64,000 nucleotides of DNA from an uncultured Spirochaetota bacterium (GCA_963768055.1 CAVYGN010000001.1:544001-608000); one strand, 5' to 3'. Shown: positions 1 through 64,000, numbered from the stretch's first letter. Numbers and translations are program-made. The notes: generated by a model from the sequence alone, not told the origin.

Positions 1-2
1 TT

Positions 3-2477
3 GATATTCTAGAGTTCAGATACCTGATTTTTCAATTCATGTCTTTTAACGCCGGTTCAATCAACCGGCCCTGGACGCAGGTTTACAGCTGCAACATGGC
101 GCTTCCTAAAAAATGGCTTGAAAAGACAGGCGGATTCGACGAGAATTTTAAGGGCTGGGGAGTCGAGGATATCGACTTCGGATATTCAATGTTCAGGCAA
201 AATGTTAAAATTATTATCAGTTCGAAGCTGGAGGTATTGCATCAATTTCATGGGGTCAGGAATGACCTTATTATAAGCAATGAAAACATCGGGAGATATA
301 ATGAGAATATCAAATATTTCCTGACAAAATATCCGGAAGCGCTCGGGATGTCCAAAGAAAAGGCATATAAATTTTTAAGAGGGGAGGAATCGGAAGACGC
401 GGCGCCTGAAATCCCGGGATTGAAGTATATCGGTATAGATTTCAGGGAAAAAAAGAGCCTGAAAAGCCTGAAAAAACTGATTTTGAATTCCATGAAAAAA
501 AAGAATGAGATTGTAGTCGTTAACGATTATGTCGAGGATACAGATCTGGATATCTGGCTTCAGCATTTAGAAGGAAATGTAAATTCTGCCGCCAGATATT
601 TTCCGATGTCCAAAAGGATCGATATAGAAACCGCAGTGGAATACTTGAAAAATGAAAAGGAAAGGCAGAGGAAAGCCGAGGTTTTAAAAACCGAGGATAC
701 CCTCCTGCAGAAAATGTACGGGAATGGATGGGAGAGGAGAGTGATCGGCAAGGCCGATCCGATACCAGGCCGTGAAAATTCCCGCTATTCCTGGGTAAAA
801 ACAAATGTATTTGGTAAGAAAATACTGGAAATAGGATGCTCGTCTGGTTACGGCACGAAATATTTAAAATACATTGGCGGGCTTGATTATTTGGGCATTG
901 ACTATGACAGGGCTGTTATAGGGTTAGCAGTGAAGGAATTCGGGGAAGAGGGTAAAATCCGCTTTGAAAACCATGATATTCATGAATACCTGTCATACAT
1001 GGAAGCGAACAAAATAAGATACGACACGATAATAGCCCTGGAGATATTGGAACATATTGCTGACGGGTTGGAATTAGCCCAAAAATTAAAGAAATTCTGC
1101 GGCAGGCTGCTGATAAGTATGCCTTACAAAGAAAAGGAGGGATACTGGGGCTGTTACCATCTTATTCATGGCATTGAAGAAACCGATCTGAAGGGCTTTC
1201 ATATTGTTTTTCTGCATGACGACGGAACTCTTTCCGACAGGCCAAGCGGTTCTGAAAGTGATTTAATGCTGGCATCCTGGAAAAAGCAGGATAATAATAT
1301 CAAAATCAAGATTTACGCCGGGCTGGTTTGCCCGAGACGGTCGATCGATTACAAAAAATTGGAAATATACTTCCGTATGAACGGCTGTTATGTTACAGAG
1401 AAACCGGAAGATGCCACTCATATTATCCTTGTTACATGCGGTTTTATAGACAGAAATATCCGGGAATCTTTTGAACTGATCAATATATTGAGAAAATATC
1501 CCGGCAAATTAATTGTAGCCGGCTGCCTCTATGATATTATCAGGGAAAAAGTTACGGATCAATTTGACGGCAGCATACTGACTACCAAACATATGGAGAA
1601 GATAGATGAATTATTCCCTGATTTTGTTTATAAGTGGAAAGATATTCCCGACGCGAACTCTATGCATAATTATGAAGAGATTAACAAGCTGATCGGCAAT
1701 AAGAAAGAAATGACAGAAGAGTTTTTTTACGACAGGAACAAATTCGAGGATTGGGAACATAATTTCCTTATCCGGATAGGGGAAGGCTGTAATTTCAACT
1801 GCACATATTGTTCCCATATAAAGGCTATAGGAAGGCTGCATAGTAAAAGCATGGATGAATGTATCAGGGAATTTAAACTCGGCTACCGGCTCGAGTACAG
1901 GCTTTTCAGGATCACATCAATGGATATCGGGAGTTATGGAACTGATATTAACCTGACGTTTCCGTTTTTATTGAACCGGATGTTATCGGAGGCGGAAGAC
2001 ACCATATTCGTTCTGGAAGATATTAATCCTGTCTGGCTGTTAAAATATGAGAAAGAACTATTGCCGATAATAGAGAGGAAAAGAATTAAAATGATCCAGC
2101 TCCCCACACAGTCCGGAAGCTTGAGAATACTGGAGAAAATGCGGAGATGGCATGATGTTGACAAGCTTATAAAATTATTAAAATCAATAAAAAAAGCCGA
2201 TCCGGATATCCTGTTAGCAACCGAGATCATTATCGGGTTTCCGACAGAAACCAGCCATGATTTTGAAGAAACTTTGAAGTTTTTAAAGCTTGCGCAATTC
2301 AGTTTTTCTTATATTTATCCATATTACGAAAATGAGTATATCGAATCCTATAAAATAACCCCGAAATGTGATAAGAAAACAATTGAAGAAAGGCTGGAAA
2401 AGGCAAAATCATTCTGCGGGAAAAACCGGATAAGCTATTCGATAATGCTTAATAATAATGAAGGAGTTAACAAATGA
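3..2477 (+). CDS. 5'-truncated multidomain fusion: GT2/galactosyltransferase-like C-terminal region + class I SAM methyltransferase + MiaB/RimO-like (UPF0004 + radical SAM) module, no TRAM domain
   Basis: Frame is open from the window edge. Motifs: GGFDENFKGWGVEDIDFG (glycosyltransferase), ILEIGCSSGYG (SAM motif I), VCPRR/VTCGF/AGCL (three UPF0004-type Cys), GCNFNCTYC (CxxxCxxC), QSGSLRILEKMRR and IIIGFPTET (methylthiotransferase-like core). Confidence 0.8.
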   Translation, partial: DILEFRYLIFQFMSFNAGSINRPWTQVYSCNMALPKKWLEKTGGFDENFKGWGVEDIDFGYSMFRQNVKIIISSKLEVLHQFHGVRNDLIISNENIGRYNENIKYFLTKYPEALGMSKEKAYKFLRGEESEDAAPEIPGLKYIGIDFREKKSLKSLKKLILNSMKKKNEIVVVNDYVEDTDLDIWLQHLEGNVNSAARYFPMSKRIDIETAVEYLKNEKERQRKAEVLKTEDTLLQKMYGNGWERRVIGKADPIPGRENSRYSWVKTNVFGKKILEIGCSSGYGTKYLKYIGGLDYLGIDYDRAVIGLAVKEFGEEGKIRFENHDIHEYLSYMEANKIRYDTIIALEILEHIADGLELAQKLKKFCGRLLISMPYKEKEGYWGCYHLIHGIEETDLKGFHIVFLHDDGTLSDRPSGSESDLMLASWKKQDNNIKIKIYAGLVCPRRSIDYKKLEIYFRMNGCYVTEKPEDATHIILVTCGFIDRNIRESFELINILRKYPGKLIVAGCLYDIIREKVTDQFDGSILTTKHMEKIDELFPDFVYKWKDIPDANSMHNYEEINKLIGNKKEMTEEFFYDRNKFEDWEHNFLIRIGEGCNFNCTYCSHIKAIGRLHSKSMDECIREFKLGYRLEYRLFRITSMDIGSYGTDINLTFPFLLNRMLSEAEDTIFVLEDINPVWLLKYEKELLPIIERKRIKMIQLPTQSGSLRILEKMRRWHDVDKLIKLLKSIKKADPDILLATEIIIGFPTETSHDFEETLKFLKLAQFSFSYIYPYYENEYIESYKITPKCDKKTIEERLEKAKSFCGKNRISYSIMLNNNEGVNK

Positions 2478-3029
2478 GTTCGAGGAAAACGATCGGAGTA
2501 AGTATTAGTAAAAGTTACTTTATCGCCTATATTGAATCGGACGGCATTCATAAAATAACGAGGTACCCCGATAATAAAAATGGTATTAATAGTTTTTTGG
2601 ATGAACTGGATGACAATACGGTTATCGGGATAGAAAGACGCGGCCGGTCCGGCGCTTTTATTAAATCGATCAAGCATCTGATAAAAGAATATATATTGCT
2701 TTGTCATGAAGATTTTATTACTTTTATCAGCCTTACAGACAAAGAAATTAACGAATAGGAGAAGGAGAAATGAAGAATTATGTTTTAATTTTAATCGCGA
2801 TGTTTACAATTAATCCGCTTTTTACTAAGCCGGTTTATTCAGAAGACAAAGACATTAAACTTGAAGATCATCAATCAAGCCTTAATGTGGATTTGATAAC
2901 TGTTCTTCAAAATCGTAAATCGACACGGGGGTTTACCGATAGGGAAATATCATTGAAAGATCTGTCCACAATCCTATGGGCAGCAAATGGGATCAATCGT
3001 TATGATGGAAAAAGAACTGCTCCTTCACT
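2416..3029 (+). repeat. 614-bp direct repeat, copy 1 (copy 2 at 58716-59329)
   Basis: Base-by-base match at offset 56300; about 11 substitutions counted by eye, no indels seen. Confidence 0.95.
2474..2758 (+). CDS. Small protein resembling the N-terminal DEDD/RuvC-like domain of IS110-family transposases; first catalytic Asp replaced by Ser
   Basis: TIGVSISKSYF resembles IS110 IG(I/V)D(I/V)SK; YPDNKNGINSFL and VIGIERRG resemble F.N...G...L and V.MEATG. RBS AAGGAG. Only 94 aa. Confidence 0.45.
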   Translation: MSSRKTIGVSISKSYFIAYIESDGIHKITRYPDNKNGINSFLDELDDNTVIGIERRGRSGAFIKSIKHLIKEYILLCHEDFITFISLTDKEINE

Positions 3030-3471
3030 TATGGGCATATATTTTATCCAGATCTATGTAACATCTTCCAATGGAACCTATCACTATGATCCGCCAAGCT
3101 CAACACTGAAATTCTTTTCAGATAAGGACTTAAGAGGGATTCTTGGCCGTCATAGTGTCGGCGGTATGTATGACATTCCAAAAGCAAGCTATGTTCTGAT
3201 TTTGACGGCCAGACTTTATATGGCGCCTATATCGGAACCTTACGGTATTGATAAAGTCAGCAGGATAAATTATGCACACTCTACAGCCGGCTGCATAGCG
3301 GAAAATGTATATATTACTGCTGCTGCCCTTGGAATCGGAACACGAATTGCCGCAAATATCAATTTCAAAGAAATTATTGAAGAATTGAGGCTTGGCGAGG
3401 ATGAAATCCCGCTCTACATAATGCCTCTTGGTTATCCGAATGCATCCGGGTCAGATCATCTATTTAAATAA
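2770..3471 (+). CDS. Nitroreductase-family (SagB/ThcOx-like) oxidoreductase with N-terminal signal/hydrophobic segment
   Basis: LQNRKSTRGF, LSTILWAANG, RTAPS, AGCIAENVYITAAALGIGT, IMPLGYP; RBS AAGGAG. Confidence 0.85.
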   Translation: MKNYVLILIAMFTINPLFTKPVYSEDKDIKLEDHQSSLNVDLITVLQNRKSTRGFTDREISLKDLSTILWAANGINRYDGKRTAPSLMGIYFIQIYVTSSNGTYHYDPPSSTLKFFSDKDLRGILGRHSVGGMYDIPKASYVLILTARLYMAPISEPYGIDKVSRINYAHSTAGCIAENVYITAAALGIGTRIAANINFKEIIEELRLGEDEIPLYIMPLGYPNASGSDHLFK

Positions 3472-3562
3472 TACCAGTGAAGAAATAAATGCAGATCAGT
3501 CGGTGACGGATAGCCGGGAATGCAATATTCCGTCTTATGAACAAAGGATGTATTATCCCCGT

Positions 3563-4345
3563 CTACGGCTTCCTGAATGTAATACTATAATATTTTCCAC
3601 CCCAGAGCGATCCGTCCCATTCTAAATCCTTCATTTTTTCAGGTATTAAATTCACCGGTATAGTTACCGCTTTCTTTCTGGTCTTGTAGTTCTTTTCCGC
3701 TAACGGATATTTATCATATAATTCTCTAACGAGTTTCTCCGTTTCATCTGCAATGAGTATTTTAGTACCGGGTTTAGCCACACGGATCATTTCTCTTACG
3801 GCCTTTTCCTTATCATTAAAAAAATTGATGCCCCCATTGTGTAAAACCACATCAAAACATTCATCATAAAAAGGAAGATTTTCAGCGCTGCCGTTAAAGA
3901 GGGATAGATTGTAACCCCATTTTTTATTATTTTTCCGACATCTTTTAAGCATGGATAGGGTGATGTCAAGGCCATAATACTCTGCATTCTTTGGGAGGTA
4001 TTTTAAATCCATCCCCGTTCCGATAGAAACAATCAACACCTTATTTCCCTCTTTTATCTCAAGCTTATCCATCAGATCCCTGCGCATTTTTAAAAGCGAG
4101 TCTTTGATGAAAATCGGCGCTATAATGAGTTCCATAAAATCATATGCAAATGCGATCCAGTGATACATTTTCTCATAGATCCTGTTATCTCCGGTCAAAT
4201 CATCCTTATTTGTAAAAATAGGTATTTTTTTAATAATCGGATATCTCTTGCCGGACTCTAAATTAATAAAATACTTATCCCGGAATAGCTCTAAAGGTTC
4301 TTGTGTAAAAGGATCACAAATCAATTTATTAATATCAGGCTTCAT
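3563..4345 (-). CDS. Class I SAM-dependent methyltransferase (UbiE-like) with Trm112-like N-terminus
   Basis: LICDPFTQEPL...YPIIKKIPIF; VSIGTGMDL; GLDIT; AENLPF; EMIRVAKPG. Confidence 0.85.
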   Translation of the reverse strand: MKPDINKLICDPFTQEPLELFRDKYFINLESGKRYPIIKKIPIFTNKDDLTGDNRIYEKMYHWIAFAYDFMELIIAPIFIKDSLLKMRRDLMDKLEIKEGNKVLIVSIGTGMDLKYLPKNAEYYGLDITLSMLKRCRKNNKKWGYNLSLFNGSAENLPFYDECFDVVLHNGGINFFNDKEKAVREMIRVAKPGTKILIADETEKLVRELYDKYPLAEKNYKTRKKAVTIPVNLIPEKMKDLEWDGSLWGGKYYSITFRKP

Positions 4346-4356
4346 AACACCTCCTG

Positions 4357-4896
4357 TTATTTTTTTTTCAAGTAAGACAGCGCCAGCTCACACCAATCCA
4401 GATATGCCTCATAAACTTTCTGGCCGAAACGGATTGTCAATAATACATAGTCGTGGTTTCCATCCCGGTCAGGAATACCGCTGATCTCTTCATTGAAAAG
4501 GTTTAACATTGTTAAATCCTGTTTATGCCTGGATTGGAATTCCCGGATATGCCGGATCAGAATTGCCCTGTCCGACAGATTTCCAAAATATGTTTTTAAT
4601 AGAATTTCATAACGGTTTATTTCAGTTTCAACCGGCTTCTTCAGCCAATCCCGAAGAGTTGTATTTCCATTTTCAGTTATTCTATATGAATATCTTTTTC
4701 TTTTCCCGCTGGCCGGAGCCATTTCCTTAACAATCAACCCTTCTTTTACAAGGCTTTCCAGTTCCGGGTAAATTTGTCCGAAGCTCTCGCTCCAGAAATA
4801 ATTAAACCGGATCCCGATACATTTTTTAATATCATATCCGGAAAGCGGTTTCTCAGTCAAGAGTCCGAGGATGACATATTTTGTTTTTCTTTCCAT
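4357..4896 (-). CDS. PadR-family transcriptional regulator
   Basis: YVILGLL..KPLSGYDI, FWSESFGQIYPEL, YRITENG; start chosen at the ATG preceded by GGAG. Confidence 0.9.
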   Translation of the reverse strand: MERKTKYVILGLLTEKPLSGYDIKKCIGIRFNYFWSESFGQIYPELESLVKEGLIVKEMAPASGKRKRYSYRITENGNTTLRDWLKKPVETEINRYEILLKTYFGNLSDRAILIRHIREFQSRHKQDLTMLNLFNEEISGIPDRDGNHDYVLLTIRFGQKVYEAYLDWCELALSYLKKK

Positions 4897-4906
4897 AAAT
4901 TTCTCC

Positions 4907-4925
4907 ATATATCTATTAGATATAT
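4907..4925. promoter_or_regulatory. Perfect palindrome ATATATCTA-T-TAGATATAT, likely PadR operator
   Basis: 9-1-9 inverted repeat just upstream of padR; TTGACA on the minus strand at 4947-4952. Confidence 0.65.
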
Positions 4926-5067
4926 TTTAATAAAAAAAATTTTTTTTGTCAAGAGGTAAAGGAAAAATTTATTTCTATTTTGATAAAAGTGCCGATCAGG
5001 GATAAATGGATTATCCGCATTTTTATCCTGCATCCGATATTTTCGGATTAAAACCGGGAAGAGGGGC

Positions 5068-5985
5068 TTACTTTTTTATGCCGCCGGAAAGGCCCTCGAT
5101 GAAATATCTCTGGAAGACCAGGAAAATAAAGATAGGTATGAGGGAGAACATGAAACCGGTCGCCATTATAAGCTCGGGAACCCTTCCTACGCTGTTGGAA
5201 TTCAAAGCGGCTATCGCTATCGGTATCGTATAAAGATTGGAGCTGTCCAGCATGATGATCGGAATGAGGAAATCGTTCCAGACGCTTCTGAAAGTGAAAA
5301 TAGAAAGGGCCGCCAGAGCGGGTGTGGAAAGGGGAAGTATTATATTCCACCAGATCTTTAAATGGCTTGCCCCGTCGATCTTGGCCGATTCGATAAAGGA
5401 ATACGGCAGTTTTATATAGAACTGCCTCATGAGGAACACTCCTATGGCCGAAACAGACCCCGGCAGAATCAGTCCCAGAAGGTTATTCCTGAGGCGAAGT
5501 GCGATCATCAATTTGTAATAGGGCGAAAGCATTGTGATGGTAGGGAGCATGAAGCTCAGCAATATGAAATAAAAAAATAAATTTTTCAGGGGAAAGCGCA
5601 GGAAAGCGAATGCATAGGCGCAAAGAGAACAGAGCAGGAGGGTGAGCACGGTCGTGCCGGCCGTCACTATGATCGAATTGATGAAAGCGCCTCCAAGGTT
5701 TATTCCATGGGGGGCCAATAAAGCGTTGATGAAATTAGTAAGAGAATAACTGCCGAAATGAGGCCAGCCGTTGCTGAAATCCAGGAATTTCGGGGGTATG
5801 TTGAACATCTCGATTTTCGGACGGAATGACGCGTCGGCGAGCCAGATAAGGGGATAGAGAAATATAAGAGAAAAGGCGGAAAATGCGATCAATCCCAGGG
5901 TCTGGAAGAAGCTGAACCTTATCCGCTTTTTTTTCGAGTTCCTTATAACCCTTTCAAGGGAGTATTCGTAACTTACATCGGCCAT
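5068..5985 (-). CDS. Carbohydrate ABC transporter permease (MalG-like)
   Basis: EAA loop ESAKIDGAS, WNDFL, FQRYFIEG; multiple transmembrane segments. Confidence 0.92.
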   Translation of the reverse strand: MADVSYEYSLERVIRNSKKKRIRFSFFQTLGLIAFSAFSLIFLYPLIWLADASFRPKIEMFNIPPKFLDFSNGWPHFGSYSLTNFINALLAPHGINLGGAFINSIIVTAGTTVLTLLLCSLCAYAFAFLRFPLKNLFFYFILLSFMLPTITMLSPYYKLMIALRLRNNLLGLILPGSVSAIGVFLMRQFYIKLPYSFIESAKIDGASHLKIWWNIILPLSTPALAALSIFTFRSVWNDFLIPIIMLDSSNLYTIPIAIAALNSNSVGRVPELIMATGFMFSLIPIFIFLVFQRYFIEGLSGGIKK

Positions 5986-5988
5986 AAA

Positions 5989-6984
5989 TTAATCCTCCTC
6001 ACGGCTGGAACCGAGTCCGAGCACTCTTACCTGTATTATGTTTATAACCACTATAATTGCGAAAACGAACCAGCCGGCCGCAGAGGCGAACCCGACCCTG
6101 GCAGGGGAAGCGTCGAAAGCGTAAAAATAAATATACGGCATGAAGGATTTTGCGGCGTTTCCGGCTCCGAAAATTCCAAGGCCGGTCAGAGGGAAAATAA
6201 CGTAAATTATGTCGAATATCAGGAGGCCTCCGACAAGCGAAGTTATCATGACGAAAGCTATGGCGGGTCTCATCAGGGGCAGTGTGATCCTCGAAGCAAT
6301 CTGCACGGGCGAGGCTCCGTCGATCCTTGCCGCTTCGTAAAGGTTGGGGTCGATCGTCTGCAGCTGCGAGAGAAAATAGACCATATGATAACCTGTCCAT
6401 TGCCAGAAAGACACTATGATCAGCAGGGGAACGCAGAGTTCCTTGTTGTGAAGCCAGTCTACCGGTATCAACAGGTGGGTATCGGGGTTGACTTTCAATA
6501 ATCCGAGAAGACCTAGAAAATAGTTTATAGTTCCCTGGTCGGGATTAAAGATCTGGCTGAAAAGCCATGCCGCTATAACCGAACTTATCACGCAGGGTAC
6601 AAAAAAAGCCGTCCTCAATACCGCCTGCAATTTTTTATAAGGCAGGCTATTGAGGATAAAAGCCATAATGAAAGCTGCAGGGACCTGGGTAACGAGACAT
6701 CCCGCTTCGTATTCGACGGTTATCACGACCGACTTCCAGAATTCTCCTCCGGCGATCAATTCCGACCAGATTTGCCTGTAATTTTCCAGACCGATAAAAA
6801 CCGGGGGATTGACACCCGAAGCGTCGGTTAAAGAAAGGTAAAATCCCGAAATAAAGACATATAACTGAAACAAAAGTACCCCGATCAAAAATGGGGCAAT
6901 GAACAGATAACCGTCGATCCCTTCCCTGAAGCCCTTTCTGGCAAAGATATTCCCCCTTTTTAAAACGGACGCCAAATTCGCCAT
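5989..6984 (-). CDS. Carbohydrate ABC transporter permease (MalF-like)
   Basis: YLFIAPF, FIGLENY, LYEAARIDGAS, ITLPLMRP. Confidence 0.92.
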   Translation of the reverse strand: MANLASVLKRGNIFARKGFREGIDGYLFIAPFLIGVLLFQLYVFISGFYLSLTDASGVNPPVFIGLENYRQIWSELIAGGEFWKSVVITVEYEAGCLVTQVPAAFIMAFILNSLPYKKLQAVLRTAFFVPCVISSVIAAWLFSQIFNPDQGTINYFLGLLGLLKVNPDTHLLIPVDWLHNKELCVPLLIIVSFWQWTGYHMVYFLSQLQTIDPNLYEAARIDGASPVQIASRITLPLMRPAIAFVMITSLVGGLLIFDIIYVIFPLTGLGIFGAGNAAKSFMPYIYFYAFDASPARVGFASAAGWFVFAIIVVINIIQVRVLGLGSSREED

Positions 6985-7095
6985 CGGATACTCCTAAACT
7001 TTAATAAACCTGTTATGTTAACGTTAACGCAGCATGGATATGTTATCACAAAAAATAAATATGGTAAAATATTTTTTGAAATTATTTTTTACAAA

Positions 7096-8583
7096 TCAGC
7101 CTTTCAATTCCCAGCTTGCGGCGAGAAAGGAAAGGGGAGGCATTTCAAAAAAGGCTTTCCCGTTTGCAAAACGGGCTTCGCTAAAAATAACCGGCTTGAT
7201 CATGCCGGGATTTTCAAAGGTATTGGAGTCCTTAGGGTCGTTCCCTGTTAAAAGTTCGGCGTTTTTAAGGCTGCTTATTCCGGCCCCCGATATTTCCATC
7301 TTGACGGTCATTTTTTCGGCCATGCTGCGGTTTATGACGAAGCTGTGCAGGATGCCCCCGGAAAGCACGGCGCTTGCATCCGCGTATGAAGCTTCTATAT
7401 TACTCTTTGTTTGATATGATTGACTTTTTATAATCGGGATAAGGGATAAACCCTCCCGCCTTTTTGAGAACATTTCGAAAACATAATAGGTCGATTGCAG
7501 GAGTATTTCTTTCCCGCGCGTCATAACGGGCGCTATAACATTAACGGCCTGGGACAAATTGGCGATCCTCACGCAATCGGCATGACGTATGAAGCTGTTT
7601 AAAAAGCCGGCGGCCGCCAGGGCGTCTTCAAGGTTGTAAATTTCCTCGAGAAGATGCGGGGCTCTTTCACCCTTTCCGTCGGATATCATATTTTTATACC
7701 AGACATTCCATTCGTCGAAACTAAGATAAATTCTCTTTTTACTCCTCCTCCTGGCCTGGACAAAACGGCAAGTGGCGTCGGTTTCCTCTATCTGCCTGTC
7801 GATCGAACCGGCCGCGGCTAGATATTCCATAGTATCGTTTTCTTTATTCCCCACGTATCGGTGAATGCTGATATAATCTATTTTATCCCCGAGATATTCG
7901 AGAACTTTGCAGTCCCAATCCAGGTAAGTGGGGAGATCGAAAGCGCTGGTCCCGCAGGCCGTCAATTCGATGGAGGGGTCGAGATCCTTCATCATCCCGG
8001 CGGCCTGGCCGGCGAGAACGGCATATTGTTCAGCCGGCGTGTGGCCGATCTGCCAGTGTCCGTCCATTTCATTTCCCAGGCACCATAATTTCACGTTGTG
8101 CGGCTCTGAAAAACCGTTTTCCGTTCTCATGTCGGAAAAGTGCGTACCCCCCGGACTGTTACAGTATTCCAGCCAGTTCCGGGCTTCCTCGGGAGTTCCA
8201 GTCCCCAGATTGACTGTCAGCATGGGGGACCAGTTCATCTTTCTGCATAGCTTAATATATTCGTCGGTGCCGAACTTGTTGGTCTCGACGCTCCTCCATG
8301 CCAGGTCGATCATGGCCCGTCTTTTATCGGCAGGACCCACCCCGTCCAGCCAGTGATAGCCCGATGCGAAGTTGCCGCCCGGGTAGCGCATTACGGTCAT
8401 ATCGAGCTTCTTTAATGCTGCAAGCACGTCTTTGCGGCAGCCTTCGCTGTCCGCAAGAGGGCTTGAGGGGTCGTAAACGCCTTCGTATACGGCCCTTCCC
8501 ATGTGTTCCAGGAATCCGCCGAAAATCCTCGGATCGACCCTGCCTTTTTGAAAATCTGGATGCAGAAAGATATCAGTATTCAT
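7096..8583 (-). CDS. abfA: Alpha-L-arabinofuranosidase, GH51
   Basis: FGGFLEHMGRAVYEG, RYPGGNF, WCLGNEMDG, SFDEWNVW. Confidence 0.92.
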   Translation of the reverse strand: MNTDIFLHPDFQKGRVDPRIFGGFLEHMGRAVYEGVYDPSSPLADSEGCRKDVLAALKKLDMTVMRYPGGNFASGYHWLDGVGPADKRRAMIDLAWRSVETNKFGTDEYIKLCRKMNWSPMLTVNLGTGTPEEARNWLEYCNSPGGTHFSDMRTENGFSEPHNVKLWCLGNEMDGHWQIGHTPAEQYAVLAGQAAGMMKDLDPSIELTACGTSAFDLPTYLDWDCKVLEYLGDKIDYISIHRYVGNKENDTMEYLAAAGSIDRQIEETDATCRFVQARRRSKKRIYLSFDEWNVWYKNMISDGKGERAPHLLEEIYNLEDALAAAGFLNSFIRHADCVRIANLSQAVNVIAPVMTRGKEILLQSTYYVFEMFSKRREGLSLIPIIKSQSYQTKSNIEASYADASAVLSGGILHSFVINRSMAEKMTVKMEISGAGISSLKNAELLTGNDPKDSNTFENPGMIKPVIFSEARFANGKAFFEMPPLSFLAASWELKG

Positions 8584-8620
8584 ATAATCCTCCGCCGGAA
8601 CCGGGAGATACTGCGGCCGG

Positions 8621-10267
8621 TCAATTCCCCGCGGATACCTTCATCTCCGCGATGAAAATGCCAGTATCCTGCCAATTTCCGTTTTCAGCCACGACTTCAA
8701 ACGCTGTAATCCTGCTCCAGTCAAAAAGACCTTCAGGAGAGTACCATTTGTCCTTCCATGTCCCCTGCTCCCTGAAGTCTTCAAGCGGAACGGCCACGGT
8801 CTGCCACTCGGAAGTGTTTTTCAGCGATTTCTCGTCAAGAGTAAATCTGATGCGCCATGGAAGTGAAAGAGTGTCGTCCTTCCTTGTTGAAATGAACCGT
8901 ACATCGAGATTCTTAAAGCCGGGTTTTAGTTTAATTTTCATTACAAAATTGTATTTCATTTTCAAAAGGGCCGACAGGTCCTTCATGGGCTTGAAAGAGA
9001 ATCTGAGAACGCCGTATTGATCGAGGTTTTCCATTTTTATAACGGTTTGCCCGTTTTCGGAAACAGTGTCGCAATAGAGGTCTATTACGCCATACTTATA
9101 GAAATCGTCAAGCAGTATTCCCGGGGCGGGATATTGTCTGAATATCGTCAATTCGGAAGTTTCCGGAAGTATCCTGATCTTTTTTTGCGCCGGCTCGCTG
9201 AAGCCCAGCGCCTTCAGCAGAGGGAGGTTCAAATCCGTCTCGAAGACTTCATTGGACCCTTTTTTGAACAGCCCGAACCCGCTGCGGTAATCCCATGATG
9301 TACGCGGGATGGAATATTTCATAAGTATCTTCCGGACGGCTTCATACCAATAAACACGGTCGCTTTCCGGGGAATTTTTCATGTAGACGCCGAATTCTCC
9401 GCAGTACAGGGGCTTTCCGGTTTTGTTCCGGAATTCTACCGCCTTCAGGATCAGCGTCTCTAAAGCCGCGTCGTTCGCTTTATCGGGATAATACCTTAAG
9501 CCCGACGCAACCCACGTATTCAGCAATTCCGAGGGACAGAGAGGCATCCTGTCTTTGCGGTAGGGATAGGGGACATTAGTAAGCGGCGCCAGGGAGGGCG
9601 TCATCCATTCATCTCCCTGGTGGGCAAAGAGCATCGGTTCGTAGAAATGAAATGTATAAATTATATTATCGTCCCCGAAATCCGGCAGAAGATAGAGGGA
9701 ATCTATATCGTCCCAGTTGCAGCCCCCGACGATAACCGCATGTTTTTTATCGATCTCCCTGATCTTCTTCAGGACATTCAGCTCGATCTTACCCCAGGCT
9801 GCCGGATTGATGCCATGCGGCTCGTTAAGGATTTCGTAATAAAGAAAATCCCCCCGGCTTTCATAACGCCCGGCCAGTTGAACCCAGACTTTCGTTAAAA
9901 TATTTTCTATGGACGCGTCGGTGTTTCTGGACGGGTCGAAGCTGTGATTGTCAATTATCAATGATATATTCAGCTCTTCGCAGATATTCACCGCCTCATC
10001 GAGAAACCGGAATAAAAGCGGATCTATTTTATAATCCGGTGCGCCGCCTGTCATCGCGTGAAGGTTGATCGGCAGGCGGATCACGTCGCATCCGAGGCTT
10101 TTCAAATCCTGAAAATCCTTTTTTGTATATTTACTGGACTGGACAGTTCGAGGCGAATTTTCCTGGAACCATTCGGTCAGATTCACCCCTTTTGAAAAAA
10201 TATCTTTCGGATAAAGGGGCAAAGCCGTCAAAAACAAAAGGATAATAAAACATGATTTCCGGGTCAT
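8621..10267 (-). CDS. Secreted GH5 (cellulase-family) glycoside hydrolase with C-terminal CBM-like beta domain
   Basis: Signal peptide, VIRLPI, IIDNH, YEILNEPH (acid/base), TFHFYEP, YCGEFG (nucleophile). Confidence 0.88.
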   Translation of the reverse strand: MTRKSCFIILLFLTALPLYPKDIFSKGVNLTEWFQENSPRTVQSSKYTKKDFQDLKSLGCDVIRLPINLHAMTGGAPDYKIDPLLFRFLDEAVNICEELNISLIIDNHSFDPSRNTDASIENILTKVWVQLAGRYESRGDFLYYEILNEPHGINPAAWGKIELNVLKKIREIDKKHAVIVGGCNWDDIDSLYLLPDFGDDNIIYTFHFYEPMLFAHQGDEWMTPSLAPLTNVPYPYRKDRMPLCPSELLNTWVASGLRYYPDKANDAALETLILKAVEFRNKTGKPLYCGEFGVYMKNSPESDRVYWYEAVRKILMKYSIPRTSWDYRSGFGLFKKGSNEVFETDLNLPLLKALGFSEPAQKKIRILPETSELTIFRQYPAPGILLDDFYKYGVIDLYCDTVSENGQTVIKMENLDQYGVLRFSFKPMKDLSALLKMKYNFVMKIKLKPGFKNLDVRFISTRKDDTLSLPWRIRFTLDEKSLKNTSEWQTVAVPLEDFREQGTWKDKWYSPEGLFDWSRITAFEVVAENGNWQDTGIFIAEMKVSAGN

Positions 10268-10579
10268 GAGAACCTCCTGCAGGGGAAATTATCCGAGATT
10301 TTCCAAATGATTCATCATTTTGCTAATTCCGAAAGTCTTTTCATACAAGCAATGATTTTACCTTGCCCGAAATATTTTGTCAAACCAATTTTTGAGAGTT
10401 TTTCCCGGAGGGTCGTTATCGACCAGTGCCGCGCTGTTCATTGAAATTTTGATACGGAAAAGGAAAATTTGAAATCAGGACCAGAATTCCGGGGTTACCC
10501 AAAAAGAAAAAAACTAAAAGACATTGATGCATTAAATAGGGCCTATTGGAGCGAACGTATCATGTACTGATCGATCGAT

Positions 10580-11047
10580 TTATTCATGAGTCTTATCTCC
10601 TGTTTTTTCATGAGTCGTTTCAGCGATTGAAATTTCAATTTTAATTGGCCTTTTTGCCTTCGTTTTTACTCTCGCCGTTTCCTTCCTTGTGATATGGCCA
10701 ATTATACTCAGCAAAGATATGACTATTCCCGCGGCTATAAAAAATCTTTCGGTTTTGTAACGCGACTCTTCCTTGTCTGCTTCCGTGATTATATGATGCT
10801 CTTTATTGTAAGCCTTGAGCTTTTGTTCAGCCTGGTACTTCTTGTGAAAAGCCTTCAGGTCCTTGTCGTTCATCAATTTTTCAAAATTCGATATTACAGC
10901 CTCTAAATTGGTTCCGGTATTATACTCTTCCGCAGGCCGGGCCGTACTTAGTGCAAATAGAATGAGCAGACTTAAAATGAATACCTTCATAATTCGAAAC
11001 CTTTTTATTGAGATTAAAAGTTTAAACCAATATTTCCCATTTGACAT
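10580..11047 (-). CDS. Hypothetical membrane protein
   Basis: ORF with two hydrophobic segments; GGGAG upstream of the ATG at 11047; start uncertain. Confidence 0.5.
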   Translation of the reverse strand: MSNGKYWFKLLISIKRFRIMKVFILSLLILFALSTARPAEEYNTGTNLEAVISNFEKLMNDKDLKAFHKKYQAEQKLKAYNKEHHIITEADKEESRYKTERFFIAAGIVISLLSIIGHITRKETARVKTKAKRPIKIEISIAETTHEKTGDKTHE

Positions 11048-11272
11048 CTTGTTCTCCCGGAAAAATGTTTTCCAAATCCTAATTGGTACCATTATAACCC
11101 CTCTGTTTTTACCCGTCAATGATATTTATCCGCTCAGTACCGAATTTTTGGTCAATAAATCCTGAAAACCATTGATATTTTCTTCTCTGAACAGCATAAG
11201 CCGACAGTCATCCCTTCGTTCTTTGGCACTGCAACCTGTATACCGCGCATGGATGACAACCTTGGGAATAAC

Positions 11273-11327
11273 TGCCAGAACCGTTGAATTATTGATAAAT
11301 CCTTTGGACAGGATTAGAATAATGGGA
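11273..11327 (+). repeat. Divergent type-B intergenic element with TTGATA-N17-TAGAAT promoter
   Basis: TGCCAGA...TTGAATTATTGATAAATC...TGGACAGGATTAGAATAATGGGA matches the copies at 61951 and 63682. Confidence 0.6.
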
Positions 11328-11340
11328 TTGAGGATATAAA

Positions 11341-12099
11341 ATGCAATTTATTAGACACGCTACATTTGTCTTAATATTAAATAATAAAAAAATATTAGTT
11401 GACCCAATGCTCTCAGATGTTGGAGCATTACCGCCTATTCCATCCAGGGCTAACAGAATGAGAAATCCTTTGATACCATTACCTGTAGAAATAAATTATT
11501 TAATCAAAGATGTTGATGCTATATTGCTTACGCATTATCATTCTGACCACATCGATAAAGCGGCTGAAAAAATTCTGCCGAAAAATATTCTTATATTTTG
11601 CCAACCGGGGGATGATAAAAAACTAAAAGGTAAAGGATTTACAAATGTTCAAACCATTAACGATAAAATAGTATGGGAATCAATTTCATTTAAAAGATTT
11701 CCTGCTAATCATGCCGAAGGTAATTTTCTTAATAAATTAATGGGAAAATCATCCTCATATTATATTCAAAAAGGGACGGAATCATTATTTATAACTGGTG
11801 ATGCGATTTTAGATAAATTATTGATCAATAGTTTAGAAGAAACAAAACCGAATTTAATAATAGCAAATTCCGGTTCTGCCCAGTTTCTTTGGGGTAAACC
11901 GATAACATTGACAGCCGACTCATTAAGAAAAATTAATCAATTGCTGCCTGATGCCAGAATAATAGCGGTTCATATGAATGCGATTAACCATTGTATATTA
12001 TCTAAGGATGAATTAAATAAATTCATAATTAAGGAAAACCTGACAATGAAAATTAATATTCCAGATGAAGGTGATGTAATTGTGCCATTTTCCCGGTAA
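11341..12099 (+). CDS. MBL-fold metallo-hydrolase
   Basis: IRHAT, ILVDPML, THYHSDH, TGD, VHMNAINH. Confidence 0.9.
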   Translation: MQFIRHATFVLILNNKKILVDPMLSDVGALPPIPSRANRMRNPLIPLPVEINYLIKDVDAILLTHYHSDHIDKAAEKILPKNILIFCQPGDDKKLKGKGFTNVQTINDKIVWESISFKRFPANHAEGNFLNKLMGKSSSYYIQKGTESLFITGDAILDKLLINSLEETKPNLIIANSGSAQFLWGKPITLTADSLRKINQLLPDARIIAVHMNAINHCILSKDELNKFIIKENLTMKINIPDEGDVIVPFSR

Positions 12100-12346
12100 A
12101 ATGCTGCTGCCATTCACCGATAGTTGATGACCATGTTAGTGAAAGCTTTTCCTGATCAGATGTTAATGTACAAAGGATTTTACTGCGGGACAAATCTATT
12201 CTCCCGGTATTTTCCATCCAATCCTATTGCTATTTTGTAATGGCTATCATTCACCTATGCATTCATCTGTTAAATGTTGAATATCAGGATCGGAAATAGT
12301 ATATTAATTATAGGAAGTTTCGAAAAATTCATCAGGAGGTTTCATT

Positions 12347-12970
12347 ATGGAAGAAGAAAAATCCACTGAACAATCACCATCAAATAGAATGAATCCCAAG
12401 GTTGATTTTTATTTTAGTAAAGCCAAAAAGTGGCAGGAAGAATTGGAGAAATTGAGAATGATCGTTCTTGACTGCCGGCTGTACGAAGAATTGAAGTGGG
12501 GCGTTCCCTGTTACTCTTTTCAGAACAGCAACATAGTTTTAATACATGCATTTAAAGAATACTGCGCGGTTTTGTTTTTCAAAGGCGCCTTGTTAAAAGA
12601 TGCCAACGGCATTCTAATCCGGCAAACGGAGAATGTGCGGGCAGCGCGCCAGATTCGGTTCACAAGCGTTCGTGAAATAGTTGAGATGGAAACCATCTTG
12701 AAAGCCTATATTTTTGAAGCCATTGAAGTTGAAAAAGCCGGTTTGGAAGTGAATTTTAAAAAGACTGCAGAATTCACCATTCCTGGAGAATTTCAAAATA
12801 AATTGGATGAAATCCCCGCCTTGAAAACCGCTTTTGATGCACTGACGCCGGGGCGGCAAAGAGCGTACATATTTTATTTTTCTCAACCCAAACAATCCAA
12901 AACACGGGAGACAAGGATTGAAAAATCTATGCAGCAAATCCTCAATGGAAAGGGATTAAATGATCAGTAA
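12347..12970 (+). CDS. YdeI/OmpD-associated family protein (DUF1801)
   Basis: EELKWGVPCY, FFKGALLKD, FDALTPGRQRAY, KQSKTRETRI. Confidence 0.88.
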   Translation: MEEEKSTEQSPSNRMNPKVDFYFSKAKKWQEELEKLRMIVLDCRLYEELKWGVPCYSFQNSNIVLIHAFKEYCAVLFFKGALLKDANGILIRQTENVRAARQIRFTSVREIVEMETILKAYIFEAIEVEKAGLEVNFKKTAEFTIPGEFQNKLDEIPALKTAFDALTPGRQRAYIFYFSQPKQSKTRETRIEKSMQQILNGKGLNDQ

Positions 12971-12991
12971 TTATTCAATAAAGGAACTGCC

Positions 12992-13495
12992 ATGATCAAT
13001 AAGTTTCTTCCTCGACGAATCGATAATACATATCGCGGTCATAAACTCGCACTGTGGCTCTTTGCATTGAGTGTGTCCGTGAAAATCTTTCAGTGCCTGA
13101 TGGTTATATTCAACGGTAATTCTACCGCGATTTATGCCGACGGATTTCCCCTTAAAACATTTCCACCCGCTGCCGCACAGACAGTTATTGCACTGTTCGC
13201 GCTCTCGGGTCTTCGTCTCCTGATCATCTCTCTGTTATGTGTGCTCGTATTGGTCAGATATCGCAGTATGATTAGTTTTATGTTTGCATTGCTGGTTTTC
13301 GAATATCTGACCGGACAAATGATTTTCCACTTCGTTCCACTTGTCCGCACGGGAACACCGCCAGGACCCGTCGTAAACTTCATATTTTTTATTTTGTGGG
13401 TTGTTGGCCTCGTGCTATCACTATGGAGTCAAGGCAATCAGGAGGTAAAGGATTTACCGCCTAAAGCAGGCTCTGGAGAAAAGGCAGCCCCATAA
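12992..13495 (+). CDS. Hypothetical integral membrane protein
   Basis: Four hydrophobic segments; RBS AAGGA. Confidence 0.75.
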   Translation: MINKFLPRRIDNTYRGHKLALWLFALSVSVKIFQCLMVIFNGNSTAIYADGFPLKTFPPAAAQTVIALFALSGLRLLIISLLCVLVLVRYRSMISFMFALLVFEYLTGQMIFHFVPLVRTGTPPGPVVNFIFFILWVVGLVLSLWSQGNQEVKDLPPKAGSGEKAAP

Positions 13496-13518
13496 CAATT
13501 TAACCAAGGTCACTCGCT

Positions 13519-13998
13519 TTAAACTTTTTTAACTATCTCCTCAATACTACAAGAAGGATTTTCCGATAGATATTTCTCCAAAAGTTTTTTCAACCCATCA
13601 AGCATCATCTGCCAGTTTTTCTCTGAATGTTCGCGATCTGCTTCTGTCGGGTTTTTATCTTGTGAAAGAGTAACTTTGGTTTGATTTCCACTCTGTTCAA
13701 GTTCTATTGTAACAATATGGTAATTCTCTTTTATATCAGGGTCGCCAGAAAGAGGACTAAAATGACTGTACTGCAATATCCGTTCTTTTTCCAATTTGAG
13801 AATAAACCCTTTGTCTTCATATGGCTTACCTTGCCATTCACCTCTCCAGAAAATGGGACTGCCGATTTTCCAACCGGTTACTACATCAGTTCCAAACATA
13901 TATTGCTTTATGATTTTCGGTTTGATCAATGATCCCCAAACAACAGCGATCGGAGCATTGATTCTTGCTGATGCTTTTGCAATTAAATCTTTTTTCAT
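13519..13998 (-). CDS. SRPBCC/AHSA1-domain protein
   Basis: INAPIAVVW..L, YMFGT.V.T.W..GSPI.W.GEW, NWQMMLDGLKKLLE. Confidence 0.88.
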   Translation of the reverse strand: MKKDLIAKASARINAPIAVVWGSLIKPKIIKQYMFGTDVVTGWKIGSPIFWRGEWQGKPYEDKGFILKLEKERILQYSHFSPLSGDPDIKENYHIVTIELEQSGNQTKVTLSQDKNPTEADREHSEKNWQMMLDGLKKLLEKYLSENPSCSIEEIVKKV

Positions 13999-14356
13999 AA
14001 ATACCCTCTTTTTTCAAAATAATAAAAAGAAAATTAATAGTCAATAAAGGGCGGTTCTAATAACTAACAATATTGTTAACAATTAGCATTCTAATTGTTT
14101 ATAATCCGCCCAATGGGCCCTGGTGCCTGGACTGGTGCCAGTCTCCAGGACAGGTGTGTTACCTATCCGCCTTGCCTGTATCGGCTTGCCCGATGAAAAG
14201 GCTATGTCCTGTAAGGAGGTTATTAGAAACGCCCTAAATATAATTGCAAAAAAATACCTTGACAAAAAAATAAGCCGGCAATAAATTTCAATATAAGCCG
14301 GCTGGGTAAGCGGCATTATCAAAAATTTTTACCGCTGAAATATTCAGGAGGATTTC

Positions 14357-14542
14357 ATGGGAAAAGTCGTTTTCACTCAGGTCAACGGCGGGCAGCTGCC
14401 CAAACAAGCGCCTAAAGTATTACCTGCCGGAGTACTTGGATTGGACGGGTGGGCAAACAGGCTCCTGGTAGTAATTTATTGCGTGTGGGTAGCAACAATC
14501 GCCCGGCAGGCGATCAGAATACGAAACCAAAAATCTTCGTAG
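14357..14542 (+). pseudogene. C-terminal fragment of a DUF998-like membrane protein
   Basis: GWANRLLVVIYCVWVATIARQAI resembles the DUF998 C-terminal helix; only 61 aa. Confidence 0.5.
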
Positions 14543-14574
14543 AAATTGCCGGTTATTGTAATAGGAGGAGAATT

Positions 14575-14964
14575 ATGAGAACGAAACAGAAAATGCCTAA
14601 AAATATAGATGACTATATTGCCGGTTACCCGGAGGATGTTAGAAAAATTCTCCAAAAAATAAGACAGACGATCAGGGAGGCAGCTCCAGGTGCGGAAGAA
14701 ACAATCAAATATGGAATGCCGACTTTCATGCTGAATGGTAACCTGGTTTATTTTGCAGCTTTCAAAAAGCATATCGGGTTTTATCCTCCTGTTTCATCAG
14801 GAAATTCGAAGTTCAAGGAGAAATTATCAGTTTATGAAGGTGCGAAAGGCTCGCTGAAGTTTCCACTGGATAAACCAATTCCATTTGATCTGATCGACAT
14901 AATAGTGAAGTTAAGAGTAAAGGAAAACCTGGAACGAACCAGGCAGGTATCCGGCGCCCCTTGA
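14575..14964 (+). CDS. DUF1801 (YdhG-like) protein
   Basis: IDDYIAGYP, AEETIKYGMPTF, FAAFKKHIGFYP, KGSLKFPLDKPIP; RBS AGGAGG before the ATG at 14575. Confidence 0.9.
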   Translation: MRTKQKMPKNIDDYIAGYPEDVRKILQKIRQTIREAAPGAEETIKYGMPTFMLNGNLVYFAAFKKHIGFYPPVSSGNSKFKEKLSVYEGAKGSLKFPLDKPIPFDLIDIIVKLRVKENLERTRQVSGAP

Positions 14965-15022
14965 CTTATTTAAAATAAACTACTATTTTTTGTTATAAAA
15001 AAGAGTAAAAAAGGAGGGGTTT

Positions 15023-15886
15023 ATGATCAACAAAGAAGATAAAATTATTTTAGTTACAGGCGCTACGGGCCACCAGGGCGGTGAAGTTGTTCGCAGCCTT
15101 TTAAGGAACGGATGGAAGGTCGACGCCCTTACCAGGGGACGATCCGGGAAGATCGGCGCTTTGAAAGACCTGGGTGCAAGGATTGTTATAGGCGACATGG
15201 AAAATGAGGCCTCGCTGGATGAGGCTATGAAAGGAGTTTACGGCGTATTTTTAATCACTACCCCTATGGAAGGAGGTGCTGACGGCGAGATTAAGAGGGG
15301 AAAGACGGTTACCGATTCGTCCGTAAGAGCGGGTGTTAAGCATCTTATATTTTCTTCGGTCGGTTCGGCAGATAGAAATACAGGAGTTCCTTTTTTTGAA
15401 ACCAAGAGGGAAATCGAGCTTTATATAAAAAGTAAAGGGATTCCATATACCATTTTCAGGCCTGTATCTTTTATGATTAATTTTGAGCAGCCGAATATGC
15501 GGGATTCCATTCTTGCAGGAAAACTAAGGTCATCCTACCCTGAAAATAAAAAAGAACAGTATCTGGCTCTTGAAGACCTCGGGGCGTTTGTCAATATTGC
15601 TTTTGAAAACCCGGATACATATATCGGAAAAGAGATAGAACTGGCCAGTGACGAATTGACCGCGAATCAGATTGCGGATTCGTTTTCGAAGGTTCTCGGG
15701 CAAACAGTCAAGTATGAAAATATACCCCTTGAAGATATAAGGAAACAGATGGGTGAAGCATTTTACAAAATGCAAAAATGGCATATGAATAACAGTTACA
15801 ATGCCGATATAGCGGCGTTAAAGAAAATCTATCCGCAACTAACCTCTTTCGATAGTTACCTGAAGCGTCATGAATGGCATAAATAG
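15023..15886 (+). CDS. NmrA/HSCARG-family NAD(P)-binding protein
   Basis: LVTGATGHQGG, FSSVGSA, FETKREIE, RPVSFM. Confidence 0.92.
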   Translation: MINKEDKIILVTGATGHQGGEVVRSLLRNGWKVDALTRGRSGKIGALKDLGARIVIGDMENEASLDEAMKGVYGVFLITTPMEGGADGEIKRGKTVTDSSVRAGVKHLIFSSVGSADRNTGVPFFETKREIELYIKSKGIPYTIFRPVSFMINFEQPNMRDSILAGKLRSSYPENKKEQYLALEDLGAFVNIAFENPDTYIGKEIELASDELTANQIADSFSKVLGQTVKYENIPLEDIRKQMGEAFYKMQKWHMNNSYNADIAALKKIYPQLTSFDSYLKRHEWHK

Positions 15887-15895
15887 CGCTTTGTC

Positions 15896-15982
15896 GTGAT
15901 CAATGGTATTTCGCTGGACGGCGTCATACAGTCACCGGCCCGACCCGATGAGGATTTTCGCGGTGATTTCAAGTATGGCGGG
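15896..15982 (+). pseudogene. N-terminal fragment of a dihydrofolate reductase/RibD-C family protein
   Basis: ISLDGVIQSPARPDEDFRGDFKYGG matches the typical SLDGV.QAPG.PDED..GGF..GG start; similarity is lost after that. Confidence 0.6.
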
Positions 15983-16134
15983 AGGAGCCTGATCGATAGC
16001 CATCATAATGTAATCAAGTTCTTCTGGAAAATTCTGCCAAAAAACGGCGGGCCGGTTGCCGCCCGCGGCCCGGATAGCCAACTTTTCGATGTCGCGGTAT
16101 ACTCAAGTGGGAGTTCATTATCATGGAGGTTATT

Positions 16135-16314
16135 GTGAAACAAGCCAATATTGGTAAAATCGGCTTTTTCTCGTCTGCTTTATTCCTGATGCTGACGGCA
16201 GTCCTGCATTTGATCGAACCTGAATATGATACTTCAAAGCACCTGATAAGCGACTATGAACTTGGCAAATTCGGCTGGATGATGTCTCTTGCTAAACCGG
16301 AAGGTCGCTTTTAA
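16135..16314 (+). pseudogene. N-terminal fragment of a DUF998-like membrane protein
   Basis: LHLIEPEYDTSKHLISDYELGKFGWMM resembles LH.L.PE.DP....VSEYALG..GW; truncated; GGAGG RBS. Confidence 0.55.
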
Positions 16315-16339
16315 AATTAATATCAAAAAATAAAAGATC

Positions 16340-16353
16340 CGGAGAGAGGGGGA
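16340..16353 (-). repeat. 14-bp att-core-like repeat CGGAGAGAGGGGGA (reverse complement resembles a tRNA-Ser 3' end), copy 1
   Basis: Identical to 40199-40212; followed by GGGGATACGAACCC, which is T-loop-like in reverse complement. Confidence 0.6.
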
Positions 16354-16682
16354 CTGCCGGGGATACGAACCCGAATTTACTTTGTTGTAACTTCAACTTC
16401 GGTAAAGAATTATAAATTCATACAATTTTCGAGGGTCACTCATGGCGTAACCAAAACGTACCCAATTTATAACCACTAAATTTATACTAATTTCTTATAA
16501 AAAAGATAACTTTTATATAAGATTTCATCTTAAATTATTATAAATAATATCGAATTAAAATGCACATATATTGACGATATTTTCCGGAACAAATTCTTTT
16601 AGAAATATAACCTTTGGCAGCCCATTACAAGTTTATCTATCCATAAATTGTATCAATGATCTTATAAATATTAATACCTTAC

Positions 16683-16711
16683 TTGACAATAATCTATAAA
16701 ATTTTTATGAT
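16683..16711 (+). promoter_or_regulatory. Sigma70-type promoter of hicBA
   Basis: TTGACA-N17-TATGAT. Confidence 0.65.
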
Positions 16712-16729
16712 AAAATCGAGGTATTCATT

Positions 16730-16939
16730 ATGATTAGAAATTTAATTTTGGATTACTGGATTGATGGCGGCTGGTATGTCGGAAGACTGAAAGAAATTCC
16801 AGGAGTTTTCAGCCAGGGGAAAACTCTGAAAGAGCTGGAAGAAAACATTATCGATGCTTATAAATTAATTCTTGAAGATAATAAGGATGATGATTTTCAT
16901 GAGAATATTCATGAAATAGAGCTAGAGGTTTCCATTTGA
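16730..16939 (+). CDS. hicB: HicB-family antitoxin (short form)
   Basis: WYVGRLKEIPGVFSQGKTLKELEENIIDA. Confidence 0.88.
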   Translation: MIRNLILDYWIDGGWYVGRLKEIPGVFSQGKTLKELEENIIDAYKLILEDNKDDDFHENIHEIELEVSI

Positions 16940-17111
16940 AACGAAACCGTTTCATCAAAGAACTTGAAGATGCCGGTTGCATTCTTAAAAGGCATGGCGG
17001 CCGTCACGACTTATTTCAAAATATTTCAAACGGAAAATAGCTCCAATTCCAAGACATGCTGAAATAAAAGAAAGTTTATGCAGGCTGATAAGGAAGCAGC
17101 TTGGTATTTAA
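16936..17111 (+). pseudogene. hicA: HicA-family toxin, frameshifted
   Basis: TTG start overlaps the hicB stop. KRNRFIKELEDAGCILKRHGGRHDLF..NGK stops at 17038-17040; restoring one A gives IAPIPRHAEIKESLCRLIRKQLGI*. Confidence 0.8.
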
Positions 17112-17272
17112 TCATATTGAAATACTTCATTCGCCAGCCGCTGAACAGCCTGTTTGAAAAACGCAAGCACAATTTAATTCACATTTAATGCCAATGTCGC
17201 ACTTTTACTCTATAAGCCATTATTGACAATACATATCATATAAGGTATATTAAATTCATACGGAGGACAGCT

Positions 17273-17509
17273 ATGCTTGTTTTACATGGAGTATATAATA
17301 AAGGAAAAGTTGAAATTACAGAACCTGTCCCGGAAGGTTTAAAGGGCCCGGTAGACCTGATTATCAAGCAAAATCCTGAAAAGAAAAAACATCTTGTAAT
17401 AAAACAATTTGATGAATTGAACAGGGAAATGCTGAAGCTTAATATCACCTTAAAAAAGGGACAGGATATCGACAGGATTGCGGATGAGGCTTTTAATGGT
17501 TTACCTTGA
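17273..17509 (+). CDS. Putative antitoxin upstream of a PIN toxin
   Basis: LHGVYNKGKVEITEPVP start typical of DUF104/AF2212-like antitoxins; overlaps the PIN gene; TTGACA-N17-TATATT at 17223-17251. Confidence 0.65.
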   Translation: MLVLHGVYNKGKVEITEPVPEGLKGPVDLIIKQNPEKKKHLVIKQFDELNREMLKLNITLKKGQDIDRIADEAFNGLP

Positions 17510-17900
17510 TTCAAATATACTGATATATAGTTTTGTCCATGAAGATGAAAATAAACAGGCCAAATCCATAAAGCTTATTAAAGACCTGATGCAGCAGAAT
17601 GAATTGCTGATTTCTCCTTTAGTAATTCAGGAAAGCGCTTATGTAATGTCAAGATTGGGAGTAAATAAAGAGCTGATATCCCAAAACATTGATTTGTACT
17701 CTGAATTTTGCCTAATACCCATCGAAGCCAGGTCAATTCTGGCAGCTAAAGACCTGGCATATAAAACAGACTCTTACCGCAGTTTTAATGATGCTCTCCA
17801 TGTAGTTCTCGCCGAATTGTTTTGTGATAAATTAATTACTTTTGATAAGGGTTTCAAGAGTTTTGCTTCTTTCACTCCTTTGAATATTGAGATATTATAA
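17496..17900 (+). CDS. vapC: PIN-domain (VapC-like) toxin
   Basis: VYLDSNILIY, SPLVIQE, FNDALH, LITFDKGF. Confidence 0.85.
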   Translation: MVYLDSNILIYSFVHEDENKQAKSIKLIKDLMQQNELLISPLVIQESAYVMSRLGVNKELISQNIDLYSEFCLIPIEARSILAAKDLAYKTDSYRSFNDALHVVLAELFCDKLITFDKGFKSFASFTPLNIEIL

Positions 17901-17996
17901 TCTAACTTGCCCGTTTTCCTATAATTCATGCCAATGTCTATTTTCCTTGTTTGACATTTATCCTTTTTAAATGATAAAATAATCAAGGAGAATAAT

Positions 17997-18251
17997 ATGT
18001 CTTATCAATTGACAGTGGATTACCCTGAAAATTTACCCGACATACTTCAGGAATCCAGGGAAGAATTTGAAAAAGAAGCAAAACTGGCGCTTTTTATCAA
18101 ATTGTTCGAGATGAAAAAAATATCATCCGGTATGGCTGCACAATACTTAGGAATAAACCGTGCCGGTTTTTTAGCCAATTTATCCCGTTTCGGAGTATCC
18201 ATGATCGATTTAACAACCCTTGAATTATCAGAAGATATTAAAAATGCCTGA
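17997..18251 (+). CDS. UPF0175-family antitoxin-like protein
   Basis: KLFEMKKISSGMAAQYLGINRAGFL; promoter TTGACA...TGATAAAAT at 17951-17980. Confidence 0.85.
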   Translation: MSYQLTVDYPENLPDILQESREEFEKEAKLALFIKLFEMKKISSGMAAQYLGINRAGFLANLSRFGVSMIDLTTLELSEDIKNA

Positions 18252-18345
18252 AACTTCTATTGTCATAAATACAGGTCCGCTGGTTGCACTAGCAGCAGCC
18301 GTTATCCGTGAATCTGGTGAATCATTATGCAAAAAGCTCATTTGA
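18244..18345 (+). pseudogene. Internally deleted DUF3368-like PIN toxin
   Basis: MPETSIVINTGPLVALAAA (DUF3368-like start) joined directly to VIRESGE (resembles the family C-terminus); overlaps the UPF0175 stop. Confidence 0.6.
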
Positions 18346-18596
18346 AAATCGATATACCGAATGATATTTTAATATTGCTGGATGAAACCGAATCCGATTT
18401 TATTCTGGATATGAAACATTATACAGCCGCATTTCTATTCCAGAAGGGCAAATTAACCATCGGGAAAGCAGCAGAATTAGCGGGAATGTCCCGGATTGAA
18501 TTTGAGCAGTTTCTGGGTAATAATCGCCTGCCAATTTCAAATTTAACCATTGATGATATTCATAACGATCTCGACCTTTTGGAAAATATAAATTAA
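18327..18596 (+). CDS. UPF0175-family antitoxin-like protein (orphan)
   Basis: LFQKGKLTIGKAAELAGMSRIEFEQFL. Confidence 0.85.
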   Translation: MQKAHLKIDIPNDILILLDETESDFILDMKHYTAAFLFQKGKLTIGKAAELAGMSRIEFEQFLGNNRLPISNLTIDDIHNDLDLLENIN

Positions 18597-18619
18597 TGAG
18601 CACCAATAGCTTAGATTGA

Positions 18620-18680
18620 AAGAATTTGAAAAAGAAGCAAAACCGGCGCTTTTTATAAATTTATTAGAGATGAAAAATAT
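18620..18680 (+). repeat. Degenerate copy of 18061-18121 (UPF0175 gene fragment)
   Basis: AAGAATTTGAAAAAGAAGCAAAAC(C/T)GGCGCTTTTTAT shared at offset 559. Confidence 0.75.
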
Positions 18681-19035
18681 TTTGAGAATAAGGCTACTCA
18701 TAAATCATTTTCTTCAAAATTATTTTCAAAATCTTGAGAGATCAAGAAAACATATCTTTCCAGTAAATATTCAGAACGTTGATAACGTAACGTCTTATAT
18801 TCAGAAGGAATATAGTTTTTCAATCCGGTAAGCGGGTTAAAGAGACAGCAGGCGCGTGCGATCATGTCGGTTTACGGAAACACTCATACCGGCGCGATGA
18901 AGATGCGGTAATTAAGTTAATCTGTGAAATTAATGATTTTTATTCTCTATTGTCTTTTTTGCATGGGGAAAATATAATTAATCCGGTAAAATTCATTTGG
19001 CATACATGCAATGAAAAGTTAAACCGGAGATATAA

Positions 19036-20583
19036 ATGGCAAAGTCCAACGAAAATTATTTAAGAGAAGAACCTCTTGAAAAACAGCTCTGGAAAGCTGC
19101 TGATAAACTCAGGAAAAACATCGATGCTGCGGAATACAAACATATTGTTCTGGGATTGATTTTCCTGAAATATATCTCGGATGCTTTTGAGGAGCTGCAC
19201 TCAAAATTAAAAAGCGGCAAGGGAGAATATGCCGGAGCCGATCTGGAAGATAAAGACGAATACAAGGCTGAAAATGTTTTCTTTGTTCCCGAAATCGCCC
19301 GCTGGCCTTATATACAGGGGAAGGCAAAACTGCCTGCAATCGGGAAAAATGTAGATGATGCGATGGATGCAATTGAAAAAGAAAATGCCTCTTTGAAAAA
19401 TGTTCTTCCAAAGGTGTATGCCCGCGGGAATCTTGACCCGACCAGCCTCGGCGGTTTGATCGATCTGGTCGGGAATATTGCTCTAGGCGATGCTAAAGCC
19501 CGGAGCGCTGATGTTCTCGGGCATGTGTTTGAATACTTCCTTGGTGAATTTGCCCTGGCGGAAGGTAAGCAGGGCGGACAATTCTATACCCCCGGAAGTA
19601 TTGTCGAATTGCTTGTGAACATGCTTGAACCTTATAAGGGGCGGGTTTTTGACCCATGCTGCGGTTCGGGCGGGATGTTTGTACAGTCGGAAAAACTGGT
19701 GCAGGAACACCGGGGCAAAGTTAACGACATTTCGATTTACGGGCAGGAAAGCAACCAGACTACCTGGCGTCTTGCAAAAATGAACCTTGCGATTCGCGGG
19801 ATCGACAGTTCCCAGGTAAAATGGAATAACGAAGGCTCTTTTCTGAACGACGCTCACAAGGATCTGAAAGCAGATTTTGTCATAGCCAATCCGCCTTTTA
19901 ACGATAGCGATTGGAGCGGGGATCTCTTGCGAAAAGACGGCAGATGGAAATACGGTGTGCCTCCCGCCGGTAATGCAAACTATGCATGGATACAGCACTT
20001 CTTATATCATTTAAGTCCGGGCGGCATTGCCGGATTCGTCCTGGCAAAAGGTTCCCTGACTTCCAAAAGTTCCGGTGAAGGCGATATACGCAAAGCCTTA
20101 ATTGAAGCGCGTTTTGTTGACTGCATTGTGAACCTTCCGGCAAAGCTTTTTCTGAATACCCAGATACCAGCGTGTCTCTGGTTTTTAAGCCGTAATAAAG
20201 CTAATGGCGGATACCGTAACCGGACTGATGAAATACTGTTTATCGACGCACGTAATGTTGGGCACCTGATCAATCGAAGGACAAAGGAACTTTCAAATGA
20301 AGATATTCAAAAAATCTCCGGTACGTATCATTCATGGAGAAGTATGAGCGGAAAATATCAAGATATAAAAGGCTTCTGCAATTCCGCCTCGATCGAGAGG
20401 GTAAAGGAACTGGATTATGTCCTGACGCCGGGACGGTATGTCGGACTTCCCGATGATGAGGATGATTTCGACTTTAACGAACGATTTACCGGCCTGAAAG
20501 CGGAATTTGAAGCGCAGTTGACGGAAGAAGAAAGACTTAACAAGGCGATTAAAGAAAACCTGGCAAAGATAATCATTAAATAG
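19036..20583 (+). CDS. hsdM: Type I restriction-modification methyltransferase subunit
   Basis: LWKAADKLR, GQFYTP, DPCCGSGG, ANPPFN, LTPGRYVG. Confidence 0.95.
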   Translation: MAKSNENYLREEPLEKQLWKAADKLRKNIDAAEYKHIVLGLIFLKYISDAFEELHSKLKSGKGEYAGADLEDKDEYKAENVFFVPEIARWPYIQGKAKLPAIGKNVDDAMDAIEKENASLKNVLPKVYARGNLDPTSLGGLIDLVGNIALGDAKARSADVLGHVFEYFLGEFALAEGKQGGQFYTPGSIVELLVNMLEPYKGRVFDPCCGSGGMFVQSEKLVQEHRGKVNDISIYGQESNQTTWRLAKMNLAIRGIDSSQVKWNNEGSFLNDAHKDLKADFVIANPPFNDSDWSGDLLRKDGRWKYGVPPAGNANYAWIQHFLYHLSPGGIAGFVLAKGSLTSKSSGEGDIRKALIEARFVDCIVNLPAKLFLNTQIPACLWFLSRNKANGGYRNRTDEILFIDARNVGHLINRRTKELSNEDIQKISGTYHSWRSMSGKYQDIKGFCNSASIERVKELDYVLTPGRYVGLPDDEDDFDFNERFTGLKAEFEAQLTEEERLNKAIKENLAKIIIK

Positions 20584-20613
20584 TATGGTTATTCAGTAAA
20601 GTAATATATAATT

Positions 20614-20653
20614 TTTCTTATTTTACTTTGGGCAGATAAAGTAAAATATGAAA
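20614..20653. promoter_or_regulatory. Inverted repeat upstream of the Fic gene (putative operator)
   Basis: TTTCTTATTTTACTTT-N8-AAAGTAAAATATGAAA, one mismatch. Confidence 0.5.
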
Positions 20654-20679
20654 TGTCTTAATTTACTCGGGAGCGGTTT

Positions 20680-21810
20680 GTGGAAATCAAGGATTATAAT
20701 GCCGGTTCTTACAAAAAAGGTTATGAGTATCAATATTTCCTGCCTGAAAAAATAAACCATTCATATTCCTGGACTGATGAAACAATAAACACGCTACTTG
20801 AAAAGGCTTCTTTAAAAATAGGAGAATTAAACTCTTTTTCAAGATTTATTCCGGATACGGACATGTTTATCAAAATGCATATTTTCAAGGAAGCCGTATA
20901 TTCCAGCAGGATTGAAGGGACAAGGACCAATATTGAAGAAGCGTTGATTGAAGAAAAGGAAATTGATCCTGAAAAGAGGGACGATTGGCAAGAAGTTAAT
21001 AATTATGTTCTGGCGATGAATCAGGCGATAGATGAACTTAAAAACATACCGCTTTCAAACAGATTGATCAGGAATACCCATAAAATTCTCTTGTCAAGCG
21101 TCAGGGGGGAACATAAAAATCCGGGAGAATTCAGGCGTTCCCAAAACTGGATCGGGGGAGCAAGCATAGAGGATGCGGTTTTTATTCCGCCCGCTCAAAA
21201 CGAATTGCCGGAATTGCTTACCGACCTTGAAAAATTTCTTAATAATAAAGAAATCCAGCTACCCCATCTTGTCCGTATCGCAATAACACATTACCAGTTT
21301 GAAACAATTCACCCTTTCCTTGATGGGAATGGAAGAATCGGCAGATTAATGATCACCCTTTATCTTGTTTCAAACGGCGTCCTGGAAAAACCTCTTTTAT
21401 ACCTTTCCGATTTTTTTGAAAAAAATAAACCGTTGTATTATGAAAATTTGACAATCGTCCGTACGAATAATAATCTTGGCCAGTGGATTAAATTTTTCCT
21501 GACCGGTATTATCCAGACAGCTGAAAATTCAGTAACAACATTAAAGAAAATCATGGATTTGAAATCATCGATTGAAAAAGACAGCATTCTCAATATGGGC
21601 AAACGTTCGAAACAGGGTCTGGAATTTCTGCATCAATTGTTTAAAAAACCCATAGTTTCAATTAAAGATGTTCAGATCATGACAGGCCTCTCATCCAAAG
21701 CTGCAAACGATCTGGTCAAGGCATTCATAGAAAATAAAATCCTTATCGAATCGACCGGTTATCATAGAAACAGGATTTTTATATTTGACAATTATGTAAA
21801 AATGTTTTGA
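20680..21810 (+). CDS. Fic-family protein with Fic_N and C-terminal winged helix
   Basis: EAVYSSRIEGT, PGEFRRSQNWIGG, HPFLDGNGRIGR. Confidence 0.93.
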   Translation: MEIKDYNAGSYKKGYEYQYFLPEKINHSYSWTDETINTLLEKASLKIGELNSFSRFIPDTDMFIKMHIFKEAVYSSRIEGTRTNIEEALIEEKEIDPEKRDDWQEVNNYVLAMNQAIDELKNIPLSNRLIRNTHKILLSSVRGEHKNPGEFRRSQNWIGGASIEDAVFIPPAQNELPELLTDLEKFLNNKEIQLPHLVRIAITHYQFETIHPFLDGNGRIGRLMITLYLVSNGVLEKPLLYLSDFFEKNKPLYYENLTIVRTNNNLGQWIKFFLTGIIQTAENSVTTLKKIMDLKSSIEKDSILNMGKRSKQGLEFLHQLFKKPIVSIKDVQIMTGLSSKAANDLVKAFIENKILIESTGYHRNRIFIFDNYVKMF

Positions 21811-21939
21811 TTGGGAAGCTTTAATGCGAGAGAGGAAGGATTGAAATGGGTAAAATATCGGAATTTTTACACATACCCGGCGGCAAATTGGTAAATAACA
21901 GCAGTTTTTACCCCGTTTTGCACTATCGAGGGTGCCGGT

Positions 21940-23118
21940 ATGAATGAGTGGAAGGAATGTAAACTGGGGGATGTGGTTAACTCAAATGTAGTAAGTATTA
22001 CAACAGCCTATCCCCACAGGTTAATTAAATATTTAGACACTGGATCAATTACTTGTGGTAAATTGGACTCGTATCAAATAATTCCAATAGAGCAAGCTCC
22101 GAGTAGAGCAAAACGACTCGTCAAAGATGGTGATATTATTTATTCTACAGTACGTCCGATTCAACAACATTATGGTTATATAAAAAATCCTCCTGAAAAC
22201 CTAGTTGTTTCAACTGGATTCTCTGTTATTGAAACAAAGAGAGACATTGCTGATTCTTTGTTTATTTATTATTTGATATCTTCAAAAGAAATTGTGGGGT
22301 TTCTTGACACTATCGCTGAAGGTTCAACTTCTGCATATCCGTCTTTAAAGCCATCAGATATAGAACAACTCGACATCCTCCTTCCTCCTCTCCCCGAACA
22401 GCGTGCCATCGCCTTGGTACTTTCCAGTCTCGATGATAAAATCGACCTGCTAAACCGGCAGAACAAAACGCTGGAAGCTATGGCCGAAGCGCTCTTCCGG
22501 CAGTGGTTTGTGGAGGAAGCGGATGAAGGGTGGGAGGAGAAAGTAATTACTGAATTATTTGAAATAAGAGATGGTACACATGATTCACCAAAGCAGAAAG
22601 AAACAGGAAAACCATTAATAACATCAAGGCATATTCTAGAAAATAGGCTTGATTTTGAAAACGCTTACTTAATATCTGATGAAGATTTTCATGATGTTAA
22701 TCGAAGAAGTAAAGTGGATACAAATGATATTTTATTTTCAATGATTGGAACTTTGGGGCTGCTTTATCTTGAACAATCGACAGAAATAAATTATGCAATA
22801 AAAAACATTGGGTTATTTAAAACATCACAAAATCCAAAATGGTTATACTATACCTTTTTATGGTTAAAATCACCTTTTGGACAAGATTTTATATATGAAC
22901 AAAGGAGTGGAAGTACACAAGAGTATATTTCTCTTTGTGGCCTAAGAAGTATTGTGTTTAGAATACCACCTCATAATTTCTTAGATAAATTTAATTCAAT
23001 TGTTGAAAATTTATTTGATAAAAGAAAGAATAACTGCAATCAAATCCACACCCTGGAAAAACTACGAGATACTCTGCTGCCTAAGCTGATGAGCGGAGAA
23101 GTAAGAGTGAAAGCCTGA
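21940..23118 (+). CDS. hsdS: Type I restriction-modification specificity subunit
   Basis: EWKECKLGD, LPPLPEQRAIA..LSSLDDKI, LRDTLLPKLMSGEVRV; two AT-rich target recognition domains. Confidence 0.93.
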   Translation: MNEWKECKLGDVVNSNVVSITTAYPHRLIKYLDTGSITCGKLDSYQIIPIEQAPSRAKRLVKDGDIIYSTVRPIQQHYGYIKNPPENLVVSTGFSVIETKRDIADSLFIYYLISSKEIVGFLDTIAEGSTSAYPSLKPSDIEQLDILLPPLPEQRAIALVLSSLDDKIDLLNRQNKTLEAMAEALFRQWFVEEADEGWEEKVITELFEIRDGTHDSPKQKETGKPLITSRHILENRLDFENAYLISDEDFHDVNRRSKVDTNDILFSMIGTLGLLYLEQSTEINYAIKNIGLFKTSQNPKWLYYTFLWLKSPFGQDFIYEQRSGSTQEYISLCGLRSIVFRIPPHNFLDKFNSIVENLFDKRKNNCNQIHTLEKLRDTLLPKLMSGEVRVKA

Positions 23119-23165
23119 TTTGTAATATGGTTGATTAGTTATTTCATTAAAAAGGAGTTTTACCG

Positions 23166-23516
23166 ATGCTGCCTTCTATTAACCGTTCCGCTCTGATTAT
23201 TACAGCAAAACAGGGCTTTTTTAACAAACTTGCTGAGATTTCTGGCGAAGAAGCCATGAAAGAGGAAAAACCCGAATCGTTTGATGAATCAACGGTTTAT
23301 TTGATACCAGTTGATTTATTCGACGATGAAGCGGTATGGGAATATCTGGAAAACAACTACATGCCGATATTAAAGTGTGAAATTGAAAGCTGGTATAATT
23401 TGCCTCTGGAATGGGCTGAAAAAGTTACTTTTAAACAGTTTAAGTCCTGGTTTACGATCAGTTATCAAAGCATGGTTCATGATACCCTTGATAACGAACT
23501 TGATTATGATGATTAA
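23166..23516 (+). CDS. Hypothetical acidic protein within the RM locus
   Basis: Clean ORF with AAGGAG RBS. Confidence 0.7.
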   Translation: MLPSINRSALIITAKQGFFNKLAEISGEEAMKEEKPESFDESTVYLIPVDLFDDEAVWEYLENNYMPILKCEIESWYNLPLEWAEKVTFKQFKSWFTISYQSMVHDTLDNELDYDD

Positions 23517-23525
23517 GGGAAAAAG

Positions 23526-26500
23526 ATGCTAAATATAATCACCGAATCCGAGATCGAACAGCATGCTATCGACCTTCTCGAAAAACAGGATTACCGGTTT
23601 GTCTTCGGCCCACATATCGCTCCTGACGACGATTACGCTGGAAAGTTGCCTTTTGAATTGGCAAAACGCCTCTCTTTTTCGGATGTGATCCTTATTGACC
23701 GGATTGAAAAAGCTGTTGCCCGTATCAATCCTGAAATTCCGCCTGATGCCCGTGAAGACGCCGTAAAACAAATACAGCGCCTCAATTCCCCCGATCTCAT
23801 AACCAATAATGAAACTTTTCATAGAATGCTCAGCGAAGGTGTAAAAGTATCCTATCAGAAAGACGGCAATGGCAGGGGCGACCTGGTCTGGCTTATAGAT
23901 TTCACTAAACCGGAGAACAATGATTTTATGGCTGTAAACCAGTTCACCGTTATTGAAAGCAATGTTAATAAACGCCCCGATATCGTCCTGTTTGTCAACG
24001 GCCTGCCACTGGTTGTCATAGAACTTAAAAACCCGGCGGACGAAAATGCGACTATACATGCTGCTTTCCGGCAGCTCCAAACCTATAAACTGTTTATTTC
24101 AAATCTATTTACGTATAACGCATTTATGATAATTTCCGATGGCCTGGAAGCGAGGGCCGGGACAGTATCATCAGATTTTAACCGTTTCATGGCCTGGAAA
24201 ACGGCGGATGGCAAGACGGAATCTTCGGGGCTTGTCAGCCAGCTGGAAATAATGATTATGGGAATGTTGAATAAACAAACATTGCTCGATTTGATCCGGC
24301 ATTTTATAGTGTTTGAGAAATCGAAGAAGGAAGATCCGAAATCCGGCCTGATTGTTGTAGAAAACATTAAGAAGCTTGCTGCTTACCACCAGTACTATGC
24401 CGTAAACCGAGCGGTTGAATCGACCCTCCGGGCTTCAACCGGCGACCGCAAGGGCGGTGTTGTCTGGCATACCCAGGGTTCCGGGAAATCATTATCGATG
24501 GTATTTTACACAGGGAAGATCGTTCTCGCGATGGACAACCCGACTATCGTTGTAATAACCGACCGGAACGACCTGGACGACCAGCTGTTTGACACTTTTG
24601 CCGCCTGCCGCCAGCTGCTGCGCCAGGACCCGGTGCAGGCGGAAAGCCGGGAACAGCTCAAGGACCTTCTGAAAACCCGGTCGGGCGGCGTGGTATTTAC
24701 AACCATTCAGAAATTCCAGCCGGCCGAAGGCAATGTCTATGAAACGCTTTCAAACAGAAATAATATTATTGTAATTGCGGATGAAGCTCACAGGACGCAG
24801 TACGGGTTTAAGGCTAAAACGATTGACGATAAAGACGAAAACGGCGAAGTGATCGGGAAAAAGACCGTTTATGGTTTTGCAAAATATATGCGGGATGCCC
24901 TGCCTAATGCCACCTACCTTGGCTTTACAGGTACGCCTATTGAAAAAGCCGATGTAAATACACCGGCGGTTTTCGGGGATTACGTGGATATTTACGATAT
25001 CGCCCAGGCGGTGCTGGACGGAGCGACTGTCCGTATTTACTATGAAAGCCGCCTTGCTAAAATCGGTTTGAGCGAAGAGGGGAAAAAGCTGGTTAACGAA
25101 CTGGATGCGGATCTCCCTGAAGAAGAAATGAACGAATCTCAGAAAGCCAAGTCAAAATGGACCAGGCTTGAAGCTCTGATCGGAAGTAAAGACCGGGTTA
25201 AACACCTTGCGGAAGATATAGTAATGCATTTTGAAGCCCGAAGGACAGCGTTTAACGGTAAGGGAATGATCGTTACAATGTCACGGAGGATTGCTGCGGA
25301 ACTCTACAGCGAGATTGTAAAGCTAAGGCCGGATTGGCACAGCGACGATTTGAAAAAAGGCTTGATAAAAGTTGTCATGACTTCCGCTTCCTCGGACGGA
25401 CCGGAAATATCGAGACATTATACATCCAAAGAGCAGCGCCGTATGCTCGCCGAACGCATGAAAAACCCTGAAGATTCCCTGGAACTGGTTATTGTGCGGG
25501 ATATGTGGCTAACGGGATTCGATGCTCCGTGCTTGAAAACGCTCTATATCGATAAACCGATGAAAGGCCATACCCTGATGCAGGCTATCGCCCGTGTTAA
25601 CCGGGTATACGGCCAGGTTGAAGGCGGCCTGATAGTCGATTACCTGGGAATAGCTTCCGATCTTAAGGAAGCGTTGGCCTTTTATTCCGATAGCGGCGGC
25701 AAGGGCGATCCGGCGCTGGACCAGGAGGAGGCCGTCCGGATGATGCTTGAAAAGCTTGAAATAGTTTCCCAGATGTTTAACGGGTTCCAATATGAGGATT
25801 ATTTTGCAGCGGACACAAGGCAGAAACTATCGCTTATTCTGGCCGCTGAAGAGCATATTCTCGGCCTGGATAACGGGAAGAAACGGTTTATCGACGAAGT
25901 GACGGCCCTGTCAAAAGCTTTTGCGCTGGCCGTACCGCATAAACAGGCTATGAATGCAAAGGATGAAGTAGGCTTCTTCCAGGCTGTTAAATCCAGGCTT
26001 GTCAAGTTTGATAATACCGGCAGCGGAACAACAAACGAAGATATTGAAACGGCGATCCGCCAGGTAATTGACAGAGCCCTGGTTACCGAGAAAGTTATAG
26101 ATGTTTATGAGGCGGCAGGGATCGGAAAGCCGGATATTTCCGTTTTATCCGAAGATTTTCTTCTCGAAGTGAAGAATATGGCCCATAAAAATCTAGCCCT
26201 TGAAGTCTTGAATAAACTGCTAAGCGATGAAATTAATACGAGGGTCAGGAAGAACCTGGTGCAGGGAAGAACCCTGATGGAAATGCTTGAAAGTTCCATC
26301 AAAAAATACCAGATAAAATACTGACCGCAGCCGAAGTTATTGATGAGCTCATAAAACTTTCAAAGGAAATTCATGAAATGGATAAAGAGCCGAAGGAAAT
26401 GGGTTTGTCCGAATATGAATATGCTTTTTATACGGCGATTGCCGATAACGAAAGCGCAAGGGAGGTCATGCAAAAGGATAAATTAAGGGAGCTCGCAGTT

Positions 26501-26695
26501 GTTCTTTATCAAAAAGTTAAAGAAAACGCTTCAATCGATTGGACCATCAAGGAAAGTGTTAAGGCGAAACTGAAAGTGATAGTCAAACGTATTCTGCGCC
26601 AGTACGGTTATCCGCCCGATATGCAGATGCTTGCAACAGAAACGGTATTAAAACAGGCCGAGCTGATTGCTGAAGAATTGACAAATGACAAATAA
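23526..26695 (+). pseudogene. hsdR: Type I restriction endonuclease subunit R, split by a frameshift near 26313
   Basis: RPDIVLFVNGLPLVVIELK, HTQGSGKS, DEAHR, WLTGFD. ORF ends IKKYQIKY*, while the next frame continues KILTAAEVIDELI...LRQYGYPPD to 26695. Confidence 0.9.
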
Positions 26696-26735
26696 ACGCA
26701 ACACGGCAGCTTGTTTTAAGTAAATTGGAGTTTCA

Positions 26736-28448
26736 ATGAAAATATTTAAAAGGGTTATATCCTATGCGCTTCATTACCGTTTCCTTTTTTTTGTCAGCTT
26801 CTTTTTCGCTTTTTTTCTCGCTTTTGTGAAAGTATTGGGCGCTCTGCAGGTAGGAAACTTTTTTTCTGAAAATTTTATCGGAGCGAATTTTGAAAAAATC
26901 AATATCATCAGTGTTTTAATTTTAGTCCTGCTCGGTATTGCTTACGCAGGATTGCAATACCTTATCTTTCTTTCATCCAATTCACTGGCGGTCAGCGTGA
27001 TGCATGATATCCGCAAGGATGTCTTCTCCAAGCTGATCGATCTTCCTCTATCTTACTATAAAAAAAATAGAACAGGGGATATTTTATCGAGGATTTTAAA
27101 CGATATTGGGACCATCGAAATCTTTTTTATGAATATTATGGTGGACTTGCTTCTGCAGCCTTTGACATTTGTCCTGATTATCTGTTTGATGTTTTATATG
27201 AATACCAGGATTTCAATATACTTTTTTTCTATCGTCCCGATACTGGCACTGATTCTGGCCGGGCTGGGATCCCTGGTACAAAAACTCAGTGCGAACCTTC
27301 AGAAAAACATTTCCAGTATTACTTCGAATATCCAGGAAACCGTTTACGGTATTGAAGTAATAAAAGGTTTTGGCGTAGAAAGCGATATCCGTGAAAAATT
27401 CCTGACAGCCAATGACAGGCATTTGAAATCCGGGAAAAGAGAGCTGAGGGTTCGCTTGCTGGGGACTCCCGTATCCATGCTTATCGGAGTGATTGAGGTC
27501 ATTATTATTCTAGTAATGGGAGCTTTAAGCGTGAAAAATGGTCTAGCAACCAGCAGTCAAATTGTGAATTTTCTATTTCTAGTGGCTGTTCTTGCCGAAC
27601 CGCTCAGCAGGATGAATGAGCTGGTGATGATTCCAAGAAAACTCTATTCCGCCGCCCAGAGGGTCTTTGAGATTATTGACTCAAAAGAGCATGAAGATTT
27701 TTCGAAGCCGGATATTGGAATGGTAAAAGGGAGGATTGAGTTTAAAAGTCTGAACTTTGAATACGATCCCGGATTTTCTACCCTGACAAATATCGACCTG
27801 GTTATTGAAGAAGGCGAAACTGTAGCGATTATCGGCCCGAGCGGCGCCGGAAAATCATCCCTCATTTCGCTTATACCGGGTTTTTATATGCCCGCTCCAG
27901 GATCAATTTTTATTGATGGAAAAGACGTCTGCGGTTACAGTCCGCTTTCCATTAGAAAACAGATAGGCCTGGTTACGCAGGAGAACATCCTGTTTTCCGG
28001 AACCATTTTTGATAATATCAAATTTTCCAATATCAACGCTTCGGAAACCGATGTGTTATCTGCGGCAGCCCTGGCAAACGCTCATCAGTTTATTTCCAGG
28101 CTGAAAGATGGTTATCAAACCATCCTGGGTGATAGAGGAGTAACGATTTCAGGAGGAGAAAAACAGAGAATAGCCCTGGCCCGTGCGATTTTAAGAAAAC
28201 CAAGGATACTGATACTGGATGAAGCGACAAGCTCGCTCGACGTTGAATCGGAAAAACTCATCCGAACCGCGATGAACAATATTTTAGGAAAACAAACCAC
28301 CATTATTGTTACACATAAACTTTCGACCATCGCTTATGCCGATAAAATTGTGGTTATGGAAGAGGGTAAAATTAAGGAAATCGGTGATCACCGTTCCCTG
28401 GTAGAAAAAAACGGGCTCTATAAAAGGCTGATCGGCATTCAGGTTTAA
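26736..28448 (+). CDS. ABC exporter, fused permease/ATPase (MsbA-like)
   Basis: N-terminal transmembrane domain; GPSGAGKS, ISGGEKQR, ILILDEATSSLD. Confidence 0.93.
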   Translation: MKIFKRVISYALHYRFLFFVSFFFAFFLAFVKVLGALQVGNFFSENFIGANFEKINIISVLILVLLGIAYAGLQYLIFLSSNSLAVSVMHDIRKDVFSKLIDLPLSYYKKNRTGDILSRILNDIGTIEIFFMNIMVDLLLQPLTFVLIICLMFYMNTRISIYFFSIVPILALILAGLGSLVQKLSANLQKNISSITSNIQETVYGIEVIKGFGVESDIREKFLTANDRHLKSGKRELRVRLLGTPVSMLIGVIEVIIILVMGALSVKNGLATSSQIVNFLFLVAVLAEPLSRMNELVMIPRKLYSAAQRVFEIIDSKEHEDFSKPDIGMVKGRIEFKSLNFEYDPGFSTLTNIDLVIEEGETVAIIGPSGAGKSSLISLIPGFYMPAPGSIFIDGKDVCGYSPLSIRKQIGLVTQENILFSGTIFDNIKFSNINASETDVLSAAALANAHQFISRLKDGYQTILGDRGVTISGGEKQRIALARAILRKPRILILDEATSSLDVESEKLIRTAMNNILGKQTTIIVTHKLSTIAYADKIVVMEEGKIKEIGDHRSLVEKNGLYKRLIGIQV

Positions 28449-28475
28449 ACGGCGCGGCCGGTCAGGAATATTATT

Positions 28476-29075
28476 TCATCCTTTTAATAAATGGTAACCC
28501 CAGGCTGTTATGAGAATGACCGCAATAACTGAAAGTACAATATATGCTTTACCCCTTGGCTTCGGGATTCTTACGGGTAAGATAAATAAGACGGATAATG
28601 CCAGCATTATTCCATAAAAAAGCCAATCAAATACGGATTTTGCTAAAAAATACTTTGCAAGGAACAGAATGGGCAGGATGAGTGCGGCATATGTTACAGG
28701 AAGACCGATAAATTCTTTGGGGTTATAAGGTCTTGACTGGAAAACCGCTAATCGCCAAATGGCGCAAAAAGTATAAATTATTGAGATGAGAATACTGAAA
28801 ATAAGCGTATCAGTCAAAGAAATAAGTATCACAATCGGGAAAACGCCAAAACTGACGACATCAACCAGACTATCCAGTTCCTTCCCAATATTGTTTTCTG
28901 ACGATTTCATTCGCCTGGCGACTACACCATCAAACAGATCGGCTATTCCGGCGAGTATTAAGCAAATAATAGAAAGAACCCAATTCATTTTTAACAAAGC
29001 GATACCTGAAATTGAAAATCCCAATCCTGCTAAAGTTATTATATTTGCCATACCTTTAACTCTTTCCTGATTCAT
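28476..29075 (-). CDS. CDP-alcohol phosphatidyltransferase (PssA-like)
   Basis: DLFDGVVARR...GKELDSLVDVVSFG motif; FIGLP. Confidence 0.9.
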   Translation of the reverse strand: MNQERVKGMANIITLAGLGFSISGIALLKMNWVLSIICLILAGIADLFDGVVARRMKSSENNIGKELDSLVDVVSFGVFPIVILISLTDTLIFSILISIIYTFCAIWRLAVFQSRPYNPKEFIGLPVTYAALILPILFLAKYFLAKSVFDWLFYGIMLALSVLFILPVRIPKPRGKAYIVLSVIAVILITAWGYHLLKG

Positions 29076-29373
29076 ATTCACGTGCTTCAATCTCAAATGG
29101 AATTTCAGCATATGCTTTCCTGGCATCTTTAAAACGGATGAAATTCCTGAAAAAATGGAAAAGGTATTTCATGACAACAATAAATGTGCCGTAGGCCTTA
29201 AATTGAGCGATATGCAGATACTCGTGTTTCGGCACTATTTGGCATTGTTCTGAACAATAGAGCGTTTTTCCAAAAGCAATATACTTAGGACCGAATAATT
29301 TGGGCAACCAATGATTTTCCTTTACCTTAAAATCTATATTGGTCTGCAGATCAAGATTATATTTTGAGTTCAT
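29056..29373 (-). CDS. Small HExxH (zincin/DUF4157-like) protein
   Basis: KHEYLHIAQF and IPFEIEARE. Confidence 0.6.
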   Translation of the reverse strand: MNSKYNLDLQTNIDFKVKENHWLPKLFGPKYIAFGKTLYCSEQCQIVPKHEYLHIAQFKAYGTFIVVMKYLFHFFRNFIRFKDARKAYAEIPFEIEAREYESGKS

Positions 29374-29374
29374 A

Positions 29375-30637
29375 CTATTCTCTCCCCGATTCTTTCATTT
29401 TAATCTTTTTATACATATCGCTCTCCCCGATTTCAAAAAGAGACGGCCAGATTTTATATGTCATTTCTTTTGGCAAAGGCACAATTTTACTTTTCTCAAT
29501 ATGATTCCTGAAATGATGCACGATACACTCCCGTACCGGAAAACGGCACATCCTTGTAAACGAATCCCAGATTACGGAGAATCTCTCATTTTTCACATTC
29601 CCGATCCCGGCTTTTAACAGAACGCATGGCGTCACAAATCCTTCCGAATCTATATATACATTTTGTCCGGCCGTTGCCATGCATCCGAAATTATAACTTT
29701 CCTCATTATACCATGGCATAACAATCGATATTTTTCTACCGGATCTGTTTTGCTTCTTATAATAGTCGATCAGTTCTTTTTTATTGCTTTCAGTAAGGTA
29801 AAAATTTGTATCATTAGTTTTTATAGCATTTCCAACCGGACGTATTTCATTGATCTGAATAGAGTGAGCGCCAAGCGATTCTGCAAAATCAACAACCTTA
29901 TATATTTCTTTCGTTATAACCATATCACTTGTAGTGCAACTGACAACAGAAACATAAAATCCGAGTTTAACCGATTCCTTTATTGTAAAAATGGCCGATT
30001 CATATGCTTTATCATTATGCCTTCGTTTATTATGTACAGATGCATCATAATGATCCAGGCTTACACATATTCCATTCAGCCCCGCTTCCCGCAGAGCGGC
30101 CAGTTTTTCACATGTTGCTCCGATACCTGAGGTAAATATACGGGTATCCAGGCGCTTGCTCGAATAACGCACCATCTCAGCCAGGTCATCAAATCGCATC
30201 AAAGGCTCACCGCCGACGAAGAAAACGATGAAAAACTCCTTATCGATGATGTCGTCTATTGTATTTTTTAGTATTTCCAGCGATAAATCATTTTCTTTTA
30301 TCTGTGTATTCTGGACATGACAGTGATCGCAGCAGCATAGACATTGGTTTGTTATGGATATTTGAGCGTAATTCGGTTTCAACGGATAGCGGTCAACGCT
30401 GTTATTTTCAAGCATCTTATTGAAAAATGATCCGGGAAAATAGGGCATAAACGGGTTTGAGAAAAACTTATTTCCTACGGAGATATATTTTGCATCGTTT
30501 AATTTAGAGGCAATGAGAAATTGTTTTCGAAGTGTGAATAATAATCCGGAAAAAGGCGACTTACCGAGAATAAAAGATAAACAATTGTATCGAAGGATAT
30601 AGAAAAAGATACGGATTTTAATGATATACTGCTTCAT
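29375..30637 (-). CDS. Radical SAM protein with SPASM/twitch-like C-terminus
   Basis: CLCCCDHC (CxxxCxxC), GGEPL, VSLD, GCMATA...YIDSEGFVTPC...IGNV. Confidence 0.88.
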   Translation of the reverse strand: MKQYIIKIRIFFYILRYNCLSFILGKSPFSGLLFTLRKQFLIASKLNDAKYISVGNKFFSNPFMPYFPGSFFNKMLENNSVDRYPLKPNYAQISITNQCLCCCDHCHVQNTQIKENDLSLEILKNTIDDIIDKEFFIVFFVGGEPLMRFDDLAEMVRYSSKRLDTRIFTSGIGATCEKLAALREAGLNGICVSLDHYDASVHNKRRHNDKAYESAIFTIKESVKLGFYVSVVSCTTSDMVITKEIYKVVDFAESLGAHSIQINEIRPVGNAIKTNDTNFYLTESNKKELIDYYKKQNRSGRKISIVMPWYNEESYNFGCMATAGQNVYIDSEGFVTPCVLLKAGIGNVKNERFSVIWDSFTRMCRFPVRECIVHHFRNHIEKSKIVPLPKEMTYKIWPSLFEIGESDMYKKIKMKESGRE

Positions 30638-31434
30638 AAGTTACCTCTATTTTCTATTAAGAAAGTAAATATAATATAGATCACCGGCGAGAGAAGAATC
30701 ATGCTATCAAGTCTATCAAGCATCCCGCCTTGCGGGCCGAGAATATTGGAAAAGTCCTTTATCCTCAATTGACGTTTTATTGCACTTACAAGAAGGTCGC
30801 CAGCAGTTGCACATATAAATACGGTGATCATGATCGTTACCGCATTTAGTAATGTCATTTCGCCAGATAGAAAAAGCAGGAAATAAGTCGTTGCGGCGAT
30901 GAAAGCGAAGAAAAAACCGCCGATCAGGCCGCTTATTGTTTTTCGAGGGCTGATTGATGGAATAAGGAAGGGGCCGCCGAAATTCGTTCCTACAACCTGT
31001 GAATATGCATCGGCTATTGCGAGTATTAAAAATATGTATAATAACTTTGTCCCGTCGATAACATATGATAGCCGGATAAAACATAACGGCAGCAGAATGA
31101 GAAGAATTAAAATTACTATTGATAATAATATTTTTCTATGGAGCGGAAGCGAGCTTTTTTTTATCTGCACCGCGAATTCAACCGCTGCAATGAGCGTCAG
31201 GAGAATAAGCAGGATATAAAAACAATATTCACAAAAGATGATTGCAGAGAAAATCGCGGCCTGAAACAGAACAAATCCGACAAACTTCTTTCGAACTCCT
31301 GTTTTCGAATCCTGCAATAAAGCGGTTTTATTTGAACCAAATATTTTTTTGAGAATCGTATCAATGACGAGCGCACTGACAGACCAGACTGAGATGTATA
31401 GATAAAAAGTTAAAATGTCATGTATGCTATGCAT
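30634..31434 (-). CDS. Phosphatidate cytidylyltransferase (CdsA-like)
   Basis: ISPRKTISG, GDLLVSAIKRQLRIKDFSNILGPQGGMLDRLDS; start taken at the ATG overlapping the upstream stop. Confidence 0.88.
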   Translation of the reverse strand: MHSIHDILTFYLYISVWSVSALVIDTILKKIFGSNKTALLQDSKTGVRKKFVGFVLFQAAIFSAIIFCEYCFYILLILLTLIAAVEFAVQIKKSSLPLHRKILLSIVILILLILLPLCFIRLSYVIDGTKLLYIFLILAIADAYSQVVGTNFGGPFLIPSISPRKTISGLIGGFFFAFIAATTYFLLFLSGEMTLLNAVTIMITVFICATAGDLLVSAIKRQLRIKDFSNILGPQGGMLDRLDSMILLSPVIYIIFTFLIENRGNL

Positions 31435-32341
31435 TGAAACCCGCCGGAACACGTAATTGTAATGACGATTTATGGCAGCGAATTTTCCATAAATTATTAG
31501 GCGGTAAGTCCTCTCCGTCTCCAAACGCAGGCACAGCATCTTTGTAGGTAATAGTAATTTCTTCCACTTCATTGCGAATAAGCCATTGATCTTTGTTATA
31601 TAGTATGCCAAGTTTAAGTTTAACCAGCGATTTGAGAAGTGACAGACCGTGAGGATTACTAAATACGACAACATGAAATTTCCCGTCGTTTGGTATCGTT
31701 TGCGGCGCGAGTACGATTTGCTTGCCGAGATTCGGCTGGTTTGTGAATATTATCGCGAGGTGTTTTATATCTTTCCTGTCATTGTCTATGATAAGCGATG
31801 CGTGAAGAGGGATAGGACATTTAAATATAGAATGCCAGCAAAGCAGTACGGAATATAGCGCGCCTTGTGTGGCCCTGTATAACAATTCCCCGATCTTCGA
31901 TAATTTGATGCGATTAGCGCTATCGGCAATATTGTATCCGATGCCGAATCCGCCGCCGGTAAGAATGTGCCTGCCGTTTGCGCTAACTGTATCATAACCG
32001 ATAGTCTTGCCATGTTGAAGTACATGAAGAGCATCCGCATGTCTGGCCGGAATACCGACAAAAGATGCAAAATCATTTGCAGTTCCGGATGGGAGTATAT
32101 TAACTTCAATATTTTTTCCGATTATATGCTGAATGGAATGATGGATAGTGCCGTCTCCCCCGACAATAAGAATTTTACTAAATCCATCGGAATATTTTAT
32201 CCATGAAGGAGTAAGCTTATCCTCTTTAGTTAGCGAATGAAAACTGATGTCGCCCCAATAAGTATTGTTTCGAAAAAATGGACGGGGGTCAAGGCATTGC
32301 CCGCAATGTGCATTAGGATTAAATAGACATAATGTTTTCAT
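31427..32341 (-). CDS. Diacylglycerol/lipid kinase family protein (YegS/DgkB-like)
   Basis: FNPNAH, VGGDGT, LPSGTANDFA, DGE. Confidence 0.88.
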   Translation of the reverse strand: MKTLCLFNPNAHCGQCLDPRPFFRNNTYWGDISFHSLTKEDKLTPSWIKYSDGFSKILIVGGDGTIHHSIQHIIGKNIEVNILPSGTANDFASFVGIPARHADALHVLQHGKTIGYDTVSANGRHILTGGGFGIGYNIADSANRIKLSKIGELLYRATQGALYSVLLCWHSIFKCPIPLHASLIIDNDRKDIKHLAIIFTNQPNLGKQIVLAPQTIPNDGKFHVVVFSNPHGLSLLKSLVKLKLGILYNKDQWLIRNEVEEITITYKDAVPAFGDGEDLPPNNLWKIRCHKSSLQLRVPAGFNA

Positions 32342-32345
32342 TTGA

Positions 32346-33068
32346 TTATACTTTTTTTTCAAATGCGAGAAACTGGTTTTCAATGGAGGAACGATTTTTC
32401 TCAATATCCTCGATACGCCAATTCCCGGTGTCTATTGCAGGGAAAAAATAGATATCGATAAAACCTCTTCTGGCCTCGAATCCTCTGCCGATATTTACCG
32501 ATTCGGGGACATGAATATAAAATGGCGATATGGGAATATGAAGATTTGTTGCCATGTGAAAGGCTCCCCTGTTAAAATGTTCCAATTTAAAGCGGGGTAT
32601 AAGGTCGCCTTCCGGAGTTAAAAATACCGATTTTCCTGTCGTTCGTAAATACTCTTCGGCATACTGAAAGGTTTCTTTACGGCCGGCCGGATTATCTTGT
32701 TGCGGTATAAAAAATGGTTTTACGCATAGTCCTATTAGATGAAGCGGCCAATAACGCCTGTTTGTCGCCGATATAAAATAAGTGGTATTTTCAAGTGCGA
32801 GAGCTCCAATTACAAAAAAATCAACAACCGAACGATGATTCGCAATATAGATACATTGTTTATCCGTCATATTTTCAGTGCCGTGTATTCTATATCGAAT
32901 TCCATAGATTTTAAGGCAGGCAAGGAAAACCGGGCGAAGGAAATATCTGCTGTAAACCGTCCCAATATTTATAAATGGACGTAATAGAAAAACAAATGGA
33001 GACAATAATGAAACAAAAGTAATAAGTATAAGAGCGAGAGCCGCTCTGAAATATTTACCGAAATTCAT
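32346..33068 (-). CDS. Lysophospholipid acyltransferase (PlsC-like)
   Basis: NHRSVVD (HxxxxD), LTPEG, FNRGAF. Confidence 0.88.
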   Translation of the reverse strand: MNFGKYFRAALALILITFVSLLSPFVFLLRPFINIGTVYSRYFLRPVFLACLKIYGIRYRIHGTENMTDKQCIYIANHRSVVDFFVIGALALENTTYFISATNRRYWPLHLIGLCVKPFFIPQQDNPAGRKETFQYAEEYLRTTGKSVFLTPEGDLIPRFKLEHFNRGAFHMATNLHIPISPFYIHVPESVNIGRGFEARRGFIDIYFFPAIDTGNWRIEDIEKNRSSIENQFLAFEKKV

Positions 33069-33071
33069 TTT

Positions 33072-34010
33072 TTACTCCTGTTTTTTCCCGGCAATGATAG
33101 TTTGCATGGAAAGATTTAATTGTTTTTCAAATAGCAATAACGGCATTAATAAAACCTGTCCGACAAAATACGGTGCAATAAACTTTTTGATATCAAACCC
33201 TTTCCCTTTAAGAAATTGAAATACAAATCCTGTAAAAAGATAGAAATATGCCGGAAATGCGCCGTACGGAAGATAGTCTATAATTTCGAAACCTTCGCTT
33301 TTAACCATATCAATAAAAAGTTTCTTTGAGAGCAGCATAGTATGCTGTGGGGCTTGCACTCCGGGCCAGCGTTTACCATAGAGTTTATATGTCAGCGAAT
33401 CCAGCCGCGGTACTTCTATAATAATCCGCCCGTTTTGCGCAAGAATATTTTTTGCCTTTTGTAAAGATTTTCGCGGGTCATAATCATGTTCTAAAAAATG
33501 CCACATGGTTATGAGGTTGTAGTGATCTTCAGGCAGCTGCTGTTCATAAAAGAGGCCCAGATGAAAATCGATATCATTAAAACCCGGGTAATAGGACATA
33601 TCTTTAAAATCTACACCCGCGATTTTCGAATTGAACCGCTTATTTATCATATGAAGGAATGTTCCAACGGCACATCCGACATCTAAAACTTCACTTGAGG
33701 AATTCAAATTAACGTATTTTTTAACGATATTTACCTTGCTCCTGTCATGTTTACTCATAGCCCAATTAAACAAAGGTGTTAATATTCCGTAAGATTGCGC
33801 TTTCCGGTGGGCAATATAAGCATCTGTATAAAATAATTTTACATCATCTATGGTTAATCGGGGATTCTGATAAATCAGTCCGCAGGAATTGCATTTAACA
33901 TAAGGAAAATCTCCGGAGATGCCTGTTAGATCATCCTGTCCATAGAATTGGTGAGAATATTCCGTACTATAGCAATTATAACAGGAAACAATTTCGGTTG
34001 GATAGCTCAT
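33072..34010 (-). CDS. Class I SAM-dependent methyltransferase with N-terminal Zn-finger-like Cys pairs
   Basis: CYNC...CNSCGL, LDVGCAVG, WHFLEH, IEVP. Confidence 0.88.
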   Translation of the reverse strand: MSYPTEIVSCYNCYSTEYSHQFYGQDDLTGISGDFPYVKCNSCGLIYQNPRLTIDDVKLFYTDAYIAHRKAQSYGILTPLFNWAMSKHDRSKVNIVKKYVNLNSSSEVLDVGCAVGTFLHMINKRFNSKIAGVDFKDMSYYPGFNDIDFHLGLFYEQQLPEDHYNLITMWHFLEHDYDPRKSLQKAKNILAQNGRIIIEVPRLDSLTYKLYGKRWPGVQAPQHTMLLSKKLFIDMVKSEGFEIIDYLPYGAFPAYFYLFTGFVFQFLKGKGFDIKKFIAPYFVGQVLLMPLLLFEKQLNLSMQTIIAGKKQE

Positions 34011-34020
34011 AGAGCCTCCT

Positions 34021-34809
34021 TTAAAATTCCCCGGGAATTGAAAGCAAAATTAAATATATTATACCACTGATTACACTAAAAATCTTATTACCGTCCGTTC
34101 TTCGCTCCTTTAGAACAAATAATTGTAGAAAACATGAAATTACAATGATTGATAATTTGAATATTGTTGGGACAAAATGCATTGTGAAAATAATGGAAAG
34201 TATGGCAAATAAAATATACGTTGTTGCGAAAGCTGCATATCCGAAATAGCGGAATACCCTGTTATTCATGTGTTCGTTATCATGAAACACTTCATATATG
34301 AGAGCGATGCAATAAATAATGCCAAGTTGAATAAAAACGCGAAGATTGCAAGGCATACCGAAAGCGAGAAAACTGATTGCCGGATATTTTATCATAACTA
34401 GAAATGAACGAGCAATATTACCAATATATTTACCGGCTAAAAGGGCAATAATATAGTAGAGTAAAAGAGAAATCGCGGCTGATAAAATACCGGCCGAAAA
34501 TAATACAAGGATTAAAAAATGAAGGAAAATCAAAATAAAAATAAGCCATACGATAAGAATGCGGGCATTATTGGCTGGAATATAAATTCTTTCCGGATGG
34601 CTGACACGGTCATTCCTTCGGGATAAGAGATCGTCTAATAATCGAAAAGCAAAAAGCCATATTATTATAACTGCAAAACGTATCGCGAAAATCTTAAAAT
34701 CCGGTAATTGAAAAATTGACGGCTGTAATCCGACGCCGAGTAAAAACGCTAGTGGAATGTAAAGAACCGGATAAAATCGTTCTTTAATATAAAGGATCAG
34801 TATTTTCAT
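34021..34809 (-). CDS. UbiA-prenyltransferase-like membrane protein
   Basis: YIKERF start, FRLLDDL...DRVSHPER, YEVFHD; many transmembrane segments. Confidence 0.6.
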   Translation of the reverse strand: MKILILYIKERFYPVLYIPLAFLLGVGLQPSIFQLPDFKIFAIRFAVIIIWLFAFRLLDDLLSRRNDRVSHPERIYIPANNARILIVWLIFILIFLHFLILVLFSAGILSAAISLLLYYIIALLAGKYIGNIARSFLVMIKYPAISFLAFGMPCNLRVFIQLGIIYCIALIYEVFHDNEHMNNRVFRYFGYAAFATTYILFAILSIIFTMHFVPTIFKLSIIVISCFLQLFVLKERRTDGNKIFSVISGIIYLILLSIPGEF

Positions 34810-37469
34810 TGAATTGCCATCCGTTTTATAAAACCATCATTTGCATTGAGTAATATATGCTCTCCGTTCTTCAGTATATTTGTCGCATTATCGACGCCTA
34901 TGAGTGCAGGTATTCCATATTCCCTGGCAATGATTGCACCATGAGAAAGCATACCGCCTCTTTCAAGGACAAGTCCTCCGATTAAAGGAAATGCAGGCGA
35001 CCAGCCGGGATCAGTTTGTCTTACTACAAGTATATCGCCTTTTTGAAGATATTGTATTTCCGAAATATCTTTAAGAATTCTAACGATACCGTCTACTTTT
35101 CCTTCACAGGCTATAATTCCTCTTAATGCTTCTCCATTGAACGTTTCAATATTCGATCCTGTTTTATTTTCAAGATCATCCGGATCAAAATATGTGTTTT
35201 CCGGAAGAATGAAATCATCAGGCGGAGTAATTTCAAAGTTTTTCAGATATTCTGCTTTTCGTTTTGCAACTATACTTTGTATAAGCGACGGTGCGACTAA
35301 ATGATTTATGTTAATAATTTCATCATATCTTAAAAAGAAAATATCCTCCTGCTTATCGATGCATCTTTTATTGGCTAGATGATAACCAATATCGATGAGA
35401 ATATGCCGGCAGCGATTATAGAGTTGGGCTTGTTTCAGGCGGGCACGCTCACGATAACGGATTCCTGAATGTGAAAAGTACAGGACGATTTTTATTATTT
35501 TAATCTCTATGTTCGCTCTAATAATATTTTTTGAATTTTTGATTGACGAGAAAAGCTCATTTTCTAATGATTTTCGCTTTTTCATTTGAACATCGATCTG
35601 CTCATTGGTTGTAAAAATCCCATCATTCAGATAAAATGAAAGTAATTCTATCAATTTTTCCGGCTCTTCTGAATAATCTTTACGAACCATGAGCAATTCG
35701 CCGGATATACGGAATCCCCATTCATGGCAATATCGGTTAAAATAATCGAGTATGGTTTCATAACGCGCATTATTCATAATTTCATGTAATATTTCATTCG
35801 CTGGTTTTTCCATGAATATAACACGGAGTTCAGGCTCTCTCAGTATCATATTCCGTAATCTAAATAATGCCGTTTGGGAATCCGTACTTACGACATCCGG
35901 TAATCCTGTGAGAAATGTATTTAAAGAACCGGAATAAGCAGGAGCAAATTCATTTATTACACTGCAAAGAAATCCGTATCCGAAAAGCGCCAATGCGTCT
36001 GCAAGAGACGCGTCCTTCCATTTATTCATGCGAATATTGATAAAACCTCGTAACGCGGTTTGTAAATCTTGCAGGGATTTTTGACCGCTATTTTTTTTAA
36101 CGAATGAATTTGCCCTGCTTTCAAAACGGCGAATATAAAACGGCAGCATAATTATATTTTTTAAGGCATAGATAAGGATTTTAATAATATACAATATCTT
36201 TGAAAGCGGGCTCATAGGCAGGATATTATCCTCTTGGGTGTGTTGCCCTTTAAAAATACCAATAAACGAATCCCAATACTTCCTGATGAGAGCGGGAAAT
36301 GGAAGCGCGTTTAAGCATTCATAGATATGACTCAGATTATAATACATTCTTCCGCAATGAAAATCGATAATTTGGGAAAAAGCAATCTCCAGATTTTTAA
36401 TAGATTGCCTCGATACTCCAAAAGCGATAGCCAGATTTTTAAAATAGTGATAATAGCCTTTTTGTGTAAATGAAATAAGAAACGGGGTCAGCGGCTCGGG
36501 AAAATTCTCATTTACATTTGTATTTGTCCAGATATGCATAATAGATGATGATTTGTCTTTTATTGTTGTTATCGGGCGAGACTGAACAATCCAAAGCTTT
36601 CCTGCTTTGTCAATCAACCACTCGATATCCTGATGAGTATCATTAAAAAAAGATCTGCATTGAATTGCGTATTGAGTCAGCTGTTTAATGCAAAACATAT
36701 TATTGTCGGATAATTGTTTATCAGTATTTTTATTTACAGGTAATATTTTGCAATCCATTCCATTAACATAAATATAATATCGCATTGGAGTTACTTTTCC
36801 GGAAACAAGCCCTTCACATGCGCCTTGAACTGATTCAAGAAGCATTGGAGATGATCCGGGATTACTGTCATTTAAAATATTTGTTTTAGTAAATAGTACA
36901 CCGGCTAATTCAGCTTCAATATATGGCTGTACTATAACTGAAAATCCGTAGAGTAAAGACTCCTTATTAATCTGGTATGTTATGCATCGGGAATTGTAGA
37001 AAGATACATAGGATTCAAGCAATGCTTGTCTGCATGCTTCTTTATGCGCGAGTGCCAGGGTATCGATTACAATAGAATCAAGCTGGCCGGCGAATGACGC
37101 TTGTGATGAATCTTCTCCTGCCGCAGAGCTTCGGAAGATAAGCCGGCATTCACCGAAATGTTCAATGATTTTCCGGTACACAGGAATAAAAATCGTATCC
37201 GGAATACCATGATTTCTGATATTATTCTCTATATTTCGCGATGCTTCCATTATAGATGAAAGAATATTACTAAATTTTGTCATAAATTCATGCGTTGTTT
37301 GTGATAATGATTGTATGAATCGGGAGAACACTTCCTGTGTAATGACAAGAGTCGGCGGTACCGGTAAATCATGCTCCAATAATGTGGAGAGATTGTTCGC
37401 TTTCCCCCCCAAGTTACCGGGATTCCTTACAGGAAGCGGACTACAATATTTGCTATGATTATTTTTCAT
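34806..37469 (-). CDS. PEP-utilising dikinase-like phosphotransferase (ATP-grasp + central domain + C-terminal phosphohistidine swivel; RPH/PigC-like layout)
   Basis: GGKANNL, RSSAAGEDS..ASFAGQ, DIEW, VQSRPIT, TDPGW, GGMLSHGAIIAREYGIPA. Confidence 0.88.
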   Translation of the reverse strand: MKNNHSKYCSPLPVRNPGNLGGKANNLSTLLEHDLPVPPTLVITQEVFSRFIQSLSQTTHEFMTKFSNILSSIMEASRNIENNIRNHGIPDTIFIPVYRKIIEHFGECRLIFRSSAAGEDSSQASFAGQLDSIVIDTLALAHKEACRQALLESYVSFYNSRCITYQINKESLLYGFSVIVQPYIEAELAGVLFTKTNILNDSNPGSSPMLLESVQGACEGLVSGKVTPMRYYIYVNGMDCKILPVNKNTDKQLSDNNMFCIKQLTQYAIQCRSFFNDTHQDIEWLIDKAGKLWIVQSRPITTIKDKSSSIMHIWTNTNVNENFPEPLTPFLISFTQKGYYHYFKNLAIAFGVSRQSIKNLEIAFSQIIDFHCGRMYYNLSHIYECLNALPFPALIRKYWDSFIGIFKGQHTQEDNILPMSPLSKILYIIKILIYALKNIIMLPFYIRRFESRANSFVKKNSGQKSLQDLQTALRGFINIRMNKWKDASLADALALFGYGFLCSVINEFAPAYSGSLNTFLTGLPDVVSTDSQTALFRLRNMILREPELRVIFMEKPANEILHEIMNNARYETILDYFNRYCHEWGFRISGELLMVRKDYSEEPEKLIELLSFYLNDGIFTTNEQIDVQMKKRKSLENELFSSIKNSKNIIRANIEIKIIKIVLYFSHSGIRYRERARLKQAQLYNRCRHILIDIGYHLANKRCIDKQEDIFFLRYDEIININHLVAPSLIQSIVAKRKAEYLKNFEITPPDDFILPENTYFDPDDLENKTGSNIETFNGEALRGIIACEGKVDGIVRILKDISEIQYLQKGDILVVRQTDPGWSPAFPLIGGLVLERGGMLSHGAIIAREYGIPALIGVDNATNILKNGEHILLNANDGFIKRMAIQ

Positions 37470-37544
37470 TTAAATTAAAATTCCTGCTGTTAAATATCCT
37501 ACCTCGAGACAGGCAAAACAGCAAAAAATCTATGTGATGTTCCG

Positions 37545-37762
37545 AAGCACAAAATGCGCTAATAATATAATGAATATCAGTCTCGTTACACAAAAGCGAG
37601 AGCGGCCAGTCCTTCAGTTTGGATGAAGCCTAAAACTTGTAGCGAAGGAACAGTCAAATGCAGCTACAGGGCTCTTCGGGTTGAAAGTGGATGGCGCATT
37701 CTAAAAGTTACCAGCGGAACTTGGGAGACCCAGACAGGCAGTCAAGAGCCATCGTAGAAGAA
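37545..37762 (+). mobile_element. Possible 5' remnant of a group II intron ribozyme (no reverse transcriptase)
   Basis: GGAACTTGGGAGACCC (37716-37731) followed by GGCAGTC...CCATCGTAG resembles conserved domain I-III segments; recognised from memory only. Confidence 0.3.
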
Positions 37763-37772
37763 TATCTTCAAA

Positions 37773-37822
37773 GCCACTCCATTGAAATTTTGATAAAAGT
37801 GCCAAGAGGGGATAAAATAAGG
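37773..37822 (+). repeat. Type-B intergenic element (right half) with TTGATA-N17-TAAAAT
   Basis: 37783-37808 is identical to 62851-62876 (26 nt). Confidence 0.85.
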
Positions 37823-37858
37823 AGATTTTAAGGGGATTATTATAATGATGGGCATAAG

Positions 37859-38503
37859 ATGATTGAATCAAAAGCATGGAACTGGAATGAAGATATCTAT
37901 AAGTATTGGAATGTTGCAGATGAATTTTTGCCAGTAGCATTAAAATGGAAATCCAAGAACTTTTCATCAGTATTAGATTTAGGATGCGGTATTGGTCGTA
38001 ATGCTCTTTTCCTTGCAAAAATGAATTTTGATGTCGATGCCTTTGATTTGTCATTAAACGGGTTAGCACAATTAATTAAAAGTGCAAAAGAAGAAAATTT
38101 AAATATAAAAATAAAAAACGGCGACATGCTACAATTGCCTTATAAAGATAATTATTTTGATTGTTTACTGGCATTTCATTCGATTTATCATACCGATTTA
38201 GAAGGCCTTAAAAAAGTTATAAGTGAAATAAATAGAGTCTTAAAAAACGGCGGGGAAATATTTATCACATTAAATTCAAAAAATAGTGAAGCCTGGGACT
38301 TATATTCAGAAAGGCGCATTGATAATTATACTTTGATAAAAACCGAGGGGCTTGAGATCGATGTTCCACATACTTATCTGAATTATGATGATGTATTGTT
38401 ATTATTAAAGGATTTCAATTTAATAAAAATTCAACAGATATTCGATTATTGGGAAAACAGGAAGTACGCTCATTATTTTGTGACTTGCAAAAAAGGGTTT
38501 TAA
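37859..38503 (+). CDS. Class I SAM-dependent methyltransferase (TehB-like)
   Basis: VLDLGCGIGRN, AFDLS, GDMLQLPY, RVLKNGG. Confidence 0.9.
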   Translation: MIESKAWNWNEDIYKYWNVADEFLPVALKWKSKNFSSVLDLGCGIGRNALFLAKMNFDVDAFDLSLNGLAQLIKSAKEENLNIKIKNGDMLQLPYKDNYFDCLLAFHSIYHTDLEGLKKVISEINRVLKNGGEIFITLNSKNSEAWDLYSERRIDNYTLIKTEGLEIDVPHTYLNYDDVLLLLKDFNLIKIQQIFDYWENRKYAHYFVTCKKGF

Positions 38504-38856
38504 TGATGAATGACAGTCATTTCTGGAATTCCCTCGATTCATTGATAAAATCAAATAGAATTGTCATTGACCGTCCAAAGGGCTCTGTTCATCCAAAATA
38601 TCCTGATTTAAAATATCCGATTGATTATGGCTATATTAAAGGAACAAAGTCAATGGATGGAAATTGCATTGACATATGGAAAGGCACCCTTGAAAAGAAT
38701 GAAATAATTGGAATATTCTGTACTTTCGATTTGATAAAAAAAGATTCTGAAATTAAAATAGCAATAGATTGTAATGATGATGAAATAAAAGAGATTTCAA
38801 AAATATATGAAACGGAATATATTAAAGGCATTTTTATAAAGAGAAATTCGATATGA
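38503..38856 (+). CDS. Small inorganic pyrophosphatase-like protein
   Basis: IDRPKGSVHP.YPDL.YPIDYGYI.GT.SMDG..ID; ATG overlaps the upstream TAA. Confidence 0.8.
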   Translation: MMNDSHFWNSLDSLIKSNRIVIDRPKGSVHPKYPDLKYPIDYGYIKGTKSMDGNCIDIWKGTLEKNEIIGIFCTFDLIKKDSEIKIAIDCNDDEIKEISKIYETEYIKGIFIKRNSI

Positions 38857-39347
38857 TAAAGGTATTGAATGAAGATTATTTAACAGATGTAATGACAATC
38901 ATTAAAGAAGTCATTATTCATATGAATGAACAAGGCATTGATCAATGGGATGAGGTTTATCCGAATATTGAAATTATCACCCAGGATTTAAAAGAAAAGT
39001 GCGCCTATGGATATTTTGATAACGATGAATTATCGGGTTATGTGGCTATAAACAAAACATATCCGCCACCATACGATAAATTCAAATGGAAAGTAAATAA
39101 TGGTGAATTTTTAGTTGTTCACAGATTAATGATAAAGCCTGATAAACAGGGAAAGGGAATTGCAAAGCAGCTTATGAGTTTTGCCGAGGAATTTATTAGG
39201 GGAAATGGATATAAAGCAATCAGATTAGATGCTTTTTCCCTGAATCCCGTAGCAATAAGTCTTTATGAACATATTGGATACAGTAAAGTTGGATCTGGCG
39301 CAAGCAGAAAAGGTGGTTTATGTTATTTTTATGAGAAAGTGTTATAG
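38853..39347 (+). CDS. GNAT-family N-acetyltransferase
   Basis: IDQWDEVYP, VHRLMIKPDKQGKGIA, RLDAF..NP.A..LYE..GY. Confidence 0.9.
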   Translation: MIKVLNEDYLTDVMTIIKEVIIHMNEQGIDQWDEVYPNIEIITQDLKEKCAYGYFDNDELSGYVAINKTYPPPYDKFKWKVNNGEFLVVHRLMIKPDKQGKGIAKQLMSFAEEFIRGNGYKAIRLDAFSLNPVAISLYEHIGYSKVGSGASRKGGLCYFYEKVL

Positions 39348-39360
39348 ATCCAATCTTTGA

Positions 39361-39399
39361 GCTCTTCCCACCTCTGCTCTGCCTGCTGTGAGAGTGTGG
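39361..39399 (+). repeat. Type-A intergenic hairpin element (divergent copy)
   Basis: GCTCTTCCCACCTCTGCTCTGCCTGCTGTGAGAGTGTGG, 13 nt after a stop codon. Confidence 0.8.
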
Positions 39400-39435
39400 T
39401 AATGACGAATATGACATATTTGTAAGAAAACTATT

Positions 39436-40170
39436 TTGGGGAATATTTTGCTAAAATCATTAATTCAGAGAAAAGCATTTGAAAACTGGAAATCAGTTTT
39501 ATTGATTTATTTATTTTGTTTGATAGTTTGCTTTTCATCTGTTTATTTTCATTCAACAATAATGACTATAATAAGCGTGCTTTTATATGCCGTCATAACA
39601 TTTCTTTTTGTAAAAAAAGTATATTGGAAAGAAATTCGGATTCAAAAACCAAATAATTTAAAATATATTTTAATGTGTCTCCCAATTTTAATATTTTTGA
39701 TATTATTTTTTTATTATATCCAGTATATTGCTTTAAAATTTGACGAATCAAATTTTTTTGTTGCATTGGCTAATCAGCAATTGAAATATGGGGTAATAAA
39801 CAATGAAAACAAATGGTTATATTTTCCTCTTACTGTGATCGGCTTTTCAATCATACCATTATCTGAAGATCTGTTTTTCAGGGGTTTAATATTAACAGCA
39901 TTTGAAAATATTTCGAAAAGGAAAAATCATGCTGCTAATATTATTCAGGCTGTCCTATTCGCATTAGTACATATAGCATATTTTTGGACAATAAAAATAA
40001 ATTACTTGTTGATAATTCCATTGTTTATTTGGGTATTATTGGCAGGAATAATATATGGCTGGTTAACACAAAAGACTAATTCTATTATTTCCTCAATGAT
40101 AGCACATGGTATCAATGATGTAATTACAATGATTATTGTATATTTACTTGTTATTCCATATTTAAAATAA
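39436..40170 (+). CDS. CPBP/Abi (CAAX) family intramembrane protease
   Basis: PLSEDLFFRG, LFALVH, SMIAHGIND. Confidence 0.85.
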   Translation: MGNILLKSLIQRKAFENWKSVLLIYLFCLIVCFSSVYFHSTIMTIISVLLYAVITFLFVKKVYWKEIRIQKPNNLKYILMCLPILIFLILFFYYIQYIALKFDESNFFVALANQQLKYGVINNENKWLYFPLTVIGFSIIPLSEDLFFRGLILTAFENISKRKNHAANIIQAVLFALVHIAYFWTIKINYLLIIPLFIWVLLAGIIYGWLTQKTNSIISSMIAHGINDVITMIIVYLLVIPYLK

Positions 40171-40198
40171 AGAGTGTGTAAGTGCTTTATTTACTATT

Positions 40199-40212
40199 CG
40201 GAGAGAGGGGGA
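40199..40212 (-). repeat. 14-bp att-core-like repeat CGGAGAGAGGGGGA, copy 2
   Basis: Identical to 16340-16353. Confidence 0.6.
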
Positions 40213-40299
40213 AACAACAAATTATTGAGAGATACCACTAACTCATTCTAAAATATAGATTTCGGACTCACCAATTCAAAATATTACCAAATATATATC

Positions 40300-40331
40300 G
40301 TATCAAAACGGTTTCGATACGGTATCAAAAC
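40300..40331. repeat. Three 10-bp units at 11-bp period (GTATCAAAAC, inverted GTTTCGATAC, GTATCAAAAC), resembling integrase arm sites
   Basis: Units at 40300, 40311 and 40322, ~100 bp from the att-like core. Confidence 0.5.
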
Positions 40332-40455
40332 TGCCCTGAAATAGTGTTAAAATATATTAAAAATGGTCTACTTTTAAGTCAATTTTTGAGGTAAATTAAA
40401 TAAAAAAAGCGCCCTTTGCAGACGCTAATTCTTTATGATCAACCCAGCAGGGTCT

Positions 40456-40710
40456 TTATTTTTCCCCTTCCTTCAGCCGGTTTTCAAATTCCTTCATAAA
40501 TTTTAATGGTGATATTCCAATGGCAAGGCATATATTTCTAAATTCAATAAAATCTAATCTTCTTTCAAGGCTTTCATATTTCGAAACATAAGAGTGATTA
40601 GCCCAGCCCAGCTTTTCTGCAAGCTCGTTTTGAGTGAGGTTCTTTTTAATTCTGTGATCTTTCAACAAATCTATAAATAAATTGTATTCATTATTATGAA
40701 TAGATTTCAT
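40456..40710 (-). CDS. XRE-family HTH regulator
   Basis: RIKKNLTQNELAEKLG...SYVSKYESLERRLDFIEF. Confidence 0.9.
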   Translation of the reverse strand: MKSIHNNEYNLFIDLLKDHRIKKNLTQNELAEKLGWANHSYVSKYESLERRLDFIEFRNICLAIGISPLKFMKEFENRLKEGEK

Positions 40711-40721
40711 AAATTATTCCT

Positions 40722-40778
40722 TGTTCGATATTTGAACATTATTATATAAAAAATTGACAAATGATCGAACATCGAACA
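40722..40778. promoter_or_regulatory. Two 17-bp operator-like palindromes upstream of the XRE gene
   Basis: TGTTCGATATTTGAACA (40722-40738) and TGATCGAACATCGAACA (40762-40778), flanking TTGACA at 40754. Confidence 0.55.
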
Positions 40779-41032
40779 TGATTAATTGAATTAAAACTAA
40801 TGCTTTATTAATTAAGTTTTATGATTATTTCTCAAAGACAAAAAAAATATTCCCATATATTTTATATCAAGGGACGGTTATGTCCTTCATGGATATTATT
40901 ATTAGGCTATTAAGAAAATTTAGATATAAATTATTTTCGTTAAGCCGACTTTTTACCGGTATCATCCACCAATATTACACCACAATAAAAATAAAGAATA
41001 AATCTAATAGGATATAAAATAGGAGGAATTAT

Positions 41033-41392
41033 ATGAAAGTTAAGGTATTGGTTATTTCATTGCTAATGTTTTTTGCGATGTCAATCTCTGCTTATGCCGA
41101 CAATGGGGGACTAACCTTATTGAGTGCCAACATTGTTAATGCTTCAGGACAAAATTACACAGGATATGTAACTGGGGAAATTGCAAATAATAACAATTAT
41201 CCTGTTAAAAATGTCAGCGTAGAATTCTGCATTTATGATGCAAGTGGCGGGTTGCTACAGATGGCGAGCGATAGTTGGAAGGGACCTTTAGCTGCAAACA
41301 GTCAATTCCGATTCTACGTTCCATTTTATATTATTAGTGGAACTCCTTCAAGATGCGATCTCTACTATCTAAACTGTTTACCAGCTCAATAA
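41033..41392 (+). CDS. Secreted FxLYD-domain-like protein
   Basis: Signal peptide; VTGEIANN..YPVKNVSVEFCIYDASG; AGGAGG RBS. Confidence 0.75.
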   Translation: MKVKVLVISLLMFFAMSISAYADNGGLTLLSANIVNASGQNYTGYVTGEIANNNNYPVKNVSVEFCIYDASGGLLQMASDSWKGPLAANSQFRFYVPFYIISGTPSRCDLYYLNCLPAQ

Positions 41393-41605
41393 TTAATAAA
41401 GAAATAAATACGAAAATCCTATTAGATTCTGGGGCGCTTGAGATTTTATTTAATTAATAATTTTAAAAATGCCCCAAACGGGTGAAGTCTATTTCCATAT
41501 AGGTTTGAAATAAATTTGGAAGTATGCTTTACTTGATTGTGAAAGGGGGGCTCTGGATGCCCCTTTTAATTTGATATAATTTTAACTTTGAATAGGAGGT
41601 TATAT

Positions 41606-41788
41606 ATGTCAGAAAATTCACCTGGTGGGATAGTAGCGACAGATACGGGTATAATTTTAGGTTGTGCAGGGCTTGGGGCGGCGATTGGATCAACAGTTCC
41701 TATTTTAGGAACAGCTATAGGTACAGGAATTGGTGGAATTGTTGGTGGAATTTTAGTAATTGTAAAAGAAGTCGCCAATAGACAATAA
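41606..41788 (+). CDS. 60-aa glycine-zipper membrane peptide
   Basis: AGGAGGT RBS; GCAGLGAAIGSTVPILGTAIGTGIGGIVGG. Confidence 0.7.
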   Translation: MSENSPGGIVATDTGIILGCAGLGAAIGSTVPILGTAIGTGIGGIVGGILVIVKEVANRQ

Positions 41789-42429
41789 ATACATTTGCTA
41801 AATACATGTTATAATCGGGGCAACACTAAAATGCTGATGCATCAATTGCTTGATAATGAAAGAGAGACATTAAGAAAACATTATTAGAATATTACAGCCT
41901 TGATAGATTGGCGATGGTAAAAGTATTAGAAAAGCTCTATTTAATCAAACCATAAAACCTCATAATTTAATAGTGTTCCACTACAATTTATTTCAATCCC
42001 TTCAATATCAATATATTCCTTTCATCATATTCAATAAATTTCATTCAAAAAATTCAAATTCATACTGCTTTAAAAAATTACATTTCCATTCAATGATTCA
42101 AATTGATTCCAGTTGTTCAAAATTCAAATTCTTATAATTACCGTGGCTTCTAAAAGATGAACAGATTTATGCTACTAAATTATACTTCATTAATTCTCAA
42201 AATATTCTTAGGTCTACCGGAGCTCCTGAATTATTCCATATTACTTTGAATATTCAACATGTCTATTCATCTGATAGTATAAAATTCTTTAATCAAAAAA
42301 TTTATCCAGGCTGAATATGACAAAGCAGGAAATTTATTAAGGCTGAGGGAAAATTAGCCTTGCTGATAATATCAATTTTGCCTCCCATTCCCCCTCATCC
42401 TTTTCGTATCTTAAACTTCAATTTGGTAT

Positions 42430-42453
42430 AAAGCCTCCATAAAGAGGCTTTTT
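42430..42453 (+). terminator. Intrinsic terminator-like hairpin
   Basis: AAAGCCTC-CATAAA-GAGGCTTTTT. Confidence 0.5.
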
Positions 42454-43002
42454 ATGGAATATGAGGTATTTGAGGATAGCAAAGACCAGGTTAACAGTTA
42501 TTACAAAGGAATAGGCTATACCAAGTTCAAGCTGTGGTTTGGTTTCCCATACCGCTATTTTTGTAGCAAGAGCGAGCGAATTAAGAAAGATTTTTTTGAT
42601 GAGCTTCAGCAGATAATCAAAGTCGCAAAAGTAATATGGGATTCTTTGTCTGAGGATGAAAAGGACAAGAAATCTTATATGCGCATCCTGAAAACTGAGT
42701 TCAGCCAATTTGTTAAGGCTAATGGATTCCATTACAAGGGGGCAAGCATACGGTGCAAAGAAAAATCGCTTGATGATACCCCTGAACTGAGCATCAATGA
42801 ATCAGGATACAGCAAGGTTGAACTGATTGAAAGCATTAAAGCGAAATTCCGCAATATGGGTATTACTCCCCAGGAGATCATCGACTATGATAAGAAAAGC
42901 TTTTACAAGAAATTTGGCTATTGCAAATATGTGGAACTATTAGTGCCGATCCTGAAGCAGAATCTTTTAGCCTGCAGGGAGTATGGGATATATTTTAACT
43001 AA
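42454..43002 (+). CDS. Hypothetical protein
   Basis: 182-aa ORF followed by a terminator; no motif recognised. Confidence 0.6.
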   Translation: MEYEVFEDSKDQVNSYYKGIGYTKFKLWFGFPYRYFCSKSERIKKDFFDELQQIIKVAKVIWDSLSEDEKDKKSYMRILKTEFSQFVKANGFHYKGASIRCKEKSLDDTPELSINESGYSKVELIESIKAKFRNMGITPQEIIDYDKKSFYKKFGYCKYVELLVPILKQNLLACREYGIYFN

Positions 43003-43043
43003 TGTATTAAAAAGTCTCTGCCATAAGATAAAGTTAATCTGTT

Positions 43044-43068
43044 GGGGGATTTTGTCCCCCTCTTTTTT
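43044..43068 (+). terminator. Intrinsic terminator
   Basis: GGGGGA-TTTTG-TCCCCC followed by TCTTTTTT. Confidence 0.65.
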
Positions 43069-43280
43069 GCATCTCATAAATTTATTTCAAAACAACCTCT
43101 ATAATCCATCTCTTTATCTGTATCTTATCCTAAATCACATATTACAGCAATTCATCATGCATAGAGGGGGCAGAACAGCATTATTTAGGGGGTATTAGAA
43201 TAAAAAAACGGGAAATAGTTCTGTCATCCTGTCTTACTTGATATAAAATTAAGGACAAATAAAAGATAAAGGAGATAAGC

Positions 43281-43565
43281 ATGAAAAAAGAATTAAAAGC
43301 TCAACTTGACCGGATTGAAAAACTGCTTCTGGAAGGAAGAGAGAATATTCTGGAAGAAAGAAAACGACCGCTCACTCTTGAGCAAGCCAGTCGATATTTG
43401 CATATGTCAAAAAGCCATTTGTACAAGCTCACTTCTACCAGAAAAATCCCATTTTATCGGGCTCCAGGTGGTAAATTCATTTATTTCAATTTGAATGAGC
43501 TGGAAAAGTGGGCATTCTCTCGTAAGATAAAGACGGATGAGGAGATTAAAGCTGAGATAGAATAA
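43281..43565 (+). CDS. Excisionase-like HTH_17 DNA-binding protein
   Basis: LTLEQASRYLHMSKSHLYKLTSTRKIPFY..PGGK.IYF...EL.KW. Confidence 0.88.
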   Translation: MKKELKAQLDRIEKLLLEGRENILEERKRPLTLEQASRYLHMSKSHLYKLTSTRKIPFYRAPGGKFIYFNLNELEKWAFSRKIKTDEEIKAEIE

Positions 43566-43678
43566 AAAGTTATTTTATCTTGATTTTATTCCGTAAAATA
43601 ATTATATAATAATTGTTGACTTTCTAATTTATGCTTTACAATATAATGGAGTATTTTTAATTAATGGAGGAATATGTA

Positions 43679-44224
43679 ATGATAAGCTATAAATTTAATG
43701 AAAAAAAAGCTATTCAGTTAATTGCATTTTTCCTCAAGCAATCAACTATTGATAATGCAAATTATACAAAAATTATTAAACTTTTATATTTGGCAGACAG
43801 AGAAGCTTTAAAAAGGTGGGGAAGGACAATAACAAAAGACGTTTATGCAAATCTTCCGGCTGGTCCAATTGTAAGCGAAACCTATGATTTAATTAAAACA
43901 ATAAAAAATGGGACTAATGAATTTATTGGTTCAAAATCTGAATATGATTTAGAATTAAAAATTGACCCCGACGATGATGAATTAAGCAATGCTGAAATCA
44001 GGATACTTAGTGAAATATCTGAAAAGTATAAAAACAAAACGTTTCAACAAATGATTAAAGTGGTTCATAATCTACCTGAATGGGTTGATCCAAAACCTCG
44101 GGGAAGAAAATCTTTATCAGTTGAAAATATTTTAGAAGCTTTAGCTAAAACAGATGAAGAAATCAAAGAAATTGAAGTATCAAATAAAGAAGAAAACTAT
44201 TTAATTAATGTCTTAGGATCATAA
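43679..44224 (+). CDS. Panacea (DUF4065/SocA-like) antitoxin
   Basis: KAIQLIAFFL, KIIKLLYLADR, ITKDVY..LPAGP, H.LPEW; alternative start at 43664. Confidence 0.85.
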   Translation: MISYKFNEKKAIQLIAFFLKQSTIDNANYTKIIKLLYLADREALKRWGRTITKDVYANLPAGPIVSETYDLIKTIKNGTNEFIGSKSEYDLELKIDPDDDELSNAEIRILSEISEKYKNKTFQQMIKVVHNLPEWVDPKPRGRKSLSVENILEALAKTDEEIKEIEVSNKEENYLINVLGS

Positions 44225-44225
44225 G

Positions 44226-44615
44226 ATGGAAAAAGGGGGGACCTTTTATGGTAATCCTGAAGAAGCCCCTCAATGGCATCTACATTGTATAATTACAGAT
44301 CCATCCGAACATAAAGAAAAAGGGAAATGCCTTTATGTTCATATGATTTCATTTAAAGAAGATAATCCGGATCAAGACTGTTCATGCATTTTAAATAAAG
44401 GTGATCATCCGTTTATAACTCGTCCAACTTGTATAAATTATGCTGCCGCAAGGGAAGCAAATATTGATGATATTGAGAATGCTATTGATCGATGTATGTG
44501 CATAGAACATCCGTCTCTATCATCAGAAGTTTTAGAGAGAATACGTGAAGGAGCAAGAGTTTCTGAACATTTACCCAGAAAATTCAAGTATTTATTTGAT
44601 ATTAATAAAGTTTAA
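44226..44615 (+). CDS. Putative toxin partner (PemK/MazF-like fold suspected)
   Basis: Starts 1 bp after the Panacea gene; HLHCIITDP and SCILNKGDHPFITRPTCINY motifs. Confidence 0.6.
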   Translation: MEKGGTFYGNPEEAPQWHLHCIITDPSEHKEKGKCLYVHMISFKEDNPDQDCSCILNKGDHPFITRPTCINYAAAREANIDDIENAIDRCMCIEHPSLSSEVLERIREGARVSEHLPRKFKYLFDINKV

Positions 44616-44656
44616 AAGATTATCGCAATTTATAGACTAACACTATAACTTCTACT

Positions 44657-45109
44657 TTAATCATTATCATTAGGTGATCCGGCAAAATAATCTATTATAA
44701 AATTAAGTGCTTCTTTATCATCTAGCTCTAATTTATCTATATATTCTTTGGCGGTCTCATCAAATTCTTCATCAGGTTTAATAAAATCTCTTTTCATGAA
44801 AATCATACGACCATCTTTTAAAAGGGCTAACTCTTTAACTCTGTTTCTGCTTTCACTCCCGGTACCATCATTTTGGACTTCTATTTCAAAACTGTAAGGT
44901 GCATATCCACAATAAGAGTATTGTTCATCCTTATAATTGCAGGGTATATTAAAATAAGGACAAAGCGCATTTGAATGAGGGCAAGGATCATAAATGTAAG
45001 GACCAAAAACACCCTTATAAGTGAAATGTTCTAAAAATTGAACGAACCCATCCATACATTCTATTTCTACATCAAATGAATCATCAATCATAATAAGACC
45101 TCTAATCAT
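44657..45109 (-). CDS. Hypothetical acidic, Cys-containing protein
   Basis: ORF downstream of the primase gene; no family recognised. Confidence 0.55.
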   Translation of the reverse strand: MIRGLIMIDDSFDVEIECMDGFVQFLEHFTYKGVFGPYIYDPCPHSNALCPYFNIPCNYKDEQYSYCGYAPYSFEIEVQNDGTGSESRNRVKELALLKDGRMIFMKRDFIKPDEEFDETAKEYIDKLELDDKEALNFIIDYFAGSPNDND

Positions 45110-45130
45110 AGGGGGCTTATGCCCCCCTTT

Positions 45131-47782
45131 TTAAAATTCTGGTTCTTCAACAGTTCCTTCCTTCAGGGTAGAATTATTTTGTGGTTTTGGGGCAGGTTCA
45201 GCTTTAGGGACCTCTGTTTTATTATCGAATAATTCTGTGAATAATTCCCCTGATAAATCAATGATGATAAAATTGGTTTTTTCACGCTGCCCGTTTTTAT
45301 AGGTATGAGTTGTTCTTCTTTTTTTCAAGATTGTTGAATTCTTTTCCAACATCATGCTGGCGGAAGCGATTGTGGGATTTTGAATGAAATTAAGATCCTT
45401 TAGAAGCCTTAAAAATTCAATTTGGGGGATATATAATGTCTTTACCCCAGCTTTAAAATCCGATATATAATCGGGCTTCTCACAACAATTTTCACCCCAA
45501 TCGATTATCGCAAAAATGAAATCGGCGACATTATTCCGTTCTGAGGGGGATTTTTTATAAAGGCTCAGGATATATTCATAAGTAAGATTACTATCAATAC
45601 TAAATCCGAGATAATTGACTCCGACGAGAATAATAGACCATAATAAAGAGATTCTGCCTAAGTATGGTGAATATTTATCAATCCCTTCTTTGAGTGATTT
45701 TATAAGCGTAATCACTTTTTCATAATCGTTTATAATAGAATCATAAAGGTATAAGAAATACATTAGAATTTCATCCGCATTCTGTTGGACATAATCCTGA
45801 AGTTCACCGGCATATTCAGTTCTGATCCCATTTGAAGTATTCATCTTTATTTGAATGAATCTGCTTGAAAGAGCTTCATCGATAGTGGTAGAATTTGTGG
45901 TAAAGAGCAATGAGTTTCTAAAGATGGTATCAATTTCAACACCGTTGCGGTTCCTCATTCTATCGATATTTGTGATAGCTTCTTTAAGAAAAACCTTCAT
46001 ATTATCCTTGTCCTCATAATTAGAAAATTCGTCCATGAGGACAAACGAGTTCTGCATATATTTCTGTTGGTTGAAAATCTGATAAATTGTCGGCTGGCAT
46101 ATGCGCTTAATATTGAATATCTTTTCGCAAAGGTCTAATAGAACTGTTTTCCCTGAATATCTCTCTCCTTCCAGGGCGAATATTGGGAAAGCATTAAAAT
46201 CGTTTAATAACCTGTTCCTTAACAATCCCATCAATTGCCAGCCTATAAAGAGCTTCACAAAGAGAGGGTCTTTGTAGGCTTTTATGAGCGTATTGGAATA
46301 TTCCGTGAATATGCCCTTATAATCAGCATTTTCTTTAGGGATTCTATCTGTTTTTATCCATCTGTCATTAGGCATCGATTCAACATAGTATTTTTTGCCT
46401 TCGATCTCAATAATAGGATTTGCTTCTGTAAATTTGAAAACATTGCCCTTATAAACAGCAAATTTAGCATCCACAAAAATATCGTTATTATTCATGCCGA
46501 CTTCCAATCTGTCAATGTTTTGGCAATGGGTCAATGAGTAAGAAAACAGGGTATTGGCATTATATTTATCAATCAGGATTGAAATGTTTTGGCTTTGAAA
46601 AGCCACTTGTAATTTATCCGCTTTTTCAAAATTGGTCCTTTTCAATTTAAGAAGAGTTTTAATCCCTGTGGCAAGGTTTTCACACTCATAAATAAAGATC
46701 CTGTCTTTCTCGCAGTCATTATCATAGCAATACAGAGGCTTTAAAAGATGTGATGTCTGAATCTTTATCCATTCATTTTCTGTTTTATAAAACATGCCTT
46801 TAGGTGAAAGGGCTATCATAGAACCGTCATCGTTTGAATACTTTTCGTCGGAAGAGTCGAAATCTGTATCAATGATTTTATCCCTTAGAAAATCAGGGTC
46901 TTCTTCTCTTGCATAATGAATAAGAGACCCTAAAGTAATAGGTTTACCTGTGTATTCATCTTGAAATGTGTTCCACTTTTTGTCGCATAGGGCTTGAGTT
47001 TCATCATCATTGAAGCTTAATTTCTGCCAGTCTGAGACGGCAAAGCCACTGTTTTTTAAACCCATTCCCAACTTCAGCCATTCATCATATTCATTGAAAT
47101 ACCTTTTCTTGGATAACTTATCCAGGAGAGCCTGCAGTTCTTTCCTGTCTTTGGCTTTCAGTTCTCTGGAATCCATGAATTTTTCAAGGTCAATTATTTC
47201 TGCTGTCTTGGGCGCTTTCTTTTCCACTGCTTTGAGGGGAATAAATTTTGCATCAGGGTTATAATAGATATGTTCCAAATCCCTTCCTAAAAAGAAAATT
47301 GAATTGCCATACGTCTTGCCCATATCTAAATATGGACCATCCGTTTCATTAGACCGGCTGAAAAAATCAAAATTAAGTTCGTCTTTTAACCGGTATAAAG
47401 CGGACAGTAAAGTAGCATGATAATTTTCCTTGTTTTTCAAATTGCCATCAGTATGAACAAGCACACGAACACCGCCAGACCAGGACTTGTAAGCAAGCAG
47501 AATCCAGTCAAGTCCACATAATTTAGTCCAGTATTTTTCAAACCAATCTGACGGCAAATGATCCAGGTCAATTGCTATTACATCGAGCTCATCCTGATTA
47601 GCCGTATTAGTCTTGACCCCCGGTGTTTGCCCAAAACCTATGCATGGACTGTTTTGCTTGGCATTCGCAAGATTTTCATTACGAATATTCTCCACAGTGC
47701 ATTGCCTGATGAAGTCTGCTATGGGTTTTTCACCGTTCTTCCATCCTTCCCAATAATGGTTCTTAACTTGATAAGATAACAT
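45131..47782 (-). CDS. Primase-helicase: BT4734/VirE-N-like primpol + PriCT-2 + P-loop NTPase
   Basis: IAIDLDHL and KSWSGGVRVLV; YDEWLKLGMGLK...KKWNTF...ITLGSLIHYARE (PriCT-2); GERYSGKT and LMDEF; AAGGAGG RBS. Confidence 0.82.
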   Translation of the reverse strand: MLSYQVKNHYWEGWKNGEKPIADFIRQCTVENIRNENLANAKQNSPCIGFGQTPGVKTNTANQDELDVIAIDLDHLPSDWFEKYWTKLCGLDWILLAYKSWSGGVRVLVHTDGNLKNKENYHATLLSALYRLKDELNFDFFSRSNETDGPYLDMGKTYGNSIFFLGRDLEHIYYNPDAKFIPLKAVEKKAPKTAEIIDLEKFMDSRELKAKDRKELQALLDKLSKKRYFNEYDEWLKLGMGLKNSGFAVSDWQKLSFNDDETQALCDKKWNTFQDEYTGKPITLGSLIHYAREEDPDFLRDKIIDTDFDSSDEKYSNDDGSMIALSPKGMFYKTENEWIKIQTSHLLKPLYCYDNDCEKDRIFIYECENLATGIKTLLKLKRTNFEKADKLQVAFQSQNISILIDKYNANTLFSYSLTHCQNIDRLEVGMNNNDIFVDAKFAVYKGNVFKFTEANPIIEIEGKKYYVESMPNDRWIKTDRIPKENADYKGIFTEYSNTLIKAYKDPLFVKLFIGWQLMGLLRNRLLNDFNAFPIFALEGERYSGKTVLLDLCEKIFNIKRICQPTIYQIFNQQKYMQNSFVLMDEFSNYEDKDNMKVFLKEAITNIDRMRNRNGVEIDTIFRNSLLFTTNSTTIDEALSSRFIQIKMNTSNGIRTEYAGELQDYVQQNADEILMYFLYLYDSIINDYEKVITLIKSLKEGIDKYSPYLGRISLLWSIILVGVNYLGFSIDSNLTYEYILSLYKKSPSERNNVADFIFAIIDWGENCCEKPDYISDFKAGVKTLYIPQIEFLRLLKDLNFIQNPTIASASMMLEKNSTILKKRRTTHTYKNGQREKTNFIIIDLSGELFTELFDNKTEVPKAEPAPKPQNNSTLKEGTVEEPEF

Positions 47783-47809
47783 ATATATCCTCCTTATTAA
47801 TTTCAGGGC

Positions 47810-47891
47810 AAAAAAAAAGTCAGATTGCCTCTCGCCTCTTAAAGCTATTTTGTAGCCCTAAAGAGCTTCACCGCGAAAAGTAATCTGACTT
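47810..47891 (-). terminator. Long bulged hairpin + U9 tract directly upstream of the primase RBS (attenuator-like leader)
   Basis: On the minus strand AAGTCAGATTACTTTTCGC pairs with GCGAGAGGCAATCTGACTT (G-U pairs, one mismatch); inner stem CTCTTTAGGGCTA/TAGCTTTAAGAG. Confidence 0.7.
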
Positions 47892-48229
47892 AATATTCAA
47901 AATTCACTTAGTGAAGTTTTGTGAATTTGAATTAAATGGAGAATGAAATTTTCATTCCCGAATTAAAGGAAAATAATCTAAATTTTTTAGAACTAATTTT
48001 GATATTTATATAGATTGTGGTGAGATAAATGAATTGTGCCTGTATTTGTAATCTAAAAAATATTGAATATTTGGAATGAAAATAAAAATGCGGTCCCATT
48101 TTTGCTTGAGACCGCACCCCGGATTTACACCCGTTTTATTAATAAGAAGGATAAATTTAATCATCTTAATCAAAAAATATATGAAAAATAGATAGGTCAA
48201 AATTGCCGGAAGGCTTGTAAACGTTGAGG

Positions 48230-48483
48230 TACGCAGGGTGCGCAGGCGCTACGCACCTGAGTTGCGCCAACTATATCTATATTATATATACATTTATATC
48301 AATATTTTAATAGATACGCAGGTACGTAGGCTGGAAATGCCCCTTAAGAAAAAATTTTTTTTGAAAAATATTTTTTAAAATATAGGGGGGCACACTTTGA
48401 AAAGGGTGCGTAGTTGCGTAGCCCTTATTTTATATAGCTTCCGGCTACGTCAAGGGTGCGTACTAAATGCGTAAGGGTGCGTA
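48230..48483. repeat. Iteron cluster / putative replication origin
   Basis: TACGCA at 48230, 48250, 48315; inverted TGCGTA at 48407, 48415, 48457, 48468, 48478; AT-rich core between them. Confidence 0.75.
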
Positions 48484-48593
48484 GGGCAACATCCTCAATG
48501 ATGAACCATTGCTTACCGAAGATTTCAATCGACTCGACATTTTATACAAGTAGTGCCCGGCAGCTAATTGGGGAATACTTCCTGATTCAAACC

Positions 48594-48636
48594 TTCACAT
48601 AACGTTCAAAATTCTATCACAATCGAATGTTATACT
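48594..48636 (+). promoter_or_regulatory. OmpR/PhoB-type tandem boxes + extended -10 upstream of the response regulator
   Basis: TTCAC/TTCAA/ATCAC at 48594, 48605, 48616; TGT-TATACT at 48628-48636. Confidence 0.6.
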
Positions 48637-48720
48637 TTAATACGTAGCAATGGAAATCGCATACACCTGTTTAAATATTGTTGGAGAGTTTGATAAAATA
48701 ATATAATTATCGAGGCGAAA

Positions 48721-49407
48721 ATGAGCATGTCAAAGAATAAAATTCTCATAGCCGATGATGAACAGAGAATGCTCAGGCTGATTTGCGATTATCTCAGAAA
48801 AGATGGATTTTTCCCTATTCCGGCAGAGAACGGAAAGATTGCCCTGAACCTGTATCTGGAAAATACAGATATAGACCTGGTCATACTGGATGTTATGATG
48901 CCGGAAATGGACGGCTGGTCCGTCTGCCGCGAGATCAGGAAATTAACGAAAGTTCCGATTATTATGCTAACGGCCAGGAGTGAGGAAGCTGACGAATTAT
49001 TCGGTTTTGAACTTGGGGCTGATGAATATGTAAAAAAACCGTTTAGCCCTGGCGTGCTGGTAGCCCGCGTAAGGGCATTACTGCGCAGAGCATCAATGGA
49101 CGAGTCGGAAAAAATTCTGGAATACGGCGGGCTTATACTCGATCCTGAAAGGCATTCGATTTTAGAAGACGGGAAGGTACTTGAACTCTCCCCGAAAGAA
49201 TATGATTTACTGTTCTATCTGGTAAAGAATGCGGGAGCGGCTTTAAGTAGGGCACGAATCTTATATTCCGTTTGGGGTAATGATTATTACGGCGACGGGA
49301 GGACAGTCGACACCCATATAAAATGCCTTAGAAAAAAATTAAAACAATCCGGCAGTAGAATAGAAACGATCCGTGGATTTGGATACCGTTTTCAGGATAA
49401 AGCATGA
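48721..49407 (+). CDS. OmpR/PhoB-family response regulator
   Basis: ILIADDE, LDVMMPEMDG, IMLTAR, KPFS, RTVDTHIK.LR.KL, TIRGFGYRF. Confidence 0.95.
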   Translation: MSMSKNKILIADDEQRMLRLICDYLRKDGFFPIPAENGKIALNLYLENTDIDLVILDVMMPEMDGWSVCREIRKLTKVPIIMLTARSEEADELFGFELGADEYVKKPFSPGVLVARVRALLRRASMDESEKILEYGGLILDPERHSILEDGKVLELSPKEYDLLFYLVKNAGAALSRARILYSVWGNDYYGDGRTVDTHIKCLRKKLKQSGSRIETIRGFGYRFQDKA

Positions 49408-50933
49408 AAATCAGGAACAAGCTGTTCATTGGGATTTCGATACTTGTCCTGCTTTTTATATCACTGGCTGTTTTCTTCAATCAAACCTTTTTATTATCAT
49501 TCTATATCCGTGAAACCCAAACGAAACTCATCGTAGACGCGAAAAACATTGATTCCCGATACCATGGAAATATCAAGGATGCCTTACCGGATTTACGGAC
49601 GATGGAATTGAATTCCGGAATCCATATAGAAATCATTGATAAGAAGCTTGAATTAAAATATATGTCGCAATTCCAGAAACATAATATAAATCTGGATCCT
49701 AAACAGAGTTTAAGGCCCGGTATGCCATTCCCTCCATTTAGAAAGGATTATTTACCTCAATTAAGGAATTCAGGGCCCGATATGCCAATCCATCCATTTA
49801 GAATGGAATTTTTAAATAAATTAAGGAATAATGCAAAGGGACATTATGCATTCCAGAATAATCCAGAGACTGATAAGTTTATTTCCTTTATTAATTGCGG
49901 ATATATATTAAATAACGGAGATATACTCATATTAAGCCGTCCTCTTGCGGAGTTAAAAGAAAGCGCTGAGGTGGCGAACCGTTTTTTAATATTTTCAGGA
50001 TTTGTTATATGTCTTATCGGGATTATAGCCGTATATGTAGTATCCAGAAGGTTTACCAGGCCGATTATTGAACTGCGGGATATGGCCCATGATATGGCTG
50101 AACTGAATTTCAGCCATAAGTTCATTGTCCATTCAAACGATGAAATAGCCGAACTTGGTATAAGCATCAATTCATTGTCAAGACAGCTCGACCATTCTAT
50201 TAACGAACTGAATCTTGCCAACATGAAACTTCGTGAGGATATTGACAGGGAAAGAAAGCTTGAAGTGATGAGGAGGGATTTTGTTTCAAGCGTATCTCAT
50301 GAATTGAAAACTCCAATCGCCTTAATAATGGGATATGCGGAGGGTTTGAAAGACGGAGTAGCAAAGAGAAAAGACCGCGATTATTATTGCAGCGTGATCA
50401 TGGACGAATCTAAAAAACTGGACCTCCTGCTCAAGGACTTGCTCGACCTTTCCCAGTTTGAGTCTGGCGTTTTCCGGTTATCGATAAAACAATTCGACCT
50501 TAAGGAAAAAATTGAAGAAATTCTGCAAAAATATACTCCCCTTATAAACGATAAAAAAATCAGATTGACGCTTGCTGCTCAAACCACTATGGTAAAGGCG
50601 GATCCTTCAAGGATAGAACAGGTCATCGTTAATTACTTGAATAATGCAATAGATCATTGTGATGGAGAGAGAAGGATCCATATACGGATTGAAAAATCCG
50701 GAGATTTCGCCGAATTTGCCCTGTTTAATTCCGGAAAATCTGTCCCGGAAGAAGCCCTGGAGAAGATCTGGCTGCGATTTTATAAAACGGATTCGTCCCG
50801 AAACCGTTCATTCGGCGGTACCGGGCTTGGTCTTGCTATCGTCAAGGCTATCCTCGAACTTCACAAAGCCCCTTTCGGAGTCCGGAATCTTCCGGATGGA
50901 GTGGAATTTTATTTTAGGCTGAAAATTTCATAG
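49404..50933 (+). CDS. HAMP-domain sensor histidine kinase
   Basis: Two transmembrane segments, HAMP, SHELKTP, NYLNNAI, GGTGLGLAIVK. Confidence 0.95.
   Translation: MKIRNKLFIGISILVLLFISLAVFFNQTFLLSFYIRETQTKLIVDAKNIDSRYHGNIKDALPDLRTMELNSGIHIEIIDKKLELKYMSQFQKHNINLDPKQSLRPGMPFPPFRKDYLPQLRNSGPDMPIHPFRMEFLNKLRNNAKGHYAFQNNPETDKFISFINCGYILNNGDILILSRPLAELKESAEVANRFLIFSGFVICLIGIIAVYVVSRRFTRPIIELRDMAHDMAELNFSHKFIVHSNDEIAELGISINSLSRQLDHSINELNLANMKLREDIDRERKLEVMRRDFVSSVSHELKTPIALIMGYAEGLKDGVAKRKDRDYYCSVIMDESKKLDLLLKDLLDLSQFESGVFRLSIKQFDLKEKIEEILQKYTPLINDKKIRLTLAAQTTMVKADPSRIEQVIVNYLNNAIDHCDGERRIHIRIEKSGDFAEFALFNSGKSVPEEALEKIWLRFYKTDSSRNRSFGGTGLGLAIVKAILELHKAPFGVRNLPDGVEFYFRLKIS
49714..49829 (+). repeat. 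In-frame 60-bp tandem duplication in the kinase sensor domain
   Basis: PGMPFPPFRKDYLPQLRN / PDMPIHPFRMEFLNKLRN. Confidence 0.75.
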
Positions 50934-50963
50934 ATTTCACTTATCATTCACTAATCGCTCACG
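50869..50963 (+). repeat. 95-bp repeat (kinase 3' end + TTCAC boxes), copy 1; copy 2 at 55793-55887
   Basis: Match at offset 4924 with a few substitutions. Confidence 0.9.
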
Positions 50964-51380
50964 TCAAAGACACAAGGAAAAGTCATAATACAAGCATGAA
51001 AAAAGTAATATTCATACTCCTTATAAACAGCATTGTGCTGTCGAATTTGTTAGAGTCTAACAGATTTAATGGAGCAGAGTAATATAAAATGGGGGGAAAA
51101 GGTGAAAGTTCTATTCGAAATATTAATGACATCTGTATTCTTTCTTGCCGGCACATGTTATGGAATGTCCGTGAAAGAGACTTATATCGATACAGGGATA
51201 CTTTTGGAGGGGAATGTAACTGATTGGATACTTATATATGGTACTTGCGCTCAAACAGGTAAATTATCATATATTTATGAGAATGATATTGACTGCCTTA
51301 CATTAATATTAGAATTACAGCTTGCGATTGATGACTGGTAGGCAGGAAGTTACAGATTACAAAAAGGCAGATATAGAATG

Positions 51381-51452
51381 CAGATACAGGAGCAGATTTA
51401 TGACTTAGGAGTAAACTTGATAACAGTGTTTCCTGAAACCTTCATGAACGGG
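51381..51452 (+). pseudogene. Remnant of a MacB-like permease, in frame upstream of the TonB-dependent receptor
   Basis: QIQEQIYDLGVNLITVFPETF vs EIKEQISSMGINLITVFPEAF at 57296-57367. Confidence 0.7.
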
Positions 51453-51491
51453 AATACAAAAGAAAACATTTTATTAAACAGAGGAATTTTT

Positions 51492-53822
51492 ATGATAAAT
51501 TTTAGGTTTTTTATTACATTTTTATTTATACCCGCATTCTTGTTTCCATATCAGATAAAAGGCAGGGTATATAGAAGTGATAACCGCGAGGGAATAGCAG
51601 GGGCTATAATAATTTTAAAAACAGGTACAAACATATTATTAAATTCACTAAGTGATAGCGATGGTTCTTATGACTTGATGAACCTTGAAAAAGGAATCTA
51701 TTTATTAGAAATTAAAGCGGCTGGTTTTTATTCAGAAACCAGATCTCTTTTTGCTGACAGAGATATTGTGATAAATTTATTTCTGGTTCCAAATGATCTC
51801 TCGCTTGGAGAAGTAGATGTAAAAGGTCAGAAAATGGAAGGAGTGGTATCGGAAAACACTATCGATAAAAATATGCGTCAAAAAGCTTCTGTTTCCAGCA
51901 CTTCTGATCCGCTTTCTGTAATAACTTCAATGCCAGGGGTTGAAACTCTTAACAACCCAGGTTCTGAAGACACAACTAAATTTTCAGTAAGAGGCGGTAA
52001 CGGCAACGAGAATATCGCAATGCTTGACGAAGCGCTAATTAAATATCCTTATCATCATTATATGAACGATTCAGTATTCATCGATGATGTGGTAAATACT
52101 TTATCGATTTATAAAGGTGTTGTCCCTGCCGAATATGGTCAGGAAATGTCTTCTTTATTGCAGGTTAATTCCGATGAAGGGGCGCCCGGCTTTCATGGAA
52201 AAGTCGATTTAGGCCTTTTAAACAGTTCCATATCGCTAAATGGAGCCACTGCAGATCAAAAGCTGAGCTGGATAGGAGGAATCAGAAGAACTCAATGGGA
52301 TTTGATTCTTCCATTATTTTCCCAAGACAGAAACTCTACCATACAGATTCCCTATTATCTGGACTCGCATGGAAGGGTATTATATAAGACAGCGGATGAT
52401 ATTTTATCATTTGTCTGGCTTTATTCAGAAGAACCATCCTCTTTCTCGAATCTTTCTGGTCAGGGTGGTAATAATAACGCTTCTGGAGTCATGAATTATT
52501 ATGAAACAGTTTTAAATCTGGATTGGAAACATATTTTTAATAAAGAATTTTTCATGGAACAATCAATTGGAACAACCTGGGCTTATCAGCTGCAGAATAT
52601 GCAATCGCCGAATTCAACAAATTACAATGAAAATGATGAATTTGGGTTACGATACAAATTAGCAGCGGACTATTCGCCAAACGATTTGATTAATTTTAAA
52701 ATCGGCACTGAAATTCAATATTACCCGAAGGAGTATATAACAAATTATCTTTATGCCAGTTACACCAATCAAATTAATGGTCAGCAGGAATGGAGTAATT
52801 TTTCCCAGAACGGTTATTCCGGTGAGTTAGGAGTATATTCCGTATTTATTGATAATGAAACTTCAATTTTTGATAGCGGGTTTTATATACTGGATGGCCT
52901 GAGATTGAATTACGCTGATTATATCGGGAAATATTCATTTGACCCCAGAGGAACTTTGGGATATAAATTGGCAGAAAATGACAAGGTATATATTTCCGCC
53001 GGATATTTATCGGAATTCCCAACTGATCCAGGAACGCTGGAATATCTTGATACTAATGCCAATCTGAAAATCCCGGGATGCTGGCATTATGTAATCGGAA
53101 CCGAGTTAAATTTTCTCGGTTCAATAGATATTACACTTGAAGGATATTATAAAGAATACAATTACTATATCAGTTATGAATCCAATGCTGTCGTTAGTTA
53201 TGATACTTCAGGACAGAACAAGCATGTGTATGGGATTGATTTCCTTCTTGAAAAAAAACCGGATTCATTTCCGATTTATGGTTGGATCAGTATCAGCGGG
53301 TTTCTTTCTTCCAGTTACCGTTATGTTGGGATTGATCCGAATATGCCCTACGATACTGCCGGCGGGGGTTTCGGCGGGATGGGTTCACTCACTGTCGCCG
53401 GGCAATCCGCACAGCCGCCGGTCGATCAATGGTATAATGACGATGCATCAATGCCTTACAGATTAGATATAACTGCTATCTGGGATATTAATAAAAACTG
53501 GACGCTGACAACTGAGTTCGATTATCAGGCTGGTTCATACTATACACCGATTACCAATGCCGAAAAAATAGGCTCTTACTATGAACCCCTCTATGGGACG
53601 TATAATTCTGCAAGATACCCGGACCAGCAATCGCTTAACATTAAGGTGGAATACAGGACAATTTTGTTTGACCTGCCTTTCGGGATTTATGCGGAATGTT
53701 ATAATGTTTATAATTACCGCGCTATTACCGGATATTCTTATTCAGCGGATTATTCATCTGAAAATCCTGTCTATTCCGCATTAGGCATTTACGGAACTTG
53801 CGGCTTATGGATGAAATGGTAA
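51492..53822 (+). CDS. TonB-dependent receptor with N-terminal carboxypeptidase-regulatory-like domain
   Basis: Signal peptide MINFRFF..; IKGRVY...GIAGAII; plug FSVRGG...EN; PAEYG; aromatic-rich barrel ending in W; next to exbBD-tonB. Confidence 0.85.
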   Translation: MINFRFFITFLFIPAFLFPYQIKGRVYRSDNREGIAGAIIILKTGTNILLNSLSDSDGSYDLMNLEKGIYLLEIKAAGFYSETRSLFADRDIVINLFLVPNDLSLGEVDVKGQKMEGVVSENTIDKNMRQKASVSSTSDPLSVITSMPGVETLNNPGSEDTTKFSVRGGNGNENIAMLDEALIKYPYHHYMNDSVFIDDVVNTLSIYKGVVPAEYGQEMSSLLQVNSDEGAPGFHGKVDLGLLNSSISLNGATADQKLSWIGGIRRTQWDLILPLFSQDRNSTIQIPYYLDSHGRVLYKTADDILSFVWLYSEEPSSFSNLSGQGGNNNASGVMNYYETVLNLDWKHIFNKEFFMEQSIGTTWAYQLQNMQSPNSTNYNENDEFGLRYKLAADYSPNDLINFKIGTEIQYYPKEYITNYLYASYTNQINGQQEWSNFSQNGYSGELGVYSVFIDNETSIFDSGFYILDGLRLNYADYIGKYSFDPRGTLGYKLAENDKVYISAGYLSEFPTDPGTLEYLDTNANLKIPGCWHYVIGTELNFLGSIDITLEGYYKEYNYYISYESNAVVSYDTSGQNKHVYGIDFLLEKKPDSFPIYGWISISGFLSSSYRYVGIDPNMPYDTAGGGFGGMGSLTVAGQSAQPPVDQWYNDDASMPYRLDITAIWDINKNWTLTTEFDYQAGSYYTPITNAEKIGSYYEPLYGTYNSARYPDQQSLNIKVEYRTILFDLPFGIYAECYNVYNYRAITGYSYSADYSSENPVYSALGIYGTCGLWMKW

Positions 53823-53860
53823 ATATTTCAAATATGTTTATAAAATGTTAGGAGGAAAAA

Positions 53861-54487
53861 ATGTTCGTCGGAAAATCAATCTGGGATATCCTTCAGATGG
53901 GCGGATTTACAATGACCGTTCTTCTGATCTGCTCGATAATATCTCTTTCATTCATACTTGAAAGGGTATTTCATCTCAGGAGCAAAACAAGGGTTAAAAG
54001 GCCTCCCTTTATGGCTAAAATCAAAAGTTATCTCGAAGGCAACAGCCTCCAGGGCACGTCTGCATACGCGGGAACCTTGATATCGCCTCTGGCCAGGGTT
54101 GTTCAGGCCGGGCTCCTTCTCAACGGAAAAGGCGATGAGAAAATAACAAACGCGATGGACAGGCAGATAAGCATTGAAATTAAAGAGCTTGAAAGATTTA
54201 CCGGCATCCTCGGTTCAATTGGAAGCACTGTAGTATATATCGGCCTGTTCGGTACGGTTATCGGCATTATAAGGGCATTCCAGGACATTGCTCTTTCAGC
54301 AGGCAGCGGGACAGGCATAGCCGGGGTTGTGGCCGGTATTGCAGAAGCCCTCATTACAACAGCCACAGGTATTCTTGTAGCGGTTCCGACAGTCATCGCC
54401 TATAACACTTTGATGAACAATATAGGCAATATCGCTACAGATATGGAGATCTGCGCTTCCGAGACCCTGGATTTATTAAGGAAATAA
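53861..54487 (+). CDS. exbB: MotA/TolQ/ExbB proton channel protein
   Basis: IGLFGTVIGIIRAF, GIAEALITTATGILVAVP. Confidence 0.9.
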   Translation: MFVGKSIWDILQMGGFTMTVLLICSIISLSFILERVFHLRSKTRVKRPPFMAKIKSYLEGNSLQGTSAYAGTLISPLARVVQAGLLLNGKGDEKITNAMDRQISIEIKELERFTGILGSIGSTVVYIGLFGTVIGIIRAFQDIALSAGSGTGIAGVVAGIAEALITTATGILVAVPTVIAYNTLMNNIGNIATDMEICASETLDLLRK

Positions 54488-54490
54488 ACT

Positions 54491-54913
54491 ATGATAAAAA
54501 AGAGATCGGAAAAAAGGAAATTGATGACCGATATAAATATTACGCCTTTTACCGACGTAGTGCTGGTTCTTTTGATCATATTTATTATCGCCACGCCCCT
54601 GATATACCAGGGGAAGATAAAGATCAACCTGCCGGAGACAAAGAGCACGAAGACCGAGGACAAGCCAATGAGGATGACTGTCCAGGTGACAGAACAGGGA
54701 TCTATATTTATTGACGACGTGGAATACAGCATGCCGGCCGATGCTGAAAAGATTAAAACGAAGATCCTGAATACAGTGGGAAACAGCGAAAATTCCGCAG
54801 TTGTCATAAACGGCGATAAAAACTGCAGGTACAGTACAATCATCGGCATAATAGATGCCATAAAGGAAATAGGTATAAAGAAGATCCTGCTCGGGACTGA
54901 AATTAAAAGATAG
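54491..54913 (+). CDS. exbD: ExbD/TolR biopolymer transport protein
   Basis: INITPFTDVVLVLLIIFII, INLP, INGDK. Confidence 0.9.
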   Translation: MIKKRSEKRKLMTDINITPFTDVVLVLLIIFIIATPLIYQGKIKINLPETKSTKTEDKPMRMTVQVTEQGSIFIDDVEYSMPADAEKIKTKILNTVGNSENSAVVINGDKNCRYSTIIGIIDAIKEIGIKKILLGTEIKR

Positions 54914-54926
54914 CCGGGGGAGAATT

Positions 54927-55493
54927 ATGAAAATGCTGCGTTTCGTAGGTATATCCGCCGTTCTTCACTTGCTTGTTCTGTTTGTGTTAATGTTAAAATT
55001 CCAGGCAGGTTTCATAATGACTAACGATACCTATGTCCAGCTTAACGATGAAAAACACTCGATAGATATGAAGACTCCCAAACCTTTTGTCATGGGCGAG
55101 GCGGCTAATAAAAAGATGAAGCCGGTTATCAACACGAACTTTCAGGAGCTTCAAAAAGAGGATAATGAAGATGCCGGCGGCGGCGGCCCATTGGATTTAA
55201 GCGGTTATGTCCCAAGTTATCAGGTCGAAGAACTCCCTATACCGCTATCTCCGATCAGTCCGAAATATCCCGAAGAGGCTCGAAGGACCGGCATCGAAGG
55301 CAAAGTACTTGTAATGCTGTATATCGATGAGCTTGGAAATGTAAAAAAAGTCGAAATCCAGAAATCCCCCAGCGATTTACTGTCGAAATCTGCTTTAGAA
55401 GCTGTATCGTCGACAAGGTTCAGACCGGCAAAAATTGGGGGAGCAGCCAGAGCGGTATGCATGCTTCTGACTCTGAAATTCCATCTGGAATAG
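54927..55493 (+). CDS. tonB: Energy transducer TonB
   Basis: N-terminal SAVLH transmembrane segment; PKYPEEARRTGIEGKV, FRPA. Confidence 0.9.
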   Translation: MKMLRFVGISAVLHLLVLFVLMLKFQAGFIMTNDTYVQLNDEKHSIDMKTPKPFVMGEAANKKMKPVINTNFQELQKEDNEDAGGGGPLDLSGYVPSYQVEELPIPLSPISPKYPEEARRTGIEGKVLVMLYIDELGNVKKVEIQKSPSDLLSKSALEAVSSTRFRPAKIGGAARAVCMLLTLKFHLE

Positions 55494-55526
55494 ATCAAAA
55501 ATCAATCCCGATATATCGAAATTGAT

Positions 55527-55793
55527 TCAGGCTTGCAATTCGAAAGACTCTTCGCTGATTTTTTCGAATTCCCCGTTTGTAAAGTCTTCGACAGTAAGGA
55601 TTTTCTTCCGGCCCCCAGGAGCGATCTTTTTAGTATGCCTCTCGAGGCGGGCCGTCCAGTTAATGCTGAACTTTTCAATCATTATAAAAGTATCGTCGTC
55701 GGTAAAATTCCCCTCGCCGGTTATATAGCAGGCAAAATTATCATACCATTCGAGCCTGAATTTTTTTATTTTTTCATCGAAGAAGACAATCCC
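55527..55793 (-). pseudogene. 5'-truncated gene fragment (DUF1579-like), not in the ORF track
   Basis: Open frame GIVFFDEKIKKFRLEWYDNFACYITGEGNF...ISEESFELQA*, cut off at the 55793 repeat. Confidence 0.5.
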
Positions 55794-55913
55794 CCCTTTC
55801 GGAGTCCGGAATCTTTCGGACGGAGTGGAGTTTTATTTCAGGCTGAAAATTTCATAGATTTCACTTATCATTCACAAATCGTTCACGATACTATCACAAA
55901 TATGCGTTATAGT
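55793..55913 (+). promoter_or_regulatory. Duplicated kinase tail + four TTCAC/ATCAC boxes and -10 TATAGT
   Basis: Boxes at 55860, 55871, 55882, 55893; TATAGT at 55908-55913, 6 nt before the ATG at 55920. Confidence 0.7.
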
Positions 55914-55919
55914 GCCGTT

Positions 55920-57113
55920 ATGAAAAAAATAATATCAATAATTTTTATTATTATCGCGGCCGGTTCTGTCGGCGGGTATATTCTTTTCAATTCAGGCAGG
56001 GCTAAAAATCCATATGAGATTGCGGAAATCGAAAGGGGAGACCTCTCCGAAAATATTTCCTGCACGGGAAACCTTAAACTGAGGAATTCCGTGGTTGTTA
56101 ATTTCAAGATATCCGGTACAGTTGCTGAGGTGATGGCCGATTTCAATCAAAGAATCAGGAAAGGACAGCCGCTGGCTTCCCTGGATAAAACCCTCCTGAA
56201 ACTGGCTGTTCAGACGGCGGAGGCGGGCCTTCATTCAGCACAGAACCAGATTGTCCAGGCTAAAAAAAACTATGAGGATACGAAATTCCTTTTCGATAAA
56301 AATTTCAAATCACAGTCAGACCTTGATACAGCGAAGATAAACCTTGATACGGCACAGATTAATTTGCAGACAAGCCAGATCAGCCTGGATAGCGCGAAAG
56401 CGAACCTTATGTTTGCGGTGATCTATTCGCCCATTGACGGCATCGTCATCGAACGGAATATCGAGGCAGGACAGTCAGTAGCAAGCAGCGAGTTTAACAC
56501 TGTCCTTATGACAAATTTTTTTCTTGCGAGCGACACAAGTAAAATACAGATTTTTGCTACAGTAGACGAAAACGATATTTCAAAAATCAAAAAAGGGCAG
56601 AAGGTCGTTTTTACCGTCCAGAGTTACCAGGATAAAACTTTTAAAGGCATTGTAAGCCAGATCCGCATGAAGCCCATTGTTTCGGATAATGTTGTTGTAT
56701 ATACCATTGTTATGGACGCTGATAATCAGGATAATTTGCTTATTCCCGGTATGACTGCAACATTGAACATTGAGACGGATAGCCGCAAGAACATCCTTAT
56801 GGTTCCTAATACAGCTCTTAAGTTCCAGCCGCCTATAGAAATATTTAGATTGCCACAAATAACCGGCGGGCAGGGAATGGCAGATCGTGATTTAGTCTGG
56901 ACTTATAATGAAAAAACAGGAAAAATCAGGTCTGTTTTTGTAAAAACCGGTCTGACCGACGGTCAGATGACAGAGATCTACTCTGAAGAATTAAAAGATG
57001 GCATGAAAGTCCTGACGGGGCTTTCAGTAGTTGTTAATAATACTAAAATCGGGTCTAAGAGCATATTGAATTCAGTCAGCGGTCCGGGCGGCGGACCTCC
57101 TCCAGGAATGTAG
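55920..57113 (+). CDS. Efflux periplasmic adaptor (MacA/HlyD-like)
   Basis: N-terminal transmembrane segment, ISGTVAEV.ADFN..IRKGQPLA, IYSPIDGIVI, VDENDI, PGMTA. Confidence 0.9.
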   Translation: MKKIISIIFIIIAAGSVGGYILFNSGRAKNPYEIAEIERGDLSENISCTGNLKLRNSVVVNFKISGTVAEVMADFNQRIRKGQPLASLDKTLLKLAVQTAEAGLHSAQNQIVQAKKNYEDTKFLFDKNFKSQSDLDTAKINLDTAQINLQTSQISLDSAKANLMFAVIYSPIDGIVIERNIEAGQSVASSEFNTVLMTNFFLASDTSKIQIFATVDENDISKIKKGQKVVFTVQSYQDKTFKGIVSQIRMKPIVSDNVVVYTIVMDADNQDNLLIPGMTATLNIETDSRKNILMVPNTALKFQPPIEIFRLPQITGGQGMADRDLVWTYNEKTGKIRSVFVKTGLTDGQMTEIYSEELKDGMKVLTGLSVVVNNTKIGSKSILNSVSGPGGGPPPGM

Positions 57114-57154
57114 GTAAAGGGAAATCTTGTTGACAATGAGATTGAAAGGAAAAT

Positions 57155-58375
57155 ATGGAATTATTAAATTTTTTTAGCACAGCAGTCCGGTCGATTTTAA
57201 GGAATAAGATGCGCAGCTTTCTCACAATGTTAGGCATAATTATAGGCATCTCATCTGTGATAGTGATGGTTTCTATAGGTGCCGGTGCACAACAGGAGAT
57301 AAAGGAGCAAATTTCAAGCATGGGTATAAACCTGATAACAGTATTCCCTGAAGCCTTCAGGAAGGGCGGAGTCAATCAGGGGGGAGGATCAGGTTCACAC
57401 CTGAAGTACAGCGATGTAAAAAAATTAAAAAAACAGGCCAGGCTTCTTTCGGGAGTATCACCGCTGATCCGGGCCGATGTCCAAGTGATTGGCGGCAAGG
57501 CTAACTGGAGTACGGTCATTTATGGGGTTTCCCCGGATTATCTGGCTATTCGCAGTATGAGTGTGTCTATGGGAAGTGTGTTGGCCGATAACGATTTGAA
57601 TGTCAATGCAAAGGTTTGTATTCTCGGCCAAACAGTCGCGACAAATTTATTCGGCAATACAAGTCCGGTTGGAAAAACGGTTCGGATAGGGCAGGTCCCG
57701 TTCCGGGTCATTGGAGTTTTTAGGCCAAAGGGATTTTCCGGCAGCGGGCAGGACCAGGATGATCTTGTTGTCGCACCTTATACAACAGTTCAGTACCGTC
57801 TGAGCCGTTTCCCTTTTCTCCAAATGATACTCTGTTCGAGTATATCCGGCGATAAAATGGAAGCTGCGCAGGCTGAAATAAGGTCTATTCTCCGCGAATC
57901 GCTTAAGATCCCCATAAGTTCTGATGACAGCTTCACTATACGTAGCCAAACAGAGGTCATATCAACGGCCACCCGGACTACAGGGGTTCTTGCAGTTTTT
58001 CTTGCCTCCATCGCGGGAATCTCACTACTTGTAGGCGGAATAGGCATCATGAATATTATGCTGGTTTCGGTAACAGAACGTACAAAGGAAATTGGGATAA
58101 GGCTTGCAGTTGGGGCCAGAAAAAAAGATATTCTCCTGCAGTTTCTTGTGGAAGCGGTGGTACTATGCCTGACAGGCGGTATTATAGGCATAGGGCTGGG
58201 TATAATAATTTCATTGATGGTCCGGGTATATATAGGATGGAATGTTGTCCTCCAGGCACATATAGTGATTCTGTCTTTCGCATTTTCATTCTTCGTGGGT
58301 ATCTTTTTCGGATTTTATCCAGCCAGGCGGGCATCAGCCTTAAATCCTATAGATGCATTGAGATATGAACCTTAA
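57155..58375 (+). CDS. MacB/FtsX-like ABC transporter permease (no ATPase domain)
   Basis: RSFLTMLGIIIG, GGIGIMNIMLVSVTERTKEIGIR, YPARRAS.LNPIDALRYE. Confidence 0.93.
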   Translation: MELLNFFSTAVRSILRNKMRSFLTMLGIIIGISSVIVMVSIGAGAQQEIKEQISSMGINLITVFPEAFRKGGVNQGGGSGSHLKYSDVKKLKKQARLLSGVSPLIRADVQVIGGKANWSTVIYGVSPDYLAIRSMSVSMGSVLADNDLNVNAKVCILGQTVATNLFGNTSPVGKTVRIGQVPFRVIGVFRPKGFSGSGQDQDDLVVAPYTTVQYRLSRFPFLQMILCSSISGDKMEAAQAEIRSILRESLKIPISSDDSFTIRSQTEVISTATRTTGVLAVFLASIAGISLLVGGIGIMNIMLVSVTERTKEIGIRLAVGARKKDILLQFLVEAVVLCLTGGIIGIGLGIIISLMVRVYIGWNVVLQAHIVILSFAFSFFVGIFFGFYPARRASALNPIDALRYEP

Positions 58376-58506
58376 ATTATTATTACTCCAAGATTTTAGT
58401 AAGCTTAACTATATGCAAGCTACCCTTAACATTTTTAGTGTAATACCTGGCAATGAGTGGATTATGCCTTGCTGAAATTTAAGCCTTTTATAATAAGGAG
58501 ACATCT

Positions 58507-58752
58507 ATGAGGATTTTAATTGTGGAAGATGAAAGGGACACACAGGAAGATTTTTCAATTTCCCTGAAGCCAACAGGTTATGAGATTGTTGAAACCGATA
58601 ACCCGAAAATAGCCCTGGCTTTATATATTAAATAAGGCTTTGAGCTGGTTATTTTAGACATTAGTGTGCAAGATATGAGGGGAATCAAATTACTGTCTGA
58701 ACTGCATGAATTAAAGCGGGAAAAACCGGATAAGCTATTCGATAATGCTTAA
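58507..58752 (+). pseudogene. Response-regulator receiver domain pseudogene
   Basis: AAGGAG RBS; MRILIVEDE...ALALYIK*GFELVILDISVQDMRGIKLL; internal TAA at 58633. Confidence 0.75.
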
Positions 58753-59329
58753 TAATAATGAAGGAGTTGACAAATGAGTTCGAGGAAAACGATCGGAGTA
58801 AGTATTAGTAAAAGTTACTTTATCGCCTATATTGAATCGGATGGCATTCATAAAATAATGACATACCCCGATAATAAAAATGGTATTAATAGTTTTTTGG
58901 ATGAACTGGATGACAATACGGTTATCGGGATAGAAAGACGCGGCCGGTTCGGCGCTTTTATTAAATCGATCAAGCATCTGATAAAAGAATATATATTGCT
59001 TTGTCATGAAGATTTTATTAGTTTTATCAGCCTTACAGACAAAGAAATTAACGAATAGGAGAAGGAGAAATGAGGAATTATGTTTTAATTTTAATCGCGA
59101 TGTTTACAATTAATCCGCTTTTTACTAAGCCGGTTTATTCAGAAGACAAAGACATTAAACTTGAAGATCATCAATCAAGCCTTAATGTGGATTTGATAAC
59201 TGTTCTTCAAAACCGTAAATCGACACGGGGGTTTACCGATAAGGAAATATCATTGAAAGATCTGTCCACAATCCTTTGGGCAGCAAATGGGATCAATCGT
59301 TATGATGGAAAAAGAACTGCTCCTTCACT
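58716..59329 (+). repeat. 614-bp direct repeat, copy 2 of 2416-3029
   Basis: Near-identical; ends 3 nt before the type-A element. Confidence 0.95.
58774..59058 (+). CDS. Second copy of the IS110-N-terminus-like 94-aa protein
   Basis: Differs from 2474-2758 at 4 residues. Confidence 0.45.
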   Translation: MSSRKTIGVSISKSYFIAYIESDGIHKIMTYPDNKNGINSFLDELDDNTVIGIERRGRFGAFIKSIKHLIKEYILLCHEDFISFISLTDKEINE

Positions 59330-59363
59330 AGGGCTCTTCCTCCCTCTGCTTTGCCTGCTATGA
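59070..59363 (+). pseudogene. 3'-truncated nitroreductase duplicate
   Basis: Matches the 2770 gene up to RTAPSL, then reads into the type-A repeat (GLFLPLLCLL*). Confidence 0.9.
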
Positions 59364-59373
59364 GGGATGGGGG
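59333..59373 (+). repeat. Type-A intergenic hairpin element
   Basis: GCTCTTCCTCCCTCTGCTTTGCCTGCTATGAGGGATGGGGG. Confidence 0.9.
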
Positions 59374-59398
59374 CGAGGATTTAGAAAAAAGAGGTTAT

Positions 59399-60550
59399 AT
59401 GAAAAGAATAATGATTTTGTTTATTTCAGGGGTTTTGAGTTTAATAACTTTCGAGCAATTGATGTCCGAAGATTTCATTTTAATTAAAGCGAATTCATTT
59501 AAAGGAAGCGCATACGACATAGGATTTAAAGAGGGTAAAGAAGTTATAAAAAATGAACCATTCTTTAAACAAGTTTTAAAAGCCAGCGTATTTACAAAAG
59601 CAACAGAAAGCAATTTTAATGAGGTTTCCAGACTGCTGAAAGAATTCGATGAAGATATTTTAGCTGAAATGAAAGGATTTTCTGATGCTTCTGATATTCC
59701 TTTTGAGGATATTGTGGTTAAATTAAGCGGATGGGGTATTACTAAGCCTGCAATACCTCATGGGTGCACACAAATAGCTATTTTACCAAATAAGACGTTT
59801 AACCATCATTTATTAGTTGGAAGAAATTATGATTATTCAGCCGATAAAAATTTAACAGATTTTAGCCTGGTTTTACTATACCCAGATACCTTTAAGTCTT
59901 CCATCGGAACTTCTCAATTTATTTTTGGGCGAATTGAGGGAATGAATAAGGATGGCTTATATGCAGGAATGTCATTTGCTCATGGCATAGGCAGAAATGA
60001 GAATGGATTTTTCTTTCCAATTATTATTAGAATGATTCTTGATAAATGCAAAGATACTAAAGAAGCTCTTGTGCTCATTAAAAAGATTCCTCATTCCTGT
60101 GCCTATAATTATCTAATTGCAGATAAAAATAATGCAGTTGCGGTTGAGGTAAGCCCCCCTAAAATTGCAATCAGATATCCTGAAAATAGTCTAATCGTTG
60201 TTGTAAATCATTATATCAAAGATGAAATGAAAACAGAGCAAAAATGGTTGATGCCCAATTCACAGAATAGATATAAACTTGCGATATCAAAACTAAACAA
60301 GGTAATTAATCTGGATGATTTAAAAATATTTTTATCAAGTCCTATTCCTAAAGGAGTATGTCAAAATTATTATAAAGATTATCTTGGCACTCTTTGGTCT
60401 GCTGTATTTGATTTGACTGATAACAAGGTCTATTATTCTTTTGGATCACCATCCTTAAATAATTATAATATAATTGATTTTAAAAATGGTGAAATATTAA
60501 ACAAAACAATTAAAGGAATTTTACCTGAGAATGAGCCACTTACAAATTAA
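59399..60550 (+). CDS. C45-family (Ntn-hydrolase) autoproteolytic acyltransferase/hydrolase
   Basis: GCTQIA (Cys nucleophile), GRNYDY, EGMNKDGL, YNYLIAD, TLWSAVFDL; signal-like N-terminus; GAGG RBS. Confidence 0.85.
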   Translation: MKRIMILFISGVLSLITFEQLMSEDFILIKANSFKGSAYDIGFKEGKEVIKNEPFFKQVLKASVFTKATESNFNEVSRLLKEFDEDILAEMKGFSDASDIPFEDIVVKLSGWGITKPAIPHGCTQIAILPNKTFNHHLLVGRNYDYSADKNLTDFSLVLLYPDTFKSSIGTSQFIFGRIEGMNKDGLYAGMSFAHGIGRNENGFFFPIIIRMILDKCKDTKEALVLIKKIPHSCAYNYLIADKNNAVAVEVSPPKIAIRYPENSLIVVVNHYIKDEMKTEQKWLMPNSQNRYKLAISKLNKVINLDDLKIFLSSPIPKGVCQNYYKDYLGTLWSAVFDLTDNKVYYSFGSPSLNNYNIIDFKNGEILNKTIKGILPENEPLTN

Positions 60551-60565
60551 TTTTCTTGTGGCATA

Positions 60566-60604
60566 GCTCTTCACCCTCTACTTTGCCTGCTATGAGGGAT
60601 GGAG
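60566..60604 (+). repeat. Type-A intergenic hairpin element
   Basis: GCTCTTCACCCTCTACTTTGCCTGCTATGAGGGATGGAG. Confidence 0.9.
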
Positions 60605-60652
60605 AAGAAAAGAGATTATTGAAATATAGAGTTATTTTATGGAGGGAATACC

Positions 60653-60985
60653 ATGTCTGAATTTCCAGATATCATTAAAGAACTACCCAATGCCGATATC
60701 CCGATAGACGGCTTATACTCCTATTTATTTCAAGGTGAAAACAAGCAAATTGTCTTTATGAAATTTGAAAAGGATGCTTTTGTTCCAGAGCATAAACATG
60801 AGGCTCAATGGGGCATTGTCTTAGAAGGTGAAACAATATTAGAATTTGAAGACAAAAAATTACTTTTAAAAAAAAGTGATGAATATTATATTCCAAAAGG
60901 TAAATTGCATAGTGCAAGGATAAAAGCAGGATATAAAGATATTACATTATTCAATCAGAATGATAGATATAAAAAGAAAAAGTAA
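60653..60985 (+). CDS. Cupin-domain protein
   Basis: VPEHKHEAQWGIVLEG, YYIPKGKLHSA. Confidence 0.9.
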   Translation: MSEFPDIIKELPNADIPIDGLYSYLFQGENKQIVFMKFEKDAFVPEHKHEAQWGIVLEGETILEFEDKKLLLKKSDEYYIPKGKLHSARIKAGYKDITLFNQNDRYKKKK

Positions 60986-61001
60986 GCTTCTTCTTTATCT
61001 G

Positions 61002-61091
61002 CCTTCCTTTTCCAGCCTGCCCTCCCATTGTTCAGCATTGCCAGACAAATGAATTTTTTAATAAAAGCGCCGGGAGGGGATAGAATAAGGG
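61002..61091 (+). repeat. Type-B intergenic element with TTAATA-N17-TAGAAT
   Basis: CCTTCCTTTTCCAGCCTGCCCTCCCATTGTTCAGCATTGCCAGACAAATGAATTTTTTAATAAAAGCGCCGGGAGGGGATAGAATAAGGG. Confidence 0.9.
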
Positions 61092-61112
61092 AATTACTGT
61101 AAGAAGGATAAA

Positions 61113-61463
61113 ATGAAAGATTTTCCTGATTTTATGAAGAATCCGAAAAATAAGATTAAACAAAGCTCTCAATTTACAAAAGACATTGAAGGCTTTGTTT
61201 TTGATGGCAAAGATGGTTCTCAAATGGCATTCTGGACTTCCTATGAAGATAGAGAATCGAAAGAGCACTGTCATAATTTCGATGAATATATGGTATGTAT
61301 TTATGGGCAATATAAAGTGAAAATGAATGGTGAAATTATAACCTTGAATCCTGGTGATGAATTATTTATCCCAAAAGGAACATTACAGAGCGGGGTATGT
61401 ATTAAAGGAACAAGGACTATTCATGCATTTGGTGCGAAAAGGGCTGAAAGGGAAGGAGAATAA
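61113..61463 (+). CDS. Cupin-domain protein
   Basis: EHCHNFDEYMVCIYG, LNPGDELFIPKGT. Confidence 0.9.
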   Translation: MKDFPDFMKNPKNKIKQSSQFTKDIEGFVFDGKDGSQMAFWTSYEDRESKEHCHNFDEYMVCIYGQYKVKMNGEIITLNPGDELFIPKGTLQSGVCIKGTRTIHAFGAKRAEREGE

Positions 61464-61474
61464 TTTGTTTTAAA

Positions 61475-61511
61475 GCTCTTCCCCCTCTGCTTTGCCTATG
61501 AGGGATGGGGA
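61475..61511 (+). repeat. Type-A intergenic hairpin element
   Basis: GCTCTTCCCCCTCTGCTTTGCCTATGAGGGATGGGGA. Confidence 0.9.
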
Positions 61512-61539
61512 ATAAGATTTCCGGATGAGGTTATTTATA

Positions 61540-61935
61540 ATGAATGCTTTTATTAATTGTGAAAGAATAGATGATTTGTTTGTCGAAAGACTAATAAATA
61601 ATTTAAAATTAGAAGGATTTATGGTATCAACATCGCCAAAAAATCCCATTGATGGTGAGGATATCAGATGGAATAATTGGTATAACTTTGGTATTGATGA
61701 GGCTTTACAAAATATAGATGTTTTCATCTCAATAATTACAGATTCATGGTCATCATCAACTTGGATGGCTATAGAGTGTGATACAGCAGAAAAATATTTT
61801 TTACAAAATAGTATTAAGAATATGTATTATATAGACTTACGAACCTCTAAATATATGCCAAAAGGGATGGAACAATATTTAAAAACGGAATTACCTAAAA
61901 ATTTTAATGAGATATTAAAAATTATCAAGGCATAA
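61540..61935 (+). CDS. Stand-alone TIR-like domain protein
   Basis: AFIN...DDLFVERL..NL..EG; IDEALQNIDVFISIIT..WSSSTWMAIE (S.W...E); alternative start at 61525. Confidence 0.6.
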   Translation: MNAFINCERIDDLFVERLINNLKLEGFMVSTSPKNPIDGEDIRWNNWYNFGIDEALQNIDVFISIITDSWSSSTWMAIECDTAEKYFLQNSIKNMYYIDLRTSKYMPKGMEQYLKTELPKNFNEILKIIKA

Positions 61936-61950
61936 TTTCATTTAATATTT

Positions 61951-62023
61951 CCCCTCCCTTTTCCAGCCTGCCATTCTCCATTGAATTTTTGATAAATCTG
62001 TGGTGAGGGGATAGAATAAGGGG
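61951..62023 (+). repeat. Type-B intergenic element with TTGATA-N17-TAGAAT
   Basis: CCCTTTTCCAGCCTGCCATTCTCCATTGAATTTTTGATAAATCTGTGGTGAGGGGATAGAATAAGGGG. Confidence 0.9.
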
Positions 62024-62090
62024 TAGTTAAGGTATAGTGAATTTATTGAGTAAAATCCCTTCAATCAATAAAAAAAATGAAGGTATATGA

Positions 62091-62771
62091 ATGGAAAAAT
62101 ATTTATCTGAAAAATATCTTAAAAATTTAATTCCGTCATGTTGCAAGATTGGATTTGCAAGTATTAATGATTATAATGAAATTGAGATAAGCTCATTAAC
62201 AAGTTTTTTGCCTGGAACTAAAACTATTATTGTCCTTTTCCATCATATTCAAAACTCATTGGAATGGTTATGGTATCCCTTTGAGAATGAAAGGGGTGAA
62301 AAAACATGCGGTGCGGACCAACATAGTCAGATTGTTCTCAATAAACTGAAGAATTATTTACAAAAAGAAGGGTATAATATTTCAGTATTACCTTATCCTG
62401 ATATATGCGGTGTAATGTTCAAGACAATTGCAACAAAAACATGTTTAGGAGAATTGGGAGAGAACTTTTTATTTATGAATAATGAATGGGGGCCTTGGAT
62501 TCATCTTCGGGTACTATTAACAAATGCTGAATTTTCATTTGAGCGCATTGAATTAATAAAGGCTTGCAATCATTGCGGTAATTGCCGTAAAGTATGCCCG
62601 GCTGATGCGATAAAGTCAAACTCATTCGATGGCATAAAATGCAGAGAAAGTATGCATAAAAGATCCGAAGAACTTGGTAAAAAACCATTTGTTTTTGAAT
62701 GTGAAATTTGCTTGCGTTCTTGTCCTATTGGAACTATTCCAGAAGAAGTAATTATTGATTATAAGAGATAA
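62091..62771 (+). CDS. Epoxyqueuosine-reductase/reductive-dehalogenase-like 4Fe-4S protein
   Basis: LGELGEN.L.MN.EWGPW..L..LLTN; CNHCGNCRKVCP; CEICLRSCP. Confidence 0.8.
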   Translation: MEKYLSEKYLKNLIPSCCKIGFASINDYNEIEISSLTSFLPGTKTIIVLFHHIQNSLEWLWYPFENERGEKTCGADQHSQIVLNKLKNYLQKEGYNISVLPYPDICGVMFKTIATKTCLGELGENFLFMNNEWGPWIHLRVLLTNAEFSFERIELIKACNHCGNCRKVCPADAIKSNSFDGIKCRESMHKRSEELGKKPFVFECEICLRSCPIGTIPEEVIIDYKR

Positions 62772-62796
62772 TATTGTTATTTATGATAGTTCGTTT

Positions 62797-62888
62797 CTTT
62801 CGCTCCTTTGCTTTGCCTGCCTTCCCCCTTTTTCAGCATTGCCAGACAAATGAAATTTTGATAAAAGTGCCAAGAGAGGATAGAATAA
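62797..62888 (+). repeat. Hybrid A/B intergenic element with TTGATA-N17-TAGAAT
   Basis: Type-A-like left arm CTCCTTTGCTTTGCCTGC joined to type-B right arm CAGCATTGCCAGACAAATGAAATTTTGATAAAAGTGCCAAGAGAGGATAGAATAA. Confidence 0.85.
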
Positions 62889-62956
62889 TAATGGGCAAGC
62901 CTTATATTGAGTTTAGTAAAAAGCTAGCAAGAAAATAATAAAGTAGGAGATTGGAT

Positions 62957-63643
62957 ATGCAAGGAAAAATAAAAACAAATGGAATATGTGCATATTGCAA
63001 AACCGAGATTCCTAAAAACGCTCATGCTATATTAAGCCACATTTCTAACTGTAAAAGCAAAGCCATATCAAAAAATGAAAGTCATATTAATTACATGATT
63101 TTATTGCTTGAAGGAAAATATAATCCTGATTACTGGATTGTTATAAAAGCCAAGCCTGAAATAACAATGAAAAAAGTTGATAAGTTTTTAAGAGACATTT
63201 GGGTTGAATGTTGTGATCATATGAGTTTGTTTTCCGATAAACATTCTAAAATTGGCATGACATGGAAATTAGATGAGGTATTTGAGAAAGGGTATAAAGT
63301 TGATTATATATATGATTTTGGTTCATCGACAGAAATTTCATTATCATTATTAGAAGAATCAGGGGATAAAGATGAAAAAGATATTCAGATACTTATGCGA
63401 AATAAAGAAATTGATTATAAATGTTCATATTGTAATAATAAGGCTGTAGAAATTTGTCCTTTTTGTTTATATGAAGATAAAGGTTTCTTATGTAAATCCT
63501 GTATTAAAGAGCATAAATGTATAAAAAATGAAGGAGAAGATATCCTTTTACCTATTGTAAATTCTCCAAGATCTGGAGAATGTGGATATACAGGTTATTT
63601 GGATAAAGATGTTAAAAAGTATTTTCCAAGGGAAATAATTTAG
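62957..63643 (+). CDS. pRiA4b ORF-3-like protein with Cys/His zinc-binding motifs
   Basis: CAYC...HISNC, LRDIWVECCDHMS.F, YIYDFGSST, NSPRSGECGY. Confidence 0.75.
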   Translation: MQGKIKTNGICAYCKTEIPKNAHAILSHISNCKSKAISKNESHINYMILLLEGKYNPDYWIVIKAKPEITMKKVDKFLRDIWVECCDHMSLFSDKHSKIGMTWKLDEVFEKGYKVDYIYDFGSSTEISLSLLEESGDKDEKDIQILMRNKEIDYKCSYCNNKAVEICPFCLYEDKGFLCKSCIKEHKCIKNEGEDILLPIVNSPRSGECGYTGYLDKDVKKYFPREII

Positions 63644-63681
63644 AAGAACATTGAAATCTTCAATTAGTAATAGGTTTATTC

Positions 63682-63756
63682 TTCCATTTCCAGCTTTTAT
63701 GCTAACCATTTTGGAAAATTTGCCAGACAAATATGGACGGGATTAGAATAATTGGG
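63682..63756 (+). repeat. Degenerate type-B element
   Basis: TTCCATTTCCAGC...TGCCAGACAAAT...TGGACGGGATTAGAATAATTGGG. Confidence 0.6.
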
Positions 63757-63770
63757 ATCTGAGTTTTTAA

Positions 63771-63870
63771 ATGGATTTAAAATTATAAATATATGATTTT
63801 GACGGAACTATAAATAAATGAGATTCCGCGATTGATTTATGGTTTTTTATACTATGGAAAGAGCCTTAAT
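63771..63870 (+). pseudogene. HAD-family hydrolase pseudogene fragment
   Basis: MDLKL*IYDFDGTINK*DSAIDLWFFILWKEP*: DxDGT motif interrupted by stops. Confidence 0.55.
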
Positions 63871-64000
63871 TAGGACAGACGAACAAGAACTATCAAACTG
63901 TATAAAAAATAGAATTTAATTTTTAAGTTGATATTGTGGTGGATTATGCTGGAAACCATGAATGAATTGGGAAAAAAAAGGGTGCCATTTCTATTCATTA

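Follow-up and report, generated by a model that had tools for sequence, protein, structure and literature searches.

The intergenic repeats described here, from an uncultured peat bacterium of the Spirochaetota, may be junction repeats that link self-promoted gene cassettes, with recombination at a short end module exchanging the cassettes, a reading that we favour tentatively, with slightly less than even confidence. A preliminary description had noted them in a 64,000-nucleotide stretch of DNA (the window), and a search of the contigs of the whole genome (G000) with nhmmer, at E<=1e-3, returned 66 copies. Rather than being scattered in random orientation, 57 of the 66 sit in three one-directional, low-GC arrays:

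C1:603-745 kb, + strand (all), main array, 48 elements
C2:1854-1860 kb, + strand (all), array, 7 elements
C2:1153-1156 kb, - strand (both), array, 2 elements
Outside the three arrays, 9 copies

The main array is ~142 kb long and runs beyond the window's end. The ORF downstream of an element is co-oriented with it in 59/66 cases and the upstream ORF in 57/66, with co-oriented ORFs on both sides of 50 of the 66 elements, and an element begins a median of 12 nt past a stop codon and ends a median of 17 nt before a naive start. Dozens of unrelated small accessory genes follow one another head to tail on one strand, mostly with one ORF per unit and sometimes with two or three, and the GC content of the array ORFs is ~0.19-0.36 vs 0.41 for the genome. 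These co-oriented cassettes, each ending in a repeat, have the layout of an integron. The genes carried encode, among others, GNATs, methyltransferases, glyoxalases, DinB, cupins, DJ-1, MBL fold proteins and ParE/Phd; according to an excerpt of PMC7370490, some of the most frequent functions in integron cassettes are ParE, PhdYeFM and acetyltransferases. The array region has also accumulated IS elements.

The array segment in the window

The seven elements reported in seven consecutive gaps were all recovered by nhmmer, one per gap and on the + strand. That every gap holds an element was borne out for these seven but not for the wider array, where many gaps do, though not all. The segment, together with two further features of the window, is as follows:

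11276..11329, +, solo B-type promoter module with class-2 spacer, before a gene outside any array (nhmmer E 1.2e-6)
37769..39411, +, separate mini-array: B promoter (37769-37829), three genes, A element (39360-39411)
59070..59363, +, truncated nitroreductase gene running into A1 (Pfam Nitroreductase E 7.6e-5, N-terminal part only)
59327..59382, +, element A1, end module and short right part (nhmmer E 4e-15)
59399..60550, +, cassette gene, peptidase C45 / AAT-type hydrolase (PF03417 E 1e-38; ORF GC 0.31)
60559..60613, +, element A2 (nhmmer E 9.5e-16; A alignment)
60653..60985, +, cassette gene, cupin, 110 aa (PF07883, over Pfam cut-off)
60992..61097, +, element B1, end module and predicted promoter (nhmmer E 5.8e-29; B alignment)
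61113..61463, +, cassette gene, second cupin, 116 aa (PF07883 E 1.8e-5, under cut-off)
61469..61519, +, element A3, with a 3-nt deletion after TTTGCC (nhmmer E 4e-14)
61525..61935, +, cassette gene, weak TIR-like protein (PF13676 E 1.4e-4, under cut-off)
61944..62027, +, element B2, predicted promoter TTGATA-N17-TAGAAT at 61989-62017 (nhmmer; B alignment)
62091..62771, +, cassette gene, 4Fe-4S protein, 226 aa (Fer4 families, near or under cut-off)
62796..62897, +, element B3, two tandem end modules and predicted promoter (nhmmer E 3.3e-25)
62951..63643, +, cassette gene, Cys-rich, weak pRiA4b ORF-3-like match (PF07929 E 0.016, under cut-off)
63674..63760, +, element B4, degenerate B (nhmmer E 6.4e-13)

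Pfam thus upheld the initial gene calls for the C45 hydrolase and one cupin, while the second cupin falls just under cut-off, the TIR and the pRiA4b-like protein are under it, the Fe-S protein lies near or under it, and the supposed HAD remnant consists of only a few codons. The mini-array genes encode a methyltransferase, a pyrophosphatase-like protein and a GNAT (Pfam). Element A1 is the left edge of the segment. An intact copy of the truncated nitroreductase gene begins near window 2771, and a 98%-identical duplicate of window 2416-3029 ends at the first bases of A1; the array's left edge is a secondary junction with a segmental duplication. Promoter-like sequences were also located in B1 (TTAATA-N17-TAGAAT at 61058-61086, promoter scan 9/12), B3 (TTGATA-N17-TAGAAT at 62858-62886) and B4 (TTGCCA-N18-TAGAAT at 63720-63749).

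One repeat family with an end module and a predicted promoter module

The long form of the element (B) consists of a pyrimidine-rich end module (…CTCTGCTTTGCC) followed by a predicted sigma-70-type promoter. The end module is 25 nt long, GCTCTTCC-n-CCCTCTGCTTTGCC, with C at 0.26 and G at 0.12 vs background values of 0.16 and 0.18. The short form (A), whose consensus as first quoted agrees with our alignment of A elements, aligns as B minus 44 columns, the missing 44 nt carrying the -35 box, and a form intermediate between the two occurs at C1:677042. The two had initially been listed as types A and B; the alignments place them in a single family, in which the short form is a deletion derivative of the long one. 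Invariant and near-invariant columns of the A alignment concentrate in CCTCTGCTTTGCC and the 5' part shifts through indels, so that conservation peaks in a 13-nt core instead of being even across the element. The 22-nt A core has two exact matches in the window vs 0 matches in 100 shuffles. Neither the alignment nor the consensus fold revealed clear dyad symmetry in the core. A CCCTC/GAGGG hairpin, acting as RNA or as ssDNA, was considered because two copies carry a compensatory TCCTC/GAGGA change, as judged by eye, and was rejected because the consensus fold is negligible (-0.59 kcal/mol, 5 pairs).

Across an alignment of 32 B copies, the only columns without variation are those of the TTGATA and TAGAAT boxes, which a 17-nt spacer separates; the spacers are conserved and G-rich, and exact TTGATA-N17-TAGAAT is present in 33/66 elements. 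The right half of B is a predicted sigma-70-type promoter, placed ~20-50 nt before the ribosome-binding site, and near-identical copies precede unrelated ORFs. At two sites the end module is followed by a second, different promoter-like sequence, TTGAAT-N17-CATAAT. A generic promoter-consensus scan is at background in this AT-rich DNA (28 observed vs 27 expected). Since the long form carries this conserved promoter, cassettes would bring their own expression signal with them.

Cassette order is scrambled between species

In the collections scanned, the repeat is confined to three species of one Brevinematales genus. At E<=1e-4, B-type copies number 43 in G000, 13 in the congener G003 and 4 in the congener G001. 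The A pattern had 0 matches in 185,579 species genomes, and a looser B pattern matched one contig in the same genomes, from an uncultured Brevinematales MAG (contig C24 of G001); the B pattern was also found in 2 metagenome contigs, and the plasmids and phages scanned gave no match. We found no published description of these repeat arrays.

Comparison of gene order revealed the same cassettes in scrambled order and many unshared genes in the congeners. The element-bearing regions of G003 and G001 contain 85 naive ORFs; for 19 of these the best match lies within one of the G000 arrays, with the order changed and the matches spread over different arrays, and 39 have no match in G000. The 110-aa cupin has an orthologue (91% aa identity) in a G003 array, where the neighbour downstream is not the same, and the 4Fe-4S protein has one in G003 (95% aa identity), with a different upstream cassette. 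In 5/5 related cassette pairs with differing downstream neighbours, similarity stops <=5 nt after TTTGCC. This rule is weak evidence, because different element types share only the end module and similarity must end there by any mechanism; homologous and site-specific recombination suit the junction pattern equally. Several observations count against exchange of cassettes at the end module, as does the missing dyad symmetry of the core. The 5' boundaries vary, lying inside the spacer of the promoter, at its -35 box or directly after the end module. The end module is missing from one copy of a methyltransferase cassette, and in G003 two cassette genes follow each other directly, with no intervening element. 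At a 95%-identical gene in G003 the native upstream region is replaced by the promoter module, which also moves alone. In metagenome contig L050 a solo cassette is flanked by core-like genes.

In the reading that we favour, a unit would comprise an optional promoter module, the ORF or ORFs and the 25-nt end module, with units stacked head to tail. The promoter module would allow a cassette to be expressed wherever it sits, and the end module would be where units join and exchange: recombination between two end modules could cut a unit out and reinsert it, possibly by way of circular intermediates. It is conceivable, and nearly an even matter, that the exchange is carried out by a protein recognising the near-invariant CTGCTTTGCC core and encoded elsewhere; RecA-type exchange between repeats is a less probable route.

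The chief alternative, which we consider rather unlikely, is that a mobile promoter/insulator module has dispersed as these elements, and that cassettes are shuffled as a by-product of homologous recombination or gene conversion between them, with no dedicated recombinase or defined crossover site. Hybrid elements speak for it, namely B2, whose spacer mixes two spacer classes on comparison with G003, and the A/B mix at C1:677042; the variable 5' boundaries, the promoter swap in G003 and the lack of a linked recombinase point the same way. However, the shared end module is only ~25 nt, which is at the lower limit for RecA exchange, and conservation peaks in the 13-nt core instead of being evenly spread. 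Nor does it explain how newly acquired unrelated genes gain both modules, or the solo cassette of L050. The alternative does have a precedent, in that near-identical promoters before unrelated genes have already been described, as outlined in the published summary of PMC3575422.

Search for a recombinase and for excision products

The preliminary description had proposed gene capture by a recombinase encoded elsewhere. The non-attC repeat, the clustering in arrays and the scrambled order in congeners agree with it, but no recombinase could be linked to any array, the largest included. The main array has no recombinase gene next to it, and neither do the arrays of the relatives. The nearest tyrosine recombinases lie 11-13 kb from the C2 array, beside tRNA-Ala, and resemble the integrase set of an ordinary island. 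The resolvases number three, are all on C2 and come no nearer than ~8 kb to the small C2 array. A 360-aa tyrosine recombinase family was found in G000 and G003 but not in G001, with an N-terminal remnant within the array at C1:690030-690629, and a 233-aa integrase family is multiplied in G004 at an apparently unrelated inversion-type locus. None of these candidates is convincing.

Excision products were sought in contigs of public reads, comprising seven DNA runs and no RNA run, from two studies (peat and freshwater sediment metagenomes). Contigs of four runs (X1, X2, X3, X5) bridge two IS insertions (L021 10757 to 12355 and 15494 to 16781). Joints at elements (3357 to 9625, 3371 to 9617 and 6267 to 14729) have sides of <=32 nt and were read as cross-matches between repeat copies; the contigs of the four runs gave no excision joint and speak neither for nor against cassette excision.

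A non-autonomous transposable element of the MITE, REP or BOX kind, inserted into existing gaps between genes that never moved as cassettes, is improbable. The repeats are indeed short, modular and intergenic, their copy number varies between species and a few solo copies lie outside arrays. Against this, neither terminal inverted repeats nor a stable hairpin emerged from the folds and alignments, G000 has neither a Y1 (HUH)/RAYT gene (PF01797, no match) nor an IS110 gene, the three arrays are each of single orientation, and the end module stays with orthologous cassettes while their neighbours differ.

Still less probable is that the repeat serves regulation only, as the promoter and operator or terminator common to the genes of a co-regulated island, and plays no part in moving them. 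The invariant hexamers and conserved G-rich spacers would suit such a signal, the C-rich, G-poor end module could be a Rho-type termination signal, and a 5-kb region has 0 intrinsic terminators vs 2.5 expected. But identity reaches well past the functional boxes, the short form is conserved yet lacks the -35 box, and a regulatory signal does not account for the scrambled order between species or the relatives' ORFs without a G000 match.

The repeats are not attC sites

The ends of attC sites read RYYYAAC (R'') and GTTRRRY (R'), and the site folds as an imperfect ssDNA hairpin with R/L boxes and extrahelical bases. The view that the repeats are not attC was supported on both counts. RYYYAAC...GTTRRRY pairs are present in 0/7 of the window gaps, and the array holds 2 attC-like end pairs in 78 kb (0.026 per kb), below the 0.04 per kb of controls. 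DNA-parameter folds of the seven elements on both strands show no excess ssDNA folding (z -2.04 to +1.78). As first stated for the window, there is no IntI, and none was found in the whole of G000 (94.75% complete), where the best match to TIGR02249, a Xer-like 296-aa protein, scores 87.8 bits against a cut-off of 265 bits, or over cut-off in the four congeners G001-G004 (best 127.3 bits). An Rfam scan of window 50000-64000 left the elements unmatched, with a single chance-level match (E 3.9) at 53077, outside them. On the end-motif, fold and IntI tests we reject an integron or attC identity, and a diverged integrase-less integron array (CALIN) with unusual attC sites is scarcely tenable, since its conserved bases would lie in the would-be loop and not in paired boxes, even though architecture and cargo match sedentary chromosomal integrons and integrons occur in Treponema species, according to an excerpt of PMC3607928. 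A tRNA-derived attachment site was rejected as well: the 48 tRNA genes have only 10-nt chance matches to the end module.

Discussion

Sedentary chromosomal integrons and CALINs resemble these arrays in being long and one-directional, with mostly single-gene cassettes and a repeat at the 3' end, and in their low GC, IS accumulation, similar cargo classes and content that varies between related species; here, in contrast, there is no IntI and no R/L boxes, AAC/GTT triplets or folded form. Integron cassettes rely on a single platform promoter, whereas about half of the junctions here carry their own predicted promoter, so expression would not need one. BOX, Correia/NEMIS, REP/REPIN and MITE families, set beside the repeats by their general features, are likewise short, modular, intergenic and lineage-specific, and some carry promoters, but our elements have no inverted termini, hairpin or RAYT and show strict gene co-orientation and array clustering. 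In tandem tRNA-gene accretion and in phage 'morons', junction scars are repeated between independently acquired units with their own promoters, as here; unlike accretion, the end module has no tRNA similarity, the main array has no tRNA gene and the units are single small genes. Mobile promoters, as presented in the published summary of PMC3575422, share a near-identical promoter before many non-homologous genes and a swap at a sister-species orthologue, but the predicted promoter of our elements forms part of a composite junction element, which also includes a 3' end module and occurs in arrays.

To our knowledge, integrons are the only well-understood platform for stockpiling single-gene cassettes. 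The array copies their layout and type of cargo, fails the IntI and attC tests and adds a portable predicted promoter to many cassettes. Integron-based surveys miss such arrays because they look for IntI and attC. The fuller proposition, which we regard as possible but doubtful, is a gene-capture system distinct from integrons, in which promoter-bearing single-gene cassettes would move at a 13-nt double-stranded core (CTGCTTTGCCTGC) of the 25-nt end module, through a recombinase encoded away from the arrays, and would have built a 142-kb 'super-array'. The array supplies defined sequences for reporter and recombination assays. Under the homology-driven reading, it would offer a clear example from nature of a 140-kb accessory region shaped by promoter reuse; should the end module be where cassettes move, it would represent a second bacterial way to bank and reshuffle accessory genes.

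Junction repeats and genes of the window

Seven consecutive gaps had been said to hold members of one repeat family, each followed by a co-oriented gene. Both statements were borne out: the sequence of window 58800-64000 and the repeat listing give seven elements, all on the + strand, and a same-strand ORF lies 3' of each. They belong to a short form (type A) and a long form (type B):

59327 (+), A1, type A
60559 (+), A2, type A
60992 (+), B1, type B
61469 (+), A3, type A
61944 (+), B2, type B
62796 (+), B3, type B
63674 (+), B4, type B, degenerate

The window contains two exact matches to the 22-nt type A core, and 100 shuffles gave none. The gene calls of the preliminary description stood in part: the C45/AAT hydrolase (Pfam E 1e-38) and the two cupins were recovered, one cupin just below the cut-off, while the Fe-S matches fell near or below the Pfam cut-off and both the TIR (E 1.4e-4) and pRiA4b-like (E 0.016) assignments below it. 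GC content is 0.30-0.31 in the array region versus 0.41 in the genome.

Anatomy of the repeat

In an alignment of 32 type B copies the invariant columns are exactly TTGATA and TAGAAT, separated by 17 nt, and the spacers form two classes, AAGYGCCRRGAGGGGA and AATCTGWGGGACRGGAT. The exact TTGATA-N17-TAGAAT string is found in 33 of the 66 elements of the genome. A generic promoter scan gave B2, B3 and B4 scores of 10 of 12 and B1 a score of 9 of 12; since its total (28 found vs 27 expected) equals the background in AT-rich DNA, the case for a promoter rests on conservation and not on the scan. The same scan found no intrinsic terminators in the region it covered. The end module, GCTCTTCC-n-CCCTCTGCTTTGCC, is the pyrimidine-rich left part of the repeat, lies 5' of the promoter and is often doubled in tandem. 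Because it is C-rich and G-poor, and no intrinsic terminators were found, it may in addition act as an insulator between transcription units.

In the alignment, type A is type B with a gap of 44 columns where B has its second end module and its -35 box, and an A/B intermediate at C1:677042 retains GGGATTAGAATAA; for these two reasons A and B are, by alignment, one family, of which A is the putative promoter-less form. A third right-hand module occurs at C1:702997 and C1:725837, where a promoter-like TTGAAT-N17-CATAAT stands directly 3' of the same end module; it is unrelated to the B promoter and lies inside a stretch of ~100 nt common to the two cassette junctions. At C2:1857240 the end module runs straight into the ribosome-binding site of the next gene. 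A tRNA-derived origin of the end module was rejected, as it is unrelated to any tRNA gene.

Layout of the arrays

Searches with two profile HMMs, one made from 20 A copies and the other from 32 B copies, detected 66 elements (E<=1e-3) in the two contigs of the 3.69-Mb genome, in which the window occupies C1:544001-608000. The whole-genome scan proposed in the preliminary description thus placed most of them in clustered, strand-uniform arrays:

C1:603-745 kb, main array, 48 copies, all +
C2:1854-1860 kb, small array, 7 copies, all +
C2:1153-1156 kb, array of 2 copies, both -
Elsewhere in the genome, 9 copies, 7 + and 2 -

Elements are co-oriented with the 3' ORF in 59/66 cases, with the 5' ORF in 57/66 and with both in 50/66, as counted with a naive ORF caller some of whose antisense calls are spurious. 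With these naive ORFs, the median distance is 12 nt from the upstream stop to the element and 17 nt from its end to the next start.

Insertions of a 1.6-kb IS3-type element (six copies) and of IS21 break up the main array, as does a 57-kb block (610-667 kb) with prophage-like genes, genes for restriction-modification and further insertions. The IS3-type element (a 160-aa HTH_Tnp_1 ORF and a 342-aa rve ORF) is found at C1:663880-665475 and about 15 other sites; its ~16 copies, six of them in or beside the main array, are mostly 99.9-100% identical. One copy interrupts a B promoter spacer (C1:713189-714784), and public contigs hold a variant without the copy of C1:610761-612354.

At the left edge, window 2416-3029 recurs with 98% identity at C1:602716-603329, and this copy stops exactly at the start of A1, truncating a nitroreductase gene; because this copy abuts A1, the array edge there is, judging by the sequence, secondary. 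The same 614-bp piece (window 58716-59329) lies beside a segmental duplication, in which window 48563-58715 (C1:592563-602715) matches C1:650688-655861 at 90-98% identity and which includes the HlyD/MacB-type exporter genes directly left of the array.

Array cargo at C1:709190-710379 and C1:726966-730990 includes predicted resistance-like families: an SMR transporter, MBL-fold proteins, an APH-type kinase and a 286-aa transpeptidase/beta-lactamase-fold protein. At C1:672093-672714 (-) the main array also contains a ParE/Phd toxin-antitoxin pair, encoded on the opposite strand. Opposite-strand toxin-antitoxin pairs are common in chromosomal integron arrays.

Comparison with integrons

The view that these repeats are not attC sites held. 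The RYYYAAC...GTTRRRY pair occurs in 0/7 gaps, and array pairs per kb are below those of control regions. DNA folds of each element on both strands gave z-scores from -2.04 to +1.78, and for 20 A copies the consensus fold was -0.59 kcal/mol. Conservation peaks in the would-be loop (CTGCTTTGCC), whereas attC sites show the opposite. The suggested Rfam search returned no match to the elements. The reported lack of an IntI extends to the whole genome, whose best match scores 87.8 bits against the TIGR02249 cut-off of 265, and no integrase exceeds that cut-off in the four congeners. Identity of the elements with attC sites was therefore rejected: the seven gaps hold no R''/R' pairs, the folds show no excess, and no IntI exceeds the cut-off. 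The known spirochaete case is that of the Treponema integrons, whose attC sites bear AAC/GTT triplets according to PMC3607928.

One congener without the studied repeat, G004, encodes two tyrosine recombinases of 353-365 aa (G004:C2:46723-47529 and G004:C6:427159-427956) that match the integron-integrase model in two pieces with 122-127 plus 92-95 bits, below the 265-bit cut-off and far above other congeners.

Candidate recombinases

Twelve tyrosine recombinase matches exceed the Pfam cut-off in the genome, and none adjoins the main array. Three tyrosine recombinases are encoded next to a tRNA-Ala gene, 6-13 kb 5' of the C2 array: a low-GC pair of 353 and 359 aa (C2:1841533-1843911) and one of 233 aa. 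The set resembles an ordinary island. A 360-aa tyrosine recombinase family is present in this genome and in G003, a congener that carries the repeat, and was not found in G001, another that does. Inside the main array, a 226-aa ORF (C1:689949-690629) matches this family over its N-terminal 190 residues only (28% identity); because of this partial match, and because it adjoins a 5'-truncated cassette, it is a recombinase remnant. The three resolvases of the genome are all encoded on C2, two Xer-like proteins are further candidates, and neither a Y1 nor an IS110 gene was found. In G004, the stretch G004:C3:262000-277300 (L052/L053) holds the 233-aa-type recombinase in five to six copies, full or partial, alternating with repeated 153-aa ORF segments; this locus looks inversion/shufflon-type variable and is unrelated to the studied element.

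Cassette content and taxonomic range

Several mini-arrays, each with two to four elements, are present in both G003 and G001. When 85 naive ORFs taken from the regions that contain these elements were compared with the studied genome (tblastn), 19 had their best hit inside one of its arrays, in scrambled order (17 of the 19 at 56-95% identity), and 39 had no hit. A single G003 array holds orthologues of genes at C1:711k, 682k, 730k, 727k and 748k and at C2:1858k. Between the window cupin and the Fe-S gene G003 has one different cassette, and the studied genome a second cupin and a TIR-like gene. The proposed gene-order comparison, carried out between species, thus revealed differences in both membership and order of cassettes.

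The A pattern (<=3 mismatches) occurs in 2/401 genomes sampled across the phylum (11 copies in the studied genome, 1 in G003), and the B model (E<=1e-4) in 3/35 genomes of the order (43 copies, with 13 in G003 and 4 in G001); G002 and G004 have weak matches only, at E<=0.01. Exact patterns matched two metagenome contigs. Among 185,579 species genomes the exact A pattern had no match, and the B pattern matched one contig of that collection, from an uncultured Brevinematales MAG. Plasmid and phage collections gave no match to the patterns.

Junctions and possible mechanism

Related cassettes were compared with extended flanks, a pair being informative where the downstream module differs between copies. 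In 5/5 informative pairs similarity continues through the end module and ends <=5 nt after TTTGCC:

Fe-S gene, G003 vs studied genome
MBL gene, G001 vs studied genome
ORF122, G001 vs studied genome
Methyltransferase, C1:715.8k vs C2:1855.8k
Cupin, C1:610.0k vs C1:726.9k

Three more pairs, in which both sides carry one and the same module type, are uninformative on the junction. The apparent TTTGCC rule is weaker than it looks, because the element types have only the end module in common and similarity must end there whatever the mechanism. Several observations also cut against a single fixed joining rule. The 5' boundaries of units vary, lying in the spacer of the promoter, at its -35 box or immediately 3' of the end module; one methyltransferase cassette copy lacks the end module; and two cassette genes of G003 adjoin with no element between them. 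In L049 5742-5796 (G003:C1:1335742-1335796), compared with C1:554290-554400, a B promoter module stands by itself in place of the native upstream sequence of a gene 95% identical between the species, with homology back ~25 nt before the ATG.

Recombination at the end module would be the route by which units are exchanged. Three observations suggest a core that a protein recognises: conservation peaks sharply in 13 nt, the end module is joined to four or more right-hand sequences that are unrelated to each other, and a solo cassette sits between core-like genes in the metagenome contig L050. That a site-specific enzyme acting in trans moves the units is our tentative reading. Homology-driven exchange between repeats, which both the hybrid elements and the variable 5' boundaries fit, seems to us somewhat less likely, and the rest of the weight falls to other rivals. 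The public runs holding this stretch are peat and freshwater sediment metagenomes (DNA, contig level); they include IS-free variants and no clean cassette joint. The main texts of the integron papers that full-text literature searches returned, and the abstract of the promoter-reuse note PMC3575422, describe no non-attC, promoter-bearing junction repeat.

Our comparisons establish low-GC arrays of accessory cassettes that vary from species to species in both membership and order. They also establish a modular junction repeat that is specific to one genus and whose long form carries a conserved promoter motif.
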